64,000 nucleotides of DNA from a virus (taxonomy: Duplodnaviria; Caudoviricetes), in the IMG/VR virus record IMGVR_UViG_3300031760_000054, positions 979 to 64,978 of that record; one strand, written 5' to 3'. Both the position numbers and the translations under genes were made by a program. The notes beneath the pieces are model-generated. The model was not told the DNA's origin. It did not search any database and saw only the letters and a list, made by a program, of their open reading frames with translations. The number at the start of each line of letters is the position of its first letter. The stretch's first letter is position 1. This document shows, one piece after another, positions 1-64,000 of the stretch.

Positions 1-317
1 CAGGTGACCACTGTTGGTGGGTTGTCCGCGTTGAACTGTGTGCGCATCGTGCTGTAATCGAATACGATGCCGGCTGCCTGCGCCATCTTGTTAAGGAGCG
101 GCTTGGACAGTGAATACTGGTCTACGTAACTGTCGCCTACCTTTGTCGATCCTACCTTGAACACGTCTCCGGATTCCTCTGAAAGGTCTGCCTGCACCTG
201 CGCGATGCTGTAGCTCAGGAACGGGCTGACCTGTTCGACACTGGACTGCGGGATAAGGATGTTGCAGTCCGGGTACCTTGCCTTGATCTCGGCAAGAAAG
301 TTCTTTGTTTCGTTCAT
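1..317 (-). CDS. Phage early protein, truncated by the window edge
   Basis: Hand-translated open frame MNETKNFLAEIKARYPDCNILIP...SLSKPLLNKMAQAAGI after an AAGAGG RBS; runs off position 1. Confidence 0.6.
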   Translation of the reverse strand, partial: MNETKNFLAEIKARYPDCNILIPQSSVEQVSPFLSYSIAQVQADLSEESGDVFKVGSTKVGDSYVDQYSLSKPLLNKMAQAAGIVFDYSTMRTQFNADNPPTVVT

Positions 318-448
318 AAAAACCTCTTTTCATTTTCGTCTGCATCTGTTAAGATACAGTTGTAGGCCCACTTAGCGCTGTCATGGTGACATCATCTGTT
401 CCCTGGGGATCGGAAAGGCCGTCAAACTTTCCAATCCTGTCAACAGGC

Positions 449-730
449 TCAGATGGTGTCTTCTTTTGTTTCAGCGGGATCCCCGAAAGGGTTCCCCAGT
501 TCCCTGATACCGTTGAACACGAAGGCACCGAAGAGCGCTGCCGCTATGACCTCTCCCCCCACAGCATCGTAACCTCTCTCGCTGTAGGCCAGGATGGAAA
601 GCACGGAGTACATCGCCATGGTCGACAGGAAGACGACCGTCATCTTTGCGATCTCTACTCCCGCCCACAGGATGCAGCGTTCTATCTTCCGCTTCCTCTG
701 TTCCAAGTATCTTGCTCTTACCTTGCTCAT
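449..730 (-). CDS. Small membrane protein
   Basis: C-terminal part of ORF 449..1009; ATG at 730 after GGAGG; two hydrophobic stretches. Confidence 0.6.
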   Translation of the reverse strand: MSKVRARYLEQRKRKIERCILWAGVEIAKMTVVFLSTMAMYSVLSILAYSERGYDAVGGEVIAAALFGAFVFNGIRELGNPFGDPAETKEDTI

Positions 731-740
731 GACACCTCCC

Positions 741-899
741 TCAGATTGCCAGACGCATCTGGCCGGTGCTCTCGGTGATGAATATCCTCGCCATCTCTGC
801 GGCCTTCCGTGCAAGTTCCTGCTCTCTTTCCTGGCATTCCTCGCACTTCTCACCCGGGTCAAGGTGTGCTCCGCATCCCGGACATTCCACGAAATACAT
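741..899 (-). CDS. 52-aa Cys-rich (zinc-ribbon-like) phage protein
   Basis: Hand-translated MYFVECPGCGAHLDPGEKCEECQ..., AGGAGG RBS, below the ORF-track cutoff. Confidence 0.65.
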   Translation of the reverse strand: MYFVECPGCGAHLDPGEKCEECQEREQELARKAAEMARIFITESTGQMRLAI

Positions 900-914
900 C
901 TTCTCGCCTCCTTC

Positions 915-1124
915 TTATTCGATGAGGCACCTTTCGTCAAAGTATTTCTTAGGTATCCGCCCGGATGGATAGCAGTTAGATATCCTCCCGAGTGCCAGCA
1001 GTTCCGCACGCATATCCCGGATCATGGAGTAAGCCTTGCTCCTGCTGACATCAAGCATATCCATGATATCTTCCGCTTTGTAGTAGGAACGGACTTCCCT
1101 GTCCTTGTATACCGCGCAACCCAT
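915..1124 (-). CDS. Excisionase-like / HTH DNA-binding protein
   Basis: YYKAEDIMDMLDVSRSKAYSMIR winged-HTH-like motif; GGAGG RBS before ATG 1124; lies in the early operon. Confidence 0.6.
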   Translation of the reverse strand: MGCAVYKDREVRSYYKAEDIMDMLDVSRSKAYSMIRDMRAELLALGRISNCYPSGRIPKKYFDERCLIE

Positions 1125-1135
1125 TTGTGTGCCTC

Positions 1136-1621
1136 CTATTCTGTTGCTATATTCTTCTCGACCCACATCCGCAGGTCGGCTGCAACCTTTGCAACCTCGT
1201 CAAGTGCGTCAAGCACTTTGTTCAGCTCCGGGACTTCCGATTCCTCGATGATACCGTCTTCCGTGATATCGAGCAGGATATCCTTCGCCTCTTTCAGTTT
1301 CCCGATCTTGCTCATGGCCCTGACCGTGATACGGTCAATGCTGTTCGCGTCCGGCTGCGGAACGTTCTTCCCTAGCGGGCAGATGCTCCTGCAGTAATGC
1401 GCCCTGAGTTCCGGACAGTGGTATTCCGCCGACATCAGCAGCACTTCTTCCGGGTACGGGTTTATGACCCCGAGCTCGATCCGTGACAGCCTCGACCGGT
1501 CCATTCCAAGGGCTTCGGCCGCGCTGGTCTTGTTCGAGAACCTCTCGTTCCTTTTTGCGGCTTCCTCACGTGCTGAAATGAACACATTCTGGCCGCCTTT
1601 CGTGTGCGATTCACGCACCAT
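1136..1621 (-). CDS. XRE-HTH transcriptional regulator (CII-like position)
   Basis: AAEALGMDRSRLSRIELG HTH; directly downstream of cro. Confidence 0.75.
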   Translation of the reverse strand: MVRESHTKGGQNVFISAREEAAKRNERFSNKTSAAEALGMDRSRLSRIELGVINPYPEEVLLMSAEYHCPELRAHYCRSICPLGKNVPQPDANSIDRITVRAMSKIGKLKEAKDILLDITEDGIIEESEVPELNKVLDALDEVAKVAADLRMWVEKNIATE

Positions 1622-1648
1622 CTTTTATCCTCCTCTGGTATAATTTAC

Positions 1649-1861
1649 TTATGGAACCAAATAGGGAGTATCCACTCCCAGGATTTCGGAGATCTTTCCC
1701 GCTGCTTCGGGAGCGATCCTCCGGCCACAGATGATTTCGGAGACATAGACCCTCGAAAGCCCGGCAGCGTCTGCAAGGTCATTCACCTTCATGTCTTTCT
1801 CGATCATCTGTATCTTGACGTCCTTGCACCAGCGAGGGAGCGGACGACTGTTTTCCTGCAC
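1649..1861 (-). CDS. Cro-like repressor
   Basis: 70 aa, DLADAAGLSRVYVSEIICG HTH, divergent from the cI-like gene. Confidence 0.8.
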   Translation of the reverse strand: MQENSRPLPRWCKDVKIQMIEKDMKVNDLADAAGLSRVYVSEIICGRRIAPEAAGKISEILGVDTPYLVP

Positions 1862-1891
1862 CTCATCACCTCCAATCGTGGCTGTTTACAT

Positions 1892-1920
1892 TTGTAAAAT
1901 GGTAACAGCGGTTGTATAAT
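1892..1920 (+). promoter_or_regulatory. Rightward sigma70-type promoter
   Basis: TTGTAA(1892)-17 bp-TATAAT(1915). Confidence 0.55.
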
Positions 1921-2023
1921 ACAAGAGTGCCATAGCCTTTCAGACGCCAATCGGATAAGGCCCGGGCGGTTGCAGCCGCCTTATTTTTGCACTCTGTATC
2001 TTACATTTTTAAAGTACATTTAT

Positions 2024-2075
2024 AATATAATCCCCATTTACGAATTTGTCAACACATAAAATTCCCATTTGCGAA
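2024..2075 (-). promoter_or_regulatory. Lytic (cro) promoter with overlapping operator repeats
   Basis: Minus-strand TTGACA(2052-2047)-17 bp-TATATT(2029-2024); CCCATTT(A/G)CGAATT repeats at ~2033 and ~2063. Confidence 0.7.
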
Positions 2076-2103
2076 TTTTTATTTGGGGATTCGGTGACAG
2101 CCT

Positions 2104-2484
2104 ATGAATACGGGTAATGATTCGAGCAGATCAACAATTACGGCCCGCCTATTCGCCATATTGAAGGAAAGCGGGAAGACAGCCAAGGCGCTATCGCGCG
2201 CCACAGGGATACCGGAAAGTACCATAAGCAACTGGCGGACGAAGAACCGGGGTATTTCTCCGGACTACATCATCCCCATTTGCGAATTTTTGGGGATCTC
2301 CTGCGAATACCTGCTGACGGGGAACGAGGAAGCGCGGCATCCTTTTGCAACCGATCAACGCGATCAGGAGCTGCTGAAGCTGTTCCACAATCTCACCGGT
2401 GAAGGAAAGCTGCGCCTCATTGGCCGGGCCGAAGAAATGCAGCACACCTACGGTCTGCACAACGAGAAGAAACAGGCAAAATAA
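2104..2484 (+). CDS. CI-like XRE repressor
   Basis: ALSRATGIPESTISNW HTH, ISCEYLLTG; divergent from cro. Confidence 0.85.
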   Translation: MNTGNDSSRSTITARLFAILKESGKTAKALSRATGIPESTISNWRTKNRGISPDYIIPICEFLGISCEYLLTGNEEARHPFATDQRDQELLKLFHNLTGEGKLRLIGRAEEMQHTYGLHNEKKQAK

Positions 2485-2539
2485 TGCCCTTCGAGTGGTA
2501 CCGAAGGGATCAGGTTTAGTTTTATTTAAGGAGGGATAT

Positions 2540-3343
2540 ATGAAAAGAAACCTGGTCGCGCTCCTGATCGGAGCAACACTCGCACTGTCCGCCTGCGGCG
2601 GCGGTGCCAAAGAATCGACAAAACCGGCTGCGGAGCCAGCAGTGGAATCCACAACTGAATCAACAACTGAGTCAGAATCAGTTGTATTAGAAGCGGAATC
2701 AGTTGAGGAAACAGTTGAAGGAGAAACAGCCGAAGCCGCGGATCCGGATGCGCTGGCGGACGACAACCCGCTCAAAGGCATCGCGGAGCCGGCAGAGATG
2801 CGCATCGTTTACAATGAGATCAACGACCTGATGAACGACGCTTACCTGAACGGAGACCTTGCCACCGAGACGGATGGAGATAAGGTCAGGGCTGCCGAGG
2901 ACGCCCTGATCAGCCAGGTGGCGGATGCGCACGGGCTCACATATGAGAACGTCCGGGACATCTACCTGTATGGCGGGACGGGCAGTCTCTACAATTACGA
3001 CAAGGATGCCATTGAGATCAAGCATGGCAAATTTGTCGAAGCGTACATCAACGGGACGATGCTGGTGGTCAAGGCAAAGATAGAGCCGAGCCTGACGAAC
3101 AACCTCACGATCGAGCAGAACTACTTCAACGTTGCGGACATCATCAAGAACCAACACGGTGATATCTTCACGGAGATCCAGTATTGGGCGGTCGCTGACA
3201 TGCAGAGCGGCGATGAGGGGAAGGTCATCTCCTTCGACGTGCCGAAGGCTACCATCGATGCGGTCAAGGCCGAGAACATCGCGGACAACCAGATCGGCGA
3301 GTATTCCGACAACCTGTGGATACTGCCGTCTCTTTTGGGATAA
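2540..3343 (+). CDS. Lipoprotein, candidate superinfection-exclusion protein
   Basis: MKRNLVALLIGATLALSAC signal with lipobox LSAC, acidic low-complexity linker; between repressor and integrase. Confidence 0.75.
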   Translation: MKRNLVALLIGATLALSACGGGAKESTKPAAEPAVESTTESTTESESVVLEAESVEETVEGETAEAADPDALADDNPLKGIAEPAEMRIVYNEINDLMNDAYLNGDLATETDGDKVRAAEDALISQVADAHGLTYENVRDIYLYGGTGSLYNYDKDAIEIKHGKFVEAYINGTMLVVKAKIEPSLTNNLTIEQNYFNVADIIKNQHGDIFTEIQYWAVADMQSGDEGKVISFDVPKATIDAVKAENIADNQIGEYSDNLWILPSLLG

Positions 3344-3358
3344 TGAAATGAGGTAAAC

Positions 3359-3667
3359 ATGACCAACGTGCAAAAGGACCTTATCCGGACGTATTTGTCG
3401 GCAGCCCTGCGTCAGGCAGCCGATCAGGAACTTGAAGGGATATCTGACGAAAAGCTGGATGCCCTTATGAAACTATTCAATGTGCAAATCCATGACAACG
3501 GGACCGGGATATCCTTTGACGGGCTTGTGCCGGTTCGCGGCGGCTCTTCACTTGATCCAGATATATTAGGACTAATGTCAACACTCGGACGGCTCCCGTC
3601 GGTTTACAGGGCGGAGCTGTACGGCGAGGCCAGGGGATTCCTCAGGTGCATGGAAATGGTCAGCTGA
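3359..3667 (+). CDS. Hypothetical protein
   Basis: GAGG RBS; in the lysogeny operon. Confidence 0.6.
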   Translation: MTNVQKDLIRTYLSAALRQAADQELEGISDEKLDALMKLFNVQIHDNGTGISFDGLVPVRGGSSLDPDILGLMSTLGRLPSVYRAELYGEARGFLRCMEMVS

Positions 3668-3685
3668 GGGACAGAGAGGTAAAGC

Positions 3686-4036
3686 ATGAACGAGATGGGA
3701 AAACGGCTGCGGAACCTCCGCACCGACAGGCAGCTCAGCCAGAAGGAACTCGCGTCGCGTGTGGGGCTTTCAGGGCAGGTCATTTCGAACCTTGAGCGGG
3801 GATATACGGAACTCACGATCGAGCAGGCATCGAAGCTCGCCCAATTCTTCCGGGTGTCCACAGACTACCTGCTGGATTCCCCGTCACAGGCAGCCGTCGA
3901 CCTGCACACTCTGAGCGATGATGAACTGAAGCTCGTAAAGGCCTACAGAGAACTTTCGGAGGATTACAGGGACGTTGTTATGGGAGAGCTGAAAAAAGCC
4001 CTCCTGGCGCAAAGGAGGGAAGCGAAAGAGCAATAG
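3686..4036 (+). CDS. XRE-HTH regulator
   Basis: LSQKELASRVGLSGQVISNLERG; VSTDYLL. Confidence 0.85.
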   Translation: MNEMGKRLRNLRTDRQLSQKELASRVGLSGQVISNLERGYTELTIEQASKLAQFFRVSTDYLLDSPSQAAVDLHTLSDDELKLVKAYRELSEDYRDVVMGELKKALLAQRREAKEQ

Positions 4037-4037
4037 A

Positions 4038-5159
4038 ATGACAGAGGTAGTTATGCCCGCTTACAAGTACCAGAACACTGCAGGCAAGACGCTTTGGTAT
4101 GCCAGCTTCTACTATACCAACTGGAAGGGGGAAAAGAAACGGACAACAAAGAGAGGGTTCGCAACGAGAAGGGAAGCCCTCGAATTCGAGAGGGACTTCA
4201 TCAATGGGCAGGGCAAGAAGCCGACGATAGAGTTCAAGTACATGATACAGGACTATGAGGCCGACTGCGCTCTCAGGCTGAAGCCGACGACGATGCGGTT
4301 CAAGAAGGCGCTGATCAATTCGAAGTTCGTGCCGTATTTCGGAGAGATGAGGATCTGCGATATCGATCCGAACACGATCCGCGCATGGCAGAACGAGATG
4401 ATCCAGTACAGGGACGCCAACGGCAAGCCTTTCAAGGACACGTACCTTGCGAGCATGCACAGGGAGCTGTCGAACGTCATGACCTTCTGCATGAAGTATT
4501 ACGGCCTCACCATGAACCCCTGCCGGCTCGTCGGGCCGATGGGGAAGTATGAAGCCGAAGAGATGAAGATATGGACAAAGGACCAGTTCGAGATATACCT
4601 CGCCCATGAGGACAAGAGGCCGTATCACGTGGCGTTCAATGTCCTGTTCTATTCCGGTCTTAGGGAAGGGGAGCTCCTGGCTCTCACGCCGAGGGACCTC
4701 ATAGACAAGACCTACGCGCTTGACATCTACAAGAACTTCGCGAACGTCGAGGGGAAGGACATCATCCTCACACCGAAGACGGAATCCGGCAGGCGCATCG
4801 TAACGCTCCCGAAATCCGTTTATGAGGAGCTTAAGCAGTATGTAAAGGATATTGACTGCGCTCCTGACCAGAGGATATTCTATTTCAAGAGGGCAGGGCT
4901 GTGGAACGAGTTCCGGAACTGCACGGCGAGGGCCCAGCTCCCGCCGATCCGAATCCACGACATCCGCCACTCGCATGTGTCCATGCTCATCGACATGGGG
5001 TTCAACGTGAAACAGATTGCCGACAGGGTCGGTCACAAGAACGCGACGACCACGATGAAGACATATTCACACCTGTACGCAGGACGTGACATCGAGCTCG
5101 CGAAGCGCCTTGACGAGCAGATCAACAGCATCAACGAGGACGTGCCCGGAGAACCCTGA
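4038..5159 (+). CDS. int: Phage tyrosine integrase
   Basis: N-terminal arm-binding domain (KRGFATRREA); catalytic R (SGLREGE), K (TPKT), HDIRH, VGH, Y (TYSH). Confidence 0.95.
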   Translation: MTEVVMPAYKYQNTAGKTLWYASFYYTNWKGEKKRTTKRGFATRREALEFERDFINGQGKKPTIEFKYMIQDYEADCALRLKPTTMRFKKALINSKFVPYFGEMRICDIDPNTIRAWQNEMIQYRDANGKPFKDTYLASMHRELSNVMTFCMKYYGLTMNPCRLVGPMGKYEAEEMKIWTKDQFEIYLAHEDKRPYHVAFNVLFYSGLREGELLALTPRDLIDKTYALDIYKNFANVEGKDIILTPKTESGRRIVTLPKSVYEELKQYVKDIDCAPDQRIFYFKRAGLWNEFRNCTARAQLPPIRIHDIRHSHVSMLIDMGFNVKQIADRVGHKNATTTMKTYSHLYAGRDIELAKRLDEQINSINEDVPGEP

Positions 5160-5168
5160 AACGCAGTT

Positions 5169-5471
5169 TTTGGCTGCAATAGTATCAAAAAAAGGGCTTT
5201 TTGAGGCAGGAATTATCATTCTTGGTATCAAAATAGTATCAAAGACAAATATAAAAACCCGGGAAGCCGCATAAATACGGCATTCCCGGGTTTTTGGTGA
5301 TTATTCGGTCCTGATTATCCGGTCCATTTTCTGTGTTTTTTGGGTGGTTTTCTGTCCAGATTTTCCTTTATTTTCCAAGGTTTTCAACCCTCCTGTTTTG
5401 AGTCCTGGAGAATGTCAGTATCATTCTGGTATCAAACCGCGATTTTCGACGGTATCGCAACAGTATCAAAA
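5169..5471. other. attP with integrase arm-type repeats
   Basis: NRGTATC-containing 11-mers in the same orientation at 5180, 5223, 5234, 5416, 5427, 5450, 5461, bracketing a central spacer directly after int. Confidence 0.75.
5253..5295. terminator. Bidirectional intrinsic terminator
   Basis: AAAAACCCGGGAA...TTCCCGGGTTTTT hairpin. Confidence 0.75.
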
Positions 5472-5553
5472 ATACTGTGCCCGGATGCTACTGCGGGACA
5501 CATTGTAACCCACCACCAGACATGATTGCAAGGGCAACTTAAAGTTCCTTCCA

Positions 5554-6246
5554 TTACAAGAAGGCTTCCTGCGGCATCCTCTGGATGATCGCGTCCATCT
5601 GGCGCTCGACCTTGTAATCCATGTGCCCCCATTCGTTCCAGAGCTGCGCGTGCAGTTCGTTCAGCAACTTGACAGAATCCAGATACTCCTTGTTCTGGGC
5701 GCGGAGGATATCCATCGCTGCCTTCAGGTCCTGATACCGGCTCTGGATCCCGAGGAACGCGAACGTGATCGAGACGGTCTGGGCCATCTGTTCAAGCAGT
5801 TCTTTTTTCGTAAGACGCTCGAGCCTCTTCGTGCTTTCCTTCTCCGCCCATCCGCCAAGGAACGGATCGATACCATAGTAATCGCATTCATAGGTATCAT
5901 ATCCCATCAGTGTCTCGCCTCTCTGATTTCCGATCCCGCTGACGACCAGAATGTCGTCGAACCGTTCCGGCTCCCAGATGCCGTACATGTCATCATTCAT
6001 CCTGTCGGCATCAGCTGACAGCACCGCGAAATCCGCTTTGAACCTTTCGGCATCCTCATAGTCACCGTCGAGGGCATCGACGAGCGTCTGGTCATCGCTG
6101 TCCATCCAGTAGACGACTTCATCACAGGCCTCCGTGATCTCGCCAAGCTTCTCTCGGATTTCCCATAGCGTCAGTCCGGAGACGGCAGCCTTCTTATACC
6201 GAAGGTTCTTCGCTTTGTTTCTCCGGACCTCTTCTTCCTTAGTCAT
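5554..6246 (-). CDS. Conserved hypothetical phage protein
   Basis: 230-aa ORF with GGAG RBS at the end of the leftward accessory operon. Confidence 0.75.
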   Translation of the reverse strand: MTKEEEVRRNKAKNLRYKKAAVSGLTLWEIREKLGEITEACDEVVYWMDSDDQTLVDALDGDYEDAERFKADFAVLSADADRMNDDMYGIWEPERFDDILVVSGIGNQRGETLMGYDTYECDYYGIDPFLGGWAEKESTKRLERLTKKELLEQMAQTVSITFAFLGIQSRYQDLKAAMDILRAQNKEYLDSVKLLNELHAQLWNEWGHMDYKVERQMDAIIQRMPQEAFL

Positions 6247-6606
6247 TTATTCTCCTTCCTCAAAACAGCCGTTCTTCGACCAGTCCCAGTCAATTGAGCC
6301 GTTCGGGTAGATGCCGACGCCGTGAGCATCGAACGTCCACCCGGAAATCACGTTCCTCATTCGCGCGTCTCCGGTCAAAGGACTGACTGAGATGCACTTG
6401 TAAGACCCGCCGCCTTCATTACAGTAGGTGTGGCCGGGGACAGGAACGAAGCTCTTCCTCACCATCCTGGCGATCTTCCACACGGCCAGGGCTTCGCGCG
6501 TCCCGCATTCCGGACAGATCTCAGTCTCATTATCAGCCCGGGAGATTGCCGGCCGGGCTGTATATGTATTCCCGCATATCGGGCAAATCCTTCCAATGTC
6601 TGTCAT
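6247..6606 (-). CDS. Zinc-finger protein (CPICG...CPECG)
   Basis: N-terminus resembles 57193..57408; preceded by the 22-bp motif and RBS. Confidence 0.75.
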   Translation of the reverse strand: MTDIGRICPICGNTYTARPAISRADNETEICPECGTREALAVWKIARMVRKSFVPVPGHTYCNEGGGSYKCISVSPLTGDARMRNVISGWTFDAHGVGIYPNGSIDWDWSKNGCFEEGE

Positions 6607-6620
6607 ATGTCTCCTTTCTA

Positions 6621-6642
6621 CCCTCGTGACCTCCGGGGCGGG
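6621..6642 (-). repeat. 22-bp leader motif, copy 1 (CCCGCCCCGGAGGTCACGAGGG)
   Basis: Near-identical copies at 6953, 7250 and, inverted, at 11303. Confidence 0.9.
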
Positions 6643-6648
6643 TTTTTG

Positions 6649-6936
6649 TCATTTTTTCAGTTCTGCAGTCTGATTGTAATATCCCAAATCACCAGTAAAA
6701 TTAAAGCGCTTCATTTCCTGCTTTATCACCTCTGGATCGGTTACAAAAAAAGGACAGCCAGTAAGTTCAATTCGATAGTGTTCACTCGTTGTAGTTATTC
6801 CCTTTTTGTGGCACCCGACGTGTGCAAAATAGATAGTATGCCCCACTATGCAGATGCTTTCCGGGTCAATGTTTCGATAAAGTTTTGCGCGTTCCTGTCT
6901 GCTATCTTTATCAACCCATGTTCTTAATACGTCCAT
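6649..6936 (-). CDS. Hypothetical protein
   Basis: 95 aa, GGAGG RBS, flanked by motif copies. Confidence 0.7.
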   Translation of the reverse strand: MDVLRTWVDKDSRQERAKLYRNIDPESICIVGHTIYFAHVGCHKKGITTTSEHYRIELTGCPFFVTDPEVIKQEMKRFNFTGDLGYYNQTAELKK

Positions 6937-6952
6937 GTAAAATCCTCCTATG

Positions 6953-6974
6953 CCCTCGTAACCTCCGGGGCGGG
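6953..6974 (-). repeat. 22-bp leader motif, copy 2
   Basis: CCCGCCCCGGAGGTTACGAGGG on the minus strand. Confidence 0.9.
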
Positions 6975-6983
6975 TGGTTGATT

Positions 6984-7220
6984 TTATTTGTGAAGTTCGT
7001 TGTAAAGCTGTTCTCCAACAGATTTTTTGATCGATTCAAAATATCTCTCGTCGGTAAACATATGGAACAGTCCGACATAGCATTTAAGGCCGTGAATTTC
7101 ATCTGCCGTCAAAACAGGCTCGAGGGCTTCCCACATCTTTTTCTGCATAGCCGGAGTCTGTCTAAGAATCTCTTTTGCAAAGTCCTCCATACGTTTTGCG
7201 GCTTCGCAATCCATTTTCAT
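6984..7220 (-). CDS. Hypothetical protein
   Basis: 78 aa, GGAGG RBS, flanked by motif copies. Confidence 0.7.
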   Translation of the reverse strand: MKMDCEAAKRMEDFAKEILRQTPAMQKKMWEALEPVLTADEIHGLKCYVGLFHMFTDERYFESIKKSVGEQLYNELHK

Positions 7221-7249
7221 TTCCTCCTGTTGTTTTTGTTATCTTGATG

Positions 7250-7271
7250 CCCTCGTGACCTCCGGGGCGGG
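7250..7271 (-). repeat. 22-bp leader motif, copy 3
   Basis: CCCGCCCCGGAGGTCACGAGGG on the minus strand. Confidence 0.9.
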
Positions 7272-7277
7272 ATGTGG

Positions 7278-7490
7278 TCATTCCCAGTTGACCTTGTCAG
7301 TGATGACCTCGCCAGAGTCAAGATCTTCGATCCGGTACTCGTACGGCTGATCACCATATCGTTCAGCTGCTTTTTTGATTGCTTCCTCTGTGGTCTTATA
7401 TCTGCCGCCATAGTCGGCGTACGACCACTTGACACGCCGGTTCGTCCTGCAGTACAGGCACTTCGTTCGGTCTGTTTCGATGCGGATCAT
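7278..7490 (-). CDS. Hypothetical protein
   Basis: 70 aa, GAAAGGAGG RBS. Confidence 0.65.
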   Translation of the reverse strand: MIRIETDRTKCLYCRTNRRVKWSYADYGGRYKTTEEAIKKAAERYGDQPYEYRIEDLDSGEVITDKVNWE

Positions 7491-7502
7491 GATGCCCTCC
7501 TT

Positions 7503-7733
7503 TCAGCACTCGTTCTCTCTCAGATGCGCGTCGATGAAATCATCTTCCGTCATGTCCTCATACCGGATCCCGCGCTCTTCGCAGTAATCCTCATAGCGCA
7601 GCTTGTTGTACAGCCTCTGCATCTCCTTGATCGTCACCGATCCGAGATAGCTGTTCAGCTCACCGTACGGCTTCCGGAGCAGCTCACCGAACACCGCACG
7701 CACGGTCCTCTTCTCTTCCAATGTCAGTGTCAT
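7503..7733 (-). CDS. Hypothetical protein
   Basis: ATG 7733 after GGAGG; MTLTLEEKRTVRAVFGELL. Confidence 0.65.
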   Translation of the reverse strand: MTLTLEEKRTVRAVFGELLRKPYGELNSYLGSVTIKEMQRLYNKLRYEDYCEERGIRYEDMTEDDFIDAHLRENEC

Positions 7734-7747
7734 GTCCTTGTCCTCCT

Positions 7748-7936
7748 TTATACTACCCGGATTTCTCCGTGTCTTTTGCTTGTGCCCCTGACTGTGTACT
7801 TTGCCTTTGCCAGCCTGACGGCTTCCGTCCATGTTGCGTAGATTGTTTCCACGTTCTCAACATCAACTCTCCAATCGATTTCCGTGTTCCTGTACCTGAC
7901 CACCGTGTAGTAGTCCTTTCTCTCCGGTCTTGCCAT
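7748..7936 (-). CDS. Hypothetical protein
   Basis: 62 aa, GGAG RBS, fits the operon tiling. Confidence 0.6.
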   Translation of the reverse strand: MARPERKDYYTVVRYRNTEIDWRVDVENVETIYATWTEAVRLAKAKYTVRGTSKRHGEIRVV

Positions 7937-7949
7937 GCCCTTTGTCTCC

Positions 7950-8360
7950 TTATTCGAACGGGATCTCCGTGCCCTCGTAGTTGTAGCCGTTTTCCTCGGC
8001 TGCCGCCATCAGTTCCTCGTCTGTCCGATCGTCTTCCGGCTCCCAGTAGCGTCCGCCCGGGACTCCGGAATTGGTTCCTTTATTAAGGAAGAATTCCGGG
8101 AGATGCTCCCATGCCGGCGGGCACTGTTCATCGTGCCACGCGTCGAACGCTTCTTTGTCCCTGGCTTCCAGCTCGTCCTGGAGCAGGTTCCCGATGTCCT
8201 CATCATCGTAATCATTGATCTTGATCAGGGCTTCGATGATCGCTTCCGTGCTCATCTCCTTAGCTGCTTCCCGGATCTTCCGTTCAGCTTCCTTATATAT
8301 ACGGTCGATCTCGTCATCCCTGTTGCCTATGATACTGTAAAGGTTATCAATGCCGATCAT
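7950..8360 (-). CDS. Acidic hypothetical protein
   Basis: ATG 8360 after GAAAGGAG; first gene of the leftward accessory operon. Confidence 0.65.
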   Translation of the reverse strand: MIGIDNLYSIIGNRDDEIDRIYKEAERKIREAAKEMSTEAIIEALIKINDYDDEDIGNLLQDELEARDKEAFDAWHDEQCPPAWEHLPEFFLNKGTNSGVPGGRYWEPEDDRTDEELMAAAEENGYNYEGTEIPFE

Positions 8361-8485
8361 TGTGGTCTCCTTTCTATTCTGACTGCCTGTTTCCTCTGTT
8401 CTCAGAGTATCACTCCCACTCCCCTTGTGCAACTATTTTTATAGTATTTTTTACTACATTTATGGTATTTTTTATCAATCCACCA

Positions 8486-8513
8486 TTGACATCGCCCATG
8501 GGAGTGATACACT
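8486..8513 (+). promoter_or_regulatory. Extended -10 sigma70 promoter
   Basis: TTGACA-16 bp-TG.TACACT with an AT-rich upstream tract. Confidence 0.65.
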
Positions 8514-8558
8514 AAGCACATAAACAAAGCAAACACACATTCGAAGGAGGTAACAAAA

Positions 8559-8927
8559 ATGAAGAAGATCAACGAACTGGAAGCCATGATGAACGGTACC
8601 AGCCAGTATCAGGACAGCAAAGAAGCGGGCATCAGCTACAGCACCTACAAGGCCTACAAGCACTCAAGAGAGTCTGAATGCAAGCGCCTGGATTTCGCAG
8701 ACATCTGCATGATGGACGAGATCGGACAGATCGTAGCCGACCTCAGGAGATTCGGGATCAAGGAGTTCTCCGTAAGCGACCAGTCCACCGCACTGATGAG
8801 GACACTCGCAGCGTTCGAACAAGCCGGATGCAAGGTCACGAAGATGACCACAGCCAAGTCAAACTACAGGGAATGGGGCTCCGACGAATACAAGGCAGTC
8901 CCGGCTATCAAGCTTCTCGTTAAGTGA
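8559..8927 (+). CDS. Conserved hypothetical phage protein
   Basis: GGAGG RBS; FGIKEFSVSDQSTALMRTLAAF. Confidence 0.75.
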   Translation: MKKINELEAMMNGTSQYQDSKEAGISYSTYKAYKHSRESECKRLDFADICMMDEIGQIVADLRRFGIKEFSVSDQSTALMRTLAAFEQAGCKVTKMTTAKSNYREWGSDEYKAVPAIKLLVK

Positions 8928-9013
8928 TCACAAACATCAGCAATCATCAACAATCAACAACATCAATCAACCGGTGATGACGGCACCGGACAGAAGAAAA
9001 GGAGATCAAAACC

Positions 9014-9952
9014 ATGACAGAGCTTATCAAGAACCAGCGTTTCGGAATCGAAGTTGAACTTACAGGCATCTCAAGGAGCAAGGCAGCCAAGGTAGTCGCG
9101 GAGGCACTCGGAAGCACAAGGATATCAGGTCCGTCGAACGGATGCTACGACAAGCGCGTGGTGCGCGACAGCGAAGGACGTGACTGGATCATCGAAAGAG
9201 ACAGCTCGATCGCACCGACGCACACGGACGGATCCTTCGCAGGTGATGACCACCGTGTAGAGTTCGTGACACCGGTCCTCTCCTACAAGGACATCGAGAC
9301 GCACCAGAACATCATCCGGGCGCTCCGCAAGGCAGGCGCGGTGGTCAACGAGTCCTGCGGGATCCACATCCACGTCGACGGCAGCAACCACAACGCAGCG
9401 AGCCTCCGCAGGCTGGTGGGCTTCATGGTAGGCAGACAGGATCTGATCTACGACGCACTCAACGTAGGAGAACGCAAAGAGCGGTGGTGCCGTCCGGTAT
9501 CAAAGAAGCTCTTCCGCAGGATGAAGGCCGAGGGCGAGATCACAAGAACAGCTGCAGAACAGATCTGGTACAGCCGGGCGAACGACGATTACAGCTACGG
9601 CATTGACCACCAGCACTACAACTCCACCCGCTATCACGGCCTCAATCTCCACGCATTCTTCTCCAAAGGGACCATCGAGTTCCGCCTCTTCAACAGCACC
9701 CTCCACGCAGGGAAGATCAAAGCATACGTCCAGTTCTGCCTGGCTCTCAGCGCATGGGCGATCACTTCCGAAGACAATTTCTCATTCCGCTCCACCAAGA
9801 ACTATACGGCAGTCCAGAAGGAACGCCTGATGCACACACTCCTCACCCACAGGCTCGGCCTTAGCGGTAAGGAATTCAAGACCTGCAGGCTGCACATGCT
9901 GGCAGAGCTCCGCAAGAACGCAGGGCTTGATGCAGGAGCGGAAGCAGCGTAA
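9014..9952 (+). CDS. Putative amidoligase (Amidoligase_2 family)
   Basis: FGIEVE, VEFVTPVL, CGIHIH, TIEFRLF motifs. Confidence 0.9.
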   Translation: MTELIKNQRFGIEVELTGISRSKAAKVVAEALGSTRISGPSNGCYDKRVVRDSEGRDWIIERDSSIAPTHTDGSFAGDDHRVEFVTPVLSYKDIETHQNIIRALRKAGAVVNESCGIHIHVDGSNHNAASLRRLVGFMVGRQDLIYDALNVGERKERWCRPVSKKLFRRMKAEGEITRTAAEQIWYSRANDDYSYGIDHQHYNSTRYHGLNLHAFFSKGTIEFRLFNSTLHAGKIKAYVQFCLALSAWAITSEDNFSFRSTKNYTAVQKERLMHTLLTHRLGLSGKEFKTCRLHMLAELRKNAGLDAGAEAA

Positions 9953-10089
9953 GGAGGCGAGACATGAGCTACGAGGAGATCATCAGCAACCTGATCACAT
10001 ACGGAATGAACTCCGGGCGTGAAAGCGCCCCGGAGCTTCCGGAAGACGAAACAATTCATGGAACGAAGGTAGGATAAGGAGGATCCGAT

Positions 10090-10269
10090 ATGAAGCGCTA
10101 CGAACTTTCATGGACATACTACGATACAGATGGTTACGAGGACGGGAGGAATATCATCAGGGCAAAATCTCCGTCAGAAGCGGAGAGAAGGTTCTACAAG
10201 CATAACCGTCCGGTATGGCTTACATGTGATGGACGCGGGTACAGCGTCAACAGTATCAGGGAGGTGTGA
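10090..10269 (+). CDS. 59-aa hypothetical protein
   Basis: Hand-translated MKRYELSWTYYDTDGYEDGR... after GGAGG; abuts GGCT. Confidence 0.55.
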   Translation: MKRYELSWTYYDTDGYEDGRNIIRAKSPSEAERRFYKHNRPVWLTCDGRGYSVNSIREV

Positions 10270-10270
10270 T

Positions 10271-10756
10271 ATGGCAAGGATCAGAAGATCGGCAGGCAGG
10301 CGGAAGTTTTACATCGCCTATGGGAGCAATCTGGATAAGGCCAGGATGGCTCAGCGGTGTCCTCAGGCTGTCCCATATGCCTCAGGGTGGCTCGATGGCT
10401 GGGAGCTCATTTACAGAGGTTCCAAGACCGGGAACTACGCGACGATCCGGCCGGCAAAGAAGGAGTTCGTCCCTGTCGGCATCTGGCAGATTACCAAGCT
10501 CGATGAAGCGATGCTCGACAGGTACGAGGGATACCCCACATTCTACCACAAGAAGACCATCACGGCGCGCCTTGATTCCGGCGAGCTCATCGAAGGACTT
10601 GTCTACATAATGAGGAAGGACGCGAAGCCGGGACCGCCGAGCGAGTTCTACATCGATACGATCTACCAGGGCTACAAGGACTTCGGTCTTGATTTCACAT
10701 ACCTGCGTGACAGCCTGTACCTGAATCTCCGTGAAATCAGAAAAGGGAGGCCGTAA
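10271..10756 (+). CDS. Gamma-glutamylcyclotransferase (AIG2-like)
   Basis: YIAYGSNL, LDRYEGYPTFY motifs; ATG 10271 after GGAGG. Confidence 0.9.
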   Translation: MARIRRSAGRRKFYIAYGSNLDKARMAQRCPQAVPYASGWLDGWELIYRGSKTGNYATIRPAKKEFVPVGIWQITKLDEAMLDRYEGYPTFYHKKTITARLDSGELIEGLVYIMRKDAKPGPPSEFYIDTIYQGYKDFGLDFTYLRDSLYLNLREIRKGRP

Positions 10757-10775
10757 GACCTCCCCTTCCCGCCTG

Positions 10776-11045
10776 TCAATGCCGTTGCAGCGGCTTCCCC
10801 GTGCGCCTTGTCCCTTGGCGCGTATGAGTCACACGCGGTTCGGTATCCGGCTCGCGCACGATCAGTTCGTTGAGATCACAGTCGAGGGCCTCACAGATCA
10901 GATCAAGGTGTTCCAGATTGACCCTCTCCGCTATCTCGTGGTACAACTCACCGATAGTGTTCGGCCGGATCCCCGTAGCGCGGGACAGATCCGCCTGCGT
11001 CAGACGCAGCTCACCGAGTTTTTTTGACAGTAAAATACGTATCAT
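10776..11045 (-). CDS. Cro/C1-type HTH regulator
   Basis: LTQADLSRATGIRPNTI...LDLICEALDC. Confidence 0.8.
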   Translation of the reverse strand: MIRILLSKKLGELRLTQADLSRATGIRPNTIGELYHEIAERVNLEHLDLICEALDCDLNELIVREPDTEPRVTHTRQGTRRTGKPLQRH

Positions 11046-11217
11046 GCCATTGCTCCTTCCGTTACAAATTACCATCACACGATGGTTCCGAAGGATTTTT
11101 GTTATAAAATATCGTATTACGTTATTGTGTCCGTTTAGCGTGTGTCCGAAACGCCAATGTAGTGCGTAAATTCGAATCACGAAATAGTATTAAATCCTAT
11201 ATTTATAGTATTTTTGT

Positions 11218-11246
11218 TGACATTGCAACCACTGTTTGATACCATT
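11218..11246 (+). promoter_or_regulatory. Extended -10 sigma70 promoter
   Basis: TTGACA-17 bp-TG.TACCAT; upstream TTTATAGTATTTTT tract shared with the 8.45-kb promoter region. Confidence 0.6.
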
Positions 11247-11302
11247 TGCATAGAAAGTAAATGAACGGAAGTATTCAAAAGGAGAACGAAATGGAATTCA
11301 TA

Positions 11303-11324
11303 CCCGCCCCGGAGGTTACGAGGG
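11303..11324 (+). repeat. 22-bp leader motif, copy 4 (opposite strand)
   Basis: CCCGCCCCGGAGGTTACGAGGG followed by CAGAAAGGA RBS and ATG. Confidence 0.9.
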
Positions 11325-11338
11325 CAGAAAGGATAAAA

Positions 11339-11839
11339 ATGGGAAAAAATAAGAGCCAGGGAGAACTGATACAGGACAAGTATATGGAACACGAGGAGCT
11401 GACCGCTGTGCTCGAGGCCATGGAGGTGCAGAGATGGGCGCTGCTCACCCGGTTCCTCTGCCTCTCCGGCCTCCGGATCGGAGAGCTCGTCGCCCTCGAT
11501 GACAAGGATATAGACGATGAATATATCCACGTCTCAAAGACGTATTCCCTTGCCACCCACAAGGTCAGCACGCCGAAGACAGCCGGCATCGTCCGGGATG
11601 TCTGCATCCAGCCGGAACTCGCCGCAGTGATCAGTGATATACGCAAGTATATGCGCATGCAGAAGCTCCGCCTCGACGCGCCGTCGAAGCTGTTTTTTCC
11701 GGACGAAGACGGCGGCTATCTGCACTATGACAACTATCGGATATATTTCAAAAGTATCTGCAAGAAGACGATCGGAAGGCCCATCACGCCGCACGCGTGC
11801 CGGCACACGATGGTCAGTGAGGGGGTGTGCTCCTTATGA
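11339..11839 (+). pseudogene. Truncated tyrosine integrase remnant
   Basis: Retains SGLRIGE, TPKT and HACRH, then stops before the H/W and catalytic Tyr; no N-terminal domains. Confidence 0.8.
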
Positions 11840-12021
11840 CAGTCAGGCAGTTCAGAAAACAAGTGGAAGTCGCCCTCCGGTGCGGTGAGGCTTATCTTCC
11901 TGACAAGAGCCGGCTCTACTGCTGGGAAGACGGCGAATGGTCCATAAGGGACAGGTACGGTAATACTGTCGACACGGCCCACAGGCCGGAAGACCTTGAA
12001 TATCTATTTGATAAGGAGTAG
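11836..12021 (+). CDS. Hypothetical protein
   Basis: ATG after GAGGGGG; abuts the next gene. Confidence 0.5.
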   Translation: MTVRQFRKQVEVALRCGEAYLPDKSRLYCWEDGEWSIRDRYGNTVDTAHRPEDLEYLFDKE

Positions 12022-12023
12022 AA

Positions 12024-13085
12024 ATGGCAAAGTATTCAGTAACTTACAAATGCGGCCATACCGGCACGGTCGAGCTTTTCGGCAAGACCAGTGACAGGGA
12101 ATGGCGTCTTGAACAGCTGGCGAAAGGGAACTGCCCCGATTGCGAAGAGGCGGAACTGAGGAAGGTTATCGCAAACTTCAATGCGGAACGTGAGCTTCCA
12201 GCCCTTTCCGGTACAGACAGGCAGGTGGCGTGGGCCGACAAGCTCCGCATGTACGCCATCCGCATGATCGAGGATGAATACGGAAGGATGCCAGACAGCA
12301 GCCCGGACAAGGAGCCGATGTCGCAGGTGCTCCAGGAGATGTACTCCATCTCTGATGCCCGCTTCTGGATCGATCACAGGGATGACGGCAAATACGTCAT
12401 TGTGAGCACGGTCGCTAAGAGGGTCAAAACTAAGGAAGGACCGAAACCAGCTGGTCACGATCCTGAGTATCTTGCGCGTCTGGATGGCGCTGAACAAAGG
12501 AAGGATGGCGTTGCGAGGATCAAGATATCCGGAGAACACATTTCTTTTGAATACACGAAAGATGATTCCTTCCGGAAGGTATTGAAGGAACATGACTGCA
12601 GGTGGTCTGGTACGGAGTGGGTGAAAAAGACAGCACCGAAAAAGGGAACTGCTGAAGACATTGCTGCGGAGATTGGGAGACACCTTCTGTCTGAAGGCTT
12701 CACAGTATCATTCCCTTCCGTGGCCGTGAAAGAAAAAGCCGTCAACATGACTTATGAACCGGAACGCACCCGCTGGATCCAGAAGGAAAATGATACACAT
12801 GTCTTCCTGTCATGGCGGGACCGAAACGATACACTGTATCATGCGGCGAAGAGCCTCAAGTCTGCCAGGTATAAGGACGGTGTGTTCATCGTATCAGCTG
12901 AATACTATGACTGCATCGAGGACTTCGCTGAGGCACATGGTTTCTGGATATCGCCAAAGGCCAAGGATGTCCTGGCGCAATGCCGGGCAAAGGTGACAGG
13001 AGCTGACCAAGTGCATCTCACCGAGCCGGAAAAGCCGGAGGAACCGGAGACAGATCTTCTGGCGGAACTCACGGAAGAGGACTGA
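12024..13085 (+). CDS. Hypothetical protein with N-terminal zinc ribbon (CGH...CPDC)
   Basis: 353 aa; internal region paralogous to 13087..13650. Confidence 0.8.
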   Translation: MAKYSVTYKCGHTGTVELFGKTSDREWRLEQLAKGNCPDCEEAELRKVIANFNAERELPALSGTDRQVAWADKLRMYAIRMIEDEYGRMPDSSPDKEPMSQVLQEMYSISDARFWIDHRDDGKYVIVSTVAKRVKTKEGPKPAGHDPEYLARLDGAEQRKDGVARIKISGEHISFEYTKDDSFRKVLKEHDCRWSGTEWVKKTAPKKGTAEDIAAEIGRHLLSEGFTVSFPSVAVKEKAVNMTYEPERTRWIQKENDTHVFLSWRDRNDTLYHAAKSLKSARYKDGVFIVSAEYYDCIEDFAEAHGFWISPKAKDVLAQCRAKVTGADQVHLTEPEKPEEPETDLLAELTEED

Positions 13086-13086
13086 T

Positions 13087-13650
13087 ATGCTTTATATTGA
13101 CAACCCTGCGGACGTATTCCGCATCGAGAGAGAAATGGGGCTCCCTGATCTCAGCGGGAGCACGAAGCAGGTCAAATGGGCACGGAAGATACGCGTGAAC
13201 ATACTGGTCCCGCTGAAGTACCTGAGCGAGCACGGAGAACCTGTATATGCCGAAGTCTTTCAGAGATATCTCGCAGAAACGCAGGCAAGGTTCTGGATCG
13301 ATGACCGTAACCGCCAGTCCGGATATCTTAGTTCGGCCAACATGGTCTACTTTATGCAGGAATTCCCGGAGATGCATGTCTATACGCCAAAGACCAAGGT
13401 CAAGGATGGTATCGTGGACATTATCCACTTGGATGGCGGCGTTTACTATAAATACAAGCGTGACCGGGATTTCAAGCGGATCGTTGAGAACTGCTGCAGG
13501 TATGTCGGCGGGGCGTGGTACGGGTACGACACATCCCTCAGGCGTGTGCCCAGAGACCTTCTGATGAGCGGGTTCACCATAAACTGCGACACGGAACTCG
13601 TGGTCGATACCGCGATCGAAATACCGGAGGATTTGCTGGATGAAGATTGA
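13087..13650 (+). CDS. Hypothetical protein, paralog of the upstream gene
   Basis: LPDLSGSTKQVKWARKIR and ARFWIDDR match the upstream gene. Confidence 0.75.
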   Translation: MLYIDNPADVFRIEREMGLPDLSGSTKQVKWARKIRVNILVPLKYLSEHGEPVYAEVFQRYLAETQARFWIDDRNRQSGYLSSANMVYFMQEFPEMHVYTPKTKVKDGIVDIIHLDGGVYYKYKRDRDFKRIVENCCRYVGGAWYGYDTSLRRVPRDLLMSGFTINCDTELVVDTAIEIPEDLLDED

Positions 13651-15073
13651 GACATCACTGCTCCCCCATCAGGAAGCGGCTGTCGGAAAACTTGGGCGTT
13701 TGAAGGTCGGAGCCCTGTTCATGGAGCAGGGTACCGGAAAGACCAGGACAGCCCTCGAGCTGATCAGCAGGCGCATGGACAAGGGAAAGGTCAACGCCGT
13801 TCTCTGGCTGTGCCCCTGCAGCGTCAAGAAGAACCTGCGTGAGGATATCATCTATCACTGCGGAGGGATGCCGGACAGGATCGTGATCAAGGGTATTGAA
13901 TCCATATCATCTTCCAGCCGGCTGTACCTGAAGCTCATCGACCTCGTGCACAGATACAAAGTGTTCCTCATAGTGGACGAATCCTCGCTGTGCAAGAATC
14001 CCTTCGCCATACGCTCCAGCCGTATCGTAGAGCTGTCGAGGCACTGTACCTACAAGCTGATCCTTAACGGAACGCCAATAAGCAAGAACGAAGCAGATCT
14101 GTTCGGTCAGTTCTTCATACTTGACTGGCGGATACTCGGCTACAAGTCCTACTACAGCTTTTCTGCCAACCATCTCGAATACCGCACCATCAAGCTCCCG
14201 AACGGCGGAGAATATAAGACAGACCAGGTGCTCAGGGTATTGAATACGGCGTATCTGGCGGAGAAGATAGCACCCTATACCTATCAGGTCAAGAAGGAAG
14301 AATGCATCCCGCTCCCGGAGAAACGGTATCACGTGAAATACTTTGAGCTATCCATGGAGCAAAGCGGTATCTATGATGATACGAAATTCACCTTCCTGGA
14401 GAACGTGGACGAGTTCCGGAGCGAGACGATCTACAAATTCTTCACAGCCCTGCAGCACGTTACATCCGGGCGGGTCGTCACATCAGCTGCGGATGCGAGG
14501 ATGACGACCGAAGAGATCTTCGCGAATCCGGAAGACAACCCAAGAATTCAGGCGCTCTCGGAAATAATCACCGGGATAGGCTCCTCAAAAGCCATCATAT
14601 TCGTCAAGTACAGGAGCGAGGCTAAAGAGATTATGGACCTTCTCAGGAGCCTTGACAGGAGCTGTGCGGAGTTCACAGGACGGTGCACAGCGAAACAACG
14701 GCAGCAGAACCGCGCCCTCTTCCGGGAAGGGACACAGTTCCTTGTGGCCAACAAAGTGTGCGGGGCATACGGGCTGAACCTTCAGTTCTGCCATAACGTC
14801 ATCTTCTACAATAACGATTTCGACTACGCCACAAGGGCACAGGCCGAAGACCGTGTCCACCGGTACGGGCAGGAGCACGAGGTGCATATCTACGACATAT
14901 GCGCTGCCGGCACGATCGACGACTTCATCCGGGATAACCTTCTTCGGAAGGAGAACCTTGCGGATGCGTTCCGGAAGAATGTTGATCAGATCAAGGAGAA
15001 GAAATGGAGATCGAACAATGGAAAAAAGGTACCTGAACAAAAACGTGTACGAAGCCGCAAAAGAACGGGTTGA
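13640..15073 (+). CDS. SNF2-family helicase/ATPase
   Basis: MEQGTGKT Walker A, LIVDES Walker B, LNGTP, YGLNLQ, QAEDRVHRYGQ. Confidence 0.9.
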   Translation: MKIETSLLPHQEAAVGKLGRLKVGALFMEQGTGKTRTALELISRRMDKGKVNAVLWLCPCSVKKNLREDIIYHCGGMPDRIVIKGIESISSSSRLYLKLIDLVHRYKVFLIVDESSLCKNPFAIRSSRIVELSRHCTYKLILNGTPISKNEADLFGQFFILDWRILGYKSYYSFSANHLEYRTIKLPNGGEYKTDQVLRVLNTAYLAEKIAPYTYQVKKEECIPLPEKRYHVKYFELSMEQSGIYDDTKFTFLENVDEFRSETIYKFFTALQHVTSGRVVTSAADARMTTEEIFANPEDNPRIQALSEIITGIGSSKAIIFVKYRSEAKEIMDLLRSLDRSCAEFTGRCTAKQRQQNRALFREGTQFLVANKVCGAYGLNLQFCHNVIFYNNDFDYATRAQAEDRVHRYGQEHEVHIYDICAAGTIDDFIRDNLLRKENLADAFRKNVDQIKEKKWRSNNGKKVPEQKRVRSRKRTG

Positions 15074-16319
15074 GTACATCTATTCGGAATTCGACAAGGT
15101 CATTATCGCTTTCTCCGGAGGGAAAGACAGTTCGGTTCTCATGAACCTGGCGTATGACTACGCTGCGGAGCACGACAGGATCGGAGACCTTGCCATGTTC
15201 CATCTGGATTATGAGGCGCAGTACCAGATGACCACGGACTTCGTGTCCGACTGCTTCTTTAACCAGTTCCCCGGAATACGGAAATTCTGGCTCTGCCTTC
15301 CCTTCAGTGCCCAGTGCGCCTGCCGCATGGACGGAGCTTACTGGCTCCCGTGGGACAGGGATGCGCGGCACCTCTGGGTGCGTGAGATGCCCGTCAATCC
15401 GTACGTGATCAACGAGGACAATGTGCCGTTCCCGTTCCGCAAGGGGACAGCTGATTACGACGTGCAGGAAGAGTTCGGGCGATGGTTCCAGAAGGATACC
15501 GGGAAGAAGACCGCAGTCCTGATCGGGATCCGCGCCGACGAATCACTGAACAGGTTCCGGGCTATCAAGGGCAACCACAAGGTGCGCGCCTATAAGGACA
15601 CGAATTATATCCTTGCCGAGAGCAATATGCTGGCCAACGCGTATCCGCTGTATGACTGGACAGCTCCGGACATCTGGACGTACAATGCCCGGTTCGGCAA
15701 GCCGTACAACAAGCTGTACGACCTCTATTATCAGGCAGGCGTGCCGGTAGTAAAGATGCGGGTGGCCAGTCCGTTCAATGACTGCGCAATGGATTCCCTT
15801 CACCTCTACAAGGTGATCGACCCGGTGAACTGGGGAAAGATGGTCGGAAGGGTCAACGGCGTCAATATGGCATCCCTCTATGGCGGGACTACGGCAATGG
15901 GCTGGAAGAACATCACAAAGCCGGCGCACTTCACATGGAAGGAATACTGCTTCTTCCTGCTGAACACGCTCCCGGAGGAGACGAGGGCGAACTACCTTGC
16001 CAAGCTGAAGACCAGCATCAAGTTCTGGCACGACAGGGGCGGTGCCCTTGACGAGGAGACCATCCGGGAACTTGAAGAAGCCGGAGTGCGGTTCGAGAAC
16101 CAAGGTAAGAAGTGTAAGACATCGACCAAAGACGTATGCACCTTCGAGGATTATCCGGATGAGGCAGCAGTCACGAAATTCAAGGAAGTCCCTTCCTACA
16201 AGCGTATGTGTGTCTGTATCATCAAGAACGATTATCTCTGCAAATACATGGGCTTCGCTCCCACCAAGGCGGAAGCAATGCGCAGGTCTGCAGCTATCGA
16301 GAAATACAAGAACCTGTAA
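15018..16319 (+). CDS. IbrA/YbdN-like PAPS-reductase-fold protein (DUF3440)
   Basis: AFSGGKDS PP-loop, GIRADESLNRF, YPLYDW, MRVASPF, RMCVCIIKND. Confidence 0.9.
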   Translation: MEKRYLNKNVYEAAKERVEYIYSEFDKVIIAFSGGKDSSVLMNLAYDYAAEHDRIGDLAMFHLDYEAQYQMTTDFVSDCFFNQFPGIRKFWLCLPFSAQCACRMDGAYWLPWDRDARHLWVREMPVNPYVINEDNVPFPFRKGTADYDVQEEFGRWFQKDTGKKTAVLIGIRADESLNRFRAIKGNHKVRAYKDTNYILAESNMLANAYPLYDWTAPDIWTYNARFGKPYNKLYDLYYQAGVPVVKMRVASPFNDCAMDSLHLYKVIDPVNWGKMVGRVNGVNMASLYGGTTAMGWKNITKPAHFTWKEYCFFLLNTLPEETRANYLAKLKTSIKFWHDRGGALDEETIRELEEAGVRFENQGKKCKTSTKDVCTFEDYPDEAAVTKFKEVPSYKRMCVCIIKNDYLCKYMGFAPTKAEAMRRSAAIEKYKNL

Positions 16320-16329
16320 GGAGGCAGTT

Positions 16330-16839
16330 ATGGAAGAATTCAAAAGCCCTGTGTACGGCATACAGGCGATCCCGATCGAGAAGATCAGGGCGAACACATG
16401 GAACCCGAACCATGTTGCCCCGCCCGAAATGAAACTGCTCTACCAGTCCATCAAGGTGGACGGGTATACAATGCCTATCGTCTGCTACTACATCCCGGAA
16501 GAGGATGTATATGAAATCGTGGACGGGTATCACCGGTACACGACGATGCTCCTGCACAAGGACATCTACGAGCGTGAGCACGGCCTGCTCCCTGTGTCCG
16601 TGATCGATAAGCCGGTCACGGAGCGCATGGCCAGCACTATACGCCACAACCGGGCAAGGGGCGAGCACAGCATAGATCTCATGGTCAACATCGTGGCGGA
16701 GCTGTCATCCGCAGGTATGTCGGACGCATGGATCATGAAAAATATCGGTATGGACGCGGAAGAGCTCCTCAGGCTGAAGCAGCTCTCCGGTCTGCAGGAA
16801 TTGTTCAAGGATGCGGATTTCTCCCGTGCATGGGAGTGA
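16330..16839 (+). CDS. IbrB/YbdM-like ParB/Sulfiredoxin-domain protein
   Basis: ANTWNPNHV, DGYTMPIV, IVDGYHR, STIRHNRARG. Confidence 0.9.
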   Translation: MEEFKSPVYGIQAIPIEKIRANTWNPNHVAPPEMKLLYQSIKVDGYTMPIVCYYIPEEDVYEIVDGYHRYTTMLLHKDIYEREHGLLPVSVIDKPVTERMASTIRHNRARGEHSIDLMVNIVAELSSAGMSDAWIMKNIGMDAEELLRLKQLSGLQELFKDADFSRAWE

Positions 16840-16855
16840 GGAAAGGAGAAAATAT

Positions 16856-17386
16856 ATGGATGTCAGTGTGTATCAGGTAGGAAAGGTAAGCGCAGATCTG
16901 ATCGGGAAGGAAAAGATAGTTTTCGACATCACCGACGTTGGCGGTATCCTCTATGTGCTTTTCAGCAGCCCGACAGAGAATGAGATCAGGCAGTTCAAAG
17001 AGGACATAGAGATCAGGTACGTGAAGGTCGGAAGCGTGTTCATGATGCTCTTCAAGTTCGGAAGCCTCAACTGGGTAGACGCACCGTACTCCCCGCACCT
17101 GTCGAAAATATCCGGGATTGCAGAGCCGGCAGACGGTGAGGGCATCGCCCTGCAGATCATATTCGGGGATGCCGATACGGGCATGGTCCACGGACTGCGC
17201 CTGATCGGGCTCTCAACGGAGTTCTCGCGTAAGCTGGCAGCGGATATATCTGCAGACCTTGGACATCCGTTCGACAAGAAGATGTATGGTCTCGACTTGG
17301 CCGCTGTTTTCAATACATATCCAACAAGTAAACTCGTTTCTATGGCAGAAACATCATGCAGGATAAGGAGGATCGATAATGTATAA
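16856..17386 (+). CDS. Hypothetical protein
   Basis: ATG 16856 after GAAAGGAG. Confidence 0.7.
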   Translation: MDVSVYQVGKVSADLIGKEKIVFDITDVGGILYVLFSSPTENEIRQFKEDIEIRYVKVGSVFMMLFKFGSLNWVDAPYSPHLSKISGIAEPADGEGIALQIIFGDADTGMVHGLRLIGLSTEFSRKLAADISADLGHPFDKKMYGLDLAAVFNTYPTSKLVSMAETSCRIRRIDNV

Positions 17387-17900
17387 CTACAACCCGCTCT
17401 GGAAGACGCTGGTCGACAAGGGCATGAAAAAGAAGGACCTGGTTGAAAAGGTCGGGCTTGCAAGGGGAACCGTCACGAAGATGGGGAAGAACGAACCGGT
17501 CAGCATCAAGGTCATTGACAGGCTCTGCGAAGCGCTCAACGTTGATATCTCGCAGATCGTGTCCTGCAGCCCGGAAGTCAGTGAGAACGATATGGTCTAC
17601 CTGACAATATCAAATGAGAATATTGGACGGCCGGGGCAGCCGGAATTCCGGGAGATGATTATCGCCCGCGGTACACTGCAGGAGTGCCGGCAGGTAGAAG
17701 AAGCGCAGCGCTGGCTGTTCAGGCAGAGCGATCCTGACGGAGTTGTGAGCGATGTGTATGTGGTCAGCGAGGCGGAGTATGAATCCAATAGGCTCGGCAT
17801 GTACGCATACAGCCAGCTCTCTCAGGAGGAGCGGTCGGACATCATCGATGTGGACGGAAAACGGTATATCCGGAAACTCTATGAGAAGAACCACCAATAA
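17379..17900 (+). CDS. Cro/C1-type HTH fused to an unknown C-terminal domain
   Basis: YNPLWKTLVDKGMKKKDL...VIDRLCEALNVDISQIV. Confidence 0.75.
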   Translation: MYNYNPLWKTLVDKGMKKKDLVEKVGLARGTVTKMGKNEPVSIKVIDRLCEALNVDISQIVSCSPEVSENDMVYLTISNENIGRPGQPEFREMIIARGTLQECRQVEEAQRWLFRQSDPDGVVSDVYVVSEAEYESNRLGMYAYSQLSQEERSDIIDVDGKRYIRKLYEKNHQ

Positions 17901-17908
17901 TCGGGCAT

Positions 17909-17945
17909 AAAAAAAGAGGGGCGGAATTGACCGCCCCTATCTTTA
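17909..17945. terminator. Bidirectional terminator between the accessory island and the lysin
   Basis: AAAAAAAG-AGGGGCGG-aattga-CCGCCCCT-atcttt. Confidence 0.75.
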
Positions 17946-18126
17946 TACCTTGAACCAGCCTTGATCCAATCTTGAACCAGCTTGAACCATTCTCGATTGA
18001 ATCCTTAATTGAATCTCGATTGAACTAACTCAATTCAATCGAGTTAAACTCGAATCTAACTCGAATCGTTGCGTTACCGGCAAGTTAGCGTTGAGTTATT
18101 CAAGTAATGATAATTGTAATTACTTT

Positions 18127-20331
18127 TTACACACGTGCAAGGCACTTGGACGACACGAAACCATGCACATATTTATCATTGGCTTTGATGCGTACATAAT
18201 ACCAGATCACACCGTTTTTCGCCTTGACGGAATCGCAGACGTCGACCAGGTTTCCCTTCGCCAGCTGAGGATATGACTTGATGTTAGGATATTCCGTGCC
18301 TGCATAAACACGGACATTACAGCCGGTCGTTGCTTTTGCCACCCACTTCGGAGATTCATTCAGCTTTCCGGAGCTCTGCTTCGGCTCTTCCTTCGGCTCT
18401 TCCTTGAAACCGGTAAACGCACAATAGAAGGACTTTGCCAGCCACTGGTCAAAGTCCACATTCGTGAACGGCTGCGCACTGTTAATACGATCCTGAGATC
18501 CCATATCGTACTTGCTGCATGTTTTTGTGACGTGATTATAATCTGTCACGACAAATGCGTGCCATGCAGATGTGGGCTGCGCCGTACCGTCAGCCTTGAA
18601 AAGAATGATATCGCCACCCTTGATCTTGCTCTGATCAGTGACCTTCTTAAGCCCCCACTTAGTAAGGTATGTTTCCATATGCCCTACAGTGATACCGCCC
18701 TTAGGCTGGTCGGTGAATCCCAGGTCATACATGGCCTTGGCGATCAGACGATCACAGGAGATGATCTTGTCAGACGTCGGCGGCGTTGCCAGGCTGTTGC
18801 CATAAGAGTAATTTCCCTTGTGTGCCGTCTGGTAGACCGCATCAATCGCGCCGATGAACGTGGCGACAGTGATATCGCTCACCTTCGGAAGCTCCACGAT
18901 CTTCGTCAGATAAGCTCCGGACACAAAGCCATACCCCAGACTGGATTTGACGTAGTACCATTTCTTATCACCGACAGCTGTATAGGATCCATCGCAGGAA
19001 ACTTCTGCGCCGCCTGTCAATGTGCCGATTCTGGTCTTGTCAGTGCCGGCACCGTAGCGGATATTCAAGTCCTCTTTAACTGTATACTTCCCCTGCAGAG
19101 CATTGTCTTTTGAAGCGGGATTGTCAAGCGTCGGAGCTGTCTCTTTTTCAACTTCTGTGCTGTCCCACTTCGGACGACCAACGCCAATGATCCGGGAATC
19201 GGATTTTGCGATTTTCCGGACGGCGACACGGTCCTGGTAGTTACCCTCGGTCACATAATAATAGCTGCCCTCGATCGCAGTAATCGTGCCCACATGCTGC
19301 GCATCAGACGGGTCGTTGTGCCATGTATAATACACCTGGTCTCCGAGCTGTCCCTGCAACCGGGAATACCATCTGCCCTGATTCTTGAACCACTGCATTC
19401 CCACATCACAGTCGCATGTGTTCGGAGCTCCTACCGCCTTGCCTGTCGGATTAAGCCCTACGATGTGCGCCATTACTGACTGAGACGCCATGCACCAGCT
19501 GTCAGACATTGACATCTTATAGGTACCTGCCGGCCGCTGGTCGTTGTATGCCTTGATGATGTCATCGTCTCCATTTGGCTCGACATGGCCTTCCTTTACC
19601 CACTGACCGAGCAGATTGAGTCCTTTCTGAAGCTGGCTCATCGTTTCTCCCTCCTCTTTCTTTTCCACTCCGCCGTATTCCTCTTCGGCGTATTTACGAA
19701 TAAACTCAACACATTTCTGATGCCGGCTCCAATAGATCTTATCCCCGACCTGGTTACTGCTTGATGAATCAGCCTGATCCGCCATCAGGGCGCTCATAAT
19801 GCTGTCGAGGGAATAATTTCCATTGCAGCGGTTAAAGACACGTGTCACAGGGCCTACGCCGCCCAGATGCTGGATCTGCGCCCACATCATCTGGCCGTAT
19901 GTGGTCTTCACACCGAATTTCTCTGCCCTGGTGATGTACTTATTAAGGCGTTCCTGGAATACATACTCGCTCGCCTCATGCCCGGCTTCCGTACCGAGCA
20001 GTTTAATGAGGATTGCTTTTTCTGTGCTGTTCGGGTTCCACCGCATCTCGACCCATGAGGTCGAAAGCTTAGCCTTGATACTTCCGCTTGGGTCACAAGA
20101 TTCAAATACTGCAGGATACTTATCAAATATATACTGTATAAGCTCCTGCGCCTCGTCCCCGTACGCCTGATAAGGTCCAAGGGTGCACGTGTGCTCCCCG
20201 GGAGTGTTAGCGTAGGCTCCGGCGTATGCTGTCCAATCTCTATTCTCACTGTAGATCTGTCCGCCGCTCTCAACGGCAGCTATAATATTGGAAAGAACGT
20301 GTAAATTTTTCTTGTTCATACTTTTCCTCAC
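18127..20331 (-). CDS. Multidomain endolysin (N-terminal glycosidase-like, CHAP, SH3b, NlpC/P60-like, SH3b)
   Basis: SWC...HVG (CHAP); LNIRYGAGT and CNVRVYAGT (SH3b); SCDRL...WHAFVV; follows the holins. Confidence 0.85.
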   Translation of the reverse strand: MRKSMNKKNLHVLSNIIAAVESGGQIYSENRDWTAYAGAYANTPGEHTCTLGPYQAYGDEAQELIQYIFDKYPAVFESCDPSGSIKAKLSTSWVEMRWNPNSTEKAILIKLLGTEAGHEASEYVFQERLNKYITRAEKFGVKTTYGQMMWAQIQHLGGVGPVTRVFNRCNGNYSLDSIMSALMADQADSSSSNQVGDKIYWSRHQKCVEFIRKYAEEEYGGVEKKEEGETMSQLQKGLNLLGQWVKEGHVEPNGDDDIIKAYNDQRPAGTYKMSMSDSWCMASQSVMAHIVGLNPTGKAVGAPNTCDCDVGMQWFKNQGRWYSRLQGQLGDQVYYTWHNDPSDAQHVGTITAIEGSYYYVTEGNYQDRVAVRKIAKSDSRIIGVGRPKWDSTEVEKETAPTLDNPASKDNALQGKYTVKEDLNIRYGAGTDKTRIGTLTGGAEVSCDGSYTAVGDKKWYYVKSSLGYGFVSGAYLTKIVELPKVSDITVATFIGAIDAVYQTAHKGNYSYGNSLATPPTSDKIISCDRLIAKAMYDLGFTDQPKGGITVGHMETYLTKWGLKKVTDQSKIKGGDIILFKADGTAQPTSAWHAFVVTDYNHVTKTCSKYDMGSQDRINSAQPFTNVDFDQWLAKSFYCAFTGFKEEPKEEPKQSSGKLNESPKWVAKATTGCNVRVYAGTEYPNIKSYPQLAKGNLVDVCDSVKAKNGVIWYYVRIKANDKYVHGFVSSKCLARV

Positions 20332-20378
20332 TAAAAAAGCGGAGACCGAAGTCCCCGCCCTGCATTGTTTATTCAGTT

Positions 20379-20819
20379 TTATTCTTCATCTTCGGCAGCT
20401 AACAGCGCTGACAGCTGAGATGCGATTGCCGGATCCGCTGCTACCGGTTCAGAATCATCCGGAATCGATCCGACTGTATCCACGGAAATAAATCCGGAGT
20501 TCATGGTATTGACCGCAGCCTCGACCAGTGTGTTTATCTCGTCATATGTGAGGGCGATCCCGTTGTCGTTGAGCAGTTTTTCAATATATTTGATGGCGAT
20601 CCGCTTTTTATCCTCGCCATGGATGTCTTCCTCGACGGTCTGTTCTACCGCACGCACAACCGCGTCGACGATGTCAACGGCCCACGACCATCTTGTGTTC
20701 CGGAGCTTCGCTTCCACCTCGGCGCGTTTTTCTTCGAGGTACGGGAGAAGTGTCTTGGCTACGATGCCTGCGATCGCTACGATCAGTGCCATGCAGATGT
20801 TGAAAAATAAATTGTTCAT
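20379..20819 (-). CDS. Phage holin (LL-H-like)
   Basis: N-terminal TM helix, VRAVEQT...GEDKK...LVEAAV; upstream of the lysin. Confidence 0.8.
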   Translation of the reverse strand: MNNLFFNICMALIVAIAGIVAKTLLPYLEEKRAEVEAKLRNTRWSWAVDIVDAVVRAVEQTVEEDIHGEDKKRIAIKYIEKLLNDNGIALTYDEINTLVEAAVNTMNSGFISVDTVGSIPDDSEPVAADPAIASQLSALLAAEDEE

Positions 20820-20831
20820 GTAAAACCCTCC

Positions 20832-21272
20832 TTAAATTCTGTGTTCCTGCAGGAGCTTTTTGTGAAGGTCCCGGAGATAGGAAGAATTCTCCTCTATCAC
20901 TCCGTTCGCGATCTCATGCTTGCTGCAGAATGTCTCGTATCGTTTGATGATATCCAATATATGGTTCCATTCTTCTCTGCTATGCGACATATCCTGCGAG
21001 CATTCACGTGAGAACCGCAGGATTGCCTCGCGCTGGTAATCAATCCAGAACTCCCGGAACTCTTCCTTCTGGACGTTGCTCTGCTGGCTGACAGCATCAA
21101 GCTGCTTTTTTACGCCGGCATTGATCTTAGACCCGATCCATCCCAGGATAGTATCCCACGGATTGATTTTTATGGGTGCAATCTGAACGAGCGAGAGGAA
21201 CACTGCAAGGATAATGAACATTCCTGCGCCCGGTGAGATATGGAGCATAGTGAGCAAATCATTTAGGGACAA
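20832..21272 (-). CDS. Holin-associated membrane protein
   Basis: LVQIAPIKINPW...ILRFSREC...YETFC..H...NGVIE, typical lysis-cassette family. Confidence 0.75.
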   Translation of the reverse strand: MSLNDLLTMLHISPGAGMFIILAVFLSLVQIAPIKINPWDTILGWIGSKINAGVKKQLDAVSQQSNVQKEEFREFWIDYQREAILRFSRECSQDMSHSREEWNHILDIIKRYETFCSKHEIANGVIEENSSYLRDLHKKLLQEHRI

Positions 21273-21404
21273 TGGCCTTAATCTCCTTTCTAAATTAACA
21301 TGCAGTAATCTTGTCGTTTTCTAATGTTACGGTGCGTCTCTTGAATAAGACATGAACATCACCTCCGTAAAATAAAAAAGGAGCGATATACGCTCCATGT
21401 CAGT

Positions 21405-22415
21405 TTACTTCCCTATATAGCGCCTGTGATCAGCTTTAACCTTTTCCTTGTTCACATGCGCGTAATGCATTGTGGTCTTTATATCCATGTGCCCGAGCAT
21501 AGCCTGAACACTTTCGACTGGCATATCTTTCTCAATCGCTCTGGTCGCTACAGTGTGGCGGAATCGATGCGGGATAATATTCTGTACCCCGCTTTCAAAA
21601 GACAAGCTGTGAAGGCATCTGCGCACCGCAGGGGCACCTATTCGTTGAAACGGTTTCTTCTTCGATACGAACAGCGCCTCGCAGTCATCTGTCCTTGAAT
21701 CAAGATACTTCCGGATGCTTACCACAGCCCTTGCATCTATATAAGCAGTCCGCCACTTCCCGCCTTTCCCATAGACAACTAGCTCACGGTTTTCAAGATC
21801 TACATCTTCAATATTAAGGCCTACGCACTCAGATACTCGTATCCCGGATGATGCCAGTAGATCTACGATCGCTATATCCCGCTCAGACATGCATGCATCA
21901 CGTATCTTCTCGATATCCGTATCCTCATATTGTTCCCTGGGCTTTGAGTGCGCTTTCTCGCGTTTGATTCTTACGGACGGGTCCTTTGCGATGTATTCCT
22001 CTTCGTACAACCACCGGAAAAATGACTTAATGATACTCTTCCGCTGGTTCATCGTTTCCGCGCTGAGCTTCTTTCCGGTCTTCCTGTTCACGGATATATG
22101 CTGCAGATACATGCGGATATGGTTCACTGTGATCGCATCCAGAGGAATTCGGAGGAAATACAGCATGTCCTCAATACAGAGGCAATACTGCTCCCGCGAT
22201 CGCAAAGATAACTTGCCGTCCTGCTCCTTTGATGCGATGTACACATGATACGCTTGCGGAAGGCAGTATTCAGTTACGGCCAGTTCCGTAGTGATGGGCA
22301 CTATCGTAAACCCAAGCGTGTAGATATAGAGCACTTCTTTGATCTGTCTGATCTGCTCAGGTGTGAAATATGGTTCTAGCTTAAGGCTGAAACCATCAAC
22401 AAATGAATCTGACAT
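21405..22415 (-). CDS. XerD-like tyrosine recombinase (candidate invertase)
   Basis: Complete catalytic set SSGIRVSE, GKGGK, HRFR, LGH, TTMHY; ATG 22415 after GGGAGGG; adjacent to the left inverted repeat. Confidence 0.92.
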   Translation of the reverse strand: MSDSFVDGFSLKLEPYFTPEQIRQIKEVLYIYTLGFTIVPITTELAVTEYCLPQAYHVYIASKEQDGKLSLRSREQYCLCIEDMLYFLRIPLDAITVNHIRMYLQHISVNRKTGKKLSAETMNQRKSIIKSFFRWLYEEEYIAKDPSVRIKREKAHSKPREQYEDTDIEKIRDACMSERDIAIVDLLASSGIRVSECVGLNIEDVDLENRELVVYGKGGKWRTAYIDARAVVSIRKYLDSRTDDCEALFVSKKKPFQRIGAPAVRRCLHSLSFESGVQNIIPHRFRHTVATRAIEKDMPVESVQAMLGHMDIKTTMHYAHVNKEKVKADHRRYIGK

Positions 22416-22600
22416 AAACGTCCCTCCCTGTGTATTATTCGGGAGGGTAAACCTGAATATCCGGAGACAAAAAAAGCACCCCTGCATCAATGATAAAGCT
22501 CAACTGATACCACCTGCAACAATATATAGATTTCATCCAGAGAGTGCAGAAATCATGTCGGATTGTGCAGCACTGTCTCCCGGATCCGGACGCCATTTAG

Positions 22601-22712
22601 TTCCTTAAAGAGCAATTTAGGTAACATCGCGAACCTCGATACATCGGTAAAGACCAGTATCGTCGACGCGATCAACGCAGCCCAGGCTGATATAGACGAT
22701 GCAAAGGCTGAT
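22601..22712 (+). repeat. Left inverted repeat (IR-B) with core TTCCTTAAA-GAGCAA-TTTAGGTAA
   Basis: Matches the reverse complement of 28560..28671 at 103 of 112 positions. Confidence 0.95.
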
Positions 22713-23846
22713 TTAGGCGACTTGACGGAGCTTAAAACAGAGACAAAAACGGACTTGGTATCTGCAATCAACGAAGCATCCCAAAGCGGGTTATCTGATG
22801 CGGTTAAAAGAGCCTTATTAAATTGTTTTGCGAATATCCCGTGGTTTGGTGGCGAAGGATCGGAGTATTATAATGCGCTCGAAAGTGCTTTATACGAGAA
22901 CCTTCCGATTATCTATTTTGTCAGGGGACGCGGCACCTCTGGCGCGTCAGTCGTGCGCAATGAAAAGCGGGCAATGTCAGAGTTCATTCCATTCGTAAAT
23001 GAAATTCCGATAACGATTAGACTGGAATTAAAAGGAAATGCGTTTTCCTTCATAGGAAAATTCGCAAATACAGAGTATGGTTTTATGGTGGATACTAACA
23101 TAAAAACAAATGATGGAAATAATAGCGGATTTTACGATGAAGATAATCATTATGGAGTTTTTGCTTTTAGGAACAGCGACAAACAGTTTACTTTCGAAGA
23201 CTATACAAGTCACAATCCCAAATTTATGCAAAGCGCTTTATCCGGAGAGACCGTTGGCGATCATTTTTGTATTGTTCTCGCGGATGCTGATGACCAAAAC
23301 AATCCACTGCCGGAAACGCCTATTTCTGGATTTCTTGAAGTTCAGGGACGTACGTATAAAATACAAGAAGAGGATTATCAGGTAATAGAAGTCGTTAAAG
23401 GCAAAGGCACATCTGGGCAAAACATAGTTGATGTGGCCAATAGAGCATTGTCTGACCCAATCCCATTTAACAATACCGCACCAATTACGGTACAGATAAG
23501 TTTGGACGGGGACGCATATTTGTATAATTTCAAGTTCACAGACACCAATAACGCTATCATTCCGACCGAAAATGTACGCACTCCCAATAGCATAATCGGA
23601 TATTTTTATGATAATACGGCGAGCGTCGGTGGATGGGGGGAGAAGAGGCGCCCGCTCACGTTCAAAGAAAACGGGACATTGGAGCCGAGTATTTTGGGAA
23701 CGAGCTCAGACGGGCAAGTGCCTAACGGTCATTTCCGCCTAGTTTTTGCAAACGCTAATGACCCATCTGATTCCCTTCCGGAAGCTCCAATATCTGGAGT
23801 GGTAACTGTTCAGGGCATAAAGTATAAATTAACAACAAGTGATTAA
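22601..23846 (+). CDS. Silent alternative cassette B of the tail-associated protein (no strong start of its own)
   Basis: SLKSNLGNIANLDTSVKTSIVDAINAAQADIDDAKAD identical to cassette A; two tandem ~140-aa repeats follow. Confidence 0.8.
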
Positions 23847-23863
23847 TCTATCTGGAGGACATT

Positions 23864-25117
23864 ATGATTTTATATGATTACAAAGGCAATGTTTGGCCGG
23901 ATGTTGATGTGTTTAATTATATGGACTATGAATATAAAAACACTTGGTATAATGCATACACCGGGCTGAAAGTATTGTATCTGAATGGCGACACAGAAGG
24001 AATGAGCGGCGATGTCAAAAAAAATATGTCGTGGTCGTTTGATGGAAACTCTGGAACATGCACTGTCAAGTGGCAGGGCTCGTCTTCTCTTACATTTCCA
24101 AAGCACAACTACTCTATAAGCCTTGGAGCTAAAACAGATTGGGGAAATGCTTGGGGGCGTACTAAATGGGGAGCACAGAAAAAATACGTTTTAAAATCGT
24201 TTTACAATGATTTTTCGCATTCAGTATATATGTGTTCTGCGAGGTTATGGGGCGAAGTTGTACAGCATCGTGGAGAGACGAATGTTCCTGTGCAAATGTG
24301 GAACTCATTAAATTATGGTGCGGTTGATGGCTTCCCGGTTATGCTTATTATTAATGGTGAATATGTCGGCTTATATACCATTATGACCCATAAAGAAATA
24401 ACAACCAATGTTGATGATACAAATGGTTATTATATTATAGGACAGATAAACGATCACACAAGAAGCTTGGCAACATCATTTAGCGCACACACATCTGCCG
24501 CAAACTTGGCGGCTGAAGCAGATTTCGAATGCGTAAATTCCCCTGACGAAGATGATTTGTCTGATGTTGTTGCGTCGATTAATAGTTGCATTGATGCAGT
24601 TATATCTGCTGGGAGCAACTGGCAGAACACTCTTGCAAATTATATTGACGTAAACGCAGCCTTTGACTATTACATCTTCAGAGCTTTGCTTGGCGATGGT
24701 GACGGGGTAACAAAAAATCAGGGACTTGTCTGTTATGATGGAACTAAATGGATTCATACAGTATACGACTTAGACCATGCGTTTGCCGGAGCTGGCACCG
24801 GATCAGACCACAGGTCGCCTGAAAGCAACAACTGGGAGAGATATAAAACGGATAATAGAGTTTTTGACTTGATATATACCTACTCACTCCCAGAGTTTAA
24901 AGAACGGTATCACGATCTTAGGGATAGTGTTCTTAGAGAAGCGAATGTATATAATATATTTGCCAACTATATCAATGACATTCCCTTTGGCCTGTATGTT
25001 CAGGAAGATAAGCTGTGGCCACATATTCCAAACAGCAGTACAGCATCTTTACATCAGATAGCAGACTGGTATCGCCTGAGATGCCAGTGGAGCGATGCAT
25101 ATATAGATGCTTTGTAA
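23864..25117 (+). CDS. CotH-family kinase, cassette B
   Basis: VKWQGSSSLTFPKHNYSI, YVLKSFYND, LGDGDGVTKN, VYDLDHAF. Confidence 0.85.
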   Translation: MILYDYKGNVWPDVDVFNYMDYEYKNTWYNAYTGLKVLYLNGDTEGMSGDVKKNMSWSFDGNSGTCTVKWQGSSSLTFPKHNYSISLGAKTDWGNAWGRTKWGAQKKYVLKSFYNDFSHSVYMCSARLWGEVVQHRGETNVPVQMWNSLNYGAVDGFPVMLIINGEYVGLYTIMTHKEITTNVDDTNGYYIIGQINDHTRSLATSFSAHTSAANLAAEADFECVNSPDEDDLSDVVASINSCIDAVISAGSNWQNTLANYIDVNAAFDYYIFRALLGDGDGVTKNQGLVCYDGTKWIHTVYDLDHAFAGAGTGSDHRSPESNNWERYKTDNRVFDLIYTYSLPEFKERYHDLRDSVLREANVYNIFANYINDIPFGLYVQEDKLWPHIPNSSTASLHQIADWYRLRCQWSDAYIDAL

Positions 25118-25211
25118 ACTAAACGCCCGGATGCAAGTATACGCAATGACATTGTATGGCAGATCAAAAAGAGTGAGTGCGCTCATGATTACTGTGTGGG
25201 CGTTTAGTTTG

Positions 25212-26288
25212 CTAAATAAGCTCTATATATTCAGTGACTTTTGAGATTAAGACATTGTATTTAAATGCCTTTTTCAGAATTTCAATGATAACAGAAATGC
25301 AGAGAGATATAGACAGCAACACAAGGATTATTAAGGCAAAATACTTCCACGAATATGTGAAATTTCTAAAATAGTACAGCCTTATAAAAGTATGCGTCAT
25401 GTATATATTTGCCGAATGCGCCCCCAAAAACGCTAATATGCTTTTCAGGTAAGGAATAACGAATTCAACGCAGAACAATACTATTAAGACCGGGAGCAGC
25501 CCATAATGATAATCCCATAATTTTTCAATCGGGATATAGAAATATACCTTATACAAGGCCATCAGCACCCATAGCTCTGCAATACATTTATATGCTTTCG
25601 TTAGGCGGGTCTTGCTTCCGATTAGTGCCCATTTGTCGAATAGATTGTTTTCAGCAAATAGACATCCGAACAGAAACGCAGTCAAAAAGGCATATACTGA
25701 GTTATGGCCTGTGAATGGTTCCATTGGAAGAATCCGTATAAATACAATTTCCGATATCAAAAACAGCCATATGTACTCTTTACACTTATATACAATCGGA
25801 ATGAGTATGATGAACACGAACGCCGCGCTCATATACCACCAATTTCCATTCATTGACGGAGTTCTAAAAATAGTAGATAGCCCACAGAAATCAATTAAAG
25901 CGTAAATGATACCAGCTACTCCCTTGCCGTATGTGTTTATATATCTTCCATCTGCAATTTGAAAAACGATTGCACAAAGTACCCACACAAACCAATAGCC
26001 TGAAAATGACCTTATGTATCTTAAAGCAATCCACTTTTTATCGTCTGTTGTTTTGCCTGAATAGCTCTTGAATAGTCCATATCCCGAGATAAATGCAAAT
26101 ATCGACACGCAGACCTTACAGACGAAGGCAATATTTACAATGGTATTTTCATGAAAAGGAAAGAAGCTCACATTAAATCCGTCATAAACTGCTTTCTCTC
26201 GGAAACAATGAAAGAGAAGCATCATAATAATTGCTATCCCTTTCATTGCTAACGATTCTTTTTTTGCAAATGTCGGCCCTGCTATCAT
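25212..26288 (-). CDS. Acyltransferase family 3 (membrane O-acyltransferase), moron
   Basis: MKGIAIIMMLLFH, FAFISGYGL, WWYM, multiple TM helices, AT-rich. Confidence 0.9.
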   Translation of the reverse strand: MIAGPTFAKKESLAMKGIAIIMMLLFHCFREKAVYDGFNVSFFPFHENTIVNIAFVCKVCVSIFAFISGYGLFKSYSGKTTDDKKWIALRYIRSFSGYWFVWVLCAIVFQIADGRYINTYGKGVAGIIYALIDFCGLSTIFRTPSMNGNWWYMSAAFVFIILIPIVYKCKEYIWLFLISEIVFIRILPMEPFTGHNSVYAFLTAFLFGCLFAENNLFDKWALIGSKTRLTKAYKCIAELWVLMALYKVYFYIPIEKLWDYHYGLLPVLIVLFCVEFVIPYLKSILAFLGAHSANIYMTHTFIRLYYFRNFTYSWKYFALIILVLLSISLCISVIIEILKKAFKYNVLISKVTEYIELI

Positions 26289-26319
26289 TTTCGTTTCCCC
26301 TGCTATAGTTTTTTTTATT

Positions 26320-26347
26320 ATTATACATCAGGAGAAAGCGATATCAA
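26320..26347 (-). promoter_or_regulatory. Own promoter of the acyltransferase gene
   Basis: Minus-strand TTGATA-16 bp-TATAAT upstream of a GGGG RBS. Confidence 0.6.
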
Positions 26348-26355
26348 TTTAGATT

Positions 26356-27606
26356 TTATGTGCTGTATCCATATTTAGTGTCACAATACGCCAGTCTTTC
26401 AGTAATCCACGTTCCGCACTGTGTAATATCCCATTCGGGATGTAGCTTTTCATTCCATTTCTGGTTTTCGTGCGCAAAGTTGTCCGCACCCCACTGGTCA
26501 CGATAAGCCGTGAAGTAGCCTATGATTGTCTGCGCATCAGTGAATACTGTCTGTCTCAGCTTTGCGTAAATCTCACACAGCGCCGTGTAATCTGTTGCAT
26601 AGAGCTTGTCCCATATCGGATTGTACTTATGTGCCCATTCCTGTGTTTTTGACAGCGCGATTAAATCAACGTTAGACGGATACAGCGGAGGATTCCAACC
26701 AAAAATAATGTCCGCATCGTACCAAAGCACGTACCACTTGTTTCCGTCCCAGCTGGCCCATGTGCTATTATTAACCATACTGTCACCGGCTCCGGCTATA
26801 TCCATCATTAGCCAGTAGTACCTGAGTGAATCAAGGTCAAAATAATCCTCAACATCGGCTGAGAACTCTGCATTTGTGCAGGTCTTTGTCCAGTTTACCA
26901 TTCTTGTGAGTTTTTCAATCTGGTAGGCTATCGGATCGTCATGTATTCTGTCTTCAAAATACTGCACTTCCCATCCATCATTAGACGGTCTAAAGCACAT
27001 GTGATTTTCGTTAGACTCATCCATAGCGAACAGGTCAGCATTCTGTGACAGATTCCAAGTGTAGCACCCCCACCACTCATTATTGATATAGAGTATGATC
27101 GGGAAAGAATCAACCACACCTCTAGCGTTATTCGGATACAGATTCGGGTATATCTTCCGTCCAAGCTGGACACCTACGACGTTTCGCACAAGTGAATAAT
27201 CGCCATAGTTGGCTTTAATGTGATAGCCATTAGTCGGAAACCAGTCCTTGAAAGACATAATTACCTTGTTTCCGTTTCCGTCAATGAACTTGATATTGTA
27301 GTTCTTTTTCGGATAGTTCAGTGAACTCTGTCCCTGCCACTTCGTTTTAGCCTTACATTTAAAAGAGCGCACTCCGTCAGTAAATTCTGCATCGAGCGTT
27401 ACAGCCTTATCCTTTGTCATTTTGGATGTGTCGCCCGTGAGCCGCAAAACAGGCAGAGTGAACTCAGTATCGTGCATTCCTTCGAGTGCTGTGATTCTGG
27501 CAGAATCAAGTGATAGAAGATTCTTAATATCTATCATGAGAGCATCCTTCTGTGCATCTCCACCCACCGTTACGGGATTGCCACTTCTATCATAATATAC
27601 AGGCAT
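26356..27606 (-). CDS. CotH-family kinase, cassette A
   Basis: KWQGQSSLNYPKKNYNIK, YHIKANYGD, GAGDSMVNN, WYDADIIFG. Confidence 0.85.
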   Translation of the reverse strand: MPVYYDRSGNPVTVGGDAQKDALMIDIKNLLSLDSARITALEGMHDTEFTLPVLRLTGDTSKMTKDKAVTLDAEFTDGVRSFKCKAKTKWQGQSSLNYPKKNYNIKFIDGNGNKVIMSFKDWFPTNGYHIKANYGDYSLVRNVVGVQLGRKIYPNLYPNNARGVVDSFPIILYINNEWWGCYTWNLSQNADLFAMDESNENHMCFRPSNDGWEVQYFEDRIHDDPIAYQIEKLTRMVNWTKTCTNAEFSADVEDYFDLDSLRYYWLMMDIAGAGDSMVNNSTWASWDGNKWYVLWYDADIIFGWNPPLYPSNVDLIALSKTQEWAHKYNPIWDKLYATDYTALCEIYAKLRQTVFTDAQTIIGYFTAYRDQWGADNFAHENQKWNEKLHPEWDITQCGTWITERLAYCDTKYGYST

Positions 27607-28727
27607 TATTCATCACCCCCGATTACAAAATCTGTGTCTGTTGTTATCCACGCCGTAGAGTGCTGTACATGCCCATCTGCTATGCGTTCAGCCCTTACAC
27701 CAGCTTTTACTCCACTAAATGAAATTACATCGCCTTTTTTCATCAGAAAAGCAAACTTGTTTTGTATGCGAGTTGCTGTATCCGGGTTCTTCTGATCTTC
27801 TTCAGGCGTTCCGCCGCCAAGGATATTAAACACGTTCCTAAACCACTGTGATTTACTAACCAGCACGTTACTGTTAGTCTCGTTGTTGTCAGGGATGTCC
27901 CCATAATACAAAGGCATCTGCATATCATTACGACCGTATACTACATCATTCAATATTTCTACGCCTTCCCTCTTAAAAGTCACGCCATTCAGTAGCGTTG
28001 TGTTATACGGTATTGCGCTGTCATCTCGATTTGCCAGAACGATACTCACAGCATACAGGTCATACGGGATGCTTCTGTAGATGTTTCCAACGGGGTTTCC
28101 GTTCCAAGATACTCTAAAATATTTTGCCCCTTCCGGCGGATTTAGCACAAAGTATCTAGGCTCGATATAGCCAAATGTGTCGTTGAATGCGCTTATTTCT
28201 CTCGATATAAATTCTTTATCTTCATTGTAGTAACACACCCTATGCGCCATGCAACCACTCTTATAGACGTCGTTTATTTTGAAGACAGAGCCGTCAAACC
28301 CCCTAATCCAAATGTAATCAGTATCCGGCTGAATCGGGAAATACTTATCATTATAGTATGCGAAATCCGTAGGCTGTACTTCCCCGTCCGCATCGTAATA
28401 TCCGCCATAGTGTATTTCTCCAGTCCTCAGATCTGGATATTCAATGCCATATAACGCATCTCTTAACGCATCACAATACTCATCACCCTTTCCATCATCA
28501 TAAAGTGCGATGTGTGAAACGAGTGTTAACAGAGCGGCTTTTATATCGTCTGTCACTACATCAGCCTTTGCATCGTCTATATCAGCCTGGGCTGCGTTGA
28601 TCGCGTCAACGATACTGGTTTTCACGGATGTGTCAAGGTTTGCTATGTTACCTAAATTGCTCTTTAGGGAATTTATTTTGGTCGCGTATGCGCCAAATAT
28701 TGTTGATAAATCATCAAATAAAGCCAT
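27606..28727 (-). CDS. Tail-associated protein, cassette A (currently fused to the start), candidate receptor-binding/adhesion protein
   Basis: ATG 28727 after AAAGGAG; ~20-aa constant N-terminus, then the shared repeat and a variable C-terminus. Confidence 0.8.
   Translation of the reverse strand: MALFDDLSTIFGAYATKINSLKSNLGNIANLDTSVKTSIVDAINAAQADIDDAKADVVTDDIKAALLTLVSHIALYDDGKGDEYCDALRDALYGIEYPDLRTGEIHYGGYYDADGEVQPTDFAYYNDKYFPIQPDTDYIWIRGFDGSVFKINDVYKSGCMAHRVCYYNEDKEFISREISAFNDTFGYIEPRYFVLNPPEGAKYFRVSWNGNPVGNIYRSIPYDLYAVSIVLANRDDSAIPYNTTLLNGVTFKREGVEILNDVVYGRNDMQMPLYYGDIPDNNETNSNVLVSKSQWFRNVFNILGGGTPEEDQKNPDTATRIQNKFAFLMKKGDVISFSGVKAGVRAERIADGHVQHSTAWITTDTDFVIGGDE
28560..28671 (-). repeat. 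Right inverted repeat (IR-A) with core TTCCCTAAA-GAGCAA-TTTAGGTAA
   Basis: 9-bp imperfect dyad arms around a 6-bp asymmetric spacer. Confidence 0.95.
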
Positions 28728-28738
28728 GGCTACTCCTT

Positions 28739-29011
28739 TCATTCAAGCAGATCTGTCAGAGCATCGATCTGCGCCGTTGAAAGCGCGATATGCTCCGCAA
28801 CTGCCTTGTTCTGTACCGCGTTGGTTGATGACGTCGACAGTTCGCTGTCTACCACAACAGATCCACTCGTCAAAGTTTCAGTCTTTACCTTTCCATCCGG
28901 ACCGACCGCGAGAACCTTCCCCGCGTCACCAGCTCCGCCGGCTGCGCTCATCTGCTCTACTGTCTTCGGCATAAGGGCGCGGATCAGCGCAATGACAAAT
29001 CCCATCTTCAT
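28739..29011 (-). CDS. Small tail-region protein
   Basis: C-terminus near-identical to that of 29251..29634. Confidence 0.75.
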   Translation of the reverse strand: MKMGFVIALIRALMPKTVEQMSAAGGAGDAGKVLAVGPDGKVKTETLTSGSVVVDSELSTSSTNAVQNKAVAEHIALSTAQIDALTDLLE

Positions 29012-29023
29012 ACCGCACCTCCT

Positions 29024-29239
29024 TTACAGCGCGCGCCACTGACTGTTGTCTTCGTCATACATGTAGGCTTCACCTGAATCCATGGCGATGAACACTGAGC
29101 CGTTGGCGATCGCTGAACCGTTGAACTGTCCGGTGGGTTTCTCATCGGTGCTGAGCCCCACGAAAGACATGATTTCCTTGCTCAGCGCCGATCCGTTAAT
29201 TGTTCCAGTTGATTTGCTTGTATCTACAAGTGAAATCAT
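29024..29239 (-). CDS. Small tail-region protein
   Basis: GLSTDEKPT...NGSVFIAMDSG..YMYDE..W motif common beside phage fibre genes. Confidence 0.75.
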   Translation of the reverse strand: MISLVDTSKSTGTINGSALSKEIMSFVGLSTDEKPTGQFNGSAIANGSVFIAMDSGEAYMYDEDNSQWRAL

Positions 29240-29250
29240 AGTATTCCTCC

Positions 29251-29634
29251 TTAATCAAGAAGCCCTGTAATGGCCGCGATCTGCGCCGTTGAAAGTGTGA
29301 TATACTCCGCAACTGCCTTGTTCTGGATTGCATTTGTTGACGTTGGATCAAGCGCCGCGTCCGCGTCAAATGTAATGCTCGGGTCGAGCTTTGCCTTCGG
29401 AATCGTGCCGTTCGCCAGCTTTGCTCCGGTGATAGTACCATCACCGATCGTGAGCGCCGCCATCTCGCCCTGATCGATTTTATGCTGAAGTGCTGCTTCA
29501 AGCGCATCTGTGCGCAGTCTCGGGTCGTTTACGTTGTCATAGCACTCGGTAATCGCCCCGATTATTGCGCCCCTTACATCTTCGCCAAATAAAGCAGACC
29601 GCAATCTTTCTAAATAAACAGAAATCGCTGACAT
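29251..29634 (-). CDS. Tail fibre/baseplate-associated protein
   Basis: LFGEDVRGAI N-terminus; IGDGTITGAKLANGTI repeats. Confidence 0.75.
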   Translation of the reverse strand: MSAISVYLERLRSALFGEDVRGAIIGAITECYDNVNDPRLRTDALEAALQHKIDQGEMAALTIGDGTITGAKLANGTIPKAKLDPSITFDADAALDPTSTNAIQNKAVAEYITLSTAQIAAITGLLD

Positions 29635-29651
29635 TTCATACCTCCTTCCTG

Positions 29652-29969
29652 TTAAGCCTGCTCGTTCATGTCGATGCTTTCATGGTTCTCAAAGGCATTT
29701 ATCAGCTCTTTCTTTTCGTTTTCGGCAGCCTCTTCCATTTCTTTCATCTTTTCCTTATAGTAGTCGTGCGTCTGTCTGATCGTAGATTCAGAGTCATTCG
29801 CAAGCTCGCTATACGCTTTCTGAGATTCTGCAACAAGGGCAGCTCTGAGGATGTCTACCAACATAAAGTGCGGTAGGCCAGACCTGTCCATAACATCATC
29901 GATTACTGCAAGCAGTTCCTTTTCAACAGACGCTTTTTTCATGCAGTACGTTATCATTGGTGTATTCAT
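29652..29969 (-). CDS. Hypothetical tail-region protein
   Basis: 105 aa, in the operon. Confidence 0.7.
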   Translation of the reverse strand: MNTPMITYCMKKASVEKELLAVIDDVMDRSGLPHFMLVDILRAALVAESQKAYSELANDSESTIRQTHDYYKEKMKEMEEAAENEKKELINAFENHESIDMNEQA

Positions 29970-30004
29970 TTCTGTCTCCTCTCAAAGTTTTACGACAAGG
30001 TATT

Positions 30005-32986
30005 TCACGTAGCATGCACAGTTCCGTGAACATCTCCGTGCCAACCATTTCTGTCGAAATAACCGCATGTATATTTTGTGTTTCCGGATATCTGAACGAT
30101 ATAAAGCGTACCGGAACCTCCGATTTCAAGGTACATGTCATGCTGGCTTCCAAGTGCGACCTCGTAACCGGAGTTGTAATACGCACTGAGGTCAAGATAG
30201 CCACATTGAGCACCTTCGTGCTTTCCAATCAGCATGGAGCTGTCGAGGACCATATCTTCTTCTCCATCAGTGGACGTGATTTTTCCTTTGATGTCAGCAG
30301 ATGTACATGTGAGCTTTCCGTCTGAGGTCATCGACGAATACGTGCTTGTCCACGCGATGTTGTTCGCCTTCAATCTGATAGCATCGGCACTCTGTTCAAT
30401 AAGGGACTGTGCTTGACTGGACGTTACACGGAGTCTTATTGCATCTGCGTTCTGCTTGATCTGCGATTCGTAGTACGCACTGCCGTACCCAAGAATCTCA
30501 ACGTCGGTGATGTAGATAGTCGTGTTGCTAACAGTGTTACGTATGTACACATAACGGGTTCCTGCAGGAACGTTGCTGAAATCGACATCGAACGTTTTCC
30601 ACGTGGAACCTATAAATCCGTCATCAGTGAATATTGATTTGGAGCCGATGAGCACTTCTGCGTTCGCTGTTCCAACATCTGCCGTTCTGCAAGCAACCTT
30701 AAAGCGAACTTTGACATCCGACACCTTGGGAACTTCAAAAGAGTATCCTGCGTACTGGTTTCCGGAAGACTGGTTCGCAATCGAAAGGCATGACTTTCCG
30801 CTATACGTCGTTCTGACGACGTAGCTTTCGTTCGATCTTACCCATCCTTCGTAGTAATTCGACGAGTCCGAGAAATTGGAGTTCGAGCAGTAATTGTGCT
30901 GCATATTTTCATACAGCGATGTTACTGTTGAACGGATAGAATCTGCCTGTACTGTCAGTTCCGCCGATACGTCTTCGATCAATTCGGTGAGGTCTCTGAG
31001 GACCCGGATATTCGTGACGTAAAGAATCGTACCGGCTGCACCGTTGACAGCAACTGAAATCGTCTTTGACGCTGCCGTGATCTCTAACGCTCTTTGGACA
31101 GTATGCATTTCATTTCCGGTGTACGTAGACAAGCTGACAGTCCGGAGGTTCCCGGAGAAACCATATGCAAGCGATGTAGGTCTGAGCGTTGTCAGACCAT
31201 CGCTGTCAAGCGGAAATGCGAAGGTGACTTCAATCAGGTACGTTCCTGCCGGCAGATTTCCGAGGTCCTGGCTGATATAGACTGTCGACGAGCTGTTGAA
31301 CTGGACCTTGAAGCATGACAGATTCAAGAATTGCGCTTCTGTGACGGATGCACCGTTACCTGTGACAGTGAACGAGCTAATGTCGAGCGTTTCCTGTTCG
31401 CCATTCGTGACGTACTCTTTCATGGACATACGCCTTGCTTCCGAGGATGCGTACAGCCTAATCCGGTTCTCTGCGTTCGTGATACTGTTCTCAAGCTCAG
31501 TAACAACTTGCTCGTCTCCGTCTGAAATCGCCTTTTCGACTGACGTTCTGTATCCAAGGTCGATACTTGCTGCAGCTATGGAATTTGCGAGGATCATGTT
31601 TCCGTTAATCTTGCCATCCATCGTGAGGGCAATTCCGTCAACCGGTCCGTCGTATCCCTGGCTGTAATGAGCAAGACCACCCAAACCCCACCGCCAAAGG
31701 TTTACGGCCTCTTCTGGATCGGTATTGTCTGCAACAATAAACTCGTTAGGCGTATGGATTGCATAACCACCGGTGCAGTATGCATTGAGCATGGCAGTTG
31801 CATCTCTGATCGCCTGTTCGAGAATTTCTTTCTTTGTCGGCAGGAGCTGTATGGTCTTTTCCAAATCTCCGGTTGTCTGTGCATTCGATGACGTATAGCT
31901 TGCAACGACACTCTCGTTTCCGATTGTGACGGTGTTCTGTTCGTACTTCGTGAGGTATATTCTCATCTTTGTCAACGGAAGCCACACGTCCATTCCGTGA
32001 GGCTCGGAGATGCAGTGTATCCTCTTTCCGACTTTGAACCGGTCGAGGTCTTCATTGATAAGTCCAAGATCAACTGCTTTTAGTTCGAGCACAAGCTTTT
32101 CGTACTGAACGGTACTAAGATAATTTTCGCCCCAGGCTTTCAGATAGGTAGCGGTGGTCACATCGTCGTTTATTACAGTCTTGAAAATCTTGCCGTACAT
32201 TGCGATTGCATTATTGTCTGTCACGTAGTCGACACCACCGTTGACGCTTTCTATCGTTAATCTCTGCTCCTGCAGAGTGGGGTCCTGCTGTTCTTCAGGC
32301 AGTCTGTATCCAAGCGGAATAATGCACGTTGCAATGTCTGCAGCGGTTATTGTCTTGGAATAATCGAGCATATTCTTGCCGAACATTATCGGTTGTTCAC
32401 AGTCGCTGTAATAATCGTAATCAGCGAGATAATCGAGGTATCGAAGGCCGTCCTGCCCCCACCTGATCACGAAATGACCACCTAGCCGGTCGACAAGCTT
32501 TTCCTTTAGGCATTTTCTAGTGGTCTCCCAGTTCGAGTATCTGTAAATGGAATTGTTGCTGTCAGTGACGGTAACACGCCCAAGATAGAACTTCTTTCCT
32601 TCTTCAACCTGTGCGTTGTGGTTCTCAAGAAGCGTTCCGAGGTACGTGGAAATCGAGACGTTGCGATACACAGCAGGTCTCTGGATGCTGTCGTTAAGGT
32701 ATCCGAGCTGACCTTCTACGAAAACGTGCTTGGTTCCGTTCATGTCCTCATCGTCGTACAGCACACGCCCTCTGAACACTTCGTCGTCTTCATCCATGAC
32801 GACGATCTCTGTGGTAAGCTTTTTGACATGTGCGTAGTACGGATGTGTCTTGTACACCAAAAACTCAGCTTGTCCGTTAAGGTTGTCGGCAAGCTCAAAA
32901 TACGGGCTGCCTACCTGCACGGTTCGCATGCGTGGGTTATGGATGAGATACCTGTTGTCCCCGACAAGAGCATAAATCGTATACAT
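30005..32986 (-). CDS. Phage tail protein (Tal/endopeptidase-like hub) with probable carbohydrate-binding inserts
   Basis: Follows Dit; VFRGRVL, IATCIIPLG, LWRWGLGGL motifs. Confidence 0.85.
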   Translation of the reverse strand: MYTIYALVGDNRYLIHNPRMRTVQVGSPYFELADNLNGQAEFLVYKTHPYYAHVKKLTTEIVVMDEDDEVFRGRVLYDDEDMNGTKHVFVEGQLGYLNDSIQRPAVYRNVSISTYLGTLLENHNAQVEEGKKFYLGRVTVTDSNNSIYRYSNWETTRKCLKEKLVDRLGGHFVIRWGQDGLRYLDYLADYDYYSDCEQPIMFGKNMLDYSKTITAADIATCIIPLGYRLPEEQQDPTLQEQRLTIESVNGGVDYVTDNNAIAMYGKIFKTVINDDVTTATYLKAWGENYLSTVQYEKLVLELKAVDLGLINEDLDRFKVGKRIHCISEPHGMDVWLPLTKMRIYLTKYEQNTVTIGNESVVASYTSSNAQTTGDLEKTIQLLPTKKEILEQAIRDATAMLNAYCTGGYAIHTPNEFIVADNTDPEEAVNLWRWGLGGLAHYSQGYDGPVDGIALTMDGKINGNMILANSIAAASIDLGYRTSVEKAISDGDEQVVTELENSITNAENRIRLYASSEARRMSMKEYVTNGEQETLDISSFTVTGNGASVTEAQFLNLSCFKVQFNSSSTVYISQDLGNLPAGTYLIEVTFAFPLDSDGLTTLRPTSLAYGFSGNLRTVSLSTYTGNEMHTVQRALEITAASKTISVAVNGAAGTILYVTNIRVLRDLTELIEDVSAELTVQADSIRSTVTSLYENMQHNYCSNSNFSDSSNYYEGWVRSNESYVVRTTYSGKSCLSIANQSSGNQYAGYSFEVPKVSDVKVRFKVACRTADVGTANAEVLIGSKSIFTDDGFIGSTWKTFDVDFSNVPAGTRYVYIRNTVSNTTIYITDVEILGYGSAYYESQIKQNADAIRLRVTSSQAQSLIEQSADAIRLKANNIAWTSTYSSMTSDGKLTCTSADIKGKITSTDGEEDMVLDSSMLIGKHEGAQCGYLDLSAYYNSGYEVALGSQHDMYLEIGGSGTLYIVQISGNTKYTCGYFDRNGWHGDVHGTVHAT

Positions 32987-33699
32987 TACAGCGAACCTCC
33001 TTTAGCAAGCACATCTACAGTGCCGGTCCCACGGAAATACACCGTGTTTGTGCCGTCGGACAACTCGATCTCTTCGAGCATGGTACTGCCGGCAGGAAGG
33101 CTGTACACAACATTGTTGAACTTTACATCCATAGCGGAGCTGCATGTGAACGAAACTCCATAGCTGACAGGGTATCCGATGATTTCCTTTCCGACCCACT
33201 GGCTAGGGCTGTTAATCGTGAACTCATACTTCTTGTGAATAACTCCGTTTACGAACGAGAACGGGTCCCAAAGCCAATCTCCGTTTTCGGAGGCAACTGC
33301 GGTCTTGTACGGATAACATTCGCATGTAATGGCGAACTCAGATGTTATGTCGTTAATCTTTGACGTATCTACAGTACATCTTCCTTCGTAGTAATACTCG
33401 TTGTCACAGTCAAGGACGATCCGAACCTTTTTTCCGTGTATCTTGTTCGATATCTCGCTTATGAGATCCGCCCATTTCCTATATCCGCAATTTCTTGCGT
33501 CAAAAACAAAACGAAGTGTCCGTTTTCCGTACCGGACACTTCCTGTTACAGCTTCAGTAAGATCGAGAACACCATCCATTCCCATGACATCGATTTCAAC
33601 TAGCTTTGCCCCAGGGCTGCCAATTTCAATCTCTTTCAGCTTCAGCTTCCAGTCATCATACGAGTGATAGTCTCCGAACTTTACTCCGATCACGCCCAC
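32986..33699 (-). CDS. Distal tail protein (Dit)
   Basis: After the TMP; VMGMDGVLDLTEAVTG, YYYEGRC. Confidence 0.85.
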   Translation of the reverse strand: MGVIGVKFGDYHSYDDWKLKLKEIEIGSPGAKLVEIDVMGMDGVLDLTEAVTGSVRYGKRTLRFVFDARNCGYRKWADLISEISNKIHGKKVRIVLDCDNEYYYEGRCTVDTSKINDITSEFAITCECYPYKTAVASENGDWLWDPFSFVNGVIHKKYEFTINSPSQWVGKEIIGYPVSYGVSFTCSSAMDVKFNNVVYSLPAGSTMLEEIELSDGTNTVYFRGTGTVDVLAKGGSL

Positions 33700-33701
33700 T
33701 G

Positions 33702-36700
33702 TTAACCACCTCTTTTCTTGTGTTGGTCAATTCTTGCAAAGTTACGGTCGACAATCGGCGTGGTTGCGTTTCCGATTTCTTCTTTGTCGATTTCTACGTG
33801 AGTATGTATCTCTCCGCTTATGCTGACTTCTGCATCTCTGTGGACAAACGCACCTTCATTATCTCTTCCTGCCCTGTACGTTTCTGACGTTCCGGAATCG
33901 AACTTGACTTTGAACGTCTCTTTGTTCACCGTGTCAGTCATTTTCTTTGCATACTCTTCCATCTGGTCCTGTGTGTCGGATATCAGATCGGGCATTGCTG
34001 TCTCAACGCCTTTTCCTACACCTGGTGGTATCCAACGTCCTACTTCTCTTGCGAAAACTTTGGACGGAGAGCCGATTTCAAGTCCATCTGCAACACCGTC
34101 TACAAGTCCAGAGAAGAAACCGGTAACGTTGCCCCACAACCAGTCTCCCATGTCTTTTATACCGTCCCACACACCAGTAACGATATCAGATCCTATGTCG
34201 TACATTCTACCGGGCAGGTCAGTCAAAATATTGATGAACCCGTCGAAGAAGTCTTGTGCAGCCTGTCGCCCTGTTTCTAACAGGTCTGCTCCGAACTCTG
34301 TAACTTTACTGACTGTTTCTGTCAGCCATTCCCATACCTTTCCGGGAAGCTCCTTAAAGAAGTCGACCACTGCGGTTATGATATCTTCTGCAGCCTTTTT
34401 TGCACTGTCAAGGGTATCTTCTCCCCACTTAACGACCTTTTCGTATGTCTGGCTAAGCCACTCCCACAATTTTCCGGGAAGCTCTGTGAAAAACTCCACG
34501 ACAGCATTTATAGTGTCTTCTGCAGCTTTTCCTGCGCTTTCGAGCATGTCGCTTCCCCATGTAACGAGGTTATCCCATGTCTCTTTCAGGAAGTCCCATA
34601 CCTTTCCGGGAAGCTCCTTAAAGAACGTGCATATCGAGTCGATAATCAGCGGAACGTTCTCAACTATCCAATTTATTACGTCTGCGCACCATGACACAAA
34701 TGTACCGATGCAGAAACCGATTGCGTAGCCTATCTTGTACGGCAGTTCACTGAAGAACGTTACGATAGCTTCAATCAGCATTGGCACGTTTTCAGCTATC
34801 CATTCGCCTACCGAAGCGACCCATTCACCGAGGGATTCGATGATGCCTGTGAAGAAAGCAACAACCTTTCCGGGCAGTTCTGACAACCATTGACCGGCTG
34901 CTTCAAAGAAACCGGTTATAGCAGGCCACGCTGTCTCATTCCACCAGTTAGGCAGTGTCTCGGTGAAGAAAGTCTTTACTTCATCCCAGTTACATACAAC
35001 AGCGATAATCGCTGCTATGGCTGCTGCTATGGCTATAAGCGGTCCCGCACCGATAGCTGCGACTACTGCGCCGAATCCTGTCATTATTGTTGATCCAATA
35101 CCTGCTATGCCCGTTGCAGCAGCAGACGCAACACCTGAAAGACTTGATCCGATGGTGGAAATGAGTCCACCAGAACCAAATAGCCCCCCAATTTTACCGA
35201 CAATTGCGCCAATCTTTGGGAACTCAAGAGCAAGGACTTCTGACAGTGTTCCTGCTCCGCCACGCCAAAGATCAAAACCTTCGACAGCTTTTTTCGCAAA
35301 TGATGTGACATTGCCTGCTAAGCCAGTTAAACTTCCACCGATGGTCGATACCACACCTGTGATTGTTCGCACGGCTTTAAATGCTATAAATGCCGCAACT
35401 ACTTTTGCAATCGCCTTGCCTATCTGGTGCGCTGTAGCCGGGTCTATGCTCGACAGTGCGGACGATACCGCCTCGAATGCCGTCTTGAGAGCGTCAACAG
35501 CGGGGCCAAGGACTTCCTGAACCCCTTCGAACATTCCGGACAGGAACGCACCGAGCTGCGGCGATTCCTCGGATACCCCCTGTATGATTCCCTCGATGAT
35601 CTGCTTTCCGATGTCGATCAGCTGTGGGAGCACCTGCATGAATCCTTTGGCAAGTGCGCTTATGATCTGTACAGCTGAACTGGCGATTGATGGAGCGTTC
35701 TCTGCCAGGGCGGTGCCGAGCTGTATAATCGCGTCCTGCGCTGCCTTAACGATCTGCGGCGTGTTGTCCGCAATGCCCTTGAGGAATTCAGCGAACAGCT
35801 CTACAGCGCAGCTCCAGAGATCTCCGGAGAAGCTGATGATTCCCGTGATGAGCGTCGTGACCAGTTCGGATCCGGCTGACGCTACCTCTGCTTTGTTCGC
35901 CAGCAATGACGAAATGAATGACCGTGCGACTGAAAGTGCAACTTCAACGACCTGTGGCGCTGCCTGCGCCAGTGCTGTCACCATGCCGGCAAGGACCTCG
36001 CCTGACTTGCCGATAAGGGCATCCATACCGCCCTCGTTGTAGGCATCCTGGAGCGCATCGGCAAATTCACGCAGAGTCTGTACAGCGCCCTTCATCGGCG
36101 TCTGCAGGGATTCATAGATCGACACGCCGAGGATGTCAAGCTGTGACTGGAGCATCGTGAGCTGGCCCTTGAGGTTGTCGTTCATGGTATCGGCCATCTG
36201 CTGTGTAGTGCCGTCGCAGTTGTCGATCGCGTTCGTCAGCTTTTCGAAATCCGCATCAGACGCATTGATAATGGCAAGCCATCCGGACATTGCTTCCTTT
36301 CCGAAGATCGCGGATGCTGCGGCGGCTTGTTCCGTCGTGCTGAGGGAGCCCATCTTCTCTCGAAGGGACTCCATTGTGTCCCGGAGATTGACGGAGCCGT
36401 CCGCATTCTTTACAAGGGCAATGTTGTACTTGTCCATGTAAGTCTGCATCTGCTTGGTCGGCTTGACTAGGTTAGAAAGTCCGGTACGGAGTGCCGTGCC
36501 GCCCTGTGATGCCTTGATACCGGCATTCGCCATCAGTCCAAGTGCGATGGATGTATCTTCTGCCGTGATTCCAAGAGCACCAGCGACAGGCGCAGCGTAC
36601 TTAAAGGACTCGCCCAGCATACCGACGTTCGTGTTGGCGTTTGACGATGCCGCGGCAAGTATGTCCGCGAAATGGGTCGCATATGAGACCTCGTTGCCGA

Positions 36701-37199
36701 ACTCATCAACGATGCCTGTCGAATCGCTCGCTGTATGTCCGAGAGCTGTGATTGCGTCTGTCAGGATGTCTGACGTCGACGCAAGGTCCTGTCCGGATGC
36801 GGCTGCGAGGTTGACGACGCTGCTCAGGGCGGCGGTCATGTCCTCCGTCTTCCATCCGGCCATAGCCATGTAAGAAAGGGCATCAGCTGTCTCAGCAGCG
36901 GTGAACTTGCTCTGGCTCGCGACTTCTTTCGCTTTCTTCACCAGAATGTCGTAATCACTGCCAGCCTCTTTCGAGGTAAGACCTGCGATAGCGGCCACAT
37001 TTGACATAGAGGCTTCGAAATCACCTCCTGCCTTTACGGAAAACGTACTAATCGCACTTATTGCTGTAGATACGACTCCGAGTGCTGCCGTAGCAGCAGC
37101 AAGACCGGTCTGTGCGATATTGCTGATCTTACTGATTCCTTTTTGAAAACCACTGCTGTCGATTTTCGTATCGAATTTCAGTGTTCCATCATAAGACAA
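33702..37199 (-). CDS. Tape measure protein
   Basis: 1165 aa, Ala/Gly-rich helical, periodic FFxELPGKVWxWL repeats; TTG start. Confidence 0.95.
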   Translation of the reverse strand: MSYDGTLKFDTKIDSSGFQKGISKISNIAQTGLAAATAALGVVSTAISAISTFSVKAGGDFEASMSNVAAIAGLTSKEAGSDYDILVKKAKEVASQSKFTAAETADALSYMAMAGWKTEDMTAALSSVVNLAAASGQDLASTSDILTDAITALGHTASDSTGIVDEFGNEVSYATHFADILAAASSNANTNVGMLGESFKYAAPVAGALGITAEDTSIALGLMANAGIKASQGGTALRTGLSNLVKPTKQMQTYMDKYNIALVKNADGSVNLRDTMESLREKMGSLSTTEQAAAASAIFGKEAMSGWLAIINASDADFEKLTNAIDNCDGTTQQMADTMNDNLKGQLTMLQSQLDILGVSIYESLQTPMKGAVQTLREFADALQDAYNEGGMDALIGKSGEVLAGMVTALAQAAPQVVEVALSVARSFISSLLANKAEVASAGSELVTTLITGIISFSGDLWSCAVELFAEFLKGIADNTPQIVKAAQDAIIQLGTALAENAPSIASSAVQIISALAKGFMQVLPQLIDIGKQIIEGIIQGVSEESPQLGAFLSGMFEGVQEVLGPAVDALKTAFEAVSSALSSIDPATAHQIGKAIAKVVAAFIAFKAVRTITGVVSTIGGSLTGLAGNVTSFAKKAVEGFDLWRGGAGTLSEVLALEFPKIGAIVGKIGGLFGSGGLISTIGSSLSGVASAAATGIAGIGSTIMTGFGAVVAAIGAGPLIAIAAAIAAIIAVVCNWDEVKTFFTETLPNWWNETAWPAITGFFEAAGQWLSELPGKVVAFFTGIIESLGEWVASVGEWIAENVPMLIEAIVTFFSELPYKIGYAIGFCIGTFVSWCADVINWIVENVPLIIDSICTFFKELPGKVWDFLKETWDNLVTWGSDMLESAGKAAEDTINAVVEFFTELPGKLWEWLSQTYEKVVKWGEDTLDSAKKAAEDIITAVVDFFKELPGKVWEWLTETVSKVTEFGADLLETGRQAAQDFFDGFINILTDLPGRMYDIGSDIVTGVWDGIKDMGDWLWGNVTGFFSGLVDGVADGLEIGSPSKVFAREVGRWIPPGVGKGVETAMPDLISDTQDQMEEYAKKMTDTVNKETFKVKFDSGTSETYRAGRDNEGAFVHRDAEVSISGEIHTHVEIDKEEIGNATTPIVDRNFARIDQHKKRGG

Positions 37200-37249
37200 T
37201 CTGTTTCACCTCTTTTCATGCAGTGAACGATTATCGGCTCATGATGGCT

Positions 37250-37420
37250 CTACCTAATCTGTTCTCCTTTTTTCACTATGACTTCAAAGACAGCCTTGCA
37301 TCCTCTGCCTTTGCACGTAACGAATATACCTTTCGACTCGGCCTGTTCATCGAAAAACAGTGGCATCAGATATCCACATACCGGACACACGACCTGGGTC
37401 TTAACGTTTTTTTCTTTCAT
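37250..37420 (-). CDS. Com-like zinc-ribbon protein
   Basis: 56 aa, CPVCG...CKGRGC, between Gp15 and the TMP. Confidence 0.6.
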   Translation of the reverse strand: MKEKNVKTQVVCPVCGYLMPLFFDEQAESKGIFVTCKGRGCKAVFEVIVKKGEQIR

Positions 37421-37427
37421 ATCTGTT

Positions 37428-38063
37428 TCAAAGCAAACCTGATACATCACCGTCCCCCATGAGTGCGGCAACGATAGCATCTTGTCTATCCTGCTCTTTC
37501 TGAGAAGCAGGAAGTGCGTACAGCTCTTTCATGTTTTCATAGAACATCCTCTGCTGTTTTGACATGCTTGGACTGATTTCAATGCTTCTATACCCCATTA
37601 TCTTTACGAACTTTGTACTTTCGTTCAGCGACCTGAACAATGCACGGAACTTCCACCAGTGCATGTCTTCCTCTGTCAAATCAATGCCGTACTGCTCCAT
37701 GAAAGCAGCGTATATGTACTGCGCATCGTGTTCGAACGAGTAAACGAGATCAGATGTCTTGCTGTTGTCTACAGGGACAAACTTACCGGTCTTTTCATCG
37801 AACCTTTTCTCCTGCTTCTTTTTCACTTCATCTCCGCACCGGTAAAACCAAAGAAGCTTTTCTACGGCTTGCCCTATGTCATCTGGCACACAGCCGTAAT
37901 ACAGGTCGAGGGCGAGTGCTATCTTGTCTCTTGCGTCGAGTTCATCATCTGACATCATAAGCTCAAAAAGAACAGAGACACGATAATCGCTGTTAATGCG
38001 ATACATCGTGCCTCCTATTTCAACTTCTTCAGGAACGGGGTCTAGAAGGATATTTACTGCCAT
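37428..38063 (-). CDS. Gp15-like tail assembly protein
   Basis: RINSDYR, YSFEHDAQYIYAAFMEQYGIDL, MHWWKFRALF. Confidence 0.9.
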   Translation of the reverse strand: MAVNILLDPVPEEVEIGGTMYRINSDYRVSVLFELMMSDDELDARDKIALALDLYYGCVPDDIGQAVEKLLWFYRCGDEVKKKQEKRFDEKTGKFVPVDNSKTSDLVYSFEHDAQYIYAAFMEQYGIDLTEEDMHWWKFRALFRSLNESTKFVKIMGYRSIEISPSMSKQQRMFYENMKELYALPASQKEQDRQDAIVAALMGDGDVSGLL

Positions 38064-38452
38064 TTACGGGTGCGGTTGTTATACTTCTTCTTCCTTCTCT
38101 GCTCCCTGTTGGGAAGTCTTTCGGGATTGTACTTTTCCTTCAGGGCATTGACCTCATCGGTGAGCTGTGCTCCGAGATTGGCAGCCATGCCGAAAGCATC
38201 GATCCTTTTACGAAGGTCAGCATTCTTACCGAACATACGTCCGGACGTTCCTTCGCCGAACAGATGGTCGAAGAAATCATCAATGATGCTGATCTGAATA
38301 CGCATCTGCTCAGAGTTCTTCTTCCCTTCGTACTGACTCTGGTCGCTGATGAGCGTCCTTGTATCTGCAAGGGCGTTTTCATATCTTTCCATTTCATCGG
38401 CATCGAGAAGGTCTAATTCGAGTTTTACACCGTTATATTCCATTTCTGACAT
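38054..38452 (-). CDS. Tail assembly chaperone
   Basis: Position; LELDLLDAD...FFDHLFGEGT. Confidence 0.8.
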   Translation of the reverse strand: MSEMEYNGVKLELDLLDADEMERYENALADTRTLISDQSQYEGKKNSEQMRIQISIIDDFFDHLFGEGTSGRMFGKNADLRKRIDAFGMAANLGAQLTDEVNALKEKYNPERLPNREQRRKKKYNNRTRKWQ

Positions 38453-38487
38453 ATATTCATCCTCCGTTTATCTTTTTCTTACTTCGA

Positions 38488-39003
38488 TCAGGCTGCAGGT
38501 GTAAATGCCTTTGTCTGCGTGTTGAACGTGCCATCGACCGGATCACCGACAGCGTTAAGCGTTCCTGTCATTTCCTGCTTGCTTTCACCGCTGACTCCTT
38601 CTACGGCTGCAGAAACAACGAACTTCCGGGCTTTGAACGTGTTGGCAACAGGTGTCTCTACTCCACCGGATTCTTCGGTTGCCTGATCCCAAAGCTCAAC
38701 TCTGACGTATTCAAATTCAGCATCTCCACCGGTCAGGTGGTTGCGTCCGACGTTGTACAGTGCAATAACTGCATCTTCGGACTTGATCAGGTGCGCAGTG
38801 AACGGGAAGTTGGACGTGTACGACACAACATCTGTGGATGCTGTCTTGTCGTTGACGTACTTCGTTTCCTCTGTCTGGGCTCCGAACGTCTCGTCGAGAG
38901 TCGTGAAGCCGTAGCCCATCAGAACGTAATTCGGTGTTTCTATTGTGCCGACGTTCAGGTAGTCGGCGAACTCATGTCTGAGAACCGCATGTCCTTTTGG
39001 CAT
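38488..39003 (-). CDS. Major tail protein
   Basis: LMGYGFTTLDE...KYVND, LNAVGDPVDGTF. Confidence 0.85.
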   Translation of the reverse strand: MPKGHAVLRHEFADYLNVGTIETPNYVLMGYGFTTLDETFGAQTEETKYVNDKTASTDVVSYTSNFPFTAHLIKSEDAVIALYNVGRNHLTGGDAEFEYVRVELWDQATEESGGVETPVANTFKARKFVVSAAVEGVSGESKQEMTGTLNAVGDPVDGTFNTQTKAFTPAA

Positions 39004-39005
39004 TG

Positions 39006-39428
39006 TTAAGCCTCCTTTGTGTAAATCAACCGCATCGGCATCTGGTACCGTGCGTTCTTTCCGGTAATGTCATAGATATACCCCGGTGACAGAACCTCTA
39101 TGGAATCTGCATACATCCCTTCCGGGAGCTCCGGGAGTTTTCCTTCCCTGCTCTGGGATTCCACCCAGTCGCACAGATCTTCGTAGAACCCGCTCGCGCT
39201 CATCATCTGGAGCCTGTCCATCGAATAATACTCTCTGGATCCGAACGAGAACTGGTACTGCCGTTCCGTGTCCCCGTTCACGTAAGTCCTGAGGACAGGC
39301 GTGAACATTGATGTCTCGATGACGTATTCGACCGGTCTCGGGCCGAGCGCATCGACACGGAAAACACCGCCCCTCAGGAGCGGGCACTTCTTGAAATAAT
39401 CCGTTATGGCATTGATGATATGGTCAGC
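39006..39428 (-). CDS. Tail terminator / minor structural protein
   Basis: MADHIINAITDYFKKCP...RQYQF...ARYQMPMRLIY. Confidence 0.75.
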   Translation of the reverse strand, partial: ADHIINAITDYFKKCPLLRGGVFRVDALGPRPVEYVIETSMFTPVLRTYVNGDTERQYQFSFGSREYYSMDRLQMMSASGFYEDLCDWVESQSREGKLPELPEGMYADSIEVLSPGYIYDITGKNARYQMPMRLIYTKEA

Positions 39429-39430
39429 CA

Positions 39431-39820
39431 TTAACCACCTCCTGCAATTCTTTTGGCACCTTCGAGGATGTCCTGTTTGTGTCTCACCTTCATCCTCTCG
39501 AACCACCTGCCGCCTCTGTTTGCGTCGTACGGTCTTGTCTGCGCGGTCTTGTAATACTGTGTCGCGGCATATATAGCAGTGTAACTAACCACACCACTTC
39601 CCAGTACTGTCCCAAGTTTACCGGTTACTATCAGAAAACCAGTAACTTTTGGTGCTAACGGATCACCGTAACGAAGCACCTCTGAATCAACAAACTTTTG
39701 TGCTTTAGAAAATCTTTGACCACAGGCTGAAGGAAATTCAGGTTTCCATTCTAGCGAACCAGTAAACCCTACGGAGCTTGCAGTAATCGGTCCGGGAATA
39801 TTGAAGCTCACGCCAGCCAT
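39431..39820 (-). CDS. Minor capsid / tail completion protein
   Basis: AQKFVDSEVLRY, RGGRWFERMK. Confidence 0.8.
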   Translation of the reverse strand: MAGVSFNIPGPITASSVGFTGSLEWKPEFPSACGQRFSKAQKFVDSEVLRYGDPLAPKVTGFLIVTGKLGTVLGSGVVSYTAIYAATQYYKTAQTRPYDANRGGRWFERMKVRHKQDILEGAKRIAGGG

Positions 39821-40257
39821 TAGAAGCCTCCTATCCGCCAGTGCTTGGTGAACTTCGTTCCCCTGATGGTGTTGTCCGCATAGGTGTTCACCGTGAACAG
39901 CTTGGTCTTCAGCGACAGGATCTCGTCCTCTGTGATGCCGTCCCAGCCATCATCGACGTTCACGATTCCATGCGCAACGATGCAGGATGTCTGGATGGTC
40001 CAGTATCCTTCACGCTGCTGGTCGGTCAGCTCGTCGTACAGGGCAGCATCGATGTATTCCTTATCGTCGGAAACGCTTGCGGATATCGGGATCCGCACGA
40101 TGTACTTCTCCCTTTCAGGCAGAGACAGTGAAGTTGGCTGTGAACCGTCGTGCGCGTCATACCATGAGACGCCGTAAATATGCGTCGGAAGGAATACGTC
40201 CCTCCGGTCGTCGCCGAGCACCTTGTTGAATATGGTGATGTCTGCGTTCGTGATCAT
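39820..40257 (-). CDS. Head-closure-type protein
   Basis: MITNADITIFN...HWRIGG; position. Confidence 0.75.
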   Translation of the reverse strand: MITNADITIFNKVLGDDRRDVFLPTHIYGVSWYDAHDGSQPTSLSLPEREKYIVRIPISASVSDDKEYIDAALYDELTDQQREGYWTIQTSCIVAHGIVNVDDGWDGITEDEILSLKTKLFTVNTYADNTIRGTKFTKHWRIGGF

Positions 40258-40682
40258 GGCTGTTTACCCGAATCCCACTTTCTGGACACGCCGCGGAAGA
40301 GGAGCCCGGAATGCCCTAGATAGGATTCAATAGCCTCCCTTATGTCCCTGTCCTGTGATTTCGCGTCCGCCGTCCTGTCTGTCGAGGCGAACGATATGCT
40401 GTATCCGTCGTTGCTCTCGGACTTGACCGCCCCGCCGCTCGTGGCTTCGGAGATCGCTTTCTGCTGTGCGTCGTATTCATACATAGCCTCAGCTACTGCA
40501 CAGCACGCATCGAACACGGAATCCGGATAGCAGGACCGATCCCACCGCGCCAGCCGCCCGAAGGTGAAGGCATCCATTTTCAGGCTTGCCTTCCGGGCGA
40601 AAGCAATGAATTCATCCTCTGGTATCTTGTTCCCGAAATACTCAGAGGTGTAATAATTGTAATCAACATACGGCCTGTCCAT
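40254..40682 (-). CDS. Head-tail connector
   Basis: YVDYNYYTSEY, ACCAVAE, SESNDGYSISF, GLLFRG. Confidence 0.85.
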   Translation of the reverse strand: MDRPYVDYNYYTSEYFGNKIPEDEFIAFARKASLKMDAFTFGRLARWDRSCYPDSVFDACCAVAEAMYEYDAQQKAISEATSGGAVKSESNDGYSISFASTDRTADAKSQDRDIREAIESYLGHSGLLFRGVSRKWDSGKQP

Positions 40683-40715
40683 TCAGCCCTCCTTTCACGG
40701 CTGGCAGTTCAGGTG

Positions 40716-41051
40716 TCAGCCCTTCTTGCCGGTACCCTTCTTTGTCGCAGCGTCCTCCGCGGCTGCCTGCTCAGCCTTGAGCTTCTGGTTCTCTTTCTTG
40801 AGTGCCGTATTATCGGATGTAAGGCTGATGATCTGGCTGTCCTTGAGCGTTACCTGATTCCTCAGGTCGGCAATGACCGCCTCAAGGTTCTTTACCTTAT
40901 TCTGCAGGTCTTCCTTGCCGGCCGGGGCCTTATAGACGCGGAAGCCTGTGCCGTCGTCAACGAAAATCGTGCATCCGTCCGCCAGGAAGCGGCTGATCTC
41001 TGTTTCATCGATCCTGTACTCGACGTTCTTCTTTCTTGCGATATATTTCAT
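40716..41051 (-). CDS. Hypothetical head-region protein
   Basis: Coiled-coil C-terminus; follows the capsid gene. Confidence 0.7.
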   Translation of the reverse strand: MKYIARKKNVEYRIDETEISRFLADGCTIFVDDGTGFRVYKAPAGKEDLQNKVKNLEAVIADLRNQVTLKDSQIISLTSDNTALKKENQKLKAEQAAAEDAATKKGTGKKG

Positions 41052-41115
41052 GATTGTGTCCTTTCGTTAAAACAGGGGCGCGTTGAGCGCCCCCTTCTTA
41101 GCTGCGTGTGTCAGA

Positions 41116-42153
41116 TCAGGACTTCGTGTAGTACGTTGTACCTGCGACGACCGCCTCATCCTCTGTCAGGATATAGGTGTTGCCGGACAGTACGTAGTAG
41201 CCGAGTGTCTTCGGGTTGCCGGTCGGGTTCGATACTGCAGTGTAGGTCGCTGTATCAGCGTCTGCGTGGAACACGATGCCGCCTTCCTTCAGCGGGAGGA
41301 GGAATACATCCTCGAAGGACTCCTCGAAGTAGTAGTACTTGCCCTGATGCGCCGCGCTCGGCTCGTCGAGGCCGGCGAAGGTGTACTTGATCGGGGTGAT
41401 GACTGCGTCCGGATGGACGAGCATCATGTTGATCTGGCGTGCCGTAGCGCCGACAGCCCAGCCAGCGGAGAAGTCATAGGCAGTCTTCATGATGTCGGTC
41501 GGGATGTAGTCGACGATCTTGACGTTGTCAAGGTTCGCGATCTGTCTCTGGACGCTCTGGTTGCCGGTCTGGACTGCGAAGGAGCGCTGAAGGTCAGCTG
41601 CCTCCTTGAGGAGCTTGCCGACGCCCGGGGTCGTGTAGAGGATCCTGCCGGCTCTCGGTACGCGTGCATCGTCCATGGATACCATCATGTCGTCGAATAC
41701 GCTGAGGATGTTGTTGACCGTGAGCGTGGTCGTAACGACGTTCTTGCCAGCCTCGACATAATCAGCGAACAGCTTGGAAACGAGGTACGCGGACATCTCC
41801 GGGAACTTCTCTTCCTGGTTCATGACCTGCGTAGCGTTGGCGATCGTAGCCATGCCGTTCGTGCGGTTCACGTACTCCGGATGGAGCAGCGTGTCCCATG
41901 TGCGGTGGCGGGTGAGCTCAAGGGTCTTGTAGGTAAGACCGAAGTTCCTGCCCTTGGTCGTGAGCTGGTCCATGTTGCCGTCCTTGCGGCCGTTGACATT
42001 GATGTTCGGGATCTGGATGGTGCTCGGACCAGTGAACTGGTAGCGGCCGTTTGCCGGGGTTGCGAAGAGCTCACCGAAGTAGAGTACATACGGGAAGCTC
42101 TGGAGAAGTGTTGTAAGGTACTGCTCTGCATAGTTGATGCCTGTAATAGCCAT
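41116..42153 (-). CDS. Major capsid protein
   Basis: 345 aa after the scaffold; RVPRAGRILYTTP, INMMLVHPDAV, YYYFEESFEDVF. Confidence 0.9.
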   Translation of the reverse strand: MAITGINYAEQYLTTLLQSFPYVLYFGELFATPANGRYQFTGPSTIQIPNINVNGRKDGNMDQLTTKGRNFGLTYKTLELTRHRTWDTLLHPEYVNRTNGMATIANATQVMNQEEKFPEMSAYLVSKLFADYVEAGKNVVTTTLTVNNILSVFDDMMVSMDDARVPRAGRILYTTPGVGKLLKEAADLQRSFAVQTGNQSVQRQIANLDNVKIVDYIPTDIMKTAYDFSAGWAVGATARQINMMLVHPDAVITPIKYTFAGLDEPSAAHQGKYYYFEESFEDVFLLPLKEGGIVFHADADTATYTAVSNPTGNPKTLGYYVLSGNTYILTEDEAVVAGTTYYTKS

Positions 42154-42169
42154 TGCTTTCTAATCTCCT

Positions 42170-42895
42170 TTATTTATTCACAGGGTTGACCTGCGTGAAG
42201 TGGAACAGGTTGGAGAAGTCATTATCCTTCCCTGCGCCTGTGCCGTTATGCGTACCGCCCGAGAAGATCGGGGGCGGTGTCTGGTTCTTCGGCTCCGGTT
42301 CTTTCGGCTCTTCCTCTTTCGCGAATGCGTCCGGGTCGATCTCCGCTTTGTACTTCGCGACATAATCGTCGAAGCCAAGGACATTCTCACCGTCGACCTT
42401 GAGACCTGCGCCAAGGATGTCCTGCGTGAAAGCGCGCTTCGCTGATGCGGATGAGAACTTCAGTCCGCCGACCTTTGTCTTGATCGCGAATTCACACGCC
42501 TGCTTCGCGAGCTGGTCCTGGAAATCCTTCTGTTGCTGGTCGTACTTGTCAGCGGCGGTCTTTGCGTCAGCCTGGAGCTGCGCGACCTGGCTGGTCAGTG
42601 CCGCAATCTTGGACGCATCGCCCTCAGCCGCCTTGATCTGCTTCTGCAGTTCCTCGAGGTCTGTGGTGTTCTTTGCGATCGTGCCGTTCAGGGTCTCAAT
42701 GGATGACTGGGCCTGTGCCAGTTCCTGCTGTTTGCGGTCAAACTTGTCCTGCGACACGTATCCGCCGTCCTTGAGGTTGACGAGGCTGATGCCTTTGTCC
42801 GCGCTGATCGCTGCTTCGAGTTCCTCGAAGGTCATTGCCTTCGGTGTCCCGTCCTCATTCGCCGGGAAGAGTTTCTTTAAGAAATCGTATGCCAT
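42170..42895 (-). CDS. Capsid scaffolding protein (Phage_GP20-like)
   Basis: NLKDGGYVSQDKF, coiled coil, acidic/Pro-rich C-terminus. Confidence 0.85.
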   Translation of the reverse strand: MAYDFLKKLFPANEDGTPKAMTFEELEAAISADKGISLVNLKDGGYVSQDKFDRKQQELAQAQSSIETLNGTIAKNTTDLEELQKQIKAAEGDASKIAALTSQVAQLQADAKTAADKYDQQQKDFQDQLAKQACEFAIKTKVGGLKFSSASAKRAFTQDILGAGLKVDGENVLGFDDYVAKYKAEIDPDAFAKEEEPKEPEPKNQTPPPIFSGGTHNGTGAGKDNDFSNLFHFTQVNPVNK

Positions 42896-43029
42896 AATGT
42901 TCTCCTTTCATGGCTTATTGCTGATTTGGTTTAAACGACTGTTCACTCAGTCATCCGCTCAGGACGTACTTGTAAACGCCCCCATCCGCCGGGGCGGACC
43001 TTTTATAGCGTCGTGCCCGGGACATATAA

Positions 43030-43058
43030 AAGAGTGCCGGCTGTGGACCGGCACTCCC
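43030..43058 (-). terminator. Intrinsic terminator upstream of the scaffold leader
   Basis: GAGTGCCGG-tccacag-CCGGCACTC-TTTT on the minus strand. Confidence 0.65.
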
Positions 43059-43333
43059 TTCCGTGAAAATTTAGTTGTATAACTGTAAGACTGAATAAGT
43101 TACGACTGGCTGCAGAATATGAACAATCCCATCCCGTGTTAGCGAACGTTTTCATTGTTATCGATTGTTTTCTAATGCACTTACCAGATTATTACTGCCT
43201 TCTCACCCTCAGGCAAGGGAGATATATGGATCACCTCCTGGACGGGCTTCTGATGGTCAATTTGCTGCTCGGCAAATAAATATACCTCCTTTCCTTAAAA
43301 TCTCGACTGTGGTCATTCCACGAGCTCACATGG

Positions 43334-43693
43334 TCATGCGCATCCCGCTTCCTTATACGCTTTGTGTATCTTCGGATGCATCCGGGCGATCCAGTCCACA
43401 AGTTCTTCGTGGACTGCCCAGTGTTCTGCCGCATCCGAATCCCAGCCAAGCCCGGATTCGAACAGGAACGCATGGACGATCTCATGGCGGAGCGAATGCT
43501 TGATGCACTTCTCTGCCTCTTTCCGGCTGGCGAATCCGACTACATCTTTCCTTATGTAGTCTCTTACCACAATGAGCTTCTTGTACTCACAGCAGTAACC
43601 GTCGCATTCCTTGAGATCTTCATCTTCATCTAATGTCCGGAGCCTGATCTTGTACCTGACTCCGAGCACGTTGACTTTTTTGCTTATGTGCAT
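43334..43693 (-). CDS. Zn-metallopeptidase-like protein (HExxH)
   Basis: LRHEIVHAFLFESGL...EELVDWIA. Confidence 0.75.
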   Translation of the reverse strand: MHISKKVNVLGVRYKIRLRTLDEDEDLKECDGYCCEYKKLIVVRDYIRKDVVGFASRKEAEKCIKHSLRHEIVHAFLFESGLGWDSDAAEHWAVHEELVDWIARMHPKIHKAYKEAGCA

Positions 43694-43962
43694 GTTAAGA
43701 AGAGCCTTTCATAAGTTTTCTTGTCGAACGGGAACAGGTGGCCGTTCGGGTACTTCACGATGTAATCCCCGACGCTGGCCGTGATGTTTCCCCGCCCTGT
43801 CTGGATCGTGCACCCGCGGAGCTTCGATGCCCCGTCCACGATCCTGAAGTCTAGCTGTATCAGCCCCTGCCTCGCCCTGACGCAGAACCAGGACGGTGCT
43901 GTGCGTTCTGCGTCCGCCGTAAGGATGAACGCCTCACATTCGAACGCAGCCCTGCAGGTCAA
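43684..43962 (-). CDS. Small phage protein with GDYIVK...FP motif
   Basis: TGRGNITASVGDYIVKYPNGHLFPFDKKTYERLF. Confidence 0.65.
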   Translation of the reverse strand: MTCRAAFECEAFILTADAERTAPSWFCVRARQGLIQLDFRIVDGASKLRGCTIQTGRGNITASVGDYIVKYPNGHLFPFDKKTYERLFLTCT

Positions 43963-44615
43963 GACTCACACTCCACAGGTTCGGGCCTGCGGGCCTTATG
44001 GAGCTCCACTTCAATGACAGGGATGCCGTACGACCTGCAGACATCGTGCTCGACCCTGCATCCCCTGGCGTCATACCAGCCTTCCGCAAAGATCGCGACA
44101 TCCGCCTCGGAGATCTTCGAGATCGATTTTCCGAGATACCAGACGGCAGCCTTGTCACCCGTGATCCCTTCCGGAGGCTCTTCCTCGAAGAAGGATTCAA
44201 TAACGTCGAACGTTTCATCGAAATATGCCTCGGCAACCCTGCAGAGCCTGTCGAATTCCCGGTAGACCACCTCTTCGCTCCGCCCCTTCATCGGGCAGGA
44301 TACGAAGAGCTTCCTTGACGTTGCCGTCCCAAAGTCTTCCGTTCCCTCGATCGGCTGGCCGTACTGCTCCACCAGTTCGTCGTAGGAAAGGAACCCGAAT
44401 TCCCCTTCATCGTTCCGGAACAGCCACTTCCCGAGCGGTACCGTTGCTATGCTTCCATCGTCCTTCCGGGGAAGCATGAGCTCGAGCGCACCCGTCGTAT
44501 CGTTGTACACGAACACAGGGTCTTCCATGCAGAGCTGTGACGTAAGGCGTTCCATTGTCTCCGGGCTGTCATCCTTTACCTCCACAGCGACAATCGTTTT
44601 ATGAAATATCGACAT
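43959..44615 (-). CDS. Two-domain protein; C-terminal DUF4406 / nucleoside-2-deoxyribosyltransferase-like domain
   Basis: LFVSCPMKG...ADVAIFAEGWYDARGCRVEH. Confidence 0.7.
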   Translation of the reverse strand: MSIFHKTIVAVEVKDDSPETMERLTSQLCMEDPVFVYNDTTGALELMLPRKDDGSIATVPLGKWLFRNDEGEFGFLSYDELVEQYGQPIEGTEDFGTATSRKLFVSCPMKGRSEEVVYREFDRLCRVAEAYFDETFDVIESFFEEEPPEGITGDKAAVWYLGKSISKISEADVAIFAEGWYDARGCRVEHDVCRSYGIPVIEVELHKARRPEPVECES

Positions 44616-44664
44616 TGTTCACCTCCTTGATCTGATCTGTGATGGGAACGGATATGTTCCCGGA

Positions 44665-44940
44665 TTATTTGCTGCTTACATGGATGCACTTGTTCTCCCA
44701 CTTTTTGTAGGCATCCAGATACGCTTCGGACTTATCACCGTTGAACGTGACCTCGTAGTACATGCCGTCAGGGACGGTCGTGCTGAGCATGGCTTTCTGG
44801 TTCTGCAGCGTCTTGCTGTACCAGACGACGAACACGTCATCCGTCGTGATGTGCCCGTTCTTATCGGTCTTGTCCGCCCTTCCGTTGTAATACTCGACAA
44901 TCTGTTCCTTGCAGAAATGGATATACTCTTTGCTTCCCAT
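44665..44940 (-). CDS. Conserved small phage protein (DUF6275-like)
   Basis: DVFVVWYSKTLQNQKAMLST..PDGMYYEVTFNGDK..YLDAYKK. Confidence 0.75.
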   Translation of the reverse strand: MGSKEYIHFCKEQIVEYYNGRADKTDKNGHITTDDVFVVWYSKTLQNQKAMLSTTVPDGMYYEVTFNGDKSEAYLDAYKKWENKCIHVSSK

Positions 44941-44954
44941 ATTTGTCACCTCAC

Positions 44955-45164
44955 TCATACGACTGTCCAGGCCGTAATGTCCTTCATGTTGTAGGTCGCG
45001 ATCCATTGTTCTTTCCTGATCACGACGAAATAGCATCCGCTGTCCTTAGCGATGAAATCGTAATCGTCCCAGAGCCTCTGCGGGATGATGTCCTTCCTTC
45101 CATCCCGGAAGAATATGCGGATCTTCTGCTTCTTCCGTTTCTTGTCCTTCTTTTTCTTTGCCAT
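44955..45164 (-). CDS. Small basic protein
   Basis: ATG 45164 after GGAGG; Lys-rich N-terminus. Confidence 0.65.
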   Translation of the reverse strand: MAKKKKDKKRKKQKIRIFFRDGRKDIIPQRLWDDYDFIAKDSGCYFVVIRKEQWIATYNMKDITAWTVV

Positions 45165-45178
45165 GCCGTGTCCTCCTG

Positions 45179-45928
45179 TTATTCGACTACTTCCCAGTCG
45201 GTCGCAAGCATGTCGGCCTGAGACGCGAGCCATCCCATCTGAACGCCGGATGTTCCGACGAAAGCGAACGCCTTGTTCCCGATCGCGTCATGTTCCGCAT
45301 TGACCGTCTTGCCGGCAGCGTCCTTGTAGCTGATGCAGGTCGCGAGCTCCACGTACTGTCCCTTCCCGTTCCAGCCGGAACGGGCGATCTTCTTTCCGTA
45401 GCGCTTGGCCATGTTGATGGCGTCCCCGAAGGAGAGACCCGTCTGCCTTCCGCCGAGCTTCGGGCAGTTGTCTTCATCCGCGATCATCCATTCAGTCGAA
45501 CAGATATTGCGGAGTGTGTACTCAACCCGCTGTGATTCACGGATATCCATGACCGGCTCCCCTGTATCGGATTCTTCCGGACGGCAGTGCATCAGGATGG
45601 TCTGCTTCTCGCTGTCCCATTCCCAGTATCCGGCCCATGTGGGGAGCTTCACCTTCGCTCCATGTTTCATGGCGTCGAGCGCTTCCGAGAAGAACATGGT
45701 CTTCTTTTCCGGGAGGCCGTAGAGCCATTCGGGAGAAGTGCCGAGGGCTTCCGCGATTTTCATGATGATCACTGCATTCGGGCACCTCTGCCCTGCGATA
45801 TACTCTTTGACCCTGCTTTCCGTATCACCGATCTGTTCGGCAAGCCTGCCGGGTGATACTCCTCTTTTCGCCATGATCTCGTTCAGCCTGTCTACGAAAG
45901 AGCTGAATGATGTTCCCTTTGCTCCCAT
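45179..45928 (-). CDS. XRE-HTH fused to DUF2829/Tad2-like domain(s)
   Basis: N-terminal HTH; FGDAINMAKRYGKKIARSGWNGKG...GWLASQADMLATDW. Confidence 0.8.
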   Translation of the reverse strand: MGAKGTSFSSFVDRLNEIMAKRGVSPGRLAEQIGDTESRVKEYIAGQRCPNAVIIMKIAEALGTSPEWLYGLPEKKTMFFSEALDAMKHGAKVKLPTWAGYWEWDSEKQTILMHCRPEESDTGEPVMDIRESQRVEYTLRNICSTEWMIADEDNCPKLGGRQTGLSFGDAINMAKRYGKKIARSGWNGKGQYVELATCISYKDAAGKTVNAEHDAIGNKAFAFVGTSGVQMGWLASQADMLATDWEVVE

Positions 45929-45987
45929 GTCACCTCCTTATCCTGCCCTGTGCGGGCAATATGTTCACTTTAGTTTCACTTTGTTAC

Positions 45988-47211
45988 TTAATCCTTCTTG
46001 CTGGCGTGCACAGCCTTCTGCGATGTAGAACGACCGAAGCGCACGACCCTTCCGTTCTTGTCCTTGTAGGCGACCACCTGCACTCGGTTGCTCTCGTATG
46101 TCCGTCCGGTCTCCCTGCAGAACTTCTTCAATTCCCTCTCCCTGGCTTTCAGGATCTTTGCTTTCTTCTTGAAATCCTCCGACAGCTCTTCCTCCATCTC
46201 GTCGTCCGTGGCTGCCTGCATGGCTGCGTCAAGGGATGCGAGCTGTCTCCGCAGTTCCCGGATGTCCCTCTCCTGCGCACGCTGTTCCTGCGATGCCTCG
46301 TAATCCGAATACTCGACTCCCTTGTACTTCACCCGGTGGTTCTCGAACTCGTCCAAGCGTTCCTGCGGCCAGTTCGGCTTTGATATGCCCGGCCAGAACG
46401 GATAGAAGTTGTGCCGGCAGTTCACCCCGCACAGACCGCCTGCTGTGCCGTACCCCGTGGAATCCGCGAAGTTCGGGTACTCGAACGAGCTTCCGTCGAT
46501 CTTGTAGATCTTCCCCTGCCATACGGAGTGGGAAGGTCTCGCCCCGAAATGCGCTGACACCTCGTAATACTCCACGCCCATCGCTTCCGCCTGTATCTCG
46601 GTCAGTTTCGCCGCTGTCTGGTTGACGGAAGTCAGCAGGTTCCTGCGGATCGCGACGTCAAGGTGGTCCTTCCTCTTCGCGAACTGCACATAAGCGCCTT
46701 CCTGCGCCGCGCCGATGATAGCGGCACGTAAGGCCTGCTGCGGTGAGAACGCACCTGAGATGGACTGCATGTACGCCTGGTTTGACATCTGCTGGTAGAG
46801 CGAGGCGGCTGTCCCCGCCGTGGTCCTCGTAAGGTTCATCAGGTCTCCCTGCGTCCTCCGTATCTCTGCCTCGAGTACCTGCCTCATGGCGATGGACATG
46901 CTCCTGTCCACCTCGATGCCCTCGGCCACTAAAGGCGCGGCGTTCGTCTCAATGTTCATCGCCCCGGCTTCCTTGAACAGCTTCTCGATCTCCTTCGCTG
47001 TCTTTCCGGTCATCTCCGATATCTGACGGTTGACCTCGTCCTGCAGCGCCCCGATCTCCTGCACCTGCTGGTACTGCCAGATGGCCGTGTCCGTCGGGTA
47101 TCCGTTCTCCACGAGCCTTCTCGCGATGTCCGTCACGATCTGCGTCTCCAGCTGGTCGTACAGCCCGAGGATGTAATCACTGCATCCCGCAAGGTATTCC
47201 GGTGTCAGCAT
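45988..47211 (-). CDS. Phage minor capsid protein 2
   Basis: MLTPEYL, VSAHFGARPSH..WQGK, GLCGVNCRHNF. Confidence 0.9.
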   Translation of the reverse strand: MLTPEYLAGCSDYILGLYDQLETQIVTDIARRLVENGYPTDTAIWQYQQVQEIGALQDEVNRQISEMTGKTAKEIEKLFKEAGAMNIETNAAPLVAEGIEVDRSMSIAMRQVLEAEIRRTQGDLMNLTRTTAGTAASLYQQMSNQAYMQSISGAFSPQQALRAAIIGAAQEGAYVQFAKRKDHLDVAIRRNLLTSVNQTAAKLTEIQAEAMGVEYYEVSAHFGARPSHSVWQGKIYKIDGSSFEYPNFADSTGYGTAGGLCGVNCRHNFYPFWPGISKPNWPQERLDEFENHRVKYKGVEYSDYEASQEQRAQERDIRELRRQLASLDAAMQAATDDEMEEELSEDFKKKAKILKARERELKKFCRETGRTYESNRVQVVAYKDKNGRVVRFGRSTSQKAVHASKKD

Positions 47212-47225
47212 CCCTCACACCTCCG

Positions 47226-48731
47226 TCATGAATTCCCTGTGAACGGGAACCTTTCTTCGGCATCAGGGACGTCCGCGGGCATGTATTCCTCAAGCGCCTG
47301 CTCAGGAGAGCATCCGAACCAGTACGACGTGACGTATTCCTTCCGGAGGTATCCGCTGTTCGCCAGCTGCATCCGTATCTGCAGCTCCTTGTCCGTATCC
47401 TGCAGGACGCCGTCTCCCCATGTGATGACAGGTTCGACATCCGCGTCCGCCACGATGCCGTACAGCCGACAGTATGTCTTGAGTACCTGGCAGAGCTCCT
47501 TCAGACCGTCGTCCCATGCCTGCTGCATAAGGTTGACGGAATGGTAGCTCCTCTGCTTGGACATCCTGATCTCTTCCGCCGTCTTCTCGACTTCCGTCGT
47601 ATGGCTCAGCGTTCCGTATGCGAGTCCGCACTTGAATTCGATCTGCCTCAGGTCTTCGTTCAGTCCGTTTACCCATGCCGTGTCCCGGATTTCCGGAGAG
47701 TACGGCTCGATAAGGTTCTTAGTGCCTTCGTTGAGGCTCGTGTCCGAATGGAGCAGGCGGAACAGCTTCTGGTCGATGCCGGTCAGGTTAAGGTTGCCTT
47801 TCTCGTCACGTTCCTCGTCGAACATGGTGGAGTCCGCGAATATCTTCGCTTTCTTGGCTTCATACTCCCAGACGAATCCGCCATACTTCTTGTCTGCCTC
47901 CCGGAAGTCTGTTTCCGCACGGTGGAAAACGGAAGCGCCGAGCGGTGACTTTGGGTCGCTGGTGTTCGGCACCGGGACTTTGATATAGACGAACAGCGGG
48001 GTCTCGATGTTCGCTATCTCGACCTCGGGCTGGATGCCTTCCCATTCCTCGACGTCTGTCAGCGGGATTTCTTCCCTGAAGCGGTCACGCACGTTGTCCC
48101 CGGCAGTCTCCGTATCTGTGAAGTTATAGATCTCCTCGGAACGGAATGCCTTGTTGACGACCGTGTACTTCTCCGGCGTCCATGTGTGCATCTCGAGCCG
48201 GGTGTACATGTATCTCTGTTTCTTCAGTGAATCGACGAATATGGCCGACGTGACCATATCGTCATCGAACGCGAGCGGATAGAACTCGTTCGCGTACAGC
48301 ACGTCAATACCGATCCTGTTCGGGATCCCGTTCCCGTCGACTGACTTGACATACGGCTTGAACACGATCCCGCCGTATGCGGAATACGCCTCGACATATT
48401 TCACTATGTTGTCCGGACGGAGCAGCGACTTCATCTGCAGTTTGATGAAGTCCGACATATCGTTCCCGTCGAGGGAGAAATCGAATTCCGTCAGGATCAG
48501 CCTGGCGAACTCCGAGCAGACCGCAGATGGAAGGTTCATGCACGCGCCGTGCTCGACCTCTCCCTCCCACGGCGGGTGGTTCATGTACATCTCACCCCAG
48601 AGCTGGATAGATTCTTCCATCTTCTTGGAGATGACCGTCTGAACCTTCATCTTCTTCTCGATCGTAGTCCTTCCAAGGAACATGCCTTTCAACCTCCCTC
48701 CTATTCCTTTGATCACATCTACCAGTCCCAT
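47226..48731 (-). CDS. Portal protein (A118-like)
   Basis: SPLGASVF, YSPEIR, CGLAYGTLS, TAEEIRMSKQRSY, WGDGVLQD. Confidence 0.92.
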   Translation of the reverse strand: MGLVDVIKGIGGRLKGMFLGRTTIEKKMKVQTVISKKMEESIQLWGEMYMNHPPWEGEVEHGACMNLPSAVCSEFARLILTEFDFSLDGNDMSDFIKLQMKSLLRPDNIVKYVEAYSAYGGIVFKPYVKSVDGNGIPNRIGIDVLYANEFYPLAFDDDMVTSAIFVDSLKKQRYMYTRLEMHTWTPEKYTVVNKAFRSEEIYNFTDTETAGDNVRDRFREEIPLTDVEEWEGIQPEVEIANIETPLFVYIKVPVPNTSDPKSPLGASVFHRAETDFREADKKYGGFVWEYEAKKAKIFADSTMFDEERDEKGNLNLTGIDQKLFRLLHSDTSLNEGTKNLIEPYSPEIRDTAWVNGLNEDLRQIEFKCGLAYGTLSHTTEVEKTAEEIRMSKQRSYHSVNLMQQAWDDGLKELCQVLKTYCRLYGIVADADVEPVITWGDGVLQDTDKELQIRMQLANSGYLRKEYVTSYWFGCSPEQALEEYMPADVPDAEERFPFTGNS

Positions 48732-48742
48732 GAATGCCTCCT

Positions 48743-50987
48743 TTAATTCTGACCTGGTTTGAATCCGAAGCCCTTGAGCAGCTTCGGTATATACCGCTCG
48801 AACGTGTACTCGAAGGCATCCATCGAATCGATGTCCGATGTTCCGTCGTCAAGACGTTCGTTCTTTGTGGGTTTCTTCTTGTCCCATATGGCCGAGCTTA
48901 TGGCATCCATAAGGGACCGGCATTCTTCCTCGACATAAAAGAACCTGTCATTCGCGGACAGGATGTCGAGACAGAATATCCTGTCGTTGATGTAAGTCTT
49001 CATCGCGTCGGAAACAGGGATGCCGCCGAGCTTGTTCCGCTTGAGCGTATTCGCGAAATCACGCTTCAGCACCTGCTCAGCCGAATCCACGTAGACATTG
49101 TCGACGCGTCCGAAGTTTGCGCGCACCCAGAGCACGAAATCTAGGAACAGCTTGCACAGCTCCTGGGATGATATGTCCCTCACGATCTGGTTCGTGTCCG
49201 GGTCCATCTTTCCCTCGACGTATCTCCTGCTCCGTATGGCAACGATCTGGTTGAACCCGACCGGGAGCCCCACGGCAACGAAGGCATGGCCAGACCCGTT
49301 CCCTCCGAAGTCAACGCCTACGATGACCCTGGCGAACCGCATCTGCCGCGCCTCGGCAATGGTGATGGAGTGCGGTTTCTTCTGTCCCTTCGGCAGCGAC
49401 ATCTCGCCGGCAAGGGTCTTATAGATCAGACCTTCTGCAATGCTCCGCTGTCCGAGGATGTCCCTGTTGTGCCAGATGGTCCCGGGGACGTACTGCGATA
49501 TGAACGCCTTCCTCGCTTCTTCCTCGATGCTGATGTTGTCGAAGATCGTGAACTGCATATAGTTCACTCCGCCAAGGAGATCGCCCGTCTTGTCCATCTC
49601 GACATACTTGTCGATGTACTCCGTATAGATCGGAGCGTTCGGGTGGTCCGGGTTCAGGTCCCAGAAGAACTTTCTTTTGTGGGACGCGAGCGTACGGTTG
49701 AACGCTTCCTTAATGGTGTTGTCGTGGTGGATGTTGATCTCGGTAGCGATCCACATGCCGTAAGAATTCGCTATTTATAGCAGACTATCTCTTAAACCCT
49801 TTCGGGTTCACGCCCTTTTCCATCTCCGTATCAATAGGAGATGTACTCCGCTATCAAGCGGATAGTCGTTACAGGTTATTGATTGATATGAATGTGAGAC
49901 CATAATAAAAATCGCCCTTGTCTATCTTTTTCCTGATAGACCGGGCAATCGTTTCTGAACACGTTGATTCCGGAACAATTTTCATGTCGATCAGTTTTTC
50001 GGCAAGATCCCTTGAGAAATATCCTTTGGCTATTATCCTTCCATTTTTCAAGGCTGCCACGTGACGAATATCTTTCCTTAATCCGTTTTCAGCACAGTGT
50101 TTCATATTCTCTTTTCTTGAACAGTATTCAAGGTTGCTCACATTGTTATTGGTCTTGTCTCCATCGATATGGTTTATGTCGGAACATTCGCTCTCGCCCA
50201 GGAACGCTTCGGCTACAAGCCTGTGTACAGTCCTCGTATCATGCTTTCCGTTCCTGAACAGCTTGACGAACATATAGCCTGAATTCTGTTTGAGCTGGCT
50301 CATGATGACAGGCTTATGCTTACATCTTTTCCCGCCTATGCTCTTTACCCTTCCAAGGTTCGACACATAGTACCTTCCGCCATATCCTTCAATGGCTCTC
50401 CATTCTTCCATAGCATACTCCTTTCGGGTATTTATCAATCAATCTTCCCACGGGATTTTTTCATCCCCCGTTAGCACCCTTACGGGTACCCTGCCGATAA
50501 GCAGTAAAAGCGTGTTGGGGCAATTCCTGTTTGTTTCACCCCTTATCTTCTTGTAGGACGACGCCAGCGCGGCACCTGCGAAGATGACGATCTTCTCCTT
50601 GTGCCCTGTATCCGGGCCGTTGATGATCAGGCACTCGTTGCCCTTGTACTTGCCCCAGTGGCACTGGCCGGCAAAGATGTATTCAAGCCCCATGCCGTTG
50701 CAGTCACCGATGTTCAGCTTCGCATTGGCTCCGGTGCTTCCTGTGGCCAGGTGCATCTTGTCCGGGTGTGTCTTCAGCTCATGTGCGAAGGCGTACACAT
50801 TGTCGACGGTCTTTCCTGCTCGGACAGCACCCTCAGCGATGTTGTACGTGTTCGAGACGCACTTCCGGATATATTCCTTGTGCTTCTCGTTCCACATGAA
50901 ATGGAGCCGTGATTCACGCCTCGTTTCCCTTCTGTCCTTCCAGCACCTCAGCTGCCTGCGTTCAGACCGTGTCCGCATCCGCATCAC
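48743..50987 (-). CDS. terL: Terminase large subunit (PBSX-like), split: exon 1 50987..50538, exon 2 49768..48743
   Basis: Exon 1 has Walker A GAVRAGKT; the join reads KKIRG|NSYGMWIATE in frame; exon 2 has VGVDFG and DSMDAFEY nuclease motifs. Confidence 0.92.
49769..50537 (-). ncRNA. Group I intron (phage IA2-like) in terL
   Basis: 5' exon ends in U, intron ends in G; IGS GAAUUGCCCC pairs with both exon ends; AACGGGGG/AATCCCGTG (P4), AACGACTA (R) and AAGAGATAGTC (S) elements. Confidence 0.9.
49869..50411 (-). CDS. Intron-encoded NUMOD4-HNH homing endonuclease
   Basis: EEWRAIEGY..RYYVSNLGRVKS; VHRLVAEAF; INHIDGDKTNN.VSNLEY. Confidence 0.92.
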   Translation of the reverse strand: MEEWRAIEGYGGRYYVSNLGRVKSIGGKRCKHKPVIMSQLKQNSGYMFVKLFRNGKHDTRTVHRLVAEAFLGESECSDINHIDGDKTNNNVSNLEYCSRKENMKHCAENGLRKDIRHVAALKNGRIIAKGYFSRDLAEKLIDMKIVPESTCSETIARSIRKKIDKGDFYYGLTFISINNL

Positions 50988-51933
50988 CGTCCTCTCCGTA
51001 GAGCATCTTATCGGTTTCGCTCAGGTCCTCAAGCACATTGTCGGATCCGAGGAGCTTGTTCGTAAGCGCGTCTGTGCGTTCAATGTTCGCATCCATGAGT
51101 TCGAGTTCGAGTGGAAGCTTCTGGAGCTGCATCTCCTGTTGGATCCTTGCATTGCGGACCTGATTCAGGGATGCTAGAGCTCTTGCTTTTTGCGACTGTA
51201 CGGAAGTCAGTTCGCGTTCCAGTCTGGCAATAAGGTTCGCCGTTGATTCCGTACGCGTACTAATCTCCATCGCGGAACCTGGAAGAACCTCCGGAGTCGC
51301 TTCCTCAAGAAGGCGCCGCTTTTCTCTGTATCGCTCTCGTTCTTCTTCCTGTTCTTCCGGCGTCCCTTCGAACACTCGCTTCGTTTTTCGGCTCTCAACT
51401 CCTGCTACATACAGCCCGTCTTTATATTTCGGGTCATTCTTGTATTGGTTGATCGCCATCATAAGCCTTCGCTCACGAATAGAAAAAAGAGTGATCGTTT
51501 CTACAAGGACAAGCTCTTCATCGATATCACTCGTCATCATCAACTTTTTTTCCTCATCATCGAGCGTATCCAGAAATATCTTTGCGTATCCGCCATGCTT
51601 CCTGGCATTATGGCTTCGCAGTGGGGCTCCGCCTCCCTTGTTCCCGAGAGCGAATTTATTCCCCTTCGGCGCTCCGCCTTTTCGTTTCGGAACGCTCCCT
51701 TTTTCGTTTGGAGCGTTCCCTTCGTTTTTTGGAACGCTCTTTTTTCTCTTCCTCGGCTGCTTCTTGCTTTCCGTCAAAAGATCATCAGCCCATTTGTCCA
51801 GTGATTTCCACTTCCTGACGTCAGAAGGCGAAACGCCCAATTCTTCGGCGATGTTGACGAGAGCTTTCTGCCCGCTCGATCTTAGATAAATCAGTCTTGC
51901 TTTATCCCTGTTCGGGTTTCTCGCCCTTGGCAT
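50962..51933 (-). CDS. terS: Terminase small subunit
   Basis: MPRARNPNRDKA N-terminal HTH, GAPKGNKFALGN...NARKHG; upstream of terL. Confidence 0.85.
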   Translation of the reverse strand: MPRARNPNRDKARLIYLRSSGQKALVNIAEELGVSPSDVRKWKSLDKWADDLLTESKKQPRKRKKSVPKNEGNAPNEKGSVPKRKGGAPKGNKFALGNKGGGAPLRSHNARKHGGYAKIFLDTLDDEEKKLMMTSDIDEELVLVETITLFSIRERRLMMAINQYKNDPKYKDGLYVAGVESRKTKRVFEGTPEEQEEERERYREKRRLLEEATPEVLPGSAMEISTRTESTANLIARLERELTSVQSQKARALASLNQVRNARIQQEMQLQKLPLELELMDANIERTDALTNKLLGSDNVLEDLSETDKMLYGEDGDADADTV

Positions 51934-52278
51934 TTCCCTCTCCTTTGTTCGTGTATGTGTTTATTTCGGTATTGTCTGACTATTTCAGCATAAACCGAAA
52001 ATATTATACGCATTTTGTGTTATATCTAATAGAACACAAATAAATTCAAAAATATGCTAAAAATTCGAAGCACACCGCACAGCGTCCGTACTCGCCATGC
52101 AGTGCGCCTCACCCGGAATCCGCATAAAAATATCCGGTATAACTTTGCGCGGACCAGGATGCTCAGTTGCCGTAGAGCCCTGCCGTGCTTATGCGCTAAA
52201 TAAAAGGGACCGTGCGATGTTTGCGCATCGTTTGCAGTTCCCATGCTCAGATATTCCTATCTGTATCAGCCTCAATAT

Positions 52279-52317
52279 GAGTTTCGAGTTTCGAGTTTTG
52301 AGTTTCGAGTTTTGAGT
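52279..52317. repeat. Tandem heptamer (GAGTTTY)x5
   Basis: Read directly; abuts the tRNA 3' end. Confidence 0.85.
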
Positions 52318-52390
52318 AGCGGGGGCAGGATTTGAACCTGCGACCTCGAGGGTATGAACCTCGCGAGCTGCCGTACTGCTCCACCCCGCG
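52317..52390 (-). tRNA. tRNA-Met(CAT), initiator type
   Basis: CGCGGGG acceptor with a position 1:72 mismatch, GAGC/GCTC D stem, CGAGG-TTCATAC-CCTCG anticodon arm, GCAGG-TTCAAAT-CCTGC T arm; CCA not encoded. Confidence 0.92.
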
Positions 52391-52481
52391 ATACAGCGAG
52401 CTACGTACCATCCGGTATTTCACTCGCCAGAGGATGAAAAAAGCATATGATATCAGAACGACGGAACGCGCCGTCGCTGAC

Positions 52482-52571
52482 CGGGAACAGAAGGATTCGA
52501 ACCTTCACCTCGGATTCTCCTGAGTTTAAGCGCGCCCCGCGCTCTTTCCGTTGTTGTTGAGCTATGTTCCC
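52482..52571 (-). tRNA. tRNA-like element with an aberrant, enlarged anticodon arm
   Basis: GGGAACA/TGTTCCC acceptor, GCTC/GAGC D stem, GAAGG-TTCGAAT-CCTTC T arm; no canonical 7-nt anticodon loop. Confidence 0.6.
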
Positions 52572-52632
52572 ATGATTGACGCCACTTGCTTTCCGTGAGC
52601 GCCGGCCGCTTCTTGCTGCGGTACGTGTTCGG

Positions 52633-53157
52633 TCATATCCTTGTGATGTATTCCGCCTGGGAATACTTCGTGTTGCCTGCCACCATCATGTTCAGGAAGT
52701 CCTCACGGCTGAAGTCCGACAGCCGGAACACTTCTTCCGGACGCATGCCGAGCTCCCTGCCGATCTCTTCGACGGACTTGCCCTCGCCGATCAGCTCCTT
52801 GACGATCGCCTTCATTGGTTCCAGAAGGTGCGTTCCTCTTGCCCGGTTGTGCGTGACCGTTCCGTAAATGTCCTCTGCGTGTTCCTTATGGATGACGATG
52901 ACGATCGGCACTTTGTTGTCGAGCTTTGACCTCAGCGGCTCCCTTCCCGCCACTGTCCATCTGTGGAACCCGTCGATGATGGTGAGGTCTTCCCTGCACA
53001 CGATCGGGAGCGTCCAGCCGTTGGTGAGGATGGACTGTGTCAGCAGTTTCAGGTTCTCTTCGGATACTTTGTTCGGGTTGTAATCATTCGGTTTCAGTGC
53101 ATCCCTGTCCACCCACTGCAGGGTGGATAACGGTGCGGACAGTTTCTTATCCATCAT
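52633..53157 (-). CDS. IbrB-like ParB/Srx protein (second copy)
   Basis: PNDYNPNKV, NGWTLPIV, IIDGFHRW, TVTHNRARG. Confidence 0.9.
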   Translation of the reverse strand: MMDKKLSAPLSTLQWVDRDALKPNDYNPNKVSEENLKLLTQSILTNGWTLPIVCREDLTIIDGFHRWTVAGREPLRSKLDNKVPIVIVIHKEHAEDIYGTVTHNRARGTHLLEPMKAIVKELIGEGKSVEEIGRELGMRPEEVFRLSDFSREDFLNMMVAGNTKYSQAEYITRI

Positions 53158-54301
53158 TCGGCCTCGCTTTCAATTCTTCCTTCGCGCTTTCCACGTATTT
53201 GCTGTAGACGTTCTGGTACAGCGCCCTCAGGCTCCTCAGCTTTGGATCACCGGCCATCAGTGATTCATACAGGCTCTTTGCCTGCTGGTCGTTCAGGAGC
53301 GCGGCGGTCGACAGGTAGAAGTTCCTGTAGGCGCTTGCCACTTTCCTTTTGTGCTTTGTCTGGAAATACGTGTCGAAGTTCCTGAAAACGTGGTTCAGTT
53401 CCGCACGGTAGTCTTTCTTCTCCGCATCTTCTTCGAGCGTCCGCCTTGCCCTCGTGCTCCTTCCGAACATTTCCGAGTCCCAGTAAAGGGCGGCGAGGTA
53501 GGCGTTCGGCTCCCTCCTTATGATTGAGTCGAGCAGGTGCGGGTAATACTCGTTCATCTTTACGAGCGACCTTGCGGTATCGACGGAGAAGAACTGCGAG
53601 ACGCGCATCTGTCTCCTGGTCGCCCCGGCCTGCCACATGTAGAGATATATGTCCGGGATGTCGACCTTGTGCTCTTTCAGGTAGAGCCAGACGTCCGAAT
53701 CCTTCCAGTCGTAGATCGGATAGATCTTCCGTCTTCCCAGTGATCCTTTCCTCTGGTGCGGTACCTTGGCAATGTTCTGTAGGCGCTGCAGCGATTCCGC
53801 CGTCCTAACGCCGACCATCGTCATTCCCATCGCGCACTTCTTGTCTAGGAACTGCTGGTAGGAGTCCACCCTTTCCCGGAGCTGCGGGTCGTTCCTTATG
53901 GCGAACGGCGGGGGCTGTCTCACCCACCTGTCCGCCTTTTCCGCGTCCCAGCATATGAAGGATTCGTCGTTCTCAAGTGCGTTGAAGCAGTTGAAGTGCC
54001 TGTACTGCATGCAGTACCACGCGAACTTCGCCCTTACCATCAGGAACTTCCTTCTCCACTGTTTGGTCATCTCCTCGATGCACGGGAAGATCGCTTCCTC
54101 GTCGATGAACTGGACGGTCAGCTGTGCCGGGTCGATCTCGCCCCTCTGGATCAGTTCGAGGGTCACGTTCGCGAGGCACAGGCTGTCCTTCCCTCCGGAA
54201 AAGCTCATGTATACAGGGAGCCCGTTCTTAAAGACGTTCCGTACACGCATCTCCGCGGCCTGCACCACGTTGATCGTTCCCTGCTTACGCTTTACAGCCA
54301 T
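53147..54301 (-). CDS. IbrA-like PAPS-reductase-fold protein (second copy)
   Basis: SFSGGKDS, GVRTAESLQR, YPIYDW, MRVSQFF. Confidence 0.9.
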   Translation of the reverse strand: MAVKRKQGTINVVQAAEMRVRNVFKNGLPVYMSFSGGKDSLCLANVTLELIQRGEIDPAQLTVQFIDEEAIFPCIEEMTKQWRRKFLMVRAKFAWYCMQYRHFNCFNALENDESFICWDAEKADRWVRQPPPFAIRNDPQLRERVDSYQQFLDKKCAMGMTMVGVRTAESLQRLQNIAKVPHQRKGSLGRRKIYPIYDWKDSDVWLYLKEHKVDIPDIYLYMWQAGATRRQMRVSQFFSVDTARSLVKMNEYYPHLLDSIIRREPNAYLAALYWDSEMFGRSTRARRTLEEDAEKKDYRAELNHVFRNFDTYFQTKHKRKVASAYRNFYLSTAALLNDQQAKSLYESLMAGDPKLRSLRALYQNVYSKYVESAKEELKARPNDG

Positions 54302-54918
54302 ATCTTCTCACCGCACTTGGGACATGTGATGAATCTGCCGTTCTCAGCGCCTTCCGCAGTTGCGGCAGTCTGTGAGTCGTCTGAACTGTTCTGAGCGCTC
54401 ACAGCTCTTTCTGTGGGCTCTGGGGAGGCTTCGCGCCTCGCTTCCCTTTCGGCACTTGCCTGCCTTACTTCCTGCACTTCCTCTTCGTCGAGCAGGCCGT
54501 AGCTGGCGATCGTCTCGGTCACTTCCTCGGCATCCGCCACCATGTCCCGGAGGATGTCTTCATCGAAGCCCGGTATGTCGAGGTCGTCCCTCAGTTCCTC
54601 TATGAACTCGTTAAGGACGGTCAGGTTCTCGACGCCGAGGTTGAAGATCTTGTTGTCCGCGATCATGAGTTTCTTCTTTGCGGCTGGTGTGAGGTCCGTC
54701 ATGCGGTACACATCCGCTTCCGTCTCACCCATCCTTACGAGCGTGTCATACAGCCCGTTGCCGACCAGTACAAGCCCATCCTCATCTACAATAATGGGTC
54801 TCGTCTGGCCGAACATGCGGACCGAGCGCTCATATTCCTTCAGCTGGTTCTCGGTATGCATCCGGACATTCTTCTCCGGCTTGTGCATGTCCGCCAGCTT
54901 CATCCTGTTGATCTGCAT
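54292..54918 (-). CDS. ParB/Srx-domain protein
   Basis: NVRMH, FGQTRPIIVD, VGNGL, MIADNK; C-terminal CPKCGEK zinc ribbon. Confidence 0.85.
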   Translation of the reverse strand: MQINRMKLADMHKPEKNVRMHTENQLKEYERSVRMFGQTRPIIVDEDGLVLVGNGLYDTLVRMGETEADVYRMTDLTPAAKKKLMIADNKIFNLGVENLTVLNEFIEELRDDLDIPGFDEDILRDMVADAEEVTETIASYGLLDEEEVQEVRQASAEREARREASPEPTERAVSAQNSSDDSQTAATAEGAENGRFITCPKCGEKIWL

Positions 54919-54992
54919 AAAAATGCCCTCCTTTCCGTCAATGAAAAGAAGGGCAATGGCATGAGCGTGCCGATGGCGGGTTCGTTCTGCCC

Positions 54993-56402
54993 TCAGGCAG
55001 CCGTTTCCCCTGAACGCGCCCCCATCCCCGAGAGGATGACGGCAATGAGACCGGATATCAGCACGGTATAAAGGCTCGCCCCTGTCTTCAGGAGCGGCAG
55101 CTCATGTATCGTTGCATACGCAAATACCGGAAGTCCGGTGAGCAGAGCCACGCCCACCCCGGTGATAACGCCTTCCGCCTTCAGCCTCACCCTGCAAAGT
55201 GTCATGACTGTCGGCAGGAGCGTTGTCGCACGCAGCGTCCCGTATACGAGGAACATATGCGTCACTGTCAGGCCTGGGATGTTGGCAATTAAGATGCCGA
55301 TGACCAGCAGGAGGACCATGACGGCCTTCGGAAGCCTCGTCTTTCCGTCATTTTCCAACTTGCCGGCAACTTGCCAGTCCGTCGTCAGCGACGCAGCCGC
55401 GCACAGGTTGCTGTCAACTGTAGACAGGAGACCGCTCATGAGCATGAACAGGAACGGGACGACCACCCATGACGGGAAGAGCGCCCTGATCAGCTCGAAG
55501 TTGACAATGCCCTTGTCCTGTGCCGCGTATCCGGATCCGGCGGCGATGAAGCCTATGATCCCCATGCTGAGAGGCACGAGCCCGAAAAGGACCGCGCCGA
55601 GCAGGAACGCTTTCCCGATCTTCTTCTCGTCGATGGAAAAAGCCCTCTGCCAGAAGCACTGGTCACCGAATGGCCCGGATATGAGCCCGATGGCTGTGGG
55701 CAGCCCGAACGCGAGCAGCACTTCCATGCCCTTCGCGTCGAAAAGTGAATTGTAGTCCCCTGTGAATCCGTGGAAGCCTTTCAGGAGGTTCTCTGCGCCC
55801 CCCGGCATGCTTATGGCCCACGGTACGAATACTGCGCATGCAGCGAGGATAAAGAGCATCTGTACGACGTCCGTCATGACGGATGCCCGTATTCCCGAAA
55901 ACTGTGAATAAGAATACGCTATCACGGCCAGCAGTACCGTCGTCAGCGTGAAGTTTATGCCTGTCGCGTTGCTGAGGATCCGGCCGCCTGCAAGCAGCTG
56001 GACAGCGGTCGACAGGATCGTGAGACCCGCGAGCTGTATCCCGTAGATCTTCTTCACACCGTCGCTCTGGTATTCATGGCCCATGAAGCCGGACAGCGTG
56101 ATCCCTGCCGGCATCCTTCTGCGGATAGCTTTCGCAAAAGGAATGAAGAGCATCAGGCAAAGGACGTTCGGGACCAGGAACCAGAAAAGACCCGGCAATC
56201 CGTTCGAGTACGCCTTCTCCGCCGAGGTGAACAGTGCCGGCGCCCATATCCATGTGGCGGCAATGCTCATGGCGGACACGACCGGGCCCATCTTCCTGTC
56301 CCCTACATAGAAATCGTCGCTCCCTTTGCCCTGCTTTGCAAATAAAAAAGTCGCGGCGAGCATCACTGCTGCGTATACCGCGAGTATGATAAATCCATTC
56401 AT
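54993..56402 (-). CDS. Sodium:solute symporter family transporter
   Basis: DFYVGDR, SIAATWIWA, GIRASVMTDVVQ, DQCFWQRAF, STVDSNL; many TM helices. Confidence 0.9.
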   Translation of the reverse strand: MNGFIILAVYAAVMLAATFLFAKQGKGSDDFYVGDRKMGPVVSAMSIAATWIWAPALFTSAEKAYSNGLPGLFWFLVPNVLCLMLFIPFAKAIRRRMPAGITLSGFMGHEYQSDGVKKIYGIQLAGLTILSTAVQLLAGGRILSNATGINFTLTTVLLAVIAYSYSQFSGIRASVMTDVVQMLFILAACAVFVPWAISMPGGAENLLKGFHGFTGDYNSLFDAKGMEVLLAFGLPTAIGLISGPFGDQCFWQRAFSIDEKKIGKAFLLGAVLFGLVPLSMGIIGFIAAGSGYAAQDKGIVNFELIRALFPSWVVVPFLFMLMSGLLSTVDSNLCAAASLTTDWQVAGKLENDGKTRLPKAVMVLLLVIGILIANIPGLTVTHMFLVYGTLRATTLLPTVMTLCRVRLKAEGVITGVGVALLTGLPVFAYATIHELPLLKTGASLYTVLISGLIAVILSGMGARSGETAA

Positions 56403-56527
56403 CTTCCTTCTCCTTGGGATTTTATTTGAAGGGCATTCCGTTCCGTCAAAACCAACCTCCTCTCCCCGGATGAATGGAAAAGGCCGCTGGTCTTTCCAGC
56501 GGCCCCATGACATGATATTACCCACTT

Positions 56528-56556
56528 ATCATATGAGTTTTTGTGAATTAAGTCAA
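56528..56556 (-). promoter_or_regulatory. Candidate late/middle operon promoter
   Basis: Minus-strand TTGACT-17 bp-TATGAT directly downstream of the activator gene. Confidence 0.6.
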
Positions 56557-56615
56557 GATAAAATTAACGGCTTCCGTTTTTTGTGTCCACATTGTCCACA
56601 TATACCTGTGAATAA

Positions 56616-57218
56616 CTAACGCTTACCGTTATTTTGATGATAATTTTTTACTGCCGCCATCCCGAACGTATTCGTGGAAAGGATCTCGATCGCGCGGTTC
56701 TTGTCGTTGTTGATCGTGACCTTGGACACGTCCCATTTCTCGGCCAGCTCCTTGACGGACTTCGGCTTTTTCAGGAAATACATGGAGCGGATGACGTCGT
56801 ACATGCGCTTCCCCATCTCGCCCTTCAGGTCGCACTCTTTCCGGAAGACCTTCATCATCTTGTCGACGTCGGCAATGATGATGCCGCTCCTGGTCTTCGT
56901 GGTCTCAAGGGCGGCGACGTCAACATCGTCCTTCCCTTCCATGAGCCTGCGGATCGCCTCTTCCTGTGTCTGCTCCCTTGCCTGCGCGCCGTTGCTTATC
57001 GTCTCGAGGAAGTTCGCCCGGATGTGCCGGTAGTTCTGCAGAAGCTTCTGCATGTTGTAGAGGCGCTGGTCGTTCTGCCTCTTCACTTCCGCCTCGTTCT
57101 TCCGGTCACGGTCCGCGATGGCAATCCTCGCCCCTTCCGCAGCCGCTTCCGTGATGATGTCCTTAAGTTCCTGTTCCGTCATGTAGACGAACTTACTGTT
57201 CTCTCCCAGTTCCGCCAC
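56616..57218 (-). CDS. ArpU / sigma-region-4-like transcriptional activator
   Basis: C-terminal KSVKELAEKWDVSKVTINND HTH; precedes the late genes. Confidence 0.75.
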   Translation of the reverse strand: MAELGENSKFVYMTEQELKDIITEAAAEGARIAIADRDRKNEAEVKRQNDQRLYNMQKLLQNYRHIRANFLETISNGAQAREQTQEEAIRRLMEGKDDVDVAALETTKTRSGIIIADVDKMMKVFRKECDLKGEMGKRMYDVIRSMYFLKKPKSVKELAEKWDVSKVTINNDKNRAIEILSTNTFGMAAVKNYHQNNGKR

Positions 57219-57408
57219 TTTCCGCCTCCTTGATCGCGCCGAGAATCTCTTCCATCTGTGCCTCGTCCATTATACCATGTTCCACAGCTGTCTGCAGGGC
57301 TTCCTTGTACCCGCACATCGGGCAGATCAGGCTGCTGTCCACCCTCGACATGGCGGGAGGCCTGTCATATTCGCTCCCGCACCTGGGGCATATCCTTTTC
57401 ACCGCCAT
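57193..57408 (-). CDS. Zinc-finger protein
   Basis: CPRCG...CPMCG; resembles 6247..6606. Confidence 0.7.
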   Translation of the reverse strand: MAVKRICPRCGSEYDRPPAMSRVDSSLICPMCGYKEALQTAVEHGIMDEAQMEEILGAIKEAESGGTGREQ

Positions 57409-57637
57409 CCTTTTTCCCCTCCGGCCTGAATCCTATGATCTCTCCGATCCCGAACGCCCCGTCCGGGCATCTGTGCACCGTCTTCCTGTATACCCTGCCA
57501 GTATACCCGATGAGCGAGGCGCTTTCCTCACCGCTGGCAAGGAGCGTCTTCAGGTATGCCTCGGCGAGGACGGATGACGTCTTTCCTTCCGCGTACCTCG
57601 TTCCGCAGAGCGAGCAGCGATAGACCGCTTCCATCAT
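57365..57637 (-). CDS. Hypothetical Cys-containing protein
   Basis: CSLCG; operon tiling. Confidence 0.55.
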   Translation of the reverse strand: MMEAVYRCSLCGTRYAEGKTSSVLAEAYLKTLLASGEESASLIGYTGRVYRKTVHRCPDGAFGIGEIIGFRPEGKKDGGEKDMPQVRERI

Positions 57638-58428
57638 GCCTCACCTGCCTTTCTCCGCTCAAATCCGAGGTTTTTAATGGCTGTGTAGTACTCGGTCAGT
57701 CGGTTCTCCATGTTCTGCCCGTCTTCCAATGCCTTTCCCGCCTCGCTGAGTATCTTCCTGAAAGCTTCATAGACCCCGCTGTACTCCTGGGGCGCTTCTG
57801 CTTCCGGCGGGAGGTCTTCGAACTGTTCCCTGCAGATGTTCATTATCTCCTCGTGCCTCGTGCAGATCAGTTCATCTGATTTCATTGCGCCCTCACCTGC
57901 CCCTACCGGGGCAAGACCGCTGTCGATGGCTTTCTGCACCGCTTCCGCCTTTCTCCTGTCCTTCAGCTCCTCAAGCCATCTGGCGAGCATCAGGTGCATC
58001 ATGCAGCACTCTTCGCAGTCCTTCTTCTTCTCCGCGACATCGTAGCAGTGGGCGATCGCCTCGTCCATGGTGAGCGGTCCTTCCCCGCTGTCCACGTCGA
58101 TCCACCAGCTGTTCCTGTCGTCGAAATACTTCGACGCGAAGACCTTGCGACAGTCGACCCCGAACGTTTCCTTCATTTCCGGGATATTCTCGTTCACGGC
58201 ATCGAACTCTAGTCCCTGTGCCCGGCACCACTCGACGGCTTCGTCGAGCAGGTCTCCAACACGGTTCGTCCACAGGATCAGCTTGACGCCTCTCCCCCTC
58301 TCCCTGATCAGCCATTCGATGAACGGCCTGTTCGGCTCGCCTATCCATGGCCAGCATGATTTCTCGGTAAGCGTGCCGTCGAAATCAACGGCGTAGATCT
58401 CATAATATTTCTTCGGTTCCTGCATCAT
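57634..58428 (-). CDS. HAD-fold phosphatase-like domain fused to extra modules
   Basis: YAVDFDGTL, ILWTNR, KYFDDR. Confidence 0.75.
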   Translation of the reverse strand: MMQEPKKYYEIYAVDFDGTLTEKSCWPWIGEPNRPFIEWLIRERGRGVKLILWTNRVGDLLDEAVEWCRAQGLEFDAVNENIPEMKETFGVDCRKVFASKYFDDRNSWWIDVDSGEGPLTMDEAIAHCYDVAEKKKDCEECCMMHLMLARWLEELKDRRKAEAVQKAIDSGLAPVGAGEGAMKSDELICTRHEEIMNICREQFEDLPPEAEAPQEYSGVYEAFRKILSEAGKALEDGQNMENRLTEYYTAIKNLGFERRKAGEA

Positions 58429-58612
58429 CTATCTCCTTATCATTTCCCATAAGGTCCCAAATGCTCATCTGACCCGGAATCTGTCCAGCGTCACTGTCCA
58501 TGGCGCTTGCGACAGCCCTCACGATCTCGCACCAGCACTCCGGTCCGTACCCACGTATCATGCTTTCCGGATCCGTGAGCTGCTTGCCGCATTTCTGGCA
58601 TCTGTGGTACAT
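58400..58612 (-). CDS. DUF6011-like zinc finger
   Basis: CQKCGKQLTDPESMIRGYGPEC. Confidence 0.8.
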   Translation of the reverse strand: MYHRCQKCGKQLTDPESMIRGYGPECWCEIVRAVASAMDSDAGQIPGQMSIWDLMGNDKEIDDAGTEEIL

Positions 58613-58818
58613 CAGCGGTACTCCTCTCCGGTCCTCTTGTCCCTGAACTCGATGCGGTTGATGATATCGAAGCCCATCGCGTTCGCCTCGTTCTTCAGCA
58701 TCCGCACGAGATAGGCGATGGCAGCGCTCTTGTCCTGCACGTTCGTGTGCCTGCCGTCCCTCATGACGTTGGACACCGCCTTTTCAGCCGTCGGGTCCGC
58801 ATATCCTTCTTGGTTCAT
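58612..58818 (-). CDS. Hypothetical phage protein
   Basis: MNQEGYADPTAEKA...GFDIINRIEFRDKRTG. Confidence 0.7.
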   Translation of the reverse strand: MNQEGYADPTAEKAVSNVMRDGRHTNVQDKSAAIAYLVRMLKNEANAMGFDIINRIEFRDKRTGEEYR

Positions 58819-59192
58819 CCAGTCTTCCTCTTCCTGCGTTTGTACGCCGTGTTCAGTTCTGTTTCGAGCCTCTTGCGTTCCATTGGGTTCCTGCTGTGCT
58901 TGATCGCCTTTTTCAGCCATGCGATGTCCCTCACGGGGTCGCTGTCCAGCGCGTCGGACGGCTCCACGGCTTCCACTGCCTTCGCGAATTCGGCAGACAG
59001 ACTGGTCGTATTCTGCGCTGCTTCCGCCACCTTCGCGAACGCCTCCTGCAGTTTTTCAGCCTCCTGCGATATCAGGAATGCAACGGCTTCGAACTCCTTC
59101 ATCCCGAATTCCTGCATGATCGGCTGAACACTTCCCCTGAGTTTCTCCATCAGGCGTTCAATTTCGCCCGCATCATTTTCGGTCATTCCCAT
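58815..59192 (-). CDS. Hypothetical phage protein
   Basis: IKHSRNPMERKRLETELN. Confidence 0.7.
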   Translation of the reverse strand: MGMTENDAGEIERLMEKLRGSVQPIMQEFGMKEFEAVAFLISQEAEKLQEAFAKVAEAAQNTTSLSAEFAKAVEAVEPSDALDSDPVRDIAWLKKAIKHSRNPMERKRLETELNTAYKRRKRKTG

Positions 59193-59201
59193 AGCCCCTC
59201 C

Positions 59202-59600
59202 TTACTGCCATCTTTCCGGCGTGTTGAGGATCGAGAAGTCTCCGTCCATCGGACGCCACAGGTGAAGCACGTTCTCGAGCGTCTTGAATCCCGGACGGCT
59301 CACTCCGTGCAGGTAGTTCTCCTCGGACGGATGGATCTGCACGACCATCTCGTCATCGTTGAAGAACATCTTTTTCAGCTTGCACATATCGTCCCATGTG
59401 GGAAGCTTTTTCCTGTTGTAGCAGCTGACGCTGACATGCTCCATCAGGTGTGCTTCGTCATACCCGAAGATCACGCTCCCCTTGAAGCCCTGCCAGTCTA
59501 CGAAACCCTCATACACATGGAACCTGTCCAGCCCGTAGCCGGTCTTCCTTCCGGTGACGCACAGGTTCGGCGTCTGTTTCAGTTGGTCTATGCTTTTCAC
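59202..59600 (-). CDS. Conserved phage protein (WDDMC..K..FF...E...H family)
   Basis: EHVSVS...PTWDDMCKLKKMFF...HP...Y...VLHLW; GTG start. Confidence 0.75.
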   Translation of the reverse strand: MKSIDQLKQTPNLCVTGRKTGYGLDRFHVYEGFVDWQGFKGSVIFGYDEAHLMEHVSVSCYNRKKLPTWDDMCKLKKMFFNDDEMVVQIHPSEENYLHGVSRPGFKTLENVLHLWRPMDGDFSILNTPERWQ

Positions 59601-59613
59601 TATTTCTCCTTCC

Positions 59614-59826
59614 TCACTCCCAGATGGCGTGCAGTATCGTGTCCAGATCTGCCTCACGGCCTGTCGCGTGGTGCGTGTCGATGAACTCGACCTCGTCCAT
59701 GGTCCCACTCGTCAGGTCTCCATTGATGAAATGCGCCTCGTTCCCGTGTATGCAGAGGAAGACCACCTTCTTCCCCGTCGTGTTGTTCTGGTAGACCGCG
59801 CCCGGGATGGGCAATGTATATTCCAT
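59614..59826 (-). CDS. Hypothetical protein
   Basis: MEYTLPIPGAVYQN after GGAG. Confidence 0.55.
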   Translation of the reverse strand: MEYTLPIPGAVYQNNTTGKKVVFLCIHGNEAHFINGDLTSGTMDEVEFIDTHHATGREADLDTILHAIWE

Positions 59827-59845
59827 GCTATCCGCTCCTTTCACA

Positions 59846-60355
59846 TCATTCATTGGCTGCAACGTACCCTTCCGGGAGCTCCGCGATCGATACCGCACCG
59901 ATCGGCATCCACGCCCAGACCTTCTCACCGAAATGGCTTCCTGTCTCCTCCGTCCAGACAAGCCCGGTATTTGGCTCTCCCGCCATCGCCCATCCGGCGA
60001 GCTCGGGGTCATTGGTGATGTCCCCGAAATACCTTGTCTCAACAGCGGCATACTTCTTTCCGGTGAATTTGATCTCCTGGGAATCGCCCTCGGTGTAGCA
60101 CTCATCATACAGGAGCGTTACCCAGTACATGCCTTCTTCCGCAGGATTCCCGTCCTTCTCGACGTATTTCCAGTTCTTCCCGGATTCCTGGCAGGCAGCA
60201 AGCCCGGCAAGCGCCAGATTGAGGAGCTCGTCAAAATCCTTCTCGAACTCTTCCTGATCCAACTGTCCCTTGCCCTCATAGTTCGTTCTTCCGAGCAAAC
60301 TGCTTATGGCCGGCTTCACGATTTTCCTATAATTCTCGATAAGTTCAAATGTCAT
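59846..60355 (-). CDS. Hypothetical protein with DUF551-like C-terminus
   Basis: W..VE....P.EEG.YWV...V.AWMPI. Confidence 0.7.
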   Translation of the reverse strand: MTFELIENYRKIVKPAISSLLGRTNYEGKGQLDQEEFEKDFDELLNLALAGLAACQESGKNWKYVEKDGNPAEEGMYWVTLLYDECYTEGDSQEIKFTGKKYAAVETRYFGDITNDPELAGWAMAGEPNTGLVWTEETGSHFGEKVWAWMPIGAVSIAELPEGYVAANE

Positions 60356-60385
60356 ATTCTTTTCCTCCTTTATGCATTTTATGCT

Positions 60386-60805
60386 TTATGTTGCGCTTTC
60401 AAGACAGCCCTGTGCCGTTTCCGCATCGGCTGGCCTTACATATCTTTCCGGGAGCGGCATCCACGCGACAGCGTGCAGACCGATGTCTTCCGGACAGTCC
60501 TCGGAATCCCCGATATACCACTTGCCGACACCGTCCGTTACCCGGTACTCCATGATCTCGATGACCGTGCTCAGGTCGAAGCTAACGAGCACCTTCTGGC
60601 TGTATCCGTCCTCGTCGAGCTCAGGGAGCTTCTCGCTCACCGGTATCCATTTCGGAACGTCATTCTCATACCGGTTCTTCATCGCACAGGCCACAGCATA
60701 GAGAACCCGTTTATCGTTGGTATCTATCTTCTTCTTGCTGGTAATTGCGAAGATCTCTTCCAGAAGTTCGTCTACCGTTCTGTGCGCCAGATGAATGATT
60801 TTCAT
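60386..60805 (-). CDS. DUF551-like protein
   Basis: WIPVSEKLPE...VAWMPLPE. Confidence 0.75.
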   Translation of the reverse strand: MKIIHLAHRTVDELLEEIFAITSKKKIDTNDKRVLYAVACAMKNRYENDVPKWIPVSEKLPELDEDGYSQKVLVSFDLSTVIEIMEYRVTDGVGKWYIGDSEDCPEDIGLHAVAWMPLPERYVRPADAETAQGCLESAT

Positions 60806-61140
60806 ATCTTTTCGCCTCCTTCCTTGTATTCCTCGGGCAATGGTCTCCATGCGTCTACCACCCCTTTAGCATATTCATACTGTACTATGGATCCGGGAAT
60901 CAGAAGGGCGCGTGTCCACGTCACATACTCTTTAGTCAAATTGGCAAGCACCGCCTCATCTCCTTCCGGAAGTCTCACGGAACAGGGAATCCAGTCCGCT
61001 TCCTTCACTTTCGGCTTTGAGGGCGTCAGGGCATCAAGCCTTTCGCCGACCATCTTTATGTATTGCTCGATGGTCATATTTGTAATATCGCCAGTGAGGC
61101 ATAATCTTGCCTCCTGTCTGCTGATTAAATCATCCATCAA
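60802..61140 (-). CDS. DUF551-like protein
   Basis: DDLISRQ; WIPCSVRLPE...AWRPLPE. Confidence 0.75.
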   Translation of the reverse strand: MMDDLISRQEARLCLTGDITNMTIEQYIKMVGERLDALTPSKPKVKEADWIPCSVRLPEGDEAVLANLTKEYVTWTRALLIPGSIVQYEYAKGVVDAWRPLPEEYKEGGEKI

Positions 61141-61555
61141 TCAATCTCCTTCCGCATCCACGACAATAGTTATCCTGCTCATCCACAGGCTCATCGCACA
61201 TATCGCACTGATACCAGAGCGTCATACCGTCTCTCGACTTACCTACAATGCGTTTAGCTGTTTCCGGCTGTGCGGGTGGCAAGGATCTCAATACTTCCTC
61301 GACACCGTTAATACAGTCAAGCGCATCAATCGCCGCCTGTCGGCTGACGGCGTCTGAACTGTTCGGAATTACCGAATTGTTCCCGACATTTGTGTCGGTC
61401 GCAACGGGCTGAATGGTCGGCAGATTGTTGATAGCCGCCTCCGCACTGCTTAACTCAATCTTTAGCTCTGGGTCTCTTGCGTCATAAAGATATGTCTGGC
61501 ATTTGCGGAGTGCTTTGAGTGCCGCATCTGCATCAATCGGTCTCATCCTGCTCAT
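61130..61555 (-). CDS. Modular phage protein with zinc ribbon
   Basis: RPIDADA; SRQAAIDAL; CDMC...NYCRGCG. Confidence 0.7.
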   Translation of the reverse strand: MSRMRPIDADAALKALRKCQTYLYDARDPELKIELSSAEAAINNLPTIQPVATDTNVGNNSVIPNSSDAVSRQAAIDALDCINGVEEVLRSLPPAQPETAKRIVGKSRDGMTLWYQCDMCDEPVDEQDNYCRGCGRRLIDG

Positions 61556-61982
61556 CCCTCCATTTCTTCACCATTGCGGAAATCTGTATTGCGGTTATCT
61601 CAGAAAATGTACTGTCAAGGCTTTTTAGCCATTCAATCTCATTCTCAATCCATGACAGCGGAATTGCCGGTTCGGGCTGTCTGCTCGGCAGATTTTTTAA
61701 ATACTCAACAGGCACAGCTTCATCTAAATAAATCTCAACTCCATTTGTTCGCTGGATTAGTATTTTTCCATCAATCGCCTGCTGTCTGTCAATCAAGTTA
61801 GTTGACTGAGCACTGTCATTTAGTTGACCCGCAGTTGACTGAGACTGAACTGTCGGCAAGGCTTCAATGTCTTTCACATTGATGTATTCTGCCAGAATTT
61901 TCCCGTCAAGACTTTTTTCCACGTCTCTCGGAAGGCTCAATATCGCCTGTTTACTCAATAAGTCCTTCTCACCAGATTCCAT
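61533..61982 (-). CDS. Modular hypothetical phage protein
   Basis: DLLSKQAI, LIDRQQAID, LPSRQPE modules. Confidence 0.65.
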   Translation of the reverse strand: MESGEKDLLSKQAILSLPRDVEKSLDGKILAEYINVKDIEALPTVQSQSTAGQLNDSAQSTNLIDRQQAIDGKILIQRTNGVEIYLDEAVPVEYLKNLPSRQPEPAIPLSWIENEIEWLKSLDSTFSEITAIQISAMVKKWRDEQDETD

Positions 61983-62775
61983 TTTCTTTCCTCCAATCGC
62001 TTACTACCCATCCAAGGACCTCATATGGCGTGTATCTGCCGTCCAGCTCAGAAAGCTTGACCTGGTAATTGACCAGCCAGCTTCTTACTGCTTTCGCGTA
62101 CGCTTCCGAAATAGGCGGTGACTGTGCTGACGGGAGCTCTGCCAATGCTTGCGGAATGTCTGGCTTGTACCAGTGTGCCTTTGCCACTTCAATTGCATCT
62201 TTCCTGTAGATGGTGTCAGTTGTGTCTTTTCCGGAAAGTTGCGTCTTCCCAACACTAATGTCGGGAACATTTGAACTGCTTGACTGTTCATTTCCTAATA
62301 GTTCATCTGTCGACACGTTGAGCGCCCTTGCGATCTGCAGAAGAATGTTCGCATTCGGGATCCGCGTATTTGATATATACCGTGATACCGTTACTTCTCT
62401 TAGGTGGGCTGCTTTGGCCAGATCCTTCTGCGACATCCCTCTTTCTTCAAGGCACATGGATATCCTTTCGCCCAAACTAAGCTCTCGCGCTTCATCTGCT
62501 TCCCACTCATCAAACTCCCGCATGATCAGCTGCTCCTCTCCTGGTTTCCATGGCCCAGTGTGCGACATTACTACAACCGAATTGATTGCATTGATGATGG
62601 AATCAATTACTGCCGTTTTATAGTTGTCGATGCTCTCGCTTACAAGCTGTTCGGCATACTGGTCGGCAGCTTCCAAGATTCGGTTCAATCGGTTATTATC
62701 CGGGTCTGCGGATAATTCCTGTGTGAGCAGATCTATTAACTCATCTCTTTCCATCAGTCTCCTTTCCGCCATCAT
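61969..62775 (-). CDS. Mosaic protein with internal XRE-HTH
   Basis: MSQKDLAKAAHLREVTVSRY...VSTDELLG. Confidence 0.75.
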   Translation of the reverse strand: MMAERRLMERDELIDLLTQELSADPDNNRLNRILEAADQYAEQLVSESIDNYKTAVIDSIINAINSVVVMSHTGPWKPGEEQLIMREFDEWEADEARELSLGERISMCLEERGMSQKDLAKAAHLREVTVSRYISNTRIPNANILLQIARALNVSTDELLGNEQSSSSNVPDISVGKTQLSGKDTTDTIYRKDAIEVAKAHWYKPDIPQALAELPSAQSPPISEAYAKAVRSWLVNYQVKLSELDGRYTPYEVLGWVVSDWRKENGIW

Positions 62776-62860
62776 CGGCTAAAGAAATAATTGAATATGC
62801 AGAAGATAATAAGCACGATGATATAGAATGTATTATCATCCATCTGTTTTCCTTTCCGGA

Positions 62861-63082
62861 TCAGAACCAATTCCCCTGCGAATCCCGCATGATTTCCTTG
62901 CCGCAATACTTGCATTTGGAATGAACTGTGCATCCGTCCCACCAGCACTCATCCGTCGGCTCGTGCCATTTCAGAATGTCGTGGTAGAATCTCTTGAAAT
63001 ATCCGAACTTCGAGTAAAGCGTCGCTGTAACCGGCATGGCGAGAAAAATCACGCTCAGGATTATAAGCAAAATGCCTATCAT
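62861..63082 (-). CDS. Small membrane-anchored Cys/His protein
   Basis: N-terminal TM; WH...CKYCGK...DSQGNWF. Confidence 0.7.
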   Translation of the reverse strand: MIGILLIILSVIFLAMPVTATLYSKFGYFKRFYHDILKWHEPTDECWWDGCTVHSKCKYCGKEIMRDSQGNWF

Positions 63083-63360
63083 TCGTTTTTATCCTCCTTT
63101 CGTTTCCCATCAGAGCAGAACTCATAATCCGTTTTTATCGAACCTGATAATCCACAATGAAATTTGCAGGTATCTGGGTTCCATACTCTATTTGCACAAA
63201 ACTTGCAGTAGATAATCTCTGGGAGTTTACGACGCCAGACAAGCTCACGGAGCCATTCGGCTGTTTGCTTTGGATACTCGCTTGCGGGCTTCATGCAAAT
63301 ATCGTCTAATCTGGAAGCGAGGACCTCGTAATGCTTAATCGCCTGTTCAATCGTCCACAT
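63079..63360 (-). CDS. Hypothetical Cys-rich protein
   Basis: CKFC...C...FCSDG. Confidence 0.65.
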   Translation of the reverse strand: MWTIEQAIKHYEVLASRLDDICMKPASEYPKQTAEWLRELVWRRKLPEIIYCKFCANRVWNPDTCKFHCGLSGSIKTDYEFCSDGKRKEDKNE

Positions 63361-63365
63361 TCTTC

Positions 63366-63536
63366 TCACCGTCCATTCCACAATGCATTATCAACATACT
63401 CGAAGAATTCAGCCAACTCATACAGTGAGATAGGTTTATCCATGGCTTCTGAGAGATTCTTCTCCTTTAGCCATTCTTCAAAATATTCTTTGAGCATCCC
63501 AATGCTGTTTCTGTTGATCGCTTCATTAACCGTCAT
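63366..63536 (-). CDS. Hypothetical protein
   Basis: ATG 63536 inside the repeated RBS element. Confidence 0.55.
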   Translation of the reverse strand: MTVNEAINRNSIGMLKEYFEEWLKEKNLSEAMDKPISLYELAEFFEYVDNALWNGR

Positions 63537-63735
63537 TCTGCTCACCGTCCTTTCTGCGATTCCATGCATTTACTGCTTTTTCTTCTGAGGGATACAGCCC
63601 CGTCCTGCAGAAGCAGTATGCGCACTCAACCTCGTACGAGAACAATGTTCCAAATGACGCCATAGCCTTTTTGTGTTTGAACACTTTTGCCTCGCCGCCA
63701 CAGAATGGACAGGTTTTAAGTTTAATCTCCGCCAT
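63526..63735 (-). CDS. Lar-family restriction alleviation-like protein
   Basis: LKTCPFCGGEA...C..C...AVNAWNRR. Confidence 0.75.
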   Translation of the reverse strand: MAEIKLKTCPFCGGEAKVFKHKKAMASFGTLFSYEVECAYCFCRTGLYPSEEKAVNAWNRRKDGEQNDG

Positions 63736-64000
63736 TCTGTTCACCGTCCTTTCTGCGATGCTGCTTATCCTCACACATGCCATATCCGACAAGTAATCCG
63801 AGTGCAAAAATACTTACACCTATAAACATCCAGAGCAAGGGTTCAATCGGCATGGTTCTCGCTCCCTTCAATACACTTCGACCTGTTCTTCGGTTTCTAA
63901 ATCCGTTACAGCCGCCGCTCCGTCAATGTCATACGGGCATTCGTTTGCGACCATGTCGGCGGCTTCTTCGGGTGAATCCGCTTCAACTTCTTCACTGTAC

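Follow-up and report, generated by a model that had tools for sequence, protein, structure and literature searches.

At the Mu G and P1 C loci (Gin, Cin) and at p15B Min, inversion joins a constant 5' fibre part (Sc) to either variable part, each of which brings its own accessory gene (Sv-U or Sv'-U'). These are serine invertase systems with a Fis-dependent enhancer, and their accessory gene encodes a small fibre-assembly protein. Receptor-binding-protein shufflons that use tyrosine recombinases have been published as well. The Rin shufflon of Bifidobacterium breve and longum prophages, described by Mavrich et al. 2018 in a paper that also summarises the Mu G and P1 C inversion systems (PMC6109161), has a recombinase distinct from the phage integrase, and its variants were seen in virion DNA. 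A Rin-type shufflon is reported in Eggerthella lenta prophages too (PMC8778435), and a BV01-like Phocaeicola phage carries a recombinase-flanked multi-cassette shufflon over the distal end of its tail-fibre gene, all configurations of which were seen in reads (PMC13596623, 2026 preprint). The pneumococcal cod/ivr (SpnD39III) hsdS locus, with its recombinase PsrA, has inverted-repeat pairs of 15, 298 and 85 bp (PMC7096588, PMC4948785).

Here we analyse a locus in a tailed-phage sequence from IMG/VR (the window, 64,000 nucleotides long, to which all coordinates refer). We consider it likely that this locus is a Rin-type receptor-binding-protein shufflon in its simplest, two-cassette form, flipped by its own Xer-like recombinase. 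Its parts, and the phage integrase for context, are the following.

4038-5159, plus strand: separate canonical integrase (Arm-DNA-bind_4, SAM_3 and Phage_integrase domains)
21405-22415, minus strand: Xer-like tyrosine recombinase, the proposed invertase (Pfam, catalytic residues)
22601-22716, plus strand: left repeat arm, encoding SLKSNLGNIANLDTSVKTSIVDAINAAQADIDDAKAD (repeat search, blastn)
22601-22624, plus strand: recombinase-side crossover site 'c', TTCCTTAAA-GAGCAA-TTTAGGTAA
22625-23846, plus strand: silent fibre cassette B, without its own start (open reading frame listing)
22699-22720, plus strand: inner site of class 'e', GCAAA-GGCTGA-TTTAGG
23864-25117, plus strand: CotH-B, a CotH-family kinase-fold protein (Pfam PF08757, E 5e-23)
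25118-25212, no strand assigned: junction element E, 95 nt between the cassette 3' ends, bounded by inverted AACTAAACGCCC
25212-26347 (gene 25212-26288), minus strand: Acyl_transf_3 membrane O-acyltransferase, last gene of cassette A (Pfam, E 1.8e-20)
26356-27606, minus strand: CotH-A (Pfam PF08757, E 1.1e-17)
27606-28647, minus strand: variable part of the expressed fibre A (open reading frame listing)
28556-28671, minus strand: right repeat arm, containing the tail-side 'c' site
28648-28671, minus strand: tail-side crossover site 'c', TTCCCTAAA-GAGCAA-TTTAGGTAA
28672-28739, minus strand: constant fibre part, with ribosome-binding site AAAGGAG (28739-28733), ATG at 28727 and 19 codons (MALFDDLSTIFGAYATKIN)

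The original prediction did not mention the acyltransferase gene, the conserved 95-nt hairpin E or, at the inner repeat end, the second type of site. It held this kinase-containing architecture to be undescribed, a claim that does not survive comparison with the tyrosine-recombinase shufflons cited above; moreover, Mu G and P1 C already swap a fibre end along with an accessory gene, and the two convergent two-gene cassettes here fit their Sv-U / Sv'-U' layout. The likeness to Rin is one of architecture. In both, a phage-encoded, armless XerD-like tyrosine recombinase adjoins the locus and a canonical integrase is encoded separately; the receptor-binding protein has a constant N-terminal segment with the start, the variable cassettes lack promoters and are kept in both orientations, and a short site heads each cassette, with another after the 3' end. 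The first 8 nt of the site here (TTCCCTAA) agree with the 11-bp rix site, perhaps by chance. The cassette here, however, is a 2.5-3.6 kb operon tail comprising a fibre end and one or two enzyme genes, whereas that of Rin is a single short Rv fragment. The sites here are full 9-6-9 dyads inside a 116-nt coding repeat, and sister phages have several spacer classes that each form one inverted pair. The host belongs to the rumen Clostridia, and the proposed switch is read from assembled sequence instead of virion DNA.

Mu G, P1 C and Min differ in their class of recombinase and in the accessory product, here a 416-aa CotH kinase-fold protein and in sister phages other enzymes. With cod/ivr the locus shares long coding repeats that hold a short core-like sequence, here the 116-nt repeat with its embedded cores, and the pairing of one adjacent tyrosine recombinase with several distinct inverted-repeat pairs parallels the c, a and b pairs of sister phages; cod/ivr, in contrast, belongs to a bacterial restriction-modification system and shuffles the target-recognition domains of its specificity subunit, where the locus here would shuffle phage adsorption genes. 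The BV01-like shufflon is 1.7 kb long, with 10-bp directional motifs, three short cassettes that alter the C-terminus only, and no accessory genes.

An intact recombinase beside an inverted coding repeat

The recombinase reading frame (21405-22490, minus strand) is open up to a TTG at 22490; the probable start is the ATG at 22415, behind GGGAGGG, and relatives are 336 aa long and begin at residue 26 of the frame. The product matches Pfam Phage_integrase (E 5.6e-34) and a SAM-like core-binding domain and is without an arm-binding domain. All catalytic residues are kept, with R218, K245, H308, R311, H334 and Y343 aligning with XerC-like 4a8e, and the best NCBIfam matches are of XerA/XerC/XerD type, every one under cut-off. 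An intact XerD-like enzyme had been predicted about 190 bp outside the left repeat, and the ATG of this one lies 185 bp from it. We set aside the possibility that it is the phage integrase, since 4038-5159 encodes an integrase that has an arm-binding domain. It also scores below the cut-offs for IntI-type integrases (TIGR02249, 81.6 against 265 bits; NF011946, 41 against 435), and across the whole 65-kb record there is no match to PF00239 that would denote a serine invertase.

A search of genome contigs with the recombinase returned one 60% identical match, in an uncultured Clostridia MAG, the others being distant. In 273 kb of loci with a recombinase relative, CTAAA-N5-7-TTTAG dyads occur 12 times against about 0.8 expected, and eight of the 12 lie 65-240 bp upstream of the aligned recombinase start. 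Many relatives (53-70% identity) stand behind one cassette, with one dyad site or none, so the recombinase family may have another primary job; no long inverted repeats were found near relatives of this identity in IMG/VR.

The arms of the inverted repeat are 116 nt long and 91% complementary, with 10 mismatches by repeat search, a blastn self-match of E 3.7e-42 and a common 42-nt run of perfect identity. The repeat had been called as 112 bp with nine mismatches, all synonymous, and that description stands within the longer extent; the tenth mismatch, at position 113, changes V to L where cassettes A and B start to differ. The outer end of each arm is the 24-nt core, which at up to five mismatches has just two places in the 64-kb window, 22601-22624 (plus) and 28648-28671 (minus), so that the same site heads both cassettes in frame. 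As predicted, a 9-bp dyad surrounds a 6-bp asymmetric spacer, GAGCAA: TTCCCTAAA and the complement of TTTAGGTAA match at 8/9 positions, and across both arm ends the pattern is TT[C/A]CCTAAA-GAGCAA-TTTAGGTAA. The inner 'e' site is unpartnered in this phage because the arm A copy is degenerate; its inner-end counterparts in sister phages, of classes a and b, bound internal cassettes.

The dyad also codes for a conserved protein motif, L-K/N-x-x-L-G, and part of its conservation could therefore reflect coding.

One of two fibre copies carries the start signals

A ribosome-binding site, an ATG and a run of constant codons (19, predicted as about 20) are present in copy A only, and this constant part is kept in every tail-side copy of relatives. 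Copy B does lack a strong start: upstream of it lies merely an in-frame TTG at 22563, without a ribosome-binding site, and no in-frame ATG. Promoter-like matches in the region show no excess (16, against 20 expected from shuffled sequence); the best, TTGATA-16-TATAAT with 11/12 matches at 26347-26320, belongs to the acyltransferase gene.

The body of fibre A recurs in L036 (90.5% nt identity) and in L042 is joined to a longer N-terminus that gives a faint match to BppU_N. Fibre B is predicted to have a helical stalk and, after it, two beta-sandwich domains, its AlphaFold2 model (pLDDT 74) having helices at 1-111 and beta domains at 116-269 and 273-425. The model matches adhesin-type tandem beta-sandwiches with low TM-scores.

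Rearrangements in sister phages end at the proposed sites

Looking for the same repeat with different cassettes, we found a 20-nt core common to nine metagenome stretches and one IMG/VR contig, in which near-identical flanks (94-98% identical to the window) enclose unrelated cassettes, all DNA between the sites being different. Genes at the CotH position in sister phages whose flanks are 95-98% identical encode GDPD, SGNH esterase, GH16, lectin-like and beta-helix proteins; CotH is one among many interchangeable accessory enzymes and no fixed part of the system.

Two sister phages (ODAI and OCTX) have four cassettes and three nested site pairs with differing spacers. Their site orders, c+ a+ a- J b+ b- c- in ODAI and c+ b+ b- J(inverted) a+ a- c- in OCTX, read as mirror-image skeletons of the kind expected from a whole-segment flip. 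One cassette (98.9% nt identity) has an internal position and no N-terminus in ODAI, whereas OCTX has it joined to the terminal repeat; the homology stops exactly at the 'a' site. Internal cassettes of the sister phages are likewise cut exactly at a site and have no start codon. Each spacer class is present once per orientation, so inversions alone are possible.

Outside the core each repeat copy is side-specific, including the C/T position of the left arm, whose T variant is in every recombinase-side copy of relatives, whereas inside the core identical haplotypes lie on either side in different phages. Between ODAI and OCTX, copies differ by 9 and 7 mismatches across sides and by 12 and 17 on the same side. 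Gene conversion without crossover could also have exchanged these haplotypes.

Cassette B is the sole cassette of L034, where it stands in the expressed orientation, with 88% aa identity in the fibre and 97% in CotH. Between cassette B and L034, CotH has a dN/dS of 0.09 and the fibre one of 0.21; by this measure the silent cassette is under purifying selection. Repeat copies on the recombinase side all keep the protein sequence. Together these observations support the earlier proposal of a phase in which copy B is translated.

In assemblies no flipped form of the phage was found; two are A-ON, one of them an independent assembly of 37.9 kb. Logan contigs of the source run end inside the repeat at 22694 / 22683 and 28589 / 28578, those of three other runs also stop inside it, and the strand-changing joint is not listed among them; such contig ends are neutral as to inversion. 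No recorded protein links the constant start with fibre B, blastn of the locus against a phage genome collection gave no match, and the 20-nt core is absent from 401 genomes sampled from the order of the Clostridia MAG with the 60% recombinase match. The original prediction of a recombinase-driven inversion of a two-gene unit is thus partly and indirectly supported: the locus has the architecture of such a switch, and rearrangement breakpoints among sister phages fall exactly at the proposed sites; a flip in the phage's own sequence was not observed.

A conserved junction element between the cassettes

Element E, with a 16-bp stem (-35.3 kcal/mol, z -3.6), is 94-98% identical in L022, L025 and L023 and 77% identical in L028 despite unrelated flanking genes, and in L022 and L025 it is inverted relative to its flanks, compared with the window. 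The sequence at its ends is that of the left arm and spacer of the 'd' site, which in relatives lies upstream of the recombinase. We rejected an intrinsic terminator, the stem lacking a trailing U-run on either strand; an Rfam search of 20000-30000 returned chance-level matches only.

A proposed adsorption switch and its alternatives

The late tail operon, which lies on the minus strand, ends with the fibre gene, whose fixed part is limited to the ribosome-binding site, the ATG and 19 codons (28727-28672). In the switch that we propose, the recombinase (21405-22415) would bind both inverted 24-bp 'c' sites and exchange strands within the asymmetric GAGCAA spacer, flipping the ~6.0 kb between them within a population. 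In the assembled state the fixed start leads into fibre A, CotH-A and the acyltransferase; in the flipped state it would continue in frame through fibre B and CotH-B, with cassette A stored beside the recombinase gene. The following 37 repeat codons are a conserved stalk segment that moves with each cassette, which explains why the repeat copies differ synonymously only. Sister phages stretch the system to four cassettes by means of more site pairs with equal arms and different spacers. The switch would probably change which bacteria the phage attaches to. A temperate rumen phage could hold two complete adsorption modules (four in the sister phages) and expose one at a time, a hedge against host surface variation, and the swapped unit would then go beyond published shufflons in being an enzyme-carrying operon tail, more than a fibre tip. 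A second advance, if it holds, would be the simple rule suggested by the sister phages, one spacer class to each inverted pair, which would answer the deletion-avoidance question raised for Rin.

We regard a static locus as unlikely. The repeat would then be the conserved N-terminal coding part of separately acquired paralogous fibres, cassette B a relic or a gene with its own start, and the recombinase would do another job, either integration or a Cre/loxP-like or Xer/dif-like resolution at a single upstream dyad. The single-cassette relatives that keep the recombinase with one dyad or none suit this account, as do the assemblies, seen A-ON only. A weak promoter-like match at 22409-22438 also faces cassette B, but such matches are no commoner than in shuffled sequence, and copy B is without a ribosome-binding site or in-frame ATG. 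The account further struggles with sister-phage cassettes that are cut exactly at a site, where no start is possible, with mirrored site skeletons, with purifying selection on the silent cassette, and with a canonical integrase elsewhere in the record. Quite improbable, in our judgement, is inversion by the host's general homologous recombination over the 116-nt repeat, with the neighbouring recombinase not the catalyst. The 42-nt perfect identity of the arms would favour it, and at pneumococcal cod some long-repeat inversions persist without PsrA (PMC7096588); yet the outer limit of the repeat is a 9-6-9 dyad, a typical tyrosine-recombinase core site, and sites of this family show a statistical association with the recombinase gene. 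Sister-phage breakpoints, moreover, lie at ~17-nt sites with one side lacking flanking homology (the J element), unusable for homologous recombination.

Complete cassette replacement between near-identical flanks, cassette homology that stops at ACTAAACGCCC both in L034 and in the X2 and X4 run contigs, GTAAACTAAACGCCCATTTAG after the last cassette gene in L004, L015 and L016, and an L005 cassette flanked by two same-orientation sites would all agree with integron-like cassette exchange as the main activity of the recombinase. In that case each cassette would have an in-frame site at its 5' end and a 'd' site or the E hairpin at its 3' end, co-infecting phages would trade cassettes by excision and capture, and inversion would be a by-product. 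We consider this very improbable: the two L005 sites differ in spacer, the recombinase falls well short of the integron-integrase model TIGR02249, neither a circular cassette nor an empty site was seen, and ordinary homologous recombination in the conserved flanks explains replacement equally well. An extended form of the shufflon that we favour is doubtful, if conceivable. One recombinase might read sites with common arms (xxAAA / TTTAG) and differing 6-nt spacers (c, a, b, e, d), nested inversions being independent and free of deletion risk because each spacer class is exactly one inverted pair. The 3' 'd' sites and E hairpin might in addition let whole adsorption modules (a fibre end with a catalytically active CotH kinase, esterase, phosphodiesterase or acyltransferase) be captured and passed between phages, making the locus a shufflon/integron hybrid.

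Accessory enzymes of the cassettes

Each fibre copy is followed by its own CotH-family kinase-fold protein, as had been noticed: CotH-B and CotH-A score 82.5 and 65.0 bits against a PF08757 gathering cut-off of 23.8, both retain the kinase catalytic residues, and they are 24% identical to each other. CotH-A is 93% identical to the CotH of L036. D280/N285 and D302 of CotH-B do not vary among 25 sequences, CotH-A included, and in alignment they correspond to DGFVHN and WDYD of Bacillus cereus CotH 5jd9; in B. subtilis CotH, D228 is the catalytic and D251 the metal-binding Asp (PMC7821199). That alignment came by profile, phmmer of CotH-B against the PDB giving no match. The CotH-B model (pLDDT 85.8) has 5jda and 5jd9 as its top matches (probability 1.00; TM 0.66/0.75; 5jda E 2.8e-13). 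Each CotH protein probably partners the fibre of its own cassette, whether virion-borne or acting on that fibre during assembly. The family is described as unstudied in phages (PMC8008677), and CotH proteins with intact catalytic residues at a defined position, as fibre partners specific to a cassette, would offer an experimental handle on its role. Acyl_transf_3 genes like the last gene of cassette A are also present in the cassettes of L022, L028 and L042.

An inverted coding repeat lies beside a XerD-like recombinase

The 64,978-bp IMG/VR virus record, nearly all of which the window covers, is represented almost completely in one bovine-gut run and partially in other ruminant-gut runs. Its late operon, on the minus strand, is of the siphovirus type; after the tail protein come small ORFs, the candidate inversion locus, and then a downstream 146-aa ORF, holin, and lysin. 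A domain search of the whole record found no serine recombinase.

33702–37199, minus strand: tape measure
32986–33699, minus strand: 237-aa ORF
30005–32986, minus strand: tail protein with a Prophage_tail domain
4038–5159: separate integrase with an Arm-DNA-bind_4 domain

A further Phage_integrase-family ORF (192 aa, 11261–11839) is the third of its kind and short; it is probably a fragment. Upstream of the fibre, an 86-nt direct repeat (28743–28828 and 29255–29340, 81% identical) encodes the common C-terminal 36 aa of two small proteins of 90 and 127 aa. These show a weak ALTTAQ-repeat match and may be alternative fibre adaptors.

The original observation of an inverted repeat was borne out: its arms (22601–22716 on the recombinase side, 28556–28671 on the tail side) span 116 nt and are 91% complementary (self-BLAST E 3.7e-42). 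All nine mismatches within the 112 nt initially delimited are indeed synonymous, and the tenth, within the full 116 nt, falls in the codon where the fibre A and fibre B proteins begin to diverge. A 24-nt core forms the outer end of each arm (22601–22624 and 28648–28671) and occurs only there in the window, even allowing up to 5 mismatches. As noted originally, only copy A has a start, consisting of AAAGGAG, an ATG at 28727, and 19 codons ahead of the repeat; copy B opens in frame only from a TTG, without a ribosome-binding site. The recombinase also conforms to its description as intact and XerD-like, with R218, K245, H308, R311, H334, and Y343 aligning with Xer catalytic residues. It comprises SAM-like core-binding and catalytic domains without an arm-binding domain, and its likely start is the ATG at 22415, which follows GGGAGGG and leaves 185 bp to the repeat.

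The core opens with 8 nt (TTCCCTAA; 22601–22608 and 28664–28671) that coincide with the start of rix, the crossover site of the published Rin shufflon (TTCCCTAACCC; PMC6109161). This match could be chance or a common recognition half-site.

Fibre cassettes carry accessory enzymes and also occur singly

Cassette A, on the minus strand, holds fibre A, CotH-A, and an Acyl_transf_3 gene, the last preceded by the best promoter-like site of the region; cassette B, on the plus strand, holds fibre B and CotH-B. In the fibre B model, a helical stalk leads into two beta-sandwich domains of an adhesin-like kind. When mapped onto B. cereus CotH through a 25-sequence profile, CotH-A and CotH-B both retain the catalytic D-x4-N and the metal-binding Asp (residue roles from PMC7821199), and the predicted CotH-B structure resembles 5jda (TM 0.66/0.75). 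Because many homologues of 560–720 aa (among proteins P0013–P0088) carry the CotH domain behind fibre-like N-termini—an Ala-rich coiled coil or collagen repeats (P0051)—CotH seems to be a common, recurrent distal fibre module in gut and rumen Clostridia phages. Several of these homologues sit on contigs of 37–70 kb. In the literature, phage CotH has come up only in the form of a domain joined to DGR-diversified lectins, and it is called unstudied (PMC8008677).

Each cassette is found alone in other phages. A more distant phage (L034) carries cassette B as its sole, expressed cassette (fibre 88% and CotH 97% aa identity); comparison of the window's silent copy with this expressed one gives dN/dS values of 0.09 (CotH) and 0.21 (fibre). 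L036 has no cassette besides cassette A, and in L042 cassette A, with its acyltransferase, is joined to a longer fibre N-terminus. A recombinase relative directly follows the cassette in L034 and L036; L042 comes from the beginning of a 60,974-bp contig whose other end (L013) encodes a recombinase relative, and the two would be neighbors only if the contig is circular. In runs X2 and X4, a contig contains the acyltransferase and CotH-A block at 97–98% identity (window 25192–27579). Its similarity to the window is lost at 27579, a little within the start of CotH-A, and around 25195, in an arm of element E (described below). This block therefore also occurs joined to other fibres.

The 3′ ends of cassettes A and B are separated by element E, which is 95 nt long (25118–25212). 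It is bounded by perfect inverted AACTAAACGCCC, folds with a 16-bp stem (z −3.6), and is 94–98% conserved in the compared stretches L022, L025, and L023 despite unrelated neighboring genes; in L022 and L025 it is inverted relative to the flanks as compared with the window. Its ends equal the left arm and spacer of a dyad that relatives carry ahead of their recombinase gene. A standard terminator was ruled out because no U-run follows the stem.

Sister phages carry different cassettes between conserved flanks

An exact search with 20 nt of the core matched a single IMG/VR contig (L022) and nine stretches of metagenome DNA; contiguous pairs among these stretches gave two complete loci, ODAI012428306 (L031 + L024) and OCTX012222792 (L030 + L029), hereafter ODAI and OCTX. 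Flanks in the sister phages are 94–98% identical to the window and the recombinase 97–98%, and the DNA between the sites is unrelated. Their cassettes, four each in ODAI and OCTX, encode a GDPD phosphodiesterase, SGNH/GDSL esterases, GH16, lectin-like, Ig-like, and beta-helix proteins, and more Acyl_transf_3, and none encodes CotH. With other genes in its place, the CotH kinase is one of many interchangeable accessory genes.

Across 12 aligned repeat copies, all positions outside the core are strictly side-specific, and so is a base of the left arm (C on the tail side, T on the recombinase side). Going inwards from the spacer, a haplotype found on the tail side in one phage can be on the recombinase side in another, with differences almost all synonymous. 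ODAI and OCTX copies show 9 and 7 mismatches when compared across sides, versus 12 and 17 on the same side. Both phages also have a second site where the repeat ends on its inner side; it shares the TTTAG arm and has another spacer.

Class a, inner site: spacer GGCGGG
Class b, inner site: spacer GACCGA

Copies of classes a and b flank a 45-nt head-to-head junction, J. With the 24-nt core site denoted c, the order is c+ a+ a− J b+ b− c− in ODAI, c+ b+ b− J(inverted) a+ a− c− in OCTX, and a+ ... a− c− in L025. Read from these sequences, the ODAI and OCTX orders form the mirror image that a flip at c would be expected to leave. One cassette is common to both (98.9% nt identity, proteins 98–100%): in ODAI it is internal, its fibre ORF starting exactly at the class a site and lacking 53 N-terminal residues, and in OCTX it is joined to the terminal repeat. 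Together with the inverted element E of L022 and L025, these patterns support site-specific rearrangement. Identical spacers are the usual requirement for recombination between sites; because each spacer class occurs once per orientation in each phage, this arrangement would permit inversions only.

An inversion switch is likely and resembles known shufflons

We consider it likely that the locus is a recombinase-driven inversion switch, as originally proposed. The main reason for caution is that phages with a single cassette keep the recombinase, which may have another function there. The flipped form of the window phage was not found: Logan contigs of the source run and three other runs stop inside the repeat, another sample yielded a second assembly that is ordered like the window, and no chimeric protein is on record.

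The proposal that this architecture was undescribed is reduced to that of a variant. Two-gene cassettes are the Mu/P1 design, and phage shufflons are already known. In the account of Mavrich et al., the Rin shufflon represents the first tyrosine invertase encoded by a phage, and its parts list is matched here: a constant part (Rc), variable cassettes (Rv), rix sites, an adjacent armless rin, and a separate integrase (PMC6109161). Similar loci are reported in Eggerthella prophages (PMC8778435) and an active fibre shufflon in BV01-like Phocaeicola phages (PMC13596623), and at the pneumococcal cod locus one tyrosine recombinase serves several distinct repeat pairs (PMC7096588). The present variant would be distinguished by operon-sized cassettes with enzymes, by a coding repeat in which two sites are embedded and, in the sister phages, by spacer-coded nested site pairs.

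Recombinase relatives are accompanied by a dyad

Recombinases 53–70% identical to that of the window occur in 16 IMG/VR contigs, where they separate the tail genes from the lysis genes or lie past the lysin, and none of these contigs has a long inverted repeat. These loci, 273 kb in all, contain the dyad CTAAA-N5-7-TTTAG 12 times where ∼0.8 would be expected, and 8 of the 12 lie 65–240 bp upstream of the aligned recombinase start; in L004 the distance is 755 bp. This excess and placement argue that the recombinase and dyad site family belong together, in what looks like a Cre/loxP-style or XerS/dif-style pairing of a gene with its adjacent site. In L004, L015, and L016, those inspected, the dyad directly follows the stop codon of the last cassette gene.

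Positions of single dyads (ACTAAA-N5-7-TTTAG) in stretches with recombinase relatives
L004: 609
L005: 9800
L008: 92
L010: 2834
L011: 9814
L012: 9802
L014: 112
L015: 9317
L016: 9902

Same-orientation dyads at 7833 and 9800 of L005 flank a cassette of a fibre end and a 325-aa gene; their spacers differ (TGGATC versus CGGGCA). On the opposite strand, a 35-codon open frame starting NSLNARL follows the site near the recombinase and is possibly the remnant of a lost cassette. Recombinase relatives in L017 (10001–10992) and L018 (10001–10994) need two frames for their alignment, suggesting a frameshift around residue 288, and the reading frame of a relative in a Clostridia MAG (G001:C25:1478-2506) is interrupted by a TAA; some of the copies may not be active.
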